The notes beneath the pieces were generated by a model. The model made no database searches, was not told where the DNA came from, and saw only the letters and a program-made list of their open reading frames with translations. A DNA stretch of 35,074 nucleotides from Pseudomonadota bacterium (GTDB lineage: Bacteria > Pseudomonadota > Gammaproteobacteria > Steroidobacterales > Woeseiaceae), in the NCBI GenBank assembly GCA_038533035.1, contig JBCAZN010000001.1, positions 1 through 35,074 on the forward strand. The letters run 5' to 3'. The position numbers were made by a program, and so were the translations under genes. Below are positions 1-35,074 of the stretch, in pieces. Position 1 is the stretch's first letter. Each line of letters begins with the position of its first letter.

Positions 1-882
1 TTGATTGTGGGCGCCTTTGCCGAGCGCATGCGATTTTCGGCGATGTTGTTATTCAGCGTGCTGTGGCTCGTATTTGTCTACATTCCGGTCGCACATTGGG
101 TCTGGGGCGGTGGCTGGCTTGCAGAGCTTGGGTTTATGGATTTCGCAGGCGGTGCCGTTGTACACATTAATGCGGGTGTCGCGGCGCTTGTCGCCGCGTT
201 GGTCATCGGCAATCGCCGTGGATTTCCGAAGACACCGATGGCACCCCACAACCTGCCCTGGACGGTTGCCGGCGCGTGCATGCTTTGGGTCGGCTGGTTT
301 GGATTCAATGCGGGCAGCGCGGTCGCTGCGGATGGCGCGGCCGGCATGGCGATGCTCGTTACACACCTCGGCGCTGCATCGGGCTCACTTGCGTGGATGG
401 CGGCCGAGTGGATTCGTTTTGGAAAGCCGAGCGTCCTGGGCATCGTTACGGGCATGGTCGCCGGGCTTGGCACAATCACCCCGGCGTCGGGTTACGTGGG
501 GCCAGGCGGCGCAATCTTCATTGGTTTGGCCGCGGGCATCGTGTGCTTCTACGCGACGATGTTGATCAAACGTAGATTCGAGATCGACGACTCCCTCGAT
601 GTCTTCCCTGTGCATGGCGTAGGCGGCATGCTGGGAATCCTGTTGACCGCGGTGTTCGCCAGCGCCGAATACGGCGGTCTCGGGCTCGCAGATGGTGTGA
701 GTATCGGCCAGCAATTTGGTGTTCAGGCCATCGGAATGGTCGCCACTATTGTCTGGTGCGGTGTCATCACCTTCTTACTACTTAAGATCGTCGATAAGCT
801 GACAGCGCTGCGCGTATCCGCTGAAGAAGAAACAAATGGTGTCGACCTGACCGAGCACGACGAACGCGGCTACGACATCTAG
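1..882 (+). CDS. amtB: Ammonium transporter (Amt/MEP family), 5'-truncated at the window edge
   Basis: The ORF is open from base 1, so the real start lies upstream. It gives 293 aa of polytopic membrane sequence with Amt-type stretches (FAGGAVVHINAGVAALVAALVIG; DDSLDVFPVHGVGGMLG). Stop TAG at 880-882. Confidence 0.9.
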   Translation: MIVGAFAERMRFSAMLLFSVLWLVFVYIPVAHWVWGGGWLAELGFMDFAGGAVVHINAGVAALVAALVIGNRRGFPKTPMAPHNLPWTVAGACMLWVGWFGFNAGSAVAADGAAGMAMLVTHLGAASGSLAWMAAEWIRFGKPSVLGIVTGMVAGLGTITPASGYVGPGGAIFIGLAAGIVCFYATMLIKRRFEIDDSLDVFPVHGVGGMLGILLTAVFASAEYGGLGLADGVSIGQQFGVQAIGMVATIVWCGVITFLLLKIVDKLTALRVSAEEETNGVDLTEHDERGYDI

Positions 883-890
883 GCCCCTTG

Positions 891-917
891 GACGAGGGGG
901 CGCTCTGCCCCCTCGTC
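891..917 (+). terminator. GC-rich hairpin 9 nt after the amtB stop (possible terminator, no U-tract)
   Basis: Perfect 11-bp stem GACGAGGGGGC / GCCCCCTCGTC with a 5-nt loop (GCTCT). The downstream sequence TAACAATC is not T-rich, so the intrinsic-terminator call is tentative. Confidence 0.4.
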
Positions 918-1080
918 TAACAATCAGGACTTCAACAGCCCATCCCCATTTGCTGCGGTCCGGTGTCGGGCACCATATCGCCATGGCTTCTATTCAGCTG
1001 CGGTACAGCCGTGCGGCCGTATAAGGCTCTGCTAGCGTTGGGGATTACCGGGCGACTTACACAGGAAAAGGACACACATT

Positions 1081-1650
1081 ATGAAAAATTACTTCGCAGG
1101 GGCACTGCTGGTCATGATGTCAACGTCGGCTCTGGCCGAGCAGCCTAGCTACGACTACTTCCAGCTAACCTGGCAGACGGTCGAACTCGACGACAGCTTC
1201 ATCGATGTCGATGGCGACGGATTCGGCCTTAGCGGCTCGTTCGAGGTTGGCCAGGACTGGCACATCATTGCCGGTTACAGCGACACTGGCCTCGACTTTG
1301 GCGTTGACCTCAAGGAATTCGCAATCGGCGGTGGTTACCACACAGAAATTGCGCCGAACACCAGCATGTTCGCGAACCTTCTGTGGGTCAACTTCGATGT
1401 ATCGGCAAGCGGCTTCGGTTCGGCCGATGAGTCGGGCCTGGGCGCGTCGGTTGGCGTGCGCAGCAATGTCACCGACAAGGTCGAGCTCGCCGGCTCAATC
1501 TCTTATGTCGATCTGGGTGGCGGCGCAGACGGAACCTCGTTTGGCGTCGGCGCGTGGTACCACTTCACGGACGCGTTCTCCCTGGGCGTCATCGGCGATT
1601 TTGACGACGACGTTACGGCCTTCGGCATCGGTGGACGGTTCTTCTTCTAG
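1081..1650 (+). CDS. Small outer-membrane beta-barrel protein (OmpW/OmpA-like barrel family)
   Basis: Signal peptide MKNYFAGALLVMMSTSALA|EQ. Alternating hydrophobic/Gly-rich beta-strand pattern with aromatic girdle residues. C-terminal GGRFFF, typical of OMP terminal-Phe sorting signals. AAGGA lies 9 nt upstream of the ATG. Confidence 0.7.
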   Translation: MKNYFAGALLVMMSTSALAEQPSYDYFQLTWQTVELDDSFIDVDGDGFGLSGSFEVGQDWHIIAGYSDTGLDFGVDLKEFAIGGGYHTEIAPNTSMFANLLWVNFDVSASGFGSADESGLGASVGVRSNVTDKVELAGSISYVDLGGGADGTSFGVGAWYHFTDAFSLGVIGDFDDDVTAFGIGGRFFF

Positions 1651-1667
1651 CCGGTCCGTCTAGCGAG

Positions 1668-3056
1668 TTACGGATGGAAGCGCGGTTCGGTGATGTCGAT
1701 TTCGGTGACATCACCGTACTGCGCGACCTGCTCGCGAATCTTCTCGGCGTCGCCAATTAATACAAACACGAGCTCGTCCGGCGCCGGGTATACCTCGTCG
1801 ATAACGGCGGCAATCGACTCAGTAGTCGCCGCAGTAAGGTTCGCACCGTATTCGGTGACGTAACTTTTCTCGAGACCGTATAGCTCGAGCATGGCGTACA
1901 GGCCGGCGATCTGCGCGGCCGTCTCGAAGCGCGGTGGATACTGCCCCATCACATAGTTGCGCGCCGACAGCAGCATCTCGTCATCGAGTCCGGCGTCCTG
2001 GAATTGTCCGAGCGTGGCCAGCGCGACGTCGATCGCCGCGACTGTAGTTCCGGTTTCTGTGAACGACGTGATGAACACCGAGCCCGGCTGACGGTGCCGC
2101 GCGAGACTTGAGCGTGCCGAGTAACTCAGCCCGGACTTGGTCCGCAACTCGGTAACCAGCATAGACGTAAAGCGACCGCCAAATACCGTGTTGGCGAGAT
2201 CGAGCTCTGCGCGCTGCGCATAGTTTCTCGCCACACCCACATTGCCGATCGAAAAGTAAGTTTGGGTCGCGTCTGGCTTGTTGACCAGGTAAACACGCCC
2301 GCCGGCGGCCGGCGGCGGTGCGTCCACTGTAGTCGGCTCTCCGCTCGCTGCCTCCCAGTCGCCAAAGGCCTCCGTCAGCAATACCTGCATCGTCATTGCA
2401 TCGAAGTCGCCCGACACAGCGACCGTCAGGCGATCGCCACCAAAGTGGTCGTTGTAATAAGCAACTACATCACTGCGCGAAATCGCCGCAAGCGACGCTT
2501 CGCTGCCACCCGGCGGGTTGCCGTAGGCGTGATCGCCGAACAGGAACGCATTCGCATAGTCCGACAGCAGCTCGCTCGGGTCCGAGCTTTTCGCCGACTT
2601 GATAAGGTTGATCGAGCGCTCGCGCAGTTTGGCGAACTCACTTTGAGCCAAGGTAGGACGCCGCAACATGTCGGCCAGCAGCTCAACCATGAGCGCCGCG
2701 TCCTTCGCCATAAAATCGGCAGACACATAGATGGCCTCACGCCCGGCTGCAGCTCTGATCTCACCGCCGACGGCCTCGGCGGCCTCAACGAACTCGGCAG
2801 CGGACCGCTCACCGGCGCCCTTGCTGAGCAACCCGGCAAGGAGGTTGGCAAGGCCGTGCTTGTCGGGCGGATCCGCCACGGCGCCACCGGCAACGGTCGC
2901 CTCGAGACCGATGAGCGGCACGTCGTGCTTTTCGATCAGGATCAGGGTGGTGCCGTTGTCGAGCTCCACGCGCACGGGATCGGGTAACGTTACGCCCTGA
3001 GCCGCGGCGCTGCCGCCGAAAACGATCAGGCAAAGGGCCAGCATATATCGCGTCAT
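1668..3056 (-). CDS. M16 (pitrilysin/insulinase) family peptidase, non-catalytic-type subunit, secreted
   Basis: 462 aa with signal peptide MTRYMLALCLIVFGGSAAA|QG. M16 two-domain layout, but the HxxEH position is degenerate (GLANLLAGLLSKGAG). The ATG overlaps the upstream gene's stop as ATGA (3053-3056). Confidence 0.85.
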   Translation of the reverse strand: MTRYMLALCLIVFGGSAAAQGVTLPDPVRVELDNGTTLILIEKHDVPLIGLEATVAGGAVADPPDKHGLANLLAGLLSKGAGERSAAEFVEAAEAVGGEIRAAAGREAIYVSADFMAKDAALMVELLADMLRRPTLAQSEFAKLRERSINLIKSAKSSDPSELLSDYANAFLFGDHAYGNPPGGSEASLAAISRSDVVAYYNDHFGGDRLTVAVSGDFDAMTMQVLLTEAFGDWEAASGEPTTVDAPPPAAGGRVYLVNKPDATQTYFSIGNVGVARNYAQRAELDLANTVFGGRFTSMLVTELRTKSGLSYSARSSLARHRQPGSVFITSFTETGTTVAAIDVALATLGQFQDAGLDDEMLLSARNYVMGQYPPRFETAAQIAGLYAMLELYGLEKSYVTEYGANLTAATTESIAAVIDEVYPAPDELVFVLIGDAEKIREQVAQYGDVTEIDITEPRFHP

Positions 3057-4729
3057 TCCTCGCCCTCCGCCGCCTGCAGCACGCCCACGGTCATGCGGCG
3101 CTCATCGAACACCGCCCTGGCCGCGGCCTGGATGTCTTCTATTGAAAGCGCCTCGAGCTTGGCCGGCAGGTCGAAGGCGCGTTCATAGTCCCCGAGGAAC
3201 ACCTCGGCATTGCCCAGCACACTGGCCTTGCCGTTGATCGTTGCAAGGCTGCGCCAGTAGTCCGCCAGCATAATGTTGCGGGCTTTCGCGAGCTCGGCGT
3301 CGGACACGCCCTCGTCGACGATGCTTTGCAATTCCTCGAGCATGCGCGCCTCGACAGCATTTGGATCACCGCCGGGCGGCAGTGTCAGGTAAAAATAGAC
3401 GAGACCCGGATCGAAACCTTCCATCTGGAATCCGCCGACGGCAAGCGCGATCTGCTCGTCTTCGACCAGCCGCTGGTGCAGGCGTGAGGACGCGCCGCCT
3501 GCCAGGACATTCAGGAGCACATTCATCGGCAACGTTTGCGGGTCTGCGGCGCGACCGGCGTGAAACGCCATATGCAAGAGGGGCGTCTGTGTTTCGGCCT
3601 CGACCACAAAATGCCGCGCGCCACGCTGCTCGGGCTCAACCGTCGTCACTGGTTGCGGTGGTTCCTGCGAGGAGATGCCGCCAAAGTAATCGTCAGCCAG
3701 GACAAATATCGCTTCGGCGTCGACATCACCGGTGACGACCATTGTCAGGTTGTTCGGTGCGTAATAGGTCTGGAAAAAACTTTCGAGGTCTTCCTGCGAC
3801 CAGTTTTCGATGTCCGACGGCCAGCCGATCACGGGGAACTGGTACGGGTGTGCAATGAACGCGGTCGCGAGCATCTGTTCGAACAGATGCCCCGACGTGT
3901 CATTGTCGACGCGCAGGCGGCGCTCGGAATAAACCACGCCACGCTCCGACTCAACGACCTCGGGATCGATCGCCAGGTTCTCGAGGCGGTCAGCCTCGAG
4001 CTCGAAAACCACGTCAAGCGCCGAGCGCGGGAACCAGTCCTGATAAACCGTCAGGTCGTTCGAGGTGTACGCATTGTTGGAACCGCCGGCGGCCTCCATC
4101 TCGCTATCGAAAGCACCCTGCTCGCGCTTCTTGGTGCCGTTGAACATCATGTGCTCAAAAAAGTGCGACAGACCGGTAATGCCCGGGTACTCATTGCGAC
4201 CGCCGGCACGCACGAAGTTGTAAAGCACGACATTCGGTATGTCGTGGTCAGGCCAGACAATCATGCGCAGACCGTTGTCGAGTGTGTACGAGCGGATTTC
4301 CTGAGGCACGTCGGGGTTGTTTGGCGACTCGTACAGCGGCTCGCGCACCAGCGGTACAATTTCTTCAACCGTTGGGAACTCGAAGGTCGGCATCAGTCGC
4401 TCGCCGATCAGGGCGAGCGCGCCGAGAACGACCAGCACCGCAACAGCGGCATTCAGCTTCTGGCCGGTCTTGAAAACGATCGACTGCGTCTGGTCGACAT
4501 CGAGCGTCTTCTTGATGCCGGCTGGCGTGATCTCGTAGGTCCACGCGAAGATCAACGCAACCGGAAAACCGATCGCCAGCACCAGCAACACGAACTCATT
4601 GGCCCAGGCAGGTGCGCCCGCCGCAGTCAGCGGTCCGCCGACCAGCCACAGGAGTAGCATGGCCGCGAGCAAATAGGTGAGCGCCACCTTGAGGACGTTG
4701 CGACGCCTCAGTTCGGAGAACAAAGCCAT
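3053..4729 (-). CDS. M16 family zinc peptidase (catalytic HxxEH subunit) with an N-terminal ~110-aa membrane module
   Basis: 558 aa. Inverted zinc motif HFFEHMMFNGT and a downstream E-rich region (YSERR). The N-terminus MALFSELRRRNVLKVALTYLLAAMLLLWLV... has about 3 TM segments preceding the peptidase domains. Confidence 0.9.
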   Translation of the reverse strand: MALFSELRRRNVLKVALTYLLAAMLLLWLVGGPLTAAGAPAWANEFVLLVLAIGFPVALIFAWTYEITPAGIKKTLDVDQTQSIVFKTGQKLNAAVAVLVVLGALALIGERLMPTFEFPTVEEIVPLVREPLYESPNNPDVPQEIRSYTLDNGLRMIVWPDHDIPNVVLYNFVRAGGRNEYPGITGLSHFFEHMMFNGTKKREQGAFDSEMEAAGGSNNAYTSNDLTVYQDWFPRSALDVVFELEADRLENLAIDPEVVESERGVVYSERRLRVDNDTSGHLFEQMLATAFIAHPYQFPVIGWPSDIENWSQEDLESFFQTYYAPNNLTMVVTGDVDAEAIFVLADDYFGGISSQEPPQPVTTVEPEQRGARHFVVEAETQTPLLHMAFHAGRAADPQTLPMNVLLNVLAGGASSRLHQRLVEDEQIALAVGGFQMEGFDPGLVYFYLTLPPGGDPNAVEARMLEELQSIVDEGVSDAELAKARNIMLADYWRSLATINGKASVLGNAEVFLGDYERAFDLPAKLEALSIEDIQAAARAVFDERRMTVGVLQAAEGEE

Positions 4730-4759
4730 AGAGTTATTCTTGTCGCCGGGCGCCCAATG

Positions 4760-5938
4760 TTAGCCCAGCAGGCCCTCGCGACGGTAGAGGCGCGCGCATA
4801 CCCAGGTCAGGAGCGCACCGATTGCGAGGGTGCTGACCACGGAAATGGCGACATGCGTGGGGTTCAGCGGTTCGTTCTTGACCATATCGACCAGGATCAG
4901 GTGCTGGCTGAGACTGGGTATAAACATGAATTCAAGCCGCGGGCGCAAAGTCAGGATGCTCACGATCAGGATCGGCAGCGTGGGTGCGATAAGTACCACG
5001 CTGAGCCAGGTCTGCGCCTCCTTGTAACTCTTCGTGAACGAAGCCACGAGCGTCATCAGCGATGCGCCGAGAACGATAAACGGGACCAGCAACAGGAATG
5101 CCGCCGCGACTACCGTCAACGAGAAGTTTGGCGTCATACCGAGCTGTTCAAGCGGCATGAATTTAAGCACCACATAAAACGACAACAGGCTCAGCAGCAG
5201 CGAGAACGACATGAACACGCAGGTCGCTGCAATCTTGCCGAGAATAAGCTGGCCGCGCGTAACCGGCAGCGACAGCAGTGGCTCGAGTGAACCACGCTCA
5301 CGCTCGCCGGCCGTTGTATCGATCGCGAGATACATGCCGCCCATGAGCAGTGCAAAGATAAAGAAGTAACTCATCATGCCGAGCAGCATGGCCGAACGAC
5401 CGCTGGGTGTTGAGACATCGATATCGTCGACATTGAGCGGCCGCAGCAGCATCGGATTAACGCCGCGCGCCGACAATCGGCCCGAGGCAATTTCCTGGTT
5501 GTAGGCATACAGCGCGCGCCGGGCACGCCGGGCATCGCGCTCGCCGGTCGTGTTCGCCTGGTCCGAGTACACGGCGACCCTCGCAGGAATCATGTCCGCA
5601 AGCTGTTCTCCGAAAGTTTCGGGAATAAACAACACCACGTCGTGCACGCCGGTTTTCACGGCGTCTGCGGCGGCGGCGGCGTCCTCGGGGCCTTCTACAA
5701 TGTCGATATTGCGGCTTTCGAGGTAACGCACCAGATTGGGCGCATGCTCGGCCCCGATTACGGGCAGCTCCATGGGCTGCTCGGCACTTTCGATGCTGCG
5801 TTCGATCGACAGGTTAATGACGAAAGCGAACAGTACAGGGCCGAAGATCGGACCAAGGATCAGCGCAGACGCGAGTGTGCGGCGGTCACGCAGATTGTCG
5901 ACGATTTCTTTTAAAAAGACGGTGAAAAAGGTTCGCAT
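4760..5938 (-). CDS. ABC-2 type transporter permease (NatB-like)
   Basis: 392 aa. N-terminus MRTFFTVFLKEIVDNLRDRRTL followed by a TM segment, a large extracytoplasmic loop, then 5 C-terminal TM segments, which is NatB/ABC-2 topology. The ATG overlaps the upstream ATPase stop by 1 nt (TAATG). Confidence 0.8.
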   Translation of the reverse strand: MRTFFTVFLKEIVDNLRDRRTLASALILGPIFGPVLFAFVINLSIERSIESAEQPMELPVIGAEHAPNLVRYLESRNIDIVEGPEDAAAAADAVKTGVHDVVLFIPETFGEQLADMIPARVAVYSDQANTTGERDARRARRALYAYNQEIASGRLSARGVNPMLLRPLNVDDIDVSTPSGRSAMLLGMMSYFFIFALLMGGMYLAIDTTAGERERGSLEPLLSLPVTRGQLILGKIAATCVFMSFSLLLSLLSFYVVLKFMPLEQLGMTPNFSLTVVAAAFLLLVPFIVLGASLMTLVASFTKSYKEAQTWLSVVLIAPTLPILIVSILTLRPRLEFMFIPSLSQHLILVDMVKNEPLNPTHVAISVVSTLAIGALLTWVCARLYRREGLLG

Positions 5939-6675
5939 TACTCGTCTCCCACCGTCGGCACCATGCCAATCGCGGCAACGAACGCATCTTCGAGATCATC
6001 GCACCCCGTGCGCTCGCGAATGCCGTCCGCGGAATCGTCGATCGCGACCTGGCCGTTCGCGATGATGCAAATGTCGTCGCAAAGCGCGGCAACCTCCTGC
6101 ATGACATGGCTCGAGAACAAGACGCAGCGGCCGTCGTCGCGCAGCTTCAGGATCAGGTTGCGCAGACTGCGCGTCGCCATGACGTCGAGTCCGTTCGTGG
6201 GTTCGTCAAGGATGACGTTCTGCGGGTTGTGAACGAGTGCGCGCGCGAGCGCCACCTTGGTACGCTGCCCCTGCGAGAAGCCTTTCGTGCGGCGGTCGAC
6301 GAAATCCTCGATTTCGAGCAGTTTTACGATGTCGTTGATGCGATCGCCGATCGTGCCGTTTTCCATGCCGCAAAGTCGCGCGTAGTACTCAATGTTTTCG
6401 CGCGCGGTGAGGTGCGGATACAGGCCGGCGCCATGCGGCAGTGCGCCGATGCGACTGCGCGCGCCGAGACTGTCGGTAACGACATCTGCGCCGTCGATGG
6501 TGGCGTTGCCGCCGTCCGGACGCAGCACCGTGTAGAGAATGCGCAGCGTGGTCGACTTGCCCGCGCCGTTTGGACCAAGCAGCCCGGTAATCTTGCCGTC
6601 CGGCGCGTCGAAGCTGACACCGCGCACGGCGTGCACCTTGCCGAACGACTTGTGGATTTGGTCAACCTTGATCAT
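5938..6675 (-). CDS. ABC transporter ATP-binding protein (NatA-like, ABC-2 subfamily)
   Basis: Walker A GPNGAGKST, signature FSQGQRTKVALARAL, Walker B VILDEPTNGLD. I place the start at MIKVDQIHK (ATG 6675), which forms an ATGA overlap with the upstream hydrolase stop (6672-6675). The track ORF extends to 6732. Confidence 0.9.
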   Translation of the reverse strand: MIKVDQIHKSFGKVHAVRGVSFDAPDGKITGLLGPNGAGKSTTLRILYTVLRPDGGNATIDGADVVTDSLGARSRIGALPHGAGLYPHLTARENIEYYARLCGMENGTIGDRINDIVKLLEIEDFVDRRTKGFSQGQRTKVALARALVHNPQNVILDEPTNGLDVMATRSLRNLILKLRDDGRCVLFSSHVMQEVAALCDDICIIANGQVAIDDSADGIRERTGCDDLEDAFVAAIGMVPTVGDE

Positions 6676-8123
6676 GGCGCCGGCCCCGAAAAGTCCACGA
6701 AGAACGGCATGACGAAACTGCGCTCCATGCAATCGGTGTCCAGTGATTGTGGATCGGCGGTCTCGATAAAGTCTGCAACGATCTCCGGCATACAGCCGAC
6801 GGCAATCTGGCCGTGCCCCTGGTCCTTGCCGATCAGGTGCCGCGCGTTGTCCATGTCGACCATCGCGAGGTTCGCCCAGGACGGTGGCGTGATGGGATCG
6901 ACGTCGCCTGATAGCAGCAGCACCGGCAGGTCTGTTGCGAGCGGTTCTTTGAAGCCGTCGTCGATCGGGCCGGCCGGCCAGATTGAGCAGATCGCCTCGA
7001 GCGCATCGAGCTGCAGTGGTCCCATGTAACTGGCGGCCAGCGCGTCGTAGTCGATGGTTTCAGGATCGAAGAACGGTACATCCTCGCTGCACATGACGCT
7101 GTTGTGCATGCCCAGCGACAGCGCGTCGGTCAAAGAGATCATCGTCATGAGGTATTGCGAAGCGAGCGGCACGTAATGGCCTTCACCGGCTTCGTGGATG
7201 AGCAGCGGCATCAGCGCAATTGACCTCGGGCTGTAGGCCAGCAATCGGATGGCGACGGCAAACTCGTTCTGCCCAAAGGCGAAAGCCTCCGGCCGTCCCG
7301 TGCTTGGATGTGGCGCCACGACATCGACGGGTGCGTCGGTCAGGCGCGCCAGCACATCGTCGAATGTCTGGTCGATGTTCGGGAAGTGCTCGCTGCAAGC
7401 GGTATCGTCAAGGCAGCGCCCCAGAATGTTGTCGACCGCCGCCTGGCTTTCGGTCGCAATTTCCGGGCCCAGCGATTTTTGCGGCGGAACGACGACGTCG
7501 ATCGTAATCGTGCGAGTGTGCTGCGGATACTGGCGCGCATAGTGTTGCGCGACACGCGAGCCGTACGACACGCCGTACAGATTCAAAGCGGGGTAGCCGA
7601 GCGCTTCGCGCACGGCATCGAGATCCTGTACGGCGACCGACGTCGTAAAAAAGCGCGCATCGTGTGGTAGCTCATCGAGACATTGCTGCGTGTACTTGAT
7701 CGTGAGCTCCGTCGAGTACTGTCCTTCGACAAGATCGTCGTCAAACTCACAGTCCATCGTCGCCGAATCGCCCGTGCCGCGCTGGTCGACCAGCAGAATG
7801 TCGCGATTGCGGCGCACGGGCTCGAACGCCGACGAATAGGCGGTGTAGAACTGCACGGAGCCCTGTCCGGGGCCGCCCGCAATCGGCACGACAGGGTCGG
7901 TCTCCGGCGTCAGGTTGAGCGCGGGAACAACCGCAACACGCAGCTCGATGTCGCCTTCTACCTGGCCGCTCGGATCGAGCGGCCGCGTGAGCATCCCGCA
8001 GCGGGCTTTCATGCTTGGCATGCCCGAGCCGGCGCTGATGCGGCAATCGTCAAGCTCTAGGGTTTGTGCTGTGGCCGGCCCCACGAGGAGCAGTGCCAGC
8101 AGCGGCAATAGGGTGCGGATCAT
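6672..8123 (-). CDS. Secreted alpha/beta hydrolase, S33 (proline iminopeptidase / TAP tripeptidyl-aminopeptidase-like) family
   Basis: 483 aa with signal peptide MIRTLLPLLALLLVGPATA|Q. GGPGQ oxyanion region, DQRGTGDS, nucleophile elbow GVSYGS, and a C-terminal TAP-like region (LLLSGDVDPITP ... GHG). Confidence 0.8.
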   Translation of the reverse strand: MIRTLLPLLALLLVGPATAQTLELDDCRISAGSGMPSMKARCGMLTRPLDPSGQVEGDIELRVAVVPALNLTPETDPVVPIAGGPGQGSVQFYTAYSSAFEPVRRNRDILLVDQRGTGDSATMDCEFDDDLVEGQYSTELTIKYTQQCLDELPHDARFFTTSVAVQDLDAVREALGYPALNLYGVSYGSRVAQHYARQYPQHTRTITIDVVVPPQKSLGPEIATESQAAVDNILGRCLDDTACSEHFPNIDQTFDDVLARLTDAPVDVVAPHPSTGRPEAFAFGQNEFAVAIRLLAYSPRSIALMPLLIHEAGEGHYVPLASQYLMTMISLTDALSLGMHNSVMCSEDVPFFDPETIDYDALAASYMGPLQLDALEAICSIWPAGPIDDGFKEPLATDLPVLLLSGDVDPITPPSWANLAMVDMDNARHLIGKDQGHGQIAVGCMPEIVADFIETADPQSLDTDCMERSFVMPFFVDFSGPAP

Positions 8124-8259
8124 GAAAGGCCCTGCAGCAATCGAGCGGCTATCTTGGACAAGCGCTTATAATTAGTAAAGTTTCACTGGCGCGAAGGCCT
8201 TGCCAAGTCTAGAATTCGCGCCCCTTGCTGGTTACTTTTTGATCAATGTTCCTTATCCG

Positions 8260-10113
8260 ATGACGCAGCGTTTCGATGTAATTGTGATAGGCGGCGGACA
8301 CGCCGGGACGGAGGCAGCCCTTGCCGCCGCACGGGCGGGTGCGCACACGCTGCTCGTGACGCAAAAAATCGTGGCGCTCGGACAGATGAGCTGCAACCCG
8401 GCGATCGGCGGCATTGGCAAAGGCCACCTGACGCGTGAAATTGATGCGCTGGGCGGCGCGATGGCCCGCGCAATCGACCGCGCGGGCATCCAGTTCCGGA
8501 CCTTGAATGCGTCGAAAGGCCCGGCTGTTCGCGCGACCCGGGCGCAAGCCGACCGCGAGCTTTATCGTGCGGCGATCCAGGACATCGTGACCGGGCAGGC
8601 CGGACTTGAACTTCATGAGGCTATGGTTGACGACCTCATCGTCGACGGCGACCGCGTGACCGGCGTCGTAACGAACCAGGGTGAGTCACTCGTCGCCGCG
8701 ACTGTCGTGCTGACGGTTGGTACCTTTTTAAGCGGCCGCATTCTCGTCGGCAGCAGTGAACAGGCAGGGGGTCGTATCGGCGATGCACCGTCGAACAACC
8801 TCGCCGCGCGGCTTCGCGAAATGCCGTTCAATGTCGCGCGCCTGAAAACCGGTACGCCGCCACGACTTGATGGCGCGACGTTGAACTACGAACTCATGCA
8901 GGAGCAGCCGGGCGACGTTCCGGTGCCTGTGTTTTCGTTTCTCGGCCAGCGCAACGAACACCCGCAGCAGATTTCGTGCTGGATTACGCGCACCACCGAG
9001 GAAACGCACGACATCATTCGTGCGTCGCTTGATCAGTCGCCGATGTATACGGGCCAGATCGAGGGCGTCGGCCCACGCTACTGTCCGTCGATTGAAGACA
9101 AAATTGTGCGCTTCGCCGACAAGGACTCGCACCAGATTTTCGTCGAGCCCGAAGGGCTGACAACCGACGTCGTTTACCCGAACGGTATTTCAACGAGCTT
9201 GCCTGCGGACGTGCAGGAGCGCTTCGTGCATTCGATCACGGGCTTCGAAAAAGCCGTGATCACGCAGCCCGGTTATGCAATTGAATACGATTACTTCGAC
9301 CCGCGGGACCTGAAACCGACGCTCGAGACGAAGCACGTTGAAGGACTCTACTTTGCGGGCCAGATCAACGGCACGACAGGCTACGAAGAAGCGGCCGCAC
9401 AAGGTCTGCTTGCCGGCCTGAACGCCGCGCGCCGTGCCAGAGAGCGTGAGGAGTGGTACCCGGAACGCCACGAGGCGTACATGGGTGTGCTGATCGACGA
9501 CTTGATAACACGCGGTGTGTCGGAGCCGTATCGCATGTTCACGAGCCGGGCGGAATATCGCCTGCTGCTGCGCGAGGACAATGCCGATCTGCGCCTGACA
9601 CCAAAAGGCTATGAGCTTGGCCTCGTCGATGAATATCGCTGGTCGACGTTCACGACGAAGCGCGGCGCGGTTGCGAACGAACAGGAGCGACTCGCAGGCA
9701 TTAACGTCAAGGACTACCAGGCGAGAGCCGTCGCCCTCTTGAAGCGCCCGGGCATCGGTTACAGCGATGTCACGTTGTTGCCGGAAGTGGGAGTGGGCGA
9801 GGCACTGCTGGAGCTGCCCGAAGAACAGCGCGAGCAGGTTGAACTACAGGTCGAAGTCCAGGCCAAGTACGCGGGCTACATCGATCGCCAGGAGCGCGAG
9901 ATCGCAAAACAGGCGAAACAGGCGTCGTTGCGACTGCCGGCCGATATCGACTACGAGACCGTCGACGGATTGTCGAACGAGGCGCGCCAGAAACTGAGTG
10001 CCGCGCGGCCGGACACGCTCGGGCAGGCTTCTCGACTCGAGGGTATGACGCCCTCGGCCGTCAGCCTGCTGCTGATTCACATCAAGAAACGCCAGCTCAA
10101 AAAAACCGCCTGA
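8260..10113 (+). CDS. mnmG: tRNA uridine-5-carboxymethylaminomethyl(34) synthesis enzyme MnmG (GidA)
   Basis: [30 protein letters not shown]-binding N-terminus, [14 protein letters not shown], and full-length colinearity with E. coli/Pseudomonas GidA. Start chosen at ATG 8260; the track ORF starts at 8200. Confidence 0.95.
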
Positions 10114-10236
10114 GGCGTTGCCAACAACGTGTTTGACGTACGCATGTGCGGCTCGCCGACCAATAGTGTTGGCAGGGGCCCGTGCAACTTGATCCATTCG
10201 GCAGAAATCAAAGAGCTTTCAGGTATGCTTTGCGGT

Positions 10237-11793
10237 ATGAAAAAGATCAGTATCTGGCTCCTCGCTACGCTGCTAATCGTCGCAGGCTGCGGCGGAAACG
10301 ATAACGCCGAAGAATACGGTTCGGTTCTCAAGCGCGCGCTGCCCACGGAGCCCGAGTCGCTCGATGCCCACAAGGCACGAAGCATCCAGGCGGCTGATGT
10401 CCTGCGCGACCTTGGCGAAGGGCTCGTTACGCACTCGCCTGGCGGTGAGCTGATTCCCGGCACGGCCTCGAGCTGGGAAATATCCGAGGACGGGCTAACC
10501 TACACATTCAGCCTGCGACCGGAAGCGCGCTGGTCGAATGGCGACCCGGTAACGGCACAGGACTTCGTCACGGGCATGGAGCGCCTGGTCGACCCGGCAA
10601 CCGCCGCGTTTTACGCCGAGTTTCTGTCGGACATCGCCGAAGTTGGCGCGCTTGACGATCACACGCTGGTGATCAAACTGGCGCGCCCGACGCCCTACCT
10701 TTTGAGTTTGCTGACACACCCGGCGGCGTACCCGATGCACGCGCCGTCGCTGGCCGAACACGGCGACAGCTTCGCGCGCCCGGGCAACCTCGTCAGCAAC
10801 GGGGCATACGTCTTAAACGCGTGGATCCCGGGCTCCATTATCGTGCTGCGTCGCAACGAGCATTACTGGAACAACGCCGCGACGGCGATTGACGAGGTGC
10901 AGCATCACATCATTGTCCAGGAAACGGCCGAGCTCGCGCGTTATCGCGCCGGTGAAATTCATATCACCTCGGTTGTGCCGCCGGAAAACTTTGCGCAAGT
11001 GCGTGACGAGATGGGCGACCAGCTGCGCGTCGCGCCGTACCTCGGCATTTACTACTACGGCTATAACCTGACCAAGCCGCCATTCAAGGACAACCCGAAA
11101 CTGCGCCAGGCGCTGTCGATGGCGATTGATCGCGAGCTGATCGTTGAGCGCGTCACCGGTCGTGGCGAAGCGCCGGCCTACAGTTGGGTGCGGCCCGGCA
11201 TGAGCAACTACGAGCCGCCGCAGCTGAGCTACGCGGCGCTGACGCAGGACGAGCGCAACCAGATTGCGCGCCGTCTCTATGTCGAGGCGGGCTACAGCGA
11301 AGACAACCCGCTCGACGTTGAAATACGCTACAACACGTCGGATACGCACCAGCGCGTGGCGCTCGCGATACAGTCAATGTGGCAAGAGGTGCTCGGCTTT
11401 GAGGCGACGCTGATCAATGAAGAATTCCAGGTGCTGCTGGCGAACATGCGCGAGCAGGAAGTCACCCAGGTATTTCGCTCAAGCTGGATCGGCGACTACG
11501 ACGACGCGCACGACTTTCTGAAGAACCTGCAAACCGGCAACCCGATGAACATGCCGGGCTACTCGAGCGAACAATACGATTCGCTGATGACCCGCGCCGC
11601 GCTACAGGTTGACCCGGAGCGGCGTCGGCTGTATCTCGAAGAAGCCGAACGCGTGATGCTTGCTGACCACCCGACAATTCCGATTTATTTCTACGTTTCG
11701 AAGCACCTGATCCACCCCGACATCGAAGGTTGGGGAGACAACGTTCTGGATTACCATTACTCTCAGCATCTGAGCTTCAAAGCGGCCGAATAG
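10237..11793 (+). CDS. Peptide/oligopeptide ABC transporter substrate-binding lipoprotein (SBP family 5, OppA/DppA-like)
   Basis: Start at MKKISIWLLATLLIVAGC with lipobox VAGC (ATG 10237; the track ORF starts at 10129). Family-5 SBP length and motifs (RWSNGDPVTAQDF, GNLVSNGAY, YYGYNLTKPPFKD). Confidence 0.9.
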   Translation: MKKISIWLLATLLIVAGCGGNDNAEEYGSVLKRALPTEPESLDAHKARSIQAADVLRDLGEGLVTHSPGGELIPGTASSWEISEDGLTYTFSLRPEARWSNGDPVTAQDFVTGMERLVDPATAAFYAEFLSDIAEVGALDDHTLVIKLARPTPYLLSLLTHPAAYPMHAPSLAEHGDSFARPGNLVSNGAYVLNAWIPGSIIVLRRNEHYWNNAATAIDEVQHHIIVQETAELARYRAGEIHITSVVPPENFAQVRDEMGDQLRVAPYLGIYYYGYNLTKPPFKDNPKLRQALSMAIDRELIVERVTGRGEAPAYSWVRPGMSNYEPPQLSYAALTQDERNQIARRLYVEAGYSEDNPLDVEIRYNTSDTHQRVALAIQSMWQEVLGFEATLINEEFQVLLANMREQEVTQVFRSSWIGDYDDAHDFLKNLQTGNPMNMPGYSSEQYDSLMTRAALQVDPERRRLYLEEAERVMLADHPTIPIYFYVSKHLIHPDIEGWGDNVLDYHYSQHLSFKAAE

Positions 11794-11811
11794 CCGCGCT
11801 GGATCAACGAC

Positions 11812-12735
11812 TTGCTGCGCTACACCCTGCTTCGACTGGCAGGGGCAATACCGACATTGCTGTTGGTCATCGCCCTCGCGTTCCTGATGGTGCATGCGGC
11901 GCCAGGCGGCCCGTTCAGCAACGAACGCGCGGCCTCCCCCGAAGTACTCGAGAACCTCGAAAAACACTACCGGCTTGATGAGCCGCTGCCGCAGCAGTTT
12001 GTGCACTACCTCGGCAATGTTATCCGCGGCGACTTTGGACCGTCCTATCGCTACGTTGACTACACGGTCTCGGAGCTCATCGCGATCGGTTTTCCGCTGT
12101 CGTTGCAGCTCGGCGCGCTGGCGATGATGCTGGCGTTACTGGTCGGTGTCAGCGCCGGCACTGCCGCGGCCCTGCGGCAGGATTCGCTGCTTGATCGCGC
12201 GCTGATGTCGTTTGCGATGACGGGCATTTCTATTCCCGTGTTTGTAGTCGCGCCGGTGCTCGTGTTGTTGTTGTCGGTCAAACTGCAGTGGCTGCCGGCG
12301 GGCTGGAGCGGCAGCAACGGTGCCGCAAAGTTCATTCTCCCGGTCGTCACGCTGGCGCTCCCGCAGATTGCCTATGTGGCACGGCTTACGCGCGCAAGCG
12401 TGATCGACGTCCTCAGTCGTGACTTTGTTCGCACAGCGCGGGCACAGGGCCTTGCGACAAAAACGCTGGTCCGCGTGCATGTGCTCAGACCTGCGATGCT
12501 GCCTGTGCTGTCCTACCTCGGCCCTGCTATTGCCGCGATCCTGACGGGCTCGGTCGTTGTCGAAGAAGTGTTCGGCATCCCCGGGCTTGGCCAGTTTTTT
12601 GTCCGCGGCGCACTGAACCGGGATTACACGCTCGTGCTTGGTATCGTGATCCTGTATGCATCGCTGGTCATCGCGATGAACCTGCTCGTCGACATACTCT
12701 ACGGCGTGCTTGACCCGCGGGTGCGGCAGCGATGA
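11812..12735 (+). CDS. Peptide ABC transporter permease (OppB/DppB-like)
   Basis: TTG start. MLRYTLLRLAGAIPTLLLVIALAFLMVHAAPGGPF is the classic OppB/DppB N-terminus. 6 TM segments and an EAA-like loop (YVARLTRASVIDVLSRDFVRTARAQGL). Confidence 0.9.
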   Translation: MLRYTLLRLAGAIPTLLLVIALAFLMVHAAPGGPFSNERAASPEVLENLEKHYRLDEPLPQQFVHYLGNVIRGDFGPSYRYVDYTVSELIAIGFPLSLQLGALAMMLALLVGVSAGTAAALRQDSLLDRALMSFAMTGISIPVFVVAPVLVLLLSVKLQWLPAGWSGSNGAAKFILPVVTLALPQIAYVARLTRASVIDVLSRDFVRTARAQGLATKTLVRVHVLRPAMLPVLSYLGPAIAAILTGSVVVEEVFGIPGLGQFFVRGALNRDYTLVLGIVILYASLVIAMNLLVDILYGVLDPRVRQR

Positions 12736-13529
12736 AGAAAAGCGCACTCGTCTTACTGGTATTACTCGCAGCCGCGATCGTAGGTCCCTGGATCAGCTCG
12801 CACGGCTACGCCGCGACCAACTTTAACCTTCAGCTGCAGGCGCCGACACTGGCAGGGATGCACTGGTTCGGCACGGATGAGCTGGGCCGCGACGTGTTCG
12901 TGCGAACCATGCTCGGCATACGCATGACGTTGCTGGTTGCCATCGTGGCGAGCCTTGTAAGCCTCGTGATCGGTGTTACATACGGTGCGATCGCGGGGTA
13001 CGTGGGTGGTCGCGTCGATGCGCTCATGATGCGCTTTGTCGACACCCTGTACGCCATGCCCTTCATTTTTTTCGTCATCCTCCTGATGGTGGCGTTCGAG
13101 CAGAACTTCCTGCTGATCTTCGTCGCGATCGGCGCGATCAACTGGCTCGATATGGCGCGTATCGTGCGCGGTCAGACAATCAGTTTGAAGGAGCGCGAGT
13201 TTGTTGAAGCAGCCCGACTGACCGGTGTCAGCACCGCGCGCATCATCACGCGCCATATCGCACCCAATGTGCTCGGCATTGTTGTTGTGTACATCACACT
13301 GACTATCCCGCAGGCGATTCTCGTTGAGTCGTTCCTGAGCTTTCTCGGGCTGGGTATCCAGGCGCCGAAAACCTCGCTCGGGTCGCTGGTCAATGACGGC
13401 GTCAACTACATGGAGAGCGCGTCGTGGTTGTTGCTGATTCCGGCTACGCTGCTGGCAACGATGCTGATGAGCTTCAATTTTCTCGGCGATGCGTTGCGTG
13501 ACTACTTTGACGCGAGGCGCGCGCGATGA
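12732..13529 (+). CDS. Peptide ABC transporter permease (OppC/DppC-like)
   Basis: ATGA overlap with the upstream permease. HWFGTDELGRDVF motif and EAA loop (REFVEAARLTGVSTARIITRHIAPN). 265 aa, at the short end for this family. Confidence 0.9.
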   Translation: MKKSALVLLVLLAAAIVGPWISSHGYAATNFNLQLQAPTLAGMHWFGTDELGRDVFVRTMLGIRMTLLVAIVASLVSLVIGVTYGAIAGYVGGRVDALMMRFVDTLYAMPFIFFVILLMVAFEQNFLLIFVAIGAINWLDMARIVRGQTISLKEREFVEAARLTGVSTARIITRHIAPNVLGIVVVYITLTIPQAILVESFLSFLGLGIQAPKTSLGSLVNDGVNYMESASWLLLIPATLLATMLMSFNFLGDALRDYFDARRAR

Positions 13530-15118
13530 GCCTGCTCGACGTTACCGGACTCACAATTCGCTATGGCGACACGACCGTTGTCGACGGTGTCGATGTTTTT
13601 GTTGAACGTGGCGAATCGGTGGGCATCGTCGGCGAGTCCGGATCCGGCAAGTCGCAATCCGCGCTTGCGATCCTCGGCTTGCTGCCGGCCGACGCGGAGG
13701 TCAGCGGCAGCATCGAATTCGACGGCGAACAGCTGCTCGGCAAGTCGGACGTCGAAATGAATGCGATTCGTGCGCGACGCATCGGCATTGTGTTTCAGGA
13801 CCCGATGCAGGCGCTGAACCCGTACCTGCGTATCGGTCGGCAGTTACTGCAAGTCGTCTGCGCGCACGGTGTGACCGATAAGACCGAAGCAAAGCGACGC
13901 GTCCTCGAAATGATTGAGCGAGTCGGGCTGCCCGACCCGGGCCGCCAGGTGGATGCCTATCCGCACCAACTGTCGGGCGGGATGCGGCAACGCGTGATGA
14001 TTGCGTCCGCGCTGATTGCGGGGCCCGACCTTTTGATCGCCGATGAGCCGACGACGGCGCTCGACGTGACGGTCCAGGCACAGATACTCGACCTGCTCGA
14101 AGAGCTCCGCGACGAAACGGCACTGCTTTTGATTACACACGACCTGGGAATCGTGGCGGGGCACTGCGAACACATGACGGTGCTTGAAAACGGCTGCGTC
14201 GTCGAGTCAGGGCCGACCAACTCGGTGTTCGCCGCGCCGCGCCATGAACACACGAAAGCGTTGCTGGCCGCTGCCCCACGCATTGATCGCGGGCCGGACG
14301 TGCTGCCCATCGAAGCCAAAACGCTGCTCGTTGCCGAAGATGTCGCCGTCAGCTACCAGTCCGATCGCCATAGTGAGTTTGCCGCCATCGAGGGCGCCAG
14401 CCTGACGCTCCGCGCCGGCGAAACGCTTGCCGTTGTGGGCGAGTCCGGCTCGGGCAAATCCAGCCTGGTGCGCGCGATCCTCGGGCTTGTGCCGATGCGC
14501 CGCGGCACCGTCGTGTACGCCGGCGAACCGCTGGAGGCGGACATTGACCGTCGGCCGCTCGACAAGCGTCGTGAGCTGCAGCTCGTCTACCAGGACCCGG
14601 TCGCCGCGCTCGACCCGAAAATGCGCGTTATGGATCTCGTCGCTGAATCGCTGATCGTGCACGCGCCGATGATGTCTGCGGGCGAGCGTTCGGCAAGCGT
14701 CATCGAAATTCTCAAAAAGGTTGGTCTCGATGAATCATTTGCGAGCCGCTTACCTCACCAGCTATCCGGCGGGCAGGCGCAGCGCGTCGCGATCGCGCGC
14801 GCGTTGATACTCGATCCGCAGGTGTTGATTTGCGATGAAGCCGTTGCCGCGCTGGATGGCACCGTGCGCATGCGGGTCCTGAAACTGTTACAGCGGGTTC
14901 AGGACGAGACCGGTTTGTCGATCATCTTCATCTCGCACGATCTCGCGGTCGTGCGATCGATCAGTCACCGCGTCGCCGTGATGTACAAAGGCAGGCTGGT
15001 CGAAACCGCGGATAACGAAACGCTGTTCCAGTCACCGCAGCACCCGCACACGCGGGCGCTGATCGACGCCGTACCAATACCGGATCCGCGCGTGTCGACG
15101 CGCAGAAACAGCGCCTAG
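13526..15118 (+). CDS. Fused double-NBD peptide ABC transporter ATPase (YejF/GsiA-type architecture)
   Basis: ATGA overlap with the upstream permease. Two complete NBDs: [10 protein letters not shown] / [15 protein letters not shown] / [11 protein letters not shown] and [10 protein letters not shown] / [15 protein letters not shown] / [11 protein letters not shown]. Confidence 0.9.
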
Positions 15119-15136
15119 AAGGCGACTGGAACGCCG

Positions 15137-16444
15137 CTAGAAAGCTCCCATCGGAATAGGAATCGGCGCGCCGTTAATCGTCAGCAGGCCCTGCTCCATA
15201 TCGGCGTCCATGACGTAATAGTCGCCCTCCTTGCGCAGGTAGCCCATGGCGACGATGCCACCGGCCTGCGGATTCATCGACGTTGCCATCTGCACGAGCG
15301 CTTCGGGGACTTTCATATCGAAGCTGGCCTGGCCCTTCAGCAAGAGCGACGTCCATTCGAACGCATCACGGTCCTGCTCGGGCGTCGAGAATGACATCGC
15401 CATCTCGACGGCGCCCATCGGCAGTTCGACATCAAAACGTGGTACCGCGAAGTCGAGGCCCGCGGCGAACAGGTTTTTGCCTTCCTGCTCGGCCATCATC
15501 ATCGCAAGCGACGGGTCGGCATCCGGCGGCAATTTGTCCATCGCAGCCATCAGCAGGCCGAGCGCTTCGGCGTCCGTATTCGACGTCGCCTGGATATTCA
15601 TGGCGATGTTGCCAAAGTCGGGAACGGTCATGGACTCAACGATAATCGATCCTTCGCCGACAACCCTGTCACCGTCCACCGCGTTATCGGCAACCACCTT
15701 CAGGCCGCTCATGTTGACGGCTTCGTTACCGTTCGACACAACGCGCACCGAGTCCATCGTGAAATCGACGTCGCCAACGAGGTAGCCGAACTCGCCCGGC
15801 TCCTGATCACCCGAGAACGACATCGGGCCGATGGTCATGACGTCGCTGTCCTCGGTCATGACCATGCCGCCAATCTCGCCGTCGAAACCGTAACCCCCGG
15901 ACGAGGCGTCAGCCTCGATCTTGATGTTCGCGTCGAGCCACTCGACGGTGCCCTCGTCGAGGGCGGTGGACCCGGCTTCGAGGACATACTCGGAATCGAG
16001 GTCGCCGTTGAGCGCGAGCTTGCTGTATATCTCGCCCGGAATGTCGACGCTTGAGCCGTCCTCAAGTTCGAGTCGCATGGTCGACACGGCGCTACCCAGT
16101 CCGGGTGCCAGTGAGCCGTGATCTCGACTCATGGAGGTCACCGGAATAATGCCGTGGTCAATTTTCGTATTAATGATGAGTACCGGATGCTCGCCGCCGC
16201 CATCGGACATCATCGTCAGCATCTGGCGCAGCTCGCCGTCGCCGAGTTCGATGCGGTGCTCGCCTTCAGAAGAGAACCAGCCACGCTCGAATCCCTGCGA
16301 GGTCACGACGAGTTCCGCCGACTGATCGGCTGCGCGATTCAGGTTTTCGTCGAGACTTTCCTCGCCGAGTTTGCCGACAATGCCCGGTGACACGATAAGT
16401 ACCAGGGCGAGAATAATGATCCCTGCCAATACGCCTTTTTTCAC
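15137..16444 (-). CDS. DUF945 (YdgA-like) family membrane-anchored protein
   Basis: N-terminal anchor VKKGVLAGIIILALVLIVSPG followed by FERGWFSS, which resembles E. coli YdgA (YHRGVFSS). The C-terminal ...LTINGAPIPIP resembles the YdgA ...ITLNGQKMSL tail. Start placed at GTG 16444, with GGAG 7 nt upstream; the track ORF extends to 16546. Confidence 0.7.
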   Translation of the reverse strand: MKKGVLAGIIILALVLIVSPGIVGKLGEESLDENLNRAADQSAELVVTSQGFERGWFSSEGEHRIELGDGELRQMLTMMSDGGGEHPVLIINTKIDHGIIPVTSMSRDHGSLAPGLGSAVSTMRLELEDGSSVDIPGEIYSKLALNGDLDSEYVLEAGSTALDEGTVEWLDANIKIEADASSGGYGFDGEIGGMVMTEDSDVMTIGPMSFSGDQEPGEFGYLVGDVDFTMDSVRVVSNGNEAVNMSGLKVVADNAVDGDRVVGEGSIIVESMTVPDFGNIAMNIQATSNTDAEALGLLMAAMDKLPPDADPSLAMMMAEQEGKNLFAAGLDFAVPRFDVELPMGAVEMAMSFSTPEQDRDAFEWTSLLLKGQASFDMKVPEALVQMATSMNPQAGGIVAMGYLRKEGDYYVMDADMEQGLLTINGAPIPIPMGAF

Positions 16445-16616
16445 GCGAAAACTCCATGCCCACGCCAAGTATCGGGGGATGCTAGCACGACGAATCGCCC
16501 GCACCGGGCAGGATCGCTGGAAATGCGCGCCAAGTCTCACTACCATAGCGGCCTCGACGGCCGCACGCTCGCCGCGTTCGCCGCCAAAACCAGTGAAATA
16601 TCAAGTGATTACGAAG

Positions 16617-17219
16617 ATGAAGATCGTAGCAAGCGCCGCGACGGCGTTACTCGCGACCGTATTTTTCGCGCAGCCCGTGCTCGCCGAAGGCGACATCGAG
16701 GCCGGCGAACAGATCGGCTATAGCTGCCTCGGCTGCCACGGCATCGAGGGTTACCGTAACGCGTACCCGTCCTACCGCGTGCCGAAGCTCGGCGGACAGA
16801 AGGCCGGCTACCTGGTCATCGCACTCAAGGGTTACCGAGACGGCAGCCGTGAGCATCCAACCATGGTGGGCCAGGCAACGAGCCTGACCGACCAGGATAT
16901 TGAAGATGTCGCGGCGTACCTCGCAACCCTCGGCAACGAGACGGTGGCCGAGGGCGGCACGCCGGGAGCGTCTTTCGAAAAAGCGACGGCCTGTGCGGCA
17001 TGCCACGGCGCGAACGGCATCAGCATCAATGCGCTGTGGCCGACGCTGGCTGGCCAGCACGAGGATTACCTCGAAAATTCGTTGCGGCAATATCGTGACG
17101 GTACGCGCAAGGACCCCGTAATGACCGCGCAGGCGGCACTGATCGCCGAGGAAGATATCGAAGCGCTGGCGGCGTACTTTGCGGGTCTTGAAGGCCTCGA
17201 AACGACCAGGCCCGAGTAG
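16617..17219 (+). CDS. Dihaem cytochrome c4
   Basis: Signal peptide MKIVASAATALLATVFFAQPVLA|EG. Two CxxCH haem sites (CLGCHG, CAACHG), each followed by a distal Met region (HPTMVGQ, DPVMTAQ). About 200 aa, typical of cytochrome c4. Start at ATG 16617; the track ORF starts at 16371. Confidence 0.85.
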   Translation: MKIVASAATALLATVFFAQPVLAEGDIEAGEQIGYSCLGCHGIEGYRNAYPSYRVPKLGGQKAGYLVIALKGYRDGSREHPTMVGQATSLTDQDIEDVAAYLATLGNETVAEGGTPGASFEKATACAACHGANGISINALWPTLAGQHEDYLENSLRQYRDGTRKDPVMTAQAALIAEEDIEALAAYFAGLEGLETTRPE

Positions 17220-17222
17220 TCG

Positions 17223-18185
17223 TTGAGCGAGCATCGCGCTCATACGACAACGCTGAACGATGGCGTCGTTGCCATCGACACCGAATACGCGCGACCACTG
17301 CAGGATGCCAGTCATCTCATCGTAGAAAACGGCCGCGCGGCTTTTGTCGACACCGGCGCCAACAACGCGGTGCCGCTCCTGATCGATGCGCTGGCGCAGA
17401 ATGATCTCGACAGAGCGGACGTCGACTACGTGTTCCTGACGCACATTCACCTCGACCATGCCGGTGGCGCCGGACTGCTCATGCAGCAGTTACCCAACGC
17501 GCGCTGCGTGATTCATCCGCGCGGTGCGAACCACATGATTGACCCGACACGGCTTATGGCCGGCACGATTTCAGTTTACGGCGAGGACGCGGCACGCGAG
17601 CTGTACGGCGAACTCGAGCCAATCGATGCATCGCGCATCGACCAGCCGCAGGAGGGCGATACCTTCAGCCTGGGCGGGCGAGAGCTGCGCACCTTTTACA
17701 CGGAAGGACACGCGCTGCATCATTATTCGATCTACGACGGTGTCGCGAGCGGTGTGTTTTCCGGCGACAGTTTCGGCGTGTCTTACCGCGAACTCGACAC
17801 GCCAAATGGTGCGTTTATTTTTCCTTCGTCGACGCCAACCCACTTTGATCCGGACGCCGCGCACGCCGCCTATGACCGCATTCTAAGCTTCGACCCGCAA
17901 TACGTTTACCTGACGCATTACAGCCGCGTCGATGAGCTCGATCGTCTCGCGAACGACCTGCATCACGACATCGATGCGTACGCAACGATGGCGCTCAACA
18001 ATCGCGATGCTGACGATCGGCAGGCCGCGCTACAGGACGCGATGTACCGCTACCTGTCGTCGCGGCTGCGCGCGCATGGCTATGCGGGCAGCGATGACGC
18101 GATGCGCTCGATCCTCGAGATTGATACAGTGCTGAACGCGCAGGGGCTGGTGTCATGGCTGCAGCGACTTGAGAAAAAGGGGTAA
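17223..18185 (+). CDS. MBL-fold metallo-hydrolase
   Basis: HxHxDH motif (THIHLDHAGG) and downstream His/Asp ligand candidates (EGHALHH, FSGDSFG, LTHYS). TTG start 3 nt after the cytochrome c4 stop. Confidence 0.8.
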   Translation: MSEHRAHTTTLNDGVVAIDTEYARPLQDASHLIVENGRAAFVDTGANNAVPLLIDALAQNDLDRADVDYVFLTHIHLDHAGGAGLLMQQLPNARCVIHPRGANHMIDPTRLMAGTISVYGEDAARELYGELEPIDASRIDQPQEGDTFSLGGRELRTFYTEGHALHHYSIYDGVASGVFSGDSFGVSYRELDTPNGAFIFPSSTPTHFDPDAAHAAYDRILSFDPQYVYLTHYSRVDELDRLANDLHHDIDAYATMALNNRDADDRQAALQDAMYRYLSSRLRAHGYAGSDDAMRSILEIDTVLNAQGLVSWLQRLEKKG

Positions 18186-18188
18186 TTG

Positions 18189-19178
18189 ATGAGCACGTTT
18201 CGCGCCTACCGAATCGACCAGCAGGAAGGCGAGGTCGTAGCCGGATTTCAGGAGCTGACGCTCGACGACCTGACAGAAGGTAATACCGTCGTTCGCGTCA
18301 GCCATTCCACGATCAACTACAAAGATGCGCTGGCGGCGACCGGCAACGGCGCCATCCTGCGTCGCTTTCCACTCAACGGCGGGATCGATCTCGCGGGCGT
18401 CGTGGAGTCATCGGACGACCCGGAGTTTCCTGCGGGAACCGCCGTGCTCGTCAACGGGTGCGGTCTTAGCGAAACCGTCGACGGCGGCTACTCGCAATAC
18501 GCCCGTGTCGACAGTGGTTCGCTCGTGGCAATTCCGGACGGCATGACGGCGCATGAAGTCATGCAGATCGGCACGGCCGGCTACACGGCAGCACTTGCGA
18601 TTCATCGCATGGAGCAAAACGGCCAGTCACCGGATCTCGGGCCGGTGGTTGTCACAGGCGCGACCGGCGGCGTTGGCAGCATTGCGATCGACATGCTCGA
18701 TAGTCGCGGTTACGAGGCGGTCGCGGTAACGGGTAAGGCGACCGAAGAGGGCTATCTCAAAAGCATTGGTGCGCAGCGCATCCTGCTGCGCGACCAGATA
18801 GAGCTCGGCAAGCGCCCGCTGGAGAAAATCATGTGGGCGGGCGCTATCGACAACCTCGGTGGCGACTACCTGACCTGGTTAACGCGCACGGTCGGCTACG
18901 GCGGCAACATTGCGAGCGTTGGCCTGGCTTCGAGCTTCAAGCTCAACACCACGGTCATGCCGTTTATCCTGCGCGCCGTGTGCCTGCTCGGCATTAACTC
19001 TGTCGACACGCCGCGCGACCTGCGGCGCACCGTCTGGCAGCGCATCGGCGGCGATCTTAAGCCGCGTTACCTGGACACGATTGGACACAACACGATCGCG
19101 TTCGATGAGCTCCCCGGCGCGTTCCAGGGCTTTATCGACGGCAGCATAACGGGCCGCACGATTGTCGAGATCGACTAG
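18189..19178 (+). CDS. acuI: YhdH/AcuI-family NADPH-dependent quinone/acrylyl-CoA reductase (MDR superfamily)
   Basis: Colinear with E. coli YhdH as I recall it (SSLNYKDALA.TG.G.I.R.FP..PGID.AG.V..S.DP.F.AG). Nucleotide-binding VVVTGATGGVGS. ATG 18189 is preceded in frame by TTG 18186. Confidence 0.85.
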   Translation: MSTFRAYRIDQQEGEVVAGFQELTLDDLTEGNTVVRVSHSTINYKDALAATGNGAILRRFPLNGGIDLAGVVESSDDPEFPAGTAVLVNGCGLSETVDGGYSQYARVDSGSLVAIPDGMTAHEVMQIGTAGYTAALAIHRMEQNGQSPDLGPVVVTGATGGVGSIAIDMLDSRGYEAVAVTGKATEEGYLKSIGAQRILLRDQIELGKRPLEKIMWAGAIDNLGGDYLTWLTRTVGYGGNIASVGLASSFKLNTTVMPFILRAVCLLGINSVDTPRDLRRTVWQRIGGDLKPRYLDTIGHNTIAFDELPGAFQGFIDGSITGRTIVEID

Positions 19179-19579
19179 CTGAACGCAGCGGGCATGAAGA
19201 TGGCGGCCAGGCCGAGCAGGACCACTGCCCACAGAAGCAGGCCGAGCAGTAACCAGACGTAGTTCGCGGCGGTCAGCTTGCGATTCGAGGCGCCGTTCGG
19301 GTCGCTGCAGGCGGCATTGATCGCTTTCTGGGCAGGCACCAGCAACGCGGGCAACACGAACCACAGCGACGCGCTGAACAGAATCACCCAGCCGGAGATC
19401 AGCGCTTCGGGCATGACCCGATCGGCCACCCGGTTGATGATCGTGAGCAACACAAACAGCGTCGCGATCAGGTTTGGCGACCAGCTGTAGTCCGGATCCT
19501 TATCGCGCAGGCGCGTATCGACGTCCGTGAACAGCGAATGCGTGAAGAAGATGTAGAAGATGCCGCGAGAGCTTAGCAT
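19175..19579 (-). CDS. Hypothetical small integral membrane protein (about 3 TM segments)
   Basis: 134-aa ORF with strong GC3 bias like neighbouring genes and three hydrophobic segments. No start codon other than ATG 19579 exists upstream before an in-frame TAA, and no SD is visible. Family not recognised. Confidence 0.5.
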   Translation of the reverse strand: MLSSRGIFYIFFTHSLFTDVDTRLRDKDPDYSWSPNLIATLFVLLTIINRVADRVMPEALISGWVILFSASLWFVLPALLVPAQKAINAACSDPNGASNRKLTAANYVWLLLGLLLWAVVLLGLAAIFMPAAFS

Positions 19580-19599
19580 CGAAACCGGCGCAAAACGCT

Positions 19600-19628
19600 T
19601 TGTCGATTGGCGGCGACGCCTTTACTAT
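19600..19628 (+). promoter_or_regulatory. Candidate sigma70 promoter for the RDD-MoxR operon
   Basis: TTGTCG (19600-19605), 17-nt spacer, TACTAT (19623-19628). Each hexamer matches consensus at 4/6. It lies in the divergent intergenic region and inside the longest RDD ORF, which favours the downstream TTG start. Confidence 0.25.
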
Positions 19629-19667
19629 GGGCCATGGCTCGGGGCGCCCGGCGCAAGAATTGATCGA

Positions 19668-20351
19668 TTGCTTTTAGACACCACCTATAACATCGATACA
19701 CCGGAAGGCGTCGAGCTGCGTTTGCCGGTCGCTGGCATCGGCTCGCGCGCACTGGCCTGGCTGATCGACGCATTCATCAAATTTATCGCCCTGATTTTCG
19801 GTTCGATCGTGCTCGCCTTCCTCGGCAACTTGGGCCAGGGGCTGACGCTGATCGGAATCTTCCTGATTCTCTGGTTTTACAACGTCCTGTTCGAGGTGTT
19901 CGCACACGGCGCGACGCCGGGCAAAAAGGTGATCGGTCTGCGCGTCATGAATGCCAACGGCACACCGGTTGGCTGGTCGGGGTCGTTGATCCGCAACCTG
20001 CTGCGCTTCGTCGACACGCTGCCGGGCTGTTACCTGTTTGGCTGCGTGGCCGTCATGTTGAGTCGCAATTTCCAGCGCCTCGGCGATCTCGCTGCGGGCA
20101 CGGTTGTCGTCTATGCGGAACGGGACACCGGCCGAGCCTCGCTTGCCGGTGTCGAGCCTAGCCCGGTCAAGGTACCGCTGACTCTTGATGAACAGCAGGC
20201 CGTCGTCAGTTTCGGCGAACGTGCGCCGCGCTTGAACCGCGATCGCGCCGAGGAGCTTGCAGACCTGATGTCGCCGGTATTCGGCGACGTGAATGCCGAG
20301 GAGCTGCGCAGCCATGCTGCGTGGTTAGCCGGTGGCGAGGTGAGCCGGTGA
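19668..20351 (+). CDS. RDD family membrane protein
   Basis: TPEGVELRLPVAGIGSRALAWLIDAFIKF (R...D of the RDD motif), 3 TM segments, GATPGKKVIGLRV, and LGDLAAGTVVV (final D). TTG 19668 gives an N-terminus MLLDTTYNIDTPEGVEL like other RDD proteins. The alternative ATG 19560 would overlap the divergent gene's start by 20 nt. Confidence 0.8.
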   Translation: MLLDTTYNIDTPEGVELRLPVAGIGSRALAWLIDAFIKFIALIFGSIVLAFLGNLGQGLTLIGIFLILWFYNVLFEVFAHGATPGKKVIGLRVMNANGTPVGWSGSLIRNLLRFVDTLPGCYLFGCVAVMLSRNFQRLGDLAAGTVVVYAERDTGRASLAGVEPSPVKVPLTLDEQQAVVSFGERAPRLNRDRAEELADLMSPVFGDVNAEELRSHAAWLAGGEVSR

Positions 20352-21334
20352 AACAAGAAGCCTTCGAGGCCCGCTACAAGGACGACTGGCAACAGTTCGA
20401 GGAATGGATCGCGATCATGACGGCCGGACGCCGCGCCGTCGCAAACTCCGGCGAACAGGACAACATTGCCAAAGGTTTTCCCGCCGCGTATCGGCAGGTT
20501 TGCCATCACCTGGCGCTGGCGCGCGCACGGCGCTACAGCGTCGGCCTGCAGCAGCGACTCAATCGGCTCGCACTGGATGGACACCAGTATCTGTACCGTG
20601 CCCGGACACCGATTTTCAGTTCCATGCTGCGCTTCGTCGCATTCGGCTTTCCGCAGGCGTTCCGCAAGCAGTGGCGATTCATGCTCGCGTCGGCCTTGCT
20701 GTTCTGCGTGCCGATAGCGGGCATGTCGGTGGCGGTTGCGCTGGACCCGGACCTTATTTACTCACTGATCAGCCCCGGCCAGGTTGCCAGCATGGAAGAG
20801 ATGTACGACCCGGCCAACGACGTGCTTGGACGCGAACGCGAGTCCGACACCGACGCACTGATGTTCGGTTTCTACATTGCCAACAACATCGGCATTGGCT
20901 TTCGAACCTATGCCGGCGGGCTCGTATTCGGTATCGGCAGCATGTTTTTCCTGTCGTTTAACGGGCTGTACTTCGGCGCGGTCGCAACACACCTGACGAT
21001 GGCCGGTTTTTCCTCAACCTTCTGGCCGTTTGTGTCAGGTCACAGTGCGTTCGAGCTGACCGCGATCGTGATCTTCGGCGGTGCCGGGCTGATGCTTGGC
21101 ATGGCGGCCGTAGCACCGGGGCGCAAGTCACGCTGGCACGCGATTCGGGACCGGGCGATGGAAAGCATGCCGCTCGTCTACGGCGGTACCGCGATGCTGG
21201 TTGCGGCAGCATTTGTAGAAGCGTTCTGGTCGTCAACGACCTGGCCACCCATCAACCTCAAGATCGTGGTTGGCATCTCGCTCTGGCTGATAACGATCAT
21301 TTACTTCAGCCTGATGGGTCGCCGTGAATCTTGA
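20348..21334 (+). CDS. SpoIIM-like (stage II sporulation protein M / DUF95 family) integral membrane protein
   Basis: N-terminal soluble helical region, then a polytopic core with family hallmarks (FYIANNIGIGFRTYAGGLVFGIGSMFFLSFNGLYFG; GHSAFELTAIVIFGGAGLMLG). GTG 20348 forms a GTGA overlap with the RDD stop. GTG 20321 is an alternative start. Confidence 0.8.
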   Translation: MKQEAFEARYKDDWQQFEEWIAIMTAGRRAVANSGEQDNIAKGFPAAYRQVCHHLALARARRYSVGLQQRLNRLALDGHQYLYRARTPIFSSMLRFVAFGFPQAFRKQWRFMLASALLFCVPIAGMSVAVALDPDLIYSLISPGQVASMEEMYDPANDVLGRERESDTDALMFGFYIANNIGIGFRTYAGGLVFGIGSMFFLSFNGLYFGAVATHLTMAGFSSTFWPFVSGHSAFELTAIVIFGGAGLMLGMAAVAPGRKSRWHAIRDRAMESMPLVYGGTAMLVAAAFVEAFWSSTTWPPINLKIVVGISLWLITIIYFSLMGRRES

Positions 21335-22838
21335 GTCGGTAACGGCCGAGCTACGGCCGCGCGGTGCGTGGGAAGCCGTCGACTTCGGGGCGCGCATGGT
21401 GCGTCGTGATGCAGGCGTGATCTACAAGGTCTGGTTCGCGACCACGCTGCCGTTCTTGCTGTTGGCCACACTCGGCATTATTTACCTGGATTCGCCCGGC
21501 TGGGTGCTGATCGGGTTCTGGTGGCTCGAGCCGGTGTTCGGCGCGCCAATTCTGTACATCATTTCACGGCGCCTGTTCGGTGAGCCGACCGACGTGCGTT
21601 CCGCCATTCGTGCGACGCCCGGCCTGGCGCGCCGCAACTGGATATTCCTGCTTTCGCCGCTGCGCTTTCACTTTGCCCGTTCGGTCGCGATGCCGCTAGT
21701 GCAGCTGGAGCAACTCAGCGGCGCACGTCGTCGTGCCCGCGCGAAAGTGCTCAACCAGGTCACGCTAAATCACGGCATTGGCGTAACCGCCGCATACCAG
21801 CATCTCGCGCTTGCGGTGTACTTCGGCATCATCCTGCTTGGCTTTGCATTCGTGCCGGAGGCCTACCAGGAGTCACTCGGGCTGAGCTGGTTCGACAACT
21901 TCAGGGACGATCAGGATGTTGCGTCCGCGGTGCTGAACCTCTACCTGTTTTATATCGCGCAGACCTTGTTGCACCCGTGGTTCGTCGGTGCGGGCTTCGG
22001 TCTCTATATCAATTGCCGCACGATGCTCGAAGCGTGGGATATCGAGGTGGCGTTCCGGCGCATGCTGCAGCGCCGCGCAAATCGTCTCGGCAGAGCGGCG
22101 TCGGCAGCCATGCTGGCGCTGACGGCCGCGATCGTGTTCGTTACCTTGCCGGGCGAGTCGAGCGCCGCCGAAGCGCGCATCGAGCCGTATTGGGACGAGG
22201 AATACATAGCGGACGCTGTCGACGCGGTTTACGAAGACGACTCGATGCAAACCACTGAGGTGCGCGAAGTCTGGCGTTCGCTCGACGATCAGGAGGAGGT
22301 TGTCGACGATGGCCCTGAGCTTGACGGTCTTGGTGAGTTTTTTCGCGACGTCGGCAAGGTGATTTCATTTATCGTCGAGTTCGGACTCTGGATCGTGATC
22401 GCGATGATTCTCATCGCGCTGGTTATGACGGCGGAACGGTGGCTGCCTTACTTGCGGATGGAGCCGCGCCTGCGAAAACAACGCGAGCGGGTGATCCTGT
22501 CAACCGGCGAAATCACAGCCGAAACGCTTCCCGACGACCTGCCTGGCAGCGTCATGGCGCTCTGGAAAGAGGGCAATGCGCGCGAGGCGCTCAGCCTGCT
22601 GTATCGCGGCAGTGTTTTCGGGGCCGTGCATCGCCACGGCGTGCGGTTGCCGAAAAGTGCGACCGAGGGCGACTGCGTTACCGCGGTCGACGAGCAGACG
22701 GCTGACACGCACGCCTCGTTCTTCTCACGCGTGGCCTACGCGTGGGTGTGGTGTGCATACGGTTCGACGTCGCCCGCCGAAGAGGCAATGCAGGCGATGT
22801 GCAGTGAATGGCCGGCACACTACGGGGCGGCCGAATGA
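21324..22838 (+). CDS. Polytopic membrane protein with a C-terminal DUF4129-like domain
   Basis: 504 aa. Several TM segments in the N-terminal half, an acidic linker (DDQEEVVDDGPELDGL), a further TM segment, then EALSLLYRGSVFGAVHRHGVRLPKSATEGDC, which resembles the DUF4129 signature. GTG start with an 11-nt overlap on the SpoIIM-like gene. Confidence 0.65.
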   Translation: MNLESVTAELRPRGAWEAVDFGARMVRRDAGVIYKVWFATTLPFLLLATLGIIYLDSPGWVLIGFWWLEPVFGAPILYIISRRLFGEPTDVRSAIRATPGLARRNWIFLLSPLRFHFARSVAMPLVQLEQLSGARRRARAKVLNQVTLNHGIGVTAAYQHLALAVYFGIILLGFAFVPEAYQESLGLSWFDNFRDDQDVASAVLNLYLFYIAQTLLHPWFVGAGFGLYINCRTMLEAWDIEVAFRRMLQRRANRLGRAASAAMLALTAAIVFVTLPGESSAAEARIEPYWDEEYIADAVDAVYEDDSMQTTEVREVWRSLDDQEEVVDDGPELDGLGEFFRDVGKVISFIVEFGLWIVIAMILIALVMTAERWLPYLRMEPRLRKQRERVILSTGEITAETLPDDLPGSVMALWKEGNAREALSLLYRGSVFGAVHRHGVRLPKSATEGDCVTAVDEQTADTHASFFSRVAYAWVWCAYGSTSPAEEAMQAMCSEWPAHYGAAE

Positions 22839-23971
22839 GGCCGATGACGATTACATTGCTCGTCATACTCGGCATCAGCCTGATGGCGGGCTGGTTTTTC
22901 GCGACTCACGAAAAGGTCGAAGAGGAGCAATGGGTCGGGTTGCGCGGCGAGGCCCGTATTAATGATTTCTACGCGGCTGAGCTGTTATTGCGTGAGCTCG
23001 GCTTCGAAGCCGAGTCGCGGCCGACGCTGACGCCGACAGAATGGCTGCCGAGCTCGACGGACACGATCATCCTGCGCCTGACGCCGTCGATCACGATCGG
23101 CGATGAACGCAGCGGTTTGCTGGACTGGGTCGGTGCCGGCGGGCACATCGTGTTCCTGCCGCCGCTCGAAGAGACCAACGACGTCGAGTCGTTTCTGGAA
23201 GAGTTTGCGCTCGACATCGCCTTTGTCGACGAGCCCGAAGACGATGAGTTTGATGAAGAGCCATCGTCCGACACCGGCAACCAGCACGACAACGAATACG
23301 CCATCGAGGCGATGTGGGATATACAGCAGATCAAGGCGATCGGTGAGCCCGACGATATCGAGGTCATTCGCCACCACGGTCGGATATTTGTTGCGCGGCG
23401 CCCCTACTACGACGGTTTTGTCACCCTGCTCGCCGACGGTGAACCATTCGAGAACCTGTCAATTGGCACCGGCGACAATGCGCGGCTGTTTGCCGATGTC
23501 GTCGTTGGCACGCTCGAGCCCGGCAAGGTGTGGATTACGTTTGAGACCAGCTTTGCACCGCTCTGGAAGATCATCTGGCTGGCAGCGCCCTTTGTCGTGG
23601 TTGCCATTGCGCTATTGCTGGTGCTGTGGATCTGGCACGCGATGCCGGCTTTCGGCCCGAAATCTGCCGGCGAGGCAGCGTCGCGCCGGTCAATTATCGA
23701 GCACATTCGCGCCAGCGGCATTTTCACCTGGCGCAAACACGGCGCGGGCCACCTGATGGAAAGCTCAACGCAGGCGCTGGTGCATGACGCCGACGCCAAG
23801 CATCCCGGGTTGTCGAAACGCTCGGCCGAAGAACAGGCGGCGGTTATCGCGCGCATTACGGGGATGCCCGCCCAGAAAGTAATGGATGCCCTGCACGGGC
23901 ACCCCGATCCGAAGCATCGGGAATTCACGCACAGCATGCAGAAACTGCAATCAATAAGGAAAGAGTTATGA
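22835..23971 (+). CDS. DUF4350-like bitopic membrane protein
   Basis: N-terminal TM segment (MTITLLVILGISLMAGWFF), a periplasmic domain with FYAAELLLRELGFEAES ... LLDWVGAGGHIVFLPP, a second TM segment (IIWLAAPFVVVAIALLLVLWIW) and a cytoplasmic tail. ATG 22835 forms an ATGA overlap with the upstream stop; the track ORF starts at 22808. Confidence 0.7.
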   Translation: MRPMTITLLVILGISLMAGWFFATHEKVEEEQWVGLRGEARINDFYAAELLLRELGFEAESRPTLTPTEWLPSSTDTIILRLTPSITIGDERSGLLDWVGAGGHIVFLPPLEETNDVESFLEEFALDIAFVDEPEDDEFDEEPSSDTGNQHDNEYAIEAMWDIQQIKAIGEPDDIEVIRHHGRIFVARRPYYDGFVTLLADGEPFENLSIGTGDNARLFADVVVGTLEPGKVWITFETSFAPLWKIIWLAAPFVVVAIALLLVLWIWHAMPAFGPKSAGEAASRRSIIEHIRASGIFTWRKHGAGHLMESSTQALVHDADAKHPGLSKRSAEEQAAVIARITGMPAQKVMDALHGHPDPKHREFTHSMQKLQSIRKEL

Positions 23972-24942
23972 CGGAAGCAACGGACCAGTTTGCCGCGTTG
24001 CACGGCAAGATCGCGGCGCTGCGCAAACAGATCGAGCGCGCCTTTGTCGGACAGGCGAAGGTCGTCGATGAGATCGTCATCGCACTGCTCGCCGGCGGCC
24101 ACGTTTTGCTCGAGGGCGTGCCGGGTCTCGGTAAAACGCTGCTCGTGAAAGCCATGTCGTCAGCGTTCGGCGGCAAGTTTTCGCGCATCCAGTTCACGCC
24201 GGACCTGATGCCGAGCGACGTCACCGGGCACGCGATCTACGACCCGAAGACCGAGTCGTTTCGTATTCGACGCGGACCGGTGTTTGCCAACCTGCTGCTT
24301 GCCGATGAGATTAACCGTGCGCCGGCGAAAACCCAGGCGGCACTGCTCGAGGTGATGCAGGAAAACCAGGTGACCATCGAGGGCAAGTCCTCACCGGTGA
24401 CCAAACCGTTCATGGCGGTCGCAACGCAGAACCCGGTGGAGCACGAAGGCACCTACCCGCTGCCCGAAGCGCAGCTCGACCGCTTTCTTCTCAAGGTGCT
24501 GATCGAGTACCCGGACCAGGCATCGGAAAGCCAGATCGTGTCGGCGGTTACGACCGGCCACGTAGGCGATTCACTGAATGTCGATGCGGTGCAAGCGGTC
24601 ATGAGCATCGAGGACGTCATCGCGGCGCAGTCGCTGGTTGCGGCAACCCGGGTCGATCCCTCGGTGATTGATTACGCGGTGCGGATTGCGAGAGAAACGC
24701 GCCAGGCATCGGGTATTCGCATGGGTGCCGGACCGCGTGGTTCGATCTCGCTGGTGCGCGCCGCGCGCGCGGCGGCGGTCGTCGCGAACCGTAATTTCGT
24801 AACGCCCGATGACATCAAGCAGGTGGCGGTGCCGGCGTTACGGCATCGCATCGCACTGGCGCCGGAGCTCGAGATCGAGGCGTATCGCCCGGACGATATC
24901 CTCGCTGACATTCTTGAGCATGTGGACGCGCCCAGGTCGTGA
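23968..24942 (+). CDS. MoxR-family AAA+ ATPase
   Basis: Walker A GVPGLGKT, Walker [25 protein letters not shown] sensor region, GPRGSI and LRHRI near the C-terminus. 324 aa. ATGA overlap with the upstream gene. Confidence 0.95.
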
Positions 24943-26246
24943 TACCCCGCCGCCCGCTCTTTGTTCTTACAGGCGTCCTCGCGGCGCTTGGCCTGCTGGT
25001 GGCAACAGGGCTTGTGCCTGCCACCTACTGGTGGGTAGCGGGCGGGCTGGTTGTTTTTGCAGCACTGGCCGATGTGGCGGCAAGTCGTATCGCGGTGGTG
25101 CCGGGCGTCGAGCGCAAAGCGCCAGGGTCGATGTCGCTGTCGAGCTGGTCGAGTATCGATCTCAATATTCGCAACGCGTCGAAACAGCAGCGGCTGCGTG
25201 CCCGCGTGTTCGATCATCATCCGGAAAGTTTTCAGGTCGACGGCCTGCCGCGTGAAATTGACGTACGCGCCGGGCATTTCGCCGACCTCAAATATCGAGT
25301 GCGACCGACGCGGCGTGGTGCTTACTCGTTCCCCGGTGTGCAACTCAGAATCGCGTCGCCGCTGGGCCTGTGGTGGCGACTGAAATTCGTCGCGGTTGCC
25401 GACGACGTGCGCGTATACCCAAACTTTTCGACCATTTCGAAGCTGTTGGCGTACGAGGTCGACAATCGCCTGCAGCTTGCGGGAGTACGCCTGAGTCGGC
25501 GTCGCGGCGAGGGCATCGAGTTTCACCAGTTGCGCGATTATCGTGAGGGCGACAGCCTGCGCGCGATCGATTGGAAAGCGACAGCGCGCATGTCGCGCCT
25601 GATTACGCGCGAGTACCAGGACGAGCGCGACCAGCAGGTGGTGTTCCTGCTCGACACCGGGCGACGCATGCTCGCCAAGGACGACGACCTCAGTCACTTC
25701 GACCATGCACTGAACGCCATGCTGCTGCTTAGCTATGTGGCGTTGCGACAGGGCGATGGTGCTGGCGTCATGACGGCAGGGCCGCAGCGATCCTGGCTGC
25801 CGCCGCGTAAAGGGCTCGATGCGATCAACGATATTCTGAATCACGTCTACGACATCGAGCCACAGCAGGTTGAGGTCGATTACCTGGCCGCCGCGACGGA
25901 ACTCGCCGTACGGCAACGGCGGCGCTCGTTGATTGTGATTCTGACCAACGTCCGCGAAGAGGACTCCGAGGACCTGCGCGCCGCAACCGGGCTACTGCGC
26001 CGTCGCCACCTTGTCATCCTCGCGAGCCTGCGCGAGTCCGCGCTCGATGAGATGCTTAAGAAGCCGGTGCATGGATTCGATGAGGCGCTGGCGTATGCGG
26101 CAACCAACCAGTACATGGAGGCGCGCCGCGAATCGCAAAACCTGCTGCGCGCTCGCGGTGTTTTCGTCGAGGACTGCCTCTGCCAGGACCTGCCGTCAGC
26201 CATAACCAGTCGTTATTTGGCGATCAAGCGCTCCGGCCTGCTGTAG
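24939..26246 (+). CDS. DUF58 family protein (vWA-like partner of MoxR), N-terminally membrane anchored
   Basis: GTGA overlap with the MoxR stop. Two N-terminal TM segments. DUF58 signature FHQLRDYREGDSLRAIDWKATARMSRLITREYQDE followed by a vWA-like beta-strand VVFLLDTGRRM. Confidence 0.9.
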   Translation: MIPRRPLFVLTGVLAALGLLVATGLVPATYWWVAGGLVVFAALADVAASRIAVVPGVERKAPGSMSLSSWSSIDLNIRNASKQQRLRARVFDHHPESFQVDGLPREIDVRAGHFADLKYRVRPTRRGAYSFPGVQLRIASPLGLWWRLKFVAVADDVRVYPNFSTISKLLAYEVDNRLQLAGVRLSRRRGEGIEFHQLRDYREGDSLRAIDWKATARMSRLITREYQDERDQQVVFLLDTGRRMLAKDDDLSHFDHALNAMLLLSYVALRQGDGAGVMTAGPQRSWLPPRKGLDAINDILNHVYDIEPQQVEVDYLAAATELAVRQRRRSLIVILTNVREEDSEDLRAATGLLRRRHLVILASLRESALDEMLKKPVHGFDEALAYAATNQYMEARRESQNLLRARGVFVEDCLCQDLPSAITSRYLAIKRSGLL

Positions 26247-26285
26247 ACCTCCTGTATTATTGGCTCCCCATTCGAGGGAGCCCTC

Positions 26286-28232
26286 ATGCACAATCCAAAA
26301 TTGCTCGCGTTCCTGCTGGTGGTCACCAGCTCACTTGCTTTTGCCGATGTCGATCGGCGCGTCGTTAATAACGGCAATCTTGTGCTCGAGGACATCCCGG
26401 AGATTCCGGCCGATGTTGTTGACGACCTCAACCGTTTTCAGAATATTCGCTCGGCCGCATTCCGCGGCTGGTCGCGTGACGGGCAATCGTTGTACGTGAC
26501 AACCCGGTTCGACGACGTCAGTTCACTGCACCGCGTTGACATGCCCATGGGTGCCCGCCGGCAGCTGACGTTTTTCGATGAACCGATGGGTCAGGTAACC
26601 CGGCAACCCGGTTCTGACCGCTTGTTGTACACGCAGGATGCGGGCGGCAGCGAGTTCGCGCAGATTTTCAGTCTGGATCCGGCAACGGGTGACTACCAGA
26701 TGCTGACAGACGGTGAGTCGCGTAACGGCGGCATGACGTTTGACCGGCGCGGAACACGGGTCGCGTTCCAGAGTACGCGGCGCAACGGCGCATCGAATGA
26801 CGTTTGGGTCATGGACCCGGCCGAGCCCGGCAAGGCAGAGGTAGCGCTCGAGGCAAATGACGGCTTCTATTGGGCGCCGGTCGAGTTCTCTGCTTCCGGC
26901 AGCAAGCTGCTGGTCGTTCACTACAAGAACATCACGGAATCGAACGCCTGGCTTGTAGACCTGGATACCAACGAGTCAGTGTTGCTTGCGGGTGATAACG
27001 GCAGCGTCAACTTGCCTGCGGCATTCGATGACGACAGGGACGGCTTCTGGCTCGTCACGGACCAGGGTGATGAGTTTCAGCGCCTCGCGTGGCAACCGCT
27101 GGAGCCCGGCGCCGCCGCGCAAATCGTGACCGGCGATATCGCCTGGAATGTGTCGGGTGGGACGCTGAGCGAAGATCGCTCAAGAATGGCGTTTGTCACC
27201 AATGAAGGCGGGCGCTCACGCCTGTACCTCATGAACCCGGAGACGCGTGAGTACCGGCGGGTCGATACTATTCCAACCGGACTGCTGGGCAATATTGCGT
27301 TCAGCCCGGACGGGCGGCGGCTCGGGATGACGGTCAATACCGCGCAGACACCGAGCGACACTTACGTACTTGAACTTGCCGACGATCCGCTGAGCTATGG
27401 CGAACTCGTACGCTGGACTGAAAGTGAGGTGGGCGGGCTCGATACGACCCAGTTCGTCAGCCATGAGCTTGTGCATTACGACTCGTTTGACGGGCGCGAG
27501 ATTCCGGCCTGGATACAGAGGCCGCGCGGCGATGGCCCGCACCCGGTCGTAATCCGTATTCACGGCGGCCCGGAGAGCCAGGCCCGACCGGGGTTTTCGA
27601 GCACGTTCCAGATGTGGGTCGACAAGCTCGGGGTGGCGGTTATTCAGCCGAACGTGCGCGGCTCGTCAAATTACGGCAAGTCGTACGTGAAACTTGATAA
27701 CGGTTTCAAGCGCGAGGACTCGGTACGGGATATCGGCGCGTTGCTCGACTGGATCGAAACGCAACCGGATCTCGATGCAAGCCGCGTCGCGGTTTACGGC
27801 GGCAGCTATGGCGGCTACATGGTGCTCGCCAGCGCCGTGCACTACAGCGATCGCTTGCGCGCGGTAATTGATGTGGTTGGCATCAGTAATTTCGTGACGT
27901 TCCTTGAAAATACGCAGGACTATCGCCGTGACGCGCGCCGTGAGGAATACGGCGACGAACGCGACCCTGCGATGCGCGCACACCTAGAGAAAATCAGCCC
28001 GGTCAACAGCGTGGATAAAATGAACGTGCCGATGTTCATTATCCAGGGCGAGAACGACCCCCGCGTACCGGTAACCGAAGCCATCCAGATGGTCGAAGCG
28101 CTGCGCGAGCGCGGCGAGGATGTCTGGTACATGAATGCGCTGAATGAGGGCCATGGTTATCGCAAGCGCGAAAACCGGGATGTCATGGCGCAGGCCATTG
28201 TGATGTTCCTGCGCGAGCACCTGGTTGACTGA
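26286..28232 (+). CDS. Secreted S9 family serine peptidase (prolyl oligopeptidase/dipeptidyl peptidase type) with an N-terminal beta-propeller
   Basis: Signal peptide MHNPKLLAFLLVVTSSLAFA|DV. Propeller-like N-terminal 400 aa. Catalytic Ser in GGSYGGYM, Asp in QGENDPRVP, His in NEGHGY. Confidence 0.9.
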   Translation: MHNPKLLAFLLVVTSSLAFADVDRRVVNNGNLVLEDIPEIPADVVDDLNRFQNIRSAAFRGWSRDGQSLYVTTRFDDVSSLHRVDMPMGARRQLTFFDEPMGQVTRQPGSDRLLYTQDAGGSEFAQIFSLDPATGDYQMLTDGESRNGGMTFDRRGTRVAFQSTRRNGASNDVWVMDPAEPGKAEVALEANDGFYWAPVEFSASGSKLLVVHYKNITESNAWLVDLDTNESVLLAGDNGSVNLPAAFDDDRDGFWLVTDQGDEFQRLAWQPLEPGAAAQIVTGDIAWNVSGGTLSEDRSRMAFVTNEGGRSRLYLMNPETREYRRVDTIPTGLLGNIAFSPDGRRLGMTVNTAQTPSDTYVLELADDPLSYGELVRWTESEVGGLDTTQFVSHELVHYDSFDGREIPAWIQRPRGDGPHPVVIRIHGGPESQARPGFSSTFQMWVDKLGVAVIQPNVRGSSNYGKSYVKLDNGFKREDSVRDIGALLDWIETQPDLDASRVAVYGGSYGGYMVLASAVHYSDRLRAVIDVVGISNFVTFLENTQDYRRDARREEYGDERDPAMRAHLEKISPVNSVDKMNVPMFIIQGENDPRVPVTEAIQMVEALRERGEDVWYMNALNEGHGYRKRENRDVMAQAIVMFLREHLVD

Positions 28233-28235
28233 GTT

Positions 28236-28808
28236 GTGCGCAGTAACGAAGAAAAATTCGTCTGGCTGCTTGACGAGCTCGAACGCTGGAACCAGAAGGT
28301 CAACCTGACCGCCGTTCGCGACCGGCGCGAAATGGACATCCTGCACCTGGCCGACAGCCTGACGGCGCGGCCGTTGCTCGAAGGCACCCGGGTTCTCGAC
28401 ATCGGTACAGGGCCCGGGTTTCCGGGCCTGCCGCTGGCAATCGTCGAGCCGGAGCGTGAGTTCACGCTGGTCGACAGCAACAACAAGAAGATCCAGTTTG
28501 TGCAGCACGCGGCCGGATCGCTGGGACTTAACAATGTCTCGGCGGTGAAAGCGAGGGGTGAAGACTTTGCACCCGGGCGGCGCTTTGATACCGTGATCGC
28601 ACGAGCCCTGGCGTCACTGCCTAAGCTCATTGAGATTGCCGGGCATCACGTGGGAGAGGACGGGGTGTTCGTCGCGCTGAAAGGGCGCTACCCGGCAGAA
28701 GAACTAGAACAGATTGAAGCTCCGTGGAGTCATGACGTAACGGAACTGGACGTGCCGGGTCTCGAGGCGGGATCGCGGCACGCTGTGCTGTTGCGGCGAA
28801 ATCGGTAA
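28236..28808 (+). CDS. rsmG: 16S rRNA (guanine527-N7)-methyltransferase RsmG (GidB)
   Basis: RWNQKVNLTAVRDRREMDILHLADSL and SAM-binding LDIGTGPGFPGLPLAI. GTG start immediately after an in-frame TGA, so the maximum length is 190 aa. Confidence 0.9.
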   Translation: MRSNEEKFVWLLDELERWNQKVNLTAVRDRREMDILHLADSLTARPLLEGTRVLDIGTGPGFPGLPLAIVEPEREFTLVDSNNKKIQFVQHAAGSLGLNNVSAVKARGEDFAPGRRFDTVIARALASLPKLIEIAGHHVGEDGVFVALKGRYPAEELEQIEAPWSHDVTELDVPGLEAGSRHAVLLRRNR

Positions 28809-29593
28809 TGACGCGAATAATTGCAGTTGCAAACCAGAAGGGCGGGGTCGGCAAGACGACGACCTGCGTAAACCTTGCGGCCTCGCTGGCAGCGACGCAG
28901 CGGCGTGTGCTGCTTGTCGATATGGATCCGCAGGGCAACGCGACGATGGGCTGCGGCGTCAACAAGATGGATGTCGAATACTCCTCGTGCGATGTGTTGC
29001 TGGGCGATGCGACGGCCGCCGACACGATTGTCTCGCCGCCTGAGGGTGGCTTTGCGTTGCTGCCGGGTAACGAAGATCTGACACTCGCAGAAGTTCAGCT
29101 GCTGCAGGAAATCGGCCGCGAAATGAAACTCAAGAAGGCGCTGCAGCCGGTGGCCGGCCTGTACGACTTCATTCTCGTGGATTGTCCACCGTCGATAAAC
29201 ATGTTGACGGTGAACGCGCTGACCGCCGCCGACGGCGTACTGATTCCGATGCAGTGCGAGTATTACGCGCTCGAAGGCTTGAGTGCGCTATTGAATACGG
29301 TCGAGCAGGTCCGCGACTCGGTGAACCCGGATCTCGAACTGTTCGGCATTCTTAGAACGATGTTTGATCCGCGCATCAACCTCTCGAATGAGGTATCGAT
29401 GCAGCTGATCGAACATTTCGACCGCAAGGTTTTCCGCACGGTGGTGCCACGTAATATCCGGCTCGCCGAGGCGCCGAGCTTTGGCCGCCCCGTGCTGTTG
29501 CACGACCGGTCGTCGCGCGGTGCCATCGCGTACCTGGCACTTGCCGGCGAGATCCTGCGCCGCGAAGACGAAAAGGTTATGCAAGCAGTATGA
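28808..29593 (+). CDS. parA: Chromosome partitioning ATPase ParA (Soj)
   Basis: Deviant Walker A NQKGGVGKTTT, DMDPQGN, and DCPPS (Walker B region). TAATG 1-nt overlap with rsmG. Confidence 0.95.
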   Translation: MTRIIAVANQKGGVGKTTTCVNLAASLAATQRRVLLVDMDPQGNATMGCGVNKMDVEYSSCDVLLGDATAADTIVSPPEGGFALLPGNEDLTLAEVQLLQEIGREMKLKKALQPVAGLYDFILVDCPPSINMLTVNALTAADGVLIPMQCEYYALEGLSALLNTVEQVRDSVNPDLELFGILRTMFDPRINLSNEVSMQLIEHFDRKVFRTVVPRNIRLAEAPSFGRPVLLHDRSSRGAIAYLALAGEILRREDEKVMQAV

Positions 29594-30492
29594 GTCCCAA
29601 GAAACGACTAGGCCGCGGCCTTGATGCACTACTAAGTAAACCGGTAACGGAGAATGCCGTGGTCGCCGGCGATGACGCGGCGGCGCCGACGGCAGGAGAC
29701 GCGTTGCGCGAAATTCCGGTCGAGCTGTTGCAGCGCGGCCAATACCAGCCACGCGTGGACATGCGCCAGGACTCACTCGAGGAGCTGGCCGAGTCGATCA
29801 AGGTGCAGGGCGTGGTGCAGCCGATTGTTGCGCGCCCGATCGGCAAGAAAGGCGGCACGCAGCATTACGAAATTGTCGCCGGCGAACGTCGCTGGCGCGC
29901 TGCGCAGATGGCCGGCCTGGCCGAAATACCGGCGGTCATTCGTGATGTGCCCGATGAGGCTGCGATCGCGATGGCGCTTATCGAAAACATCCAGCGCGAG
30001 GACCTGAATCCGCTGGAAGAGTCGCGCGCGCTAAGCCGGCTGATCGAGGAGTTCGACCTGACGCACGCCGAGGCGGCCGAAGCAGTAGGACGGTCTCGTG
30101 CGTCGGTCAGCAACCTGCTGCGCCTGCAGGAGCTGTCGGACAAAGTGCAGCCCTTGCTTGAGGATCGACAGATCGAGATGGGCCACGCGCGCGCATTGCT
30201 CGGACTATCGGACCCGGGTAAGCAGCAAGCCGCCGCACGGGAAGTCGTCAAGAAGGGCCTGTCGGTCCGCGAAACCGAGCGACTGGTGCGCAGCATGCTG
30301 GGCGGCGGCAATGCAAAACCCGCAAAAAAGGCACCACAGCCCAATGCAGACATTCGTCGCCTGGAAATCGAAGTGTCGGAAAAACTCGGCGCGAAGGTAA
30401 AGGTCGATCACACGTCGAAAGGCACAGGCAAGCTCGTCATCAGCTACAACAGCCTCGACGAACTAGACGGCATCCTGAAACACATCAAATAA
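29590..30492 (+). CDS. parB: Chromosome partitioning protein ParB (Spo0J)
   Basis: ParB box motifs (QPRVDM...L.ELAESIK..GV.QPI; IVAGERRWRAAQMAGL), an HTH region (TH.E.A..VGRSRASVSN.LRL), and a C-terminal dimerisation segment. ATGA overlap with parA. Confidence 0.95.
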   Translation: MSPKKRLGRGLDALLSKPVTENAVVAGDDAAAPTAGDALREIPVELLQRGQYQPRVDMRQDSLEELAESIKVQGVVQPIVARPIGKKGGTQHYEIVAGERRWRAAQMAGLAEIPAVIRDVPDEAAIAMALIENIQREDLNPLEESRALSRLIEEFDLTHAEAAEAVGRSRASVSNLLRLQELSDKVQPLLEDRQIEMGHARALLGLSDPGKQQAAAREVVKKGLSVRETERLVRSMLGGGNAKPAKKAPQPNADIRRLEIEVSEKLGAKVKVDHTSKGTGKLVISYNSLDELDGILKHIK

Positions 30493-30496
30493 ACTA

Positions 30497-30554
30497 GGTG
30501 TCAGTGACCTGGTTTTCTTTGTCGAAAACCAGGTCACTGACACCAGGTTTTTTT
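30497..30554. terminator. Bidirectional intrinsic terminator between convergent parB and the EAL gene
   Basis: Perfect 21-bp inverted repeat GGTGTCAGTGACCTGGTTTTC (30497-30517) / GAAAACCAGGTCACTGACACC (30524-30544) with a 6-nt loop. Followed on the + strand by AGG and T7 (30548-30554). On the - strand it is followed by CTAGTTTATTT. Confidence 0.75.
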
Positions 30555-31716
30555 AGGCGGCGGTGTGGGAGGTCTCTTCGCCGTAGGAGTAGACGCGGCG
30601 AATGATCGACGGGATTACCGCTTCCGAAATCAGGAAGCCCTGCATCTTGTCGCATTCGATCGTCTTCAGGAATTCGAAGGTCGATTCATCTTCGACGCCT
30701 TCTGCGCAGACCGACATCCCGAGATTGTGGGCAAGGCCTGTGACTGCTGCGAGCACGGTCATTGCCACCGGATCCTGCTGCGCGCGGCGCAGCGCCGAGG
30801 CGTGAATCTTGATCTCATCGAACGGCAGCTTTTCAAACGTGCTGAGACTCGAAGCAGCGACCCGGAAGTCGTCCATGCAGATTCGGAAGCCGTTCTCACG
30901 CAGCGCGTTCAACACCTGCAGGTGAGGCGCATCAGGATCTGACAGCTCCTGCTCAATAATTTCAAACGTGAAGCTCGAGCACTCAAGGCCGAGCTGACGC
31001 ACTATTGCAGCGTAGGTATCGGCAAGCTCCGGGTCGATAAGCTGGCTTGAGGCCAGGTTAATGCAGGAGTTCAGCTGGATGCCGCGTCCGCGCCAGGCGA
31101 CCAGCTGGCGGGCGGCCTCACGTAGCACAAATTCCGAGAGCTCCTTCATCAGGCCGAAAGCCTCGACCTCCGGCAGAAATTCAAGTGGCCCCATCAGGCC
31201 GTTCTCGGGGTGGTGCCAGCGCACCAGCGCTTCCGCCTCACGGGTCACCCATTCGGGGCCGGTCGAGCGCTCCACCTTGGGCTGGTAGCGCAGCACAAAC
31301 TGGTCGTTCTCCAGCGCCGCCTCGACCTCGGCGCGCGAAATTTTGAGCATGCGACGTCGGCAGCGGCGCGCAGACTGGCTCAACTGGTCAAAGTCGAAAT
31401 CCGCACCCAGCCACTCGATGTTGTCGAGCGAGGCCAGCTGGTCCACGATCTCGGCGTTGGCGGCGCAACGCAATGCCGCCCGGTCAGCGGCGACGATCAC
31501 CGCAAACGGCGCCCGGTCGCTGGCGCCGCGTAAAGCACGCAAATTCTCCGCAATCACGTCCTCGTCGGTCAGCAATACGATACGCCGCGACTGCCCCAGC
31601 ATCAGCTCGGCGAACGTCGCCGGGCTACCGAAATAGCTAAGCGTCAAGCTCATTTCACGGGCAACATCATTGACCGAGCCGTGGGAGCGCAGGTTTTCAC
31701 TGGCAATCAGCAACAT
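30553..31716 (-). CDS. EAL-domain c-di-GMP phosphodiesterase with an N-terminal CheY-like (possibly degenerate) receiver domain (RocR-like architecture)
   Basis: EAL motif EALVRWHHPENG preceded by YQPKV. Also INLAS (Asn), FEIIEQE, MDDFRV, EIKI (Lys), CAEGVEDE and MQGF. The N-terminal ~115 aa has a beta-alpha pattern (MLLIASEN...RIVLLTDEDV...FAVIVAAD). Confidence 0.9.
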   Translation of the reverse strand: MLLIASENLRSHGSVNDVAREMSLTLSYFGSPATFAELMLGQSRRIVLLTDEDVIAENLRALRGASDRAPFAVIVAADRAALRCAANAEIVDQLASLDNIEWLGADFDFDQLSQSARRCRRRMLKISRAEVEAALENDQFVLRYQPKVERSTGPEWVTREAEALVRWHHPENGLMGPLEFLPEVEAFGLMKELSEFVLREAARQLVAWRGRGIQLNSCINLASSQLIDPELADTYAAIVRQLGLECSSFTFEIIEQELSDPDAPHLQVLNALRENGFRICMDDFRVAASSLSTFEKLPFDEIKIHASALRRAQQDPVAMTVLAAVTGLAHNLGMSVCAEGVEDESTFEFLKTIECDKMQGFLISEAVIPSIIRRVYSYGEETSHTAA

Positions 31717-31883
31717 ACGAGAGGGCCTGTTTGTGGATCTCAGGCCCCATTTATACCTCTCGAAGCGGCCGTCGAATGTGCGTTGCGTCGCATTGGGAGG
31801 AATTTGCTGAAACCCCCTAAAAACCCGGGAAAAATGCGGCGTTTTATGTCCTGAAACAAGGGGGAGAAAAGGCGCCCGATGTG

Positions 31884-31912
31884 TTGCTATGCCGGGGGGC
31901 GAACACTATAAT
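31884..31912 (+). promoter_or_regulatory. Candidate sigma70 promoter of the atp operon
   Basis: TTGCTA (31884-31889), exactly 17 nt of spacer, then a perfect TATAAT (31907-31912), about 100 nt upstream of the proposed atpI start in a relatively AT-rich intergenic region. Confidence 0.55.
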
Positions 31913-32018
31913 GCGCACGCTTGAATCTTGGCCCGCCTGGATCGATTCACCACACGCGCCACACTCCGCCGGCAAGAGCCATCGGAAGTGGCGTTTTTCG
32001 TGCCGGAGGCATAGAGAA

Positions 32019-33270
<1,252 letters not shown>

Positions 33271-33287
33271 TTAGTTATACCTTTTAA

Positions 33288-33605
<318 letters not shown>

Positions 33606-33627
33606 GTAGAAGAAGCGAGTCTGTCTT

Positions 33628-33660
33628 TCTGCGCCGACAAGCGCGGCGCAGACGCTTTTT
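33628..33660 (+). terminator. Hairpin plus T5 between atpE and atpF (partial terminator / mRNA-stabilising stem)
   Basis: 9-bp stem TCTGCGCCG / CGGCGCAGA with a 7-nt loop, followed by CGC and TTTTT (33656-33660). It sits 22 nt after the atpE stop and 16 nt before the atpF GTG. Confidence 0.45.
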
Positions 33661-33675
33661 CATTAGGAGAAATCC

Positions 33676-34146
33676 GTGGACTTAAATGCAACTATCATCG
33701 GCCAAACGATCGCTATGGTCGTTTTCGTCGTTCTTTGCGCGAAGTACATATGGCCGCAGATCATGGATGCGCTCGAAGAGCGCCAGAAAGCGATCGAAGA
33801 AGGTCTTGCTGCTGCCGACAAAAGCCAGGAAAAACTGGTTCAGGCCAAAGCCGAGGCTGACGAAATCGTGTCAGACGCACGCAAGCAGGCGACCGGCATT
33901 CTGGACCAGGCACATTCACGCGCCAACGAAATCGTTGCTGACGGCAAGTCGGCTGGCGAAAAAGAACGTGAGCGCCAGATCGCGGCAGCACGCGCAGAGA
34001 TCGAGCAGGAAACGAACAAGGCACGCGAAGAGTTGCGTGGCCAGGTTTCCGCGATCGCGATTGCGTCGGCCGAGAAGATCCTGTCTCGCGAAATCGACGG
34101 CAAGGCGCACGAAGACATCCTGGGCAAGCTTGCGCAGGAGATCTAG
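33676..34146 (+). CDS. atpF: F0F1 ATP synthase subunit b
   Basis: GTG start with AGGAGA 5 nt upstream. One N-terminal TM segment (IIGQTIAMVVFVVLCAKYIWPQI), then a long charged coiled-coil. 156 aa, as in E. coli/Pseudomonas. Confidence 0.9.
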   Translation: MDLNATIIGQTIAMVVFVVLCAKYIWPQIMDALEERQKAIEEGLAAADKSQEKLVQAKAEADEIVSDARKQATGILDQAHSRANEIVADGKSAGEKERERQIAAARAEIEQETNKAREELRGQVSAIAIASAEKILSREIDGKAHEDILGKLAQEI

Positions 34147-34149
34147 GAC

Positions 34150-34707
34150 GTGGCTGATAACAACACCGTCGCACGCCCCTACGCACAGGCCGTATTCGAT
34201 GTCGCCAATGACAGCGGGTTGCTGGCCGCATGGAGCGAGTCGCTCGACGTTGCAGGGCAACTGCTGGCGGACGACGGGCTTGTAGAGTATCTCGGCAACC
34301 CGGGCTTTAGCGATGAGCAGCAGCTCGATTTCCTGACCGGTCTGTTCAAGAAGGCTGGCGCAGGCGTGCTCGACGGTAGTGACGACAAGGGCAGCAACTT
34401 CCTGAAGTTGTTGCTCGAAAACGGTCGTATCGGCGTAATGCCCGAGATTGCTACGCAGTTCGAGGCACACAAAGCGAAGATCGAGAACACGGTCGATGCG
34501 ACCGTGACGTCGGCGACGCCGCTGTCGGAGGCGCAGCAAGCCGAGATCGCAGAAGCGCTGAAAGAACGTCTTGGTCGCGATGTAAAGATCGTTACTGAAA
34601 TTGATGAAAACCTGATCGGTGGTGCGGTTATTCGCGCCGGCGACGTGGTTATTGATGGCTCATTGCGCGCGAGGCTGGAAGGCCTTGCGACTGCATTGAG
34701 CAAATAA
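34150..34707 (+). CDS. atpH: F0F1 ATP synthase subunit delta
   Basis: N-terminal ...[13 protein letters not shown] is an OSCP/delta signature. C-terminal [21 protein letters not shown]. Position is between atpF and atpA. Confidence 0.9.
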
Positions 34708-34720
34708 AGAGGATAAGGAA

Positions 34721-35074
34721 ATGGCACTCAAAGCTTCTGAAATCAGCTCGCTGATTAAAGAACGCATCGAGAACTTCGAAGCATCCGCGGAAGCGCGCGA
34801 TGTCGGCACCGTTATCGCGGTAACCGACGGTATCGTTCGCATTCACGGCCTGGCGGACGCCCGCTACGGTGAAATGCTCGAGTTCCCGCAGAACACCTTT
34901 GGCATGGCGCTGAACCTGGAGCAGGATTCAGTTGGCGCGGTTGTCCTCGGTGACTACAAGCACATTTCGGAAGGCGACACGGTCAAGACGACCGGCCGCA
35001 TTCTCGAGGTGTCGATCGGGTTACCCAGCGAGTCGACAACGCGACCCAGCAGTGCGTCGCCGATCGGCACCTCG
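34721..35074 (+). CDS. atpA: F0F1 ATP synthase subunit alpha, 5' fragment running off the window. It is colinear with AtpA only up to 35011.
   Basis: AAGGA SD, then [19 protein letters not shown]...[11 protein letters not shown]...GEMLEFP...GMALNLE...TGRILEV matches the AtpA N-terminal beta-barrel domain. After codon V97 (35009-35011) the frame stays open but reads non-AtpA sequence ([14 protein letters not shown]...). See the inverted-segment feature. Confidence 0.9.
35012..35074 (-). other. Inverted atpA segment: the next atpA codons are encoded on the opposite strand, flanked by a 7-nt inverted repeat
   Basis: The reverse complement of 35012-35067 reads [18 protein letters not shown](D). 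This is exactly the expected continuation of ...GRILEV (compare the Pseudomonas/E. coli EVPVG..LLGRVV..LG.PIDGKG). CGAGGTG (35005-35011) and CACCTCG (35068-35074) are inverted repeats. Confidence 0.85.

Follow-up and report, generated by a model that had tools for sequence, protein, structure and literature searches.

In archaea, a membrane-anchored DUF4350 protein (arCOG01314), a COG0714 MoxR ATPase and a vWA protein were predicted to form a secretion or membrane-remodelling complex, and bacterial SpoIIM homologues were found to adjoin vWA and COG0714 ATPase genes (Makarova, Galperin & Koonin 2015; PMC5898192). A membrane-proximal degradation system was predicted for MoxR-vWA-TGL (Zhang & Aravind 2012; PMC3495828). 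In the MoxR-DUF58-TgpA/YebA operons (P. aeruginosa PA2875-PA2873; B. subtilis yeaC-yeaD-yebA), MoxR and DUF58 share a transcript with a membrane protein that is polytopic (PMC3507681, PMC3495828). The Bat/Cmd operons (Bacteroides batI, Borrelia bb0170-0176, Rhizobium RL3499-RL3502) begin with MoxR and DUF58 and encode envelope membrane proteins, and their mutants have aerotolerance or envelope and morphology defects (summarised in PMC5700661). The genes of the mycobacterial moxR2 region (Rv3689-Rv3695 / MAB_0386c-0392c) are all co-regulated in M. chelonae (PMC8191103).

The locus described here lies in a 35,074-nucleotide stretch of Woeseiaceae DNA (the window). It is a real, tightly packed operon of six genes encoding an ATP-driven motor protein, an adaptor and four membrane proteins. 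With the archaeal system, itself a prediction only, it shares the DUF4350, MoxR and vWA trio; archaeal neighbourhoods differ in adding Ig-like and S-layer-type proteins, their SpoIIM-family genes (arCOG01994) mostly stand alone and RDD goes unmentioned (PMC5898192). Unlike TgpA/YebA, gene 3 lacks a transglutaminase-like core and DUF3488, and the TgpA operons lack DUF4350, SpoIIM and RDD. In the Bat/Cmd operons, MoxR and DUF58 are partnered by vWA membrane proteins (BatA/BatB) and by TPR/SH3 proteins; the present cluster has none of these. The mycobacterial locus is alike by annotation, sharing the names RDD (Rv3695), SpoIIM (Rv3694c), DUF58 (Rv3693), MoxR (Rv3692), DUF4350 (Rv3691) and a membrane protein (Rv3689; PMC8191103), whereas its RDD and SpoIIM genes differ in order and strand and its gene 3 equivalent appears split or shorter.

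Orthologous clusters with the same six families, order and strand occur on Catenovulum adriaticum plasmid pCadTS8_2 (OLW01_RS18080-18055), in Dyella japonica and in Woeseiaceae MAG OZ245060.1, and PGAP names such clusters RDD, stage II sporulation protein M, hypothetical, DUF4350, MoxR and DUF58. Nothing essential differs: flanks vary, short gaps occur between the Dyella genes, and an additional, convergent RDD gene is common among relatives (24 loci). A permuted variant, X-DUF4350-like-MoxR-DUF58-SpoIIM-RDD, is found on Rhizobium plasmid pRspN731e and Paracoccus aminovorans plasmid p_II. Its MoxR-DUF58-SpoIIM-RDD genes are likewise co-directional with overlapping junctions. Ahead of them lie a DUF4350 homologue that is divergent in sequence (hhalign 90.6%, E 1.3e-6) and a gene for a small TM protein, the tail of which weakly resembles DUF4129 (12.5%, E 0.0023). 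This variant differs in its cyclic permutation, in having no counterpart of gene 3's large N-terminal half and in a DUF805 gene upstream. One Nocardia locus (L069) reads DUF4129-ORF, MoxR, DUF58, RDD (minus strand), SpoIIM (plus strand), and DUF4350 was not detected among the scanned Nocardia ORFs.

The cluster has already been noticed by comparative genomics and is not a new kind of system. An earlier note on this DNA had singled the combination out, which was overstated: the gene 3 family comprises 3194 representative clusters, the genes are annotated in RefSeq and the same names recur in Rv3689-Rv3695. Its statement that no experimental function is known agrees with the searchable literature, in which we found no experimental characterisation of the cluster and only computational predictions. 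The suggested AAA+-driven machine, for assembly, remodelling or quality control, is a reasonable hypothesis and restates those predictions.

Operon boundaries and junctions

The six open reading frames, all on the plus strand, fill positions 19560-26246. All five junctions overlap, as had been reported, and their coordinates were read directly in the sequence: GTGA at 20348-20351 (genes 1 and 2), an 11-nt overlap between GTG 21324 and the upstream stop at 21332-21334 (genes 2 and 3), ATGA at 22835-22838 (genes 3 and 4), ATGA at 23968-23971 (genes 4 and 5) and GTGA at 24939-24942 (genes 5 and 6). The GTG 21324 start is fixed by residues 1-24 of gene 3, which are conserved across phyla. The start of gene 4 is ambiguous between ATG 22835 and ATG 22808, both of which overlap gene 3.

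The 3' end of the operon stands as first given, whereas the 5' end moves inwards. The most likely start of gene 1 is TTG 19668, giving 227 aa, and not ATG 19560, because orthologue homology begins at 'MLLDTT', with TTG or ATG at that position in the orthologues. Two independent gene calls also yield 227 aa, and the ATG 19560 start would overlap a divergent gene for a 134-aa membrane protein (19175-19579, minus strand) by 20 nt. The corrected operon spans 19668-26246. The intergenic region between the divergent gene and gene 1 (19580..19667) is the presumed promoter region, in which a sigma-70 consensus scan found no site and Rfam no match. A gene for a secreted S9 peptidase lies 40 nt downstream of the operon; it adjoins the operon only in close Woeseiaceae relatives, and no peptidase gene is conserved across clades.

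Conservation across genomes

The order RDD-SpoIIM-gene 3-DUF4350-MoxR-DUF58, on one strand, holds in essentially all of the 63 loci retrieved by way of gene 3. These span at least five lineages (Gammaproteobacteria, Verrucomicrobiota, Myxococcota, a spirochaete and a deltaproteobacterial MAG) and have unrelated flanks. Since order and strand stay constant while the flanking genes differ, the six genes form a discrete module, in agreement with the earlier reading of them as one operon. The same order recurs on the RefSeq-annotated Catenovulum plasmid, which was found independently through DUF58. RDD went undetected in 6 of 13 verrucomicrobial loci. Neither the window nor the conserved flanks contain BatA-E genes or a conserved gene for a client enzyme or cofactor, in line with the gene content first described.

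The overlaps are less widely kept than the order. Across 37 Woeseiaceae-like loci the junctions overlap by -4; -4 to -26; -4; -4; -4, with only four junctions excepted, and this recurrence means that the overlaps are not due to chance. In Dyella, four of the five junctions are gaps of 11-97 nt, and overlap at all five is typical of the Woeseiaceae-like clade only. The SpoIIM-gene 3 junction alone always overlaps in Dyella, and does so in 60 of 62 loci overall. Obligate co-expression with probably fixed stoichiometry, which the earlier note had read from the overlaps, was overstated; it is an inference from overlaps that some clades lack.

Architecture of the six proteins

Profile searches returned RDD, SpoIIM, DUF4350, AAA_3 and DUF58 as had been proposed, and did not return DUF4129. 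A crude hydropathy and charge scan, the basis of all topology given here, assigned TM segments to five of the products, in the layout that the note had described: RDD, SpoIIM-like and gene 3 proteins polytopic, DUF4350 bitopic and DUF58 anchored N-terminally. In each membrane partner, an additional region outside the generic Pfam domain is conserved as well.

Gene 1 (19668..20351, plus strand; 227 aa) encodes an RDD-family membrane protein (PF06271, 1.3e-19) with about three TM segments in the hydropathy scan, conserved polar residues inside TM helices and a conserved, cluster-specific C-terminal tail of ~95 aa. Gene 2 (20348..21334, plus strand; 328 aa; PF01944, 2.9e-29) is SpoIIM-like. A helical N-terminal domain of ~105 aa (DUF8413, PF28475), cluster-specific and predicted to be cytoplasmic, precedes six TM helices, and a 100% identical database gene call of 328 aa carries both PF28475 and PF01944. 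Polar residues N179, N180, H232, E236 and E291, conserved in at least 95% of 62 orthologues, sit inside the TM helices. The AF2 model (pLDDT 86) gave no fold match among solved structures, no likeness of meaningful score to a known transporter or channel and no similarity to intramembrane proteases.

Gene 3 (21324..22838, plus strand; 504 aa) encodes a polytopic membrane protein that has no Pfam or NCBIfam match of its own even at E<=10. Its DUF4129 label is indirect, resting on homologues: of 28 homologues that are full length and 49-79% identical, 15 match PF13559. A conserved N-terminal membrane/cytoplasmic half with an AGFGLYIN.R...E.WD motif is followed by an acidic, low-confidence loop (~277-348), a last TM helix (~349-367) and a C-terminal DUF4129-like domain. 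Transglut_core and DUF3488 were absent from gene 3 and all 28 homologues in the profile search. The all-helical AF2 model (pLDDT 76.5) matched no fold in the PDB, including solved transporters and channels. Two proteins (L054 and P0330) are fusions of gene 3 and DUF4350, which fits the predicted topology, in which gene 3 ends on the inner side of the membrane and the TM helix after it runs outwards.

Gene 4 (22835..23971, plus strand; 378 aa, or 387 aa from ATG 22808) matches DUF4350 (PF14258, 1.2e-11). It comprises an N-terminal signal/anchor, an acidic GldG-like domain predicted to be periplasmic, one TM helix (~246-264) and a predicted cytoplasmic tail of ~110 aa; W98, G102, G103, G194, P275, R285 and W299 are conserved. 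Gene 5 (23968..24942, plus strand; 324 aa) encodes a soluble MoxR-type AAA+ ATPase (AAA_3, 2.5e-63; AAA_lid_2, 1e-21; solved MoxR-like protein 2r44, 6.5e-74) and, as had been noted, the only recognisable enzyme of the six. Judged by its catalytic motifs the ATPase is intact: GVPGLGKT and LLADEINR are present, and Walker A (G50-T57) and Walker B (D113-E114) are conserved in at least 95% of 60 orthologues. NCBIfam reports weak chelatase-like similarity in the AAA+ core. Gene 6 (24939..26246, plus strand; 435 aa) encodes the DUF58 protein (PF01882, 8.9e-27; weak VWA_2, 1.3e-3), with two N-terminal TM helices and a predicted cytoplasmic domain that includes a vWA fold. Its MIDAS motif is non-canonical, D239-T-G241-R-R243 (D-x-G-x-R), with D239, G241 and R243 conserved in at least 95% of 58 orthologues; the D-[ST]-G pattern recurs in the DUF58 copies of Rhizobium, Paracoccus, Nocardia and Catenovulum. 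With a degenerate MIDAS, the usual metal-mediated grip on a client might not apply.

A possible inner-membrane assembly and its alternatives

The reading we favour, tentatively and at a little under an even chance, is that the six products form a single inner-membrane complex, which a cytoplasmic MoxR/vWA engine remodels or gates. The DUF58 protein, with its two-helix anchor and vWA-type adaptor domain, would tether the cytoplasmic MoxR AAA+ ring to the membrane. Physical contacts would be made where the engine docks on cytoplasmic extensions, namely the gene 3 DUF4129 domain, the DUF4350 tail and the SpoIIM-like DUF8413 domain, the RDD tail perhaps participating as well. DUF4350 would supply the sole globular periplasmic domain, presumably a non-catalytic GldG-like fold. 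Action would run from ATP hydrolysis to the remodelling, assembly or gating of the membrane module, and the cellular role, if this is true, would be envelope transport, secretion or membrane remodelling.

Known MoxR/vWA systems (RavA-ViaA, CbbQ-CbbO, NorQ-NorD, midasin) act by remodelling specific partner complexes, which counts in favour of one complex, as do the constant order and strand, the Catenovulum plasmid, the alphaproteobacterial variant, the fusions, the conserved overlaps and MoxR motifs, the extra regions on the membrane partners and the lack of a client in the flanks. Published predictions point the same way (PMC5898192, PMC3495828). Against it count the crude topology, the degenerate MIDAS, the lack of a solved-fold match for the gene 2 and gene 3 models, the verrucomicrobial loci in which RDD was undetected, and co-occurrence counts biased by fetching the 63 loci through gene 3. 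The opposite-strand RDD of Nocardia also counts against one complex, and fits instead a fairly unlikely alternative, in which a gene 3-DUF4350-MoxR-DUF58 system travels with an RDD/SpoIIM-like pair that has its own function. The alphaproteobacterial variant, which shifts the SpoIIM and RDD block to the operon's other end with order swapped, agrees with two such units, as do the verrucomicrobial loci with no RDD detected, the extra convergent RDD genes and the archaeal trio beside mostly stand-alone SpoIIM-family genes (PMC5898192). Against this, no arrangement seen separates the two blocks, whether in different phyla or on plasmids; the SpoIIM-gene 3 overlap and the cluster-specific, predicted cytoplasmic domain of the SpoIIM-like protein also argue for a single unit.

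Membrane-proximal degradation or quality control, as proposed for MoxR-vWA-TgpA/YebA, appears improbable. There the vWA protein would recruit, MoxR unfold and a peptidase cleave, gene 3 being a TgpA-like scaffold minus its transglutaminase-like peptidase domain, with the peptidase in trans. TgpA/YebA proteins end in a TM segment and a DUF4129 domain, and MoxR-DUF58 adjoins here a polytopic protein with the same ending. TgpA/YebA have several TM helices (PMC3507681, PMC3495828). The S9 peptidase gene downstream would suit this proposal, but its adjacency is limited to close relatives, the Transglut_core and DUF3488 searches were negative and the SpoIIM-like model does not resemble intramembrane proteases. 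CoxD/CoxE, NorQ/NorD and Mg-chelatase BchI/BchD serve in metal or cofactor insertion or maturation of a client, and the chelatase-like similarity of the AAA+ core recalls them. That the operon acts likewise on an unlinked client enzyme, its membrane proteins being anchor or sensor only, is distinctly improbable, given a conserved non-canonical MIDAS, conserved flanks that hold no client or cofactor genes and four dedicated, co-conserved membrane proteins, which an anchoring role alone would hardly explain. Least probable in our judgement is an ion or solute transporter that the RDD and SpoIIM-like proteins would form and the ATPase would regulate; we know of no precedent for AAA+ regulation of a secondary transporter, and the fold searches found no meaningful similarity to known transporters. 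One RDD-family protein, from Halobacillus andaensis, is reportedly an Na+(Li+,K+)/H+ antiporter, and the conserved polar residues within the TM helices of both the SpoIIM-like and RDD proteins would accord with transport.

Gene organization and family assignments

Direct reading of the sequence bears out the description in the earlier note of six co-directional genes with five overlapping junctions. All lie on the + strand and encode, in order, RDD, SpoIIM-like, DUF4129-like (gene 3), DUF4350, MoxR AAA+ and DUF58 proteins. Genes 1 and 2 share GTGA at 20348–20351; gene 3 begins with GTG at 21324, in an 11-nt overlap with the upstream stop; genes 3 and 4 share ATGA at 22835–22838, and genes 4 and 5 share ATGA at 23968–23971; and at GTGA 24939–24942 the DUF58 gene overlaps the MoxR stop. 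Six + strand ORFs fill 19560–26246, the span proposed for the operon, but a gene 1 start at 19560 was not upheld. The start is most likely TTG 19668, since homology among orthologues begins there, at MLLDTT, with TTG or ATG exactly at that point in the orthologue alignment, and since two independent gene calls give a product of 227 aa. An ATG start at 19560 would overlap the divergent gene at 19175–19579. An identical gene call in the database, 328 aa long, confirms GTG 20348 as the start of gene 2; gene 4 begins at either ATG 22835 or ATG 22808, both of which overlap gene 3.

Pfam searches supported the RDD, SpoIIM, DUF4350, MoxR AAA_3 and DUF58 assignments. Gene 1 matches RDD (PF06271, 1.3e-19) over the full model, and 12 diverse orthologues all share its residues R63, D70, D152 and D176 (numbered in the 263-aa ORF). 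Gene 2 matches SpoIIM (PF01944, 2.9e-29), and an identical database protein carries precomputed PF01944 and PF28475 annotations. The second of these, DUF8413 in newer Pfam, corresponds to an N-terminal helical domain of ~105 residues (residues 1–107; window 20348–20670) and was not reported for gene 2 by the older Pfam copy searched locally. Gene 4 matches DUF4350 (PF14258, 1.2e-11; model positions 10–177 of 181) and gene 6 matches DUF58 above its gathering score (PF01882, 8.9e-27), with a weak match to VWA_2. Gene 5 matches AAA_3 over all 131 positions (PF07726, 2.5e-63) and AAA_lid_2 (PF17863, 1e-21), the bpMoxR match being far weaker than AAA_3 (6.9e-13), and aligns with the solved MoxR-like protein 2r44 over residues 11–320 (6.5e-74). 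The GVPGLGKT and LLADEINR motifs reported previously are present as Walker A (GVPGLGKT) and Walker B (LLLADEINR), their residues conserved in at least 95% of 60 orthologues. Since the catalytic residues are conserved throughout, the MoxR protein should be an active ATPase.

The DUF4129 assignment of gene 3 stood only in part. Gene 3 itself has no Pfam or NCBIfam match, even at E<=10, but 15 of 28 full-length homologues aligned with it (49–79% identity) match PF13559, the best at 7.4e-08. All of these matches fall in the same C-terminal region, which is strongly conserved. Hence the label would hold for gene 3 only by transitivity, via its homologues. With two corrections made, annotation of the cluster is essentially right.

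Conservation across genomes and variant arrangements

We retrieved 63 genomic loci with a gene 3 profile and searched their ORFs with the six window proteins. Co-conservation in other genomes, the neighbourhood check proposed in the earlier note, was found: essentially every locus with enough flank has all six genes, with order and strand unchanged. Woeseiaceae-like Gammaproteobacteria account for 37 loci, other Gammaproteobacteria for 6, Dyella for 3, Verrucomicrobiota for 13 (RDD detected in 7), Myxococcota for 2, and a spirochaete and a deltaproteobacterial MAG for one each, co-occurrence counts being biased because loci were selected through gene 3. Adjacency of MoxR and DUF58 is kept in all of them. 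Flanking genes differ from clade to clade; the six genes thus constitute a discrete module. Overlap at every junction is near universal in the Woeseiaceae-like clade and partly kept elsewhere, gaps in Dyella reaching 97 nt. The gene 3 family is large, with 3,194 representative clusters at E<=1e-3 and 1,533 at <=1e-30, nearly all full-length and ~500 aa. In 24 related loci (Woeseiaceae-like, other gammaproteobacterial and Dyella) a second, convergent RDD-family gene (PF06271, ~1e-14) follows immediately after DUF58, for example at 14937–15533 (−) in locus L007 and 14963–15526 (−) in locus L008; an S9 peptidase gene occupies this place in the window.

When plasmids were searched independently by tblastn with DUF58, the six genes were found in this order on a plasmid, annotated in RefSeq, of Catenovulum adriaticum, a cultured species; its gene 3 is entered as 'hypothetical protein'. 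The equivalent plasmid search with DUF4350 gave no match. The DUF58 search also turned up plasmid pCff1 of the actinobacterium Curtobacterium flaccumfaciens (L068, 1595–8925), which carries a gammaproteobacterial-type six-gene cluster with many frameshifts, its DUF58 pieces ~50% identical to the window DUF58; this copy could be pseudogenic, reflect errors of assembly or point to horizontal transfer.

Plasmids of Rhizobium, Sinorhizobium/Ensifer and Paracoccus gave many DUF58 matches, and both of the regions inspected, in Rhizobium sp. N731 (L070, 1645–9016) and Paracoccus aminovorans (L067, 4057–10713), have a permuted operon in which DUF805 is followed by a small TM protein, a 424-aa protein, MoxR, DUF58, SpoIIM and RDD. 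One or two DUF805 genes precede the remainder in each. By hhalign, the 424-aa protein proves to be a diverged homologue of DUF4350 (90.6%, E 1.3e-6), and the small TM protein bears a weak likeness to the DUF4129 end of gene 3 (hhalign probability 12.5%). In Nocardia farcinica a DUF4129-containing ORF is followed by MoxR, DUF58, RDD (on the opposite strand) and SpoIIM, and on a haloarchaeal plasmid a DUF4129 gene and a hypothetical gene precede a DUF58 gene. The same family names recur for Mycobacterium chelonae and M. tuberculosis Rv3689–Rv3695 in a published table, in which all were down-regulated together (PMC8191103); likeness of the mycobacterial genes to the six-gene cluster is drawn from product names and from the partial gene content of the Nocardia locus. 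Rv3694c and Rv3695 also appear in a co-immunoprecipitation list with the divisome-associated protein Rv0954 (PMC8093794).

Predicted membrane topology, vWA site and a possible AAA+ membrane assembly

A hydropathy scan placed TM segments in five of the six products, as had been predicted. RDD has ~3, gene 3 ~6 and the SpoIIM-like protein six, the last also seen in its AF2 model. DUF4350 has two, an N-terminal signal/anchor and residues 246–264, and DUF58 has two at its N terminus. Judged by charge distribution, the cytoplasmic side would have DUF4129 and the other conserved soluble stretches of gene 3, the tail of DUF4350 (residues ~265–378), the N-terminal domain of the SpoIIM-like protein and most of DUF58; the DUF4350 domain and a gene 3 loop, both acidic, would face the periplasm. 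For the AF2 models of gene 2 (pLDDT 86) and gene 3 (pLDDT 76.5), Foldseek found nothing significant in the PDB; structure prediction drew in part on a shallower alignment of database homologues in place of locus-derived orthologues. Neither were solved relatives of gene 2, gene 3, DUF4350 or DUF58 found by sequence.

Conserved N, N, H, E and E residues in the TM helices of gene 2 raised the idea of an Rce1/CPBP-type intramembrane protease, which was rejected as Foldseek returned no PDB match at E<0.1 and no protease among its hits. Nor are domains of SpoIID or SpoIIP, the partners of SpoIIM in the sporulation DMP complex, present among the window ORFs scanned, and the host is a Woeseiaceae-like gammaproteobacterium. 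Gene 2 is therefore a member of the SpoIIM family and not a functional equivalent of the sporulation scaffold.

A 1,088-aa verrucomicrobial ORF (L054, 9725–12988, +) and a 943-aa database protein (P0330) each join gene 3 to DUF4350, with DUF4129 directly preceding the DUF4350 part in both. These fusions argue for a physical association of the two proteins. The vWA region of DUF58 reads D239-T-G241-R-R243 (window 25653–25667) at the position of the canonical MIDAS DxSxS, and 'TDG' is changed to 'TN', so that the canonical motif (DxSxS ... T ... D) is lacking in gene 6. D239, G241 and R243 are conserved in at least 95% of 58 orthologues, and the D-[ST]-G pattern extends to the Rhizobium, Paracoccus, Nocardia and Catenovulum copies, among them clusters of the permuted and the actinobacterial type. 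The DUF58 adaptor probably works without a metal site of the canonical kind.

The best-supported reading, in which our confidence falls somewhat short of even, is that all six products belong to one inner-membrane assembly. In it, a MoxR ring in the cytoplasm would be tethered by the membrane-anchored vWA-type DUF58 protein and would spend ATP on remodelling, assembling or gating a module of RDD, SpoIIM-like, gene 3 and DUF4350 proteins, with a likely role in envelope transport, secretion or membrane remodelling. We hold more tentatively the bolder form of this proposal, an undescribed AAA+ inner-membrane machine in which MoxR acts through a vWA adaptor devoid of a metal site, Arg having replaced the MIDAS serines, and mechanically drives or gates RDD, the SpoIIM-like protein, gene 3 and a GldG-like DUF4350. 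If true, Proteobacteria, Verrucomicrobiota and Myxococcota would share a hitherto unknown system of envelope transport, secretion or membrane remodelling, present in variant form in Actinobacteria and Archaea.

Other explanations are less probable. The cluster might comprise two units that merely travel together, RDD with SpoIIM and gene 3–DUF4350–MoxR–DUF58, an arrangement we consider unlikely. A membrane-proximal degradation system has been proposed for MoxR–vWA–YebA/TgpA proteins (Zhang & Aravind 2012, PMC3495828), and PA2875–PA2874–tgpA are co-transcribed, with tgpA essential (Milani et al. 2012, PMC3507681). A TgpA-like system that has lost its peptidase is a further candidate for the six genes. 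The transglutaminase-like core (PF01841) and DUF3488 belong to the membrane partner of that system, whereas neither is found in gene 3 or its 28 homologues. With no Transglut_core or DUF3488 match and an AF2 model that finds no PDB counterpart, gene 3 was rejected as a TgpA relative, the C-terminal DUF4129 being the one link left, and such a system is improbable.

A classical cofactor-insertion chaperone serving an unlinked client is more doubtful still. Bat/Cmd operons that start with MoxR–DUF58 have aerotolerance or envelope phenotypes (PMC5700661), and in the Bat operon BatA/BatB and BatC/BatE stand beside this pair, whereas our cluster is flanked by cytochrome c, metallo-beta-lactamase (MBL), alcohol dehydrogenase (ADH), S9 peptidase, rsmG and parAB genes. 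Neither Bat genes (the BatA/BatB vWA membrane proteins and TPR proteins BatC/BatE) nor cofactor genes occur among the window ORFs scanned, in keeping with the claimed absence of both from the gene set. Least likely of all is an ion transporter regulated by the ATPase. A MoxR–vWA ternary conflict or defence system was also rejected, PADLOC returning only two marginal P-loop matches (~1e-4) and the neighbourhood containing no effector-like genes.

The interpretation offered earlier, an AAA+-driven machine for assembly, remodelling or quality control, is plausible, and it is not new. Makarova, Galperin & Koonin (2015) predicted that DUF4350, MoxR and vWA proteins form an archaeal secretion or membrane-remodelling complex and recorded bacterial SpoIIM homologues beside vWA and COG0714 ATPase genes (PMC5898192). 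The literature on the cluster, DUF4350, DUF4129 and Rv3689–Rv3695 yielded no experimental or functional study of the six genes, in agreement with the earlier note, which knew of no experimental function for this combination; it gave expression tables, a co-immunoprecipitation list and computational predictions. The cluster is thus widespread, already noticed computationally, annotated in reference genomes and uncharacterised, and the window adds little beyond one more copy from an uncultured Woeseiaceae-like bacterium. To our knowledge, few conserved gene clusters that lack a known function are as widespread as MoxR/DUF58 operons. The six-gene form has thousands of relatives, as judged by the gene 3 family, and its family content extends to mycobacteria. 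If its function were solved, four domain families, RDD, non-sporulation SpoIIM, DUF4129 and DUF4350, would each gain a role, and the action of a MoxR/vWA engine on membrane proteins would become clear. The useful results of the analysis are the map of conservation across phyla, the fusions of gene 3 with DUF4350, the permuted form in Alphaproteobacteria, the conserved departure from the canonical MIDAS and the cultured carriers open to experiment, which include Catenovulum adriaticum TS8, Dyella japonica and Rhizobium sp. N731.

Genomic surroundings of the cluster

Gammaproteobacteria usually have mnmG next to rsmG close to oriC. In the window, which derives from a Woeseiaceae-like gammaproteobacterium, ~18 kb separates mnmG (8200–10113) from rsmG-parA-parB (28236–30492), with atpB adjoining at 32401–33270. 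The interval holds genes for an Opp-like ABC transporter, DUF945, cytochrome c, MBL and ADH proteins, the six-gene cluster and the S9 peptidase, and the same mnmG-to-rsmG layout is found in Woeseiaceae MAG OZ245060.1 (L065). Upstream of the cluster are genes for a cytochrome c, a metallo-beta-lactamase-fold protein, a Zn-ADH-like protein and a divergent 134-aa membrane protein; downstream lies the gene for a secreted S9 peptidase. The 134-aa protein (19175–19579, −) has three TM segments and no Pfam or PADLOC match, and homologues of its gene occupy the same position in nine Woeseiaceae-like loci and in no other clade. Neither this gene nor the S9 peptidase gene qualifies as a seventh member, each being adjacent in only some Woeseiaceae-like loci.

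An Rfam search of the whole window returned nothing, and the idea of a leader RNA or riboswitch was dropped. Consensus scans for promoters (1 promoter-like site against 2.4 expected) and terminators (8 terminator-like sites against 9.5 expected) were uninformative. After the DUF58 stop (26246) and ahead of the S9 peptidase ATG (26286) comes a 7-bp hairpin, GGCTCCC-N7-GGGAGCC (26262–26282), which has a Shine-Dalgarno-like GGGAG within its 3′ arm and no T-run behind it. Genes for secreted peptidases are abundant in the window, comprising the S9 peptidase and a tandem pair of M16 (insulinase-like) peptidases that lies on the minus strand (1668–8123) with an ABC-2 permease, an ABC ATPase and a TAP-like alpha/beta hydrolase.
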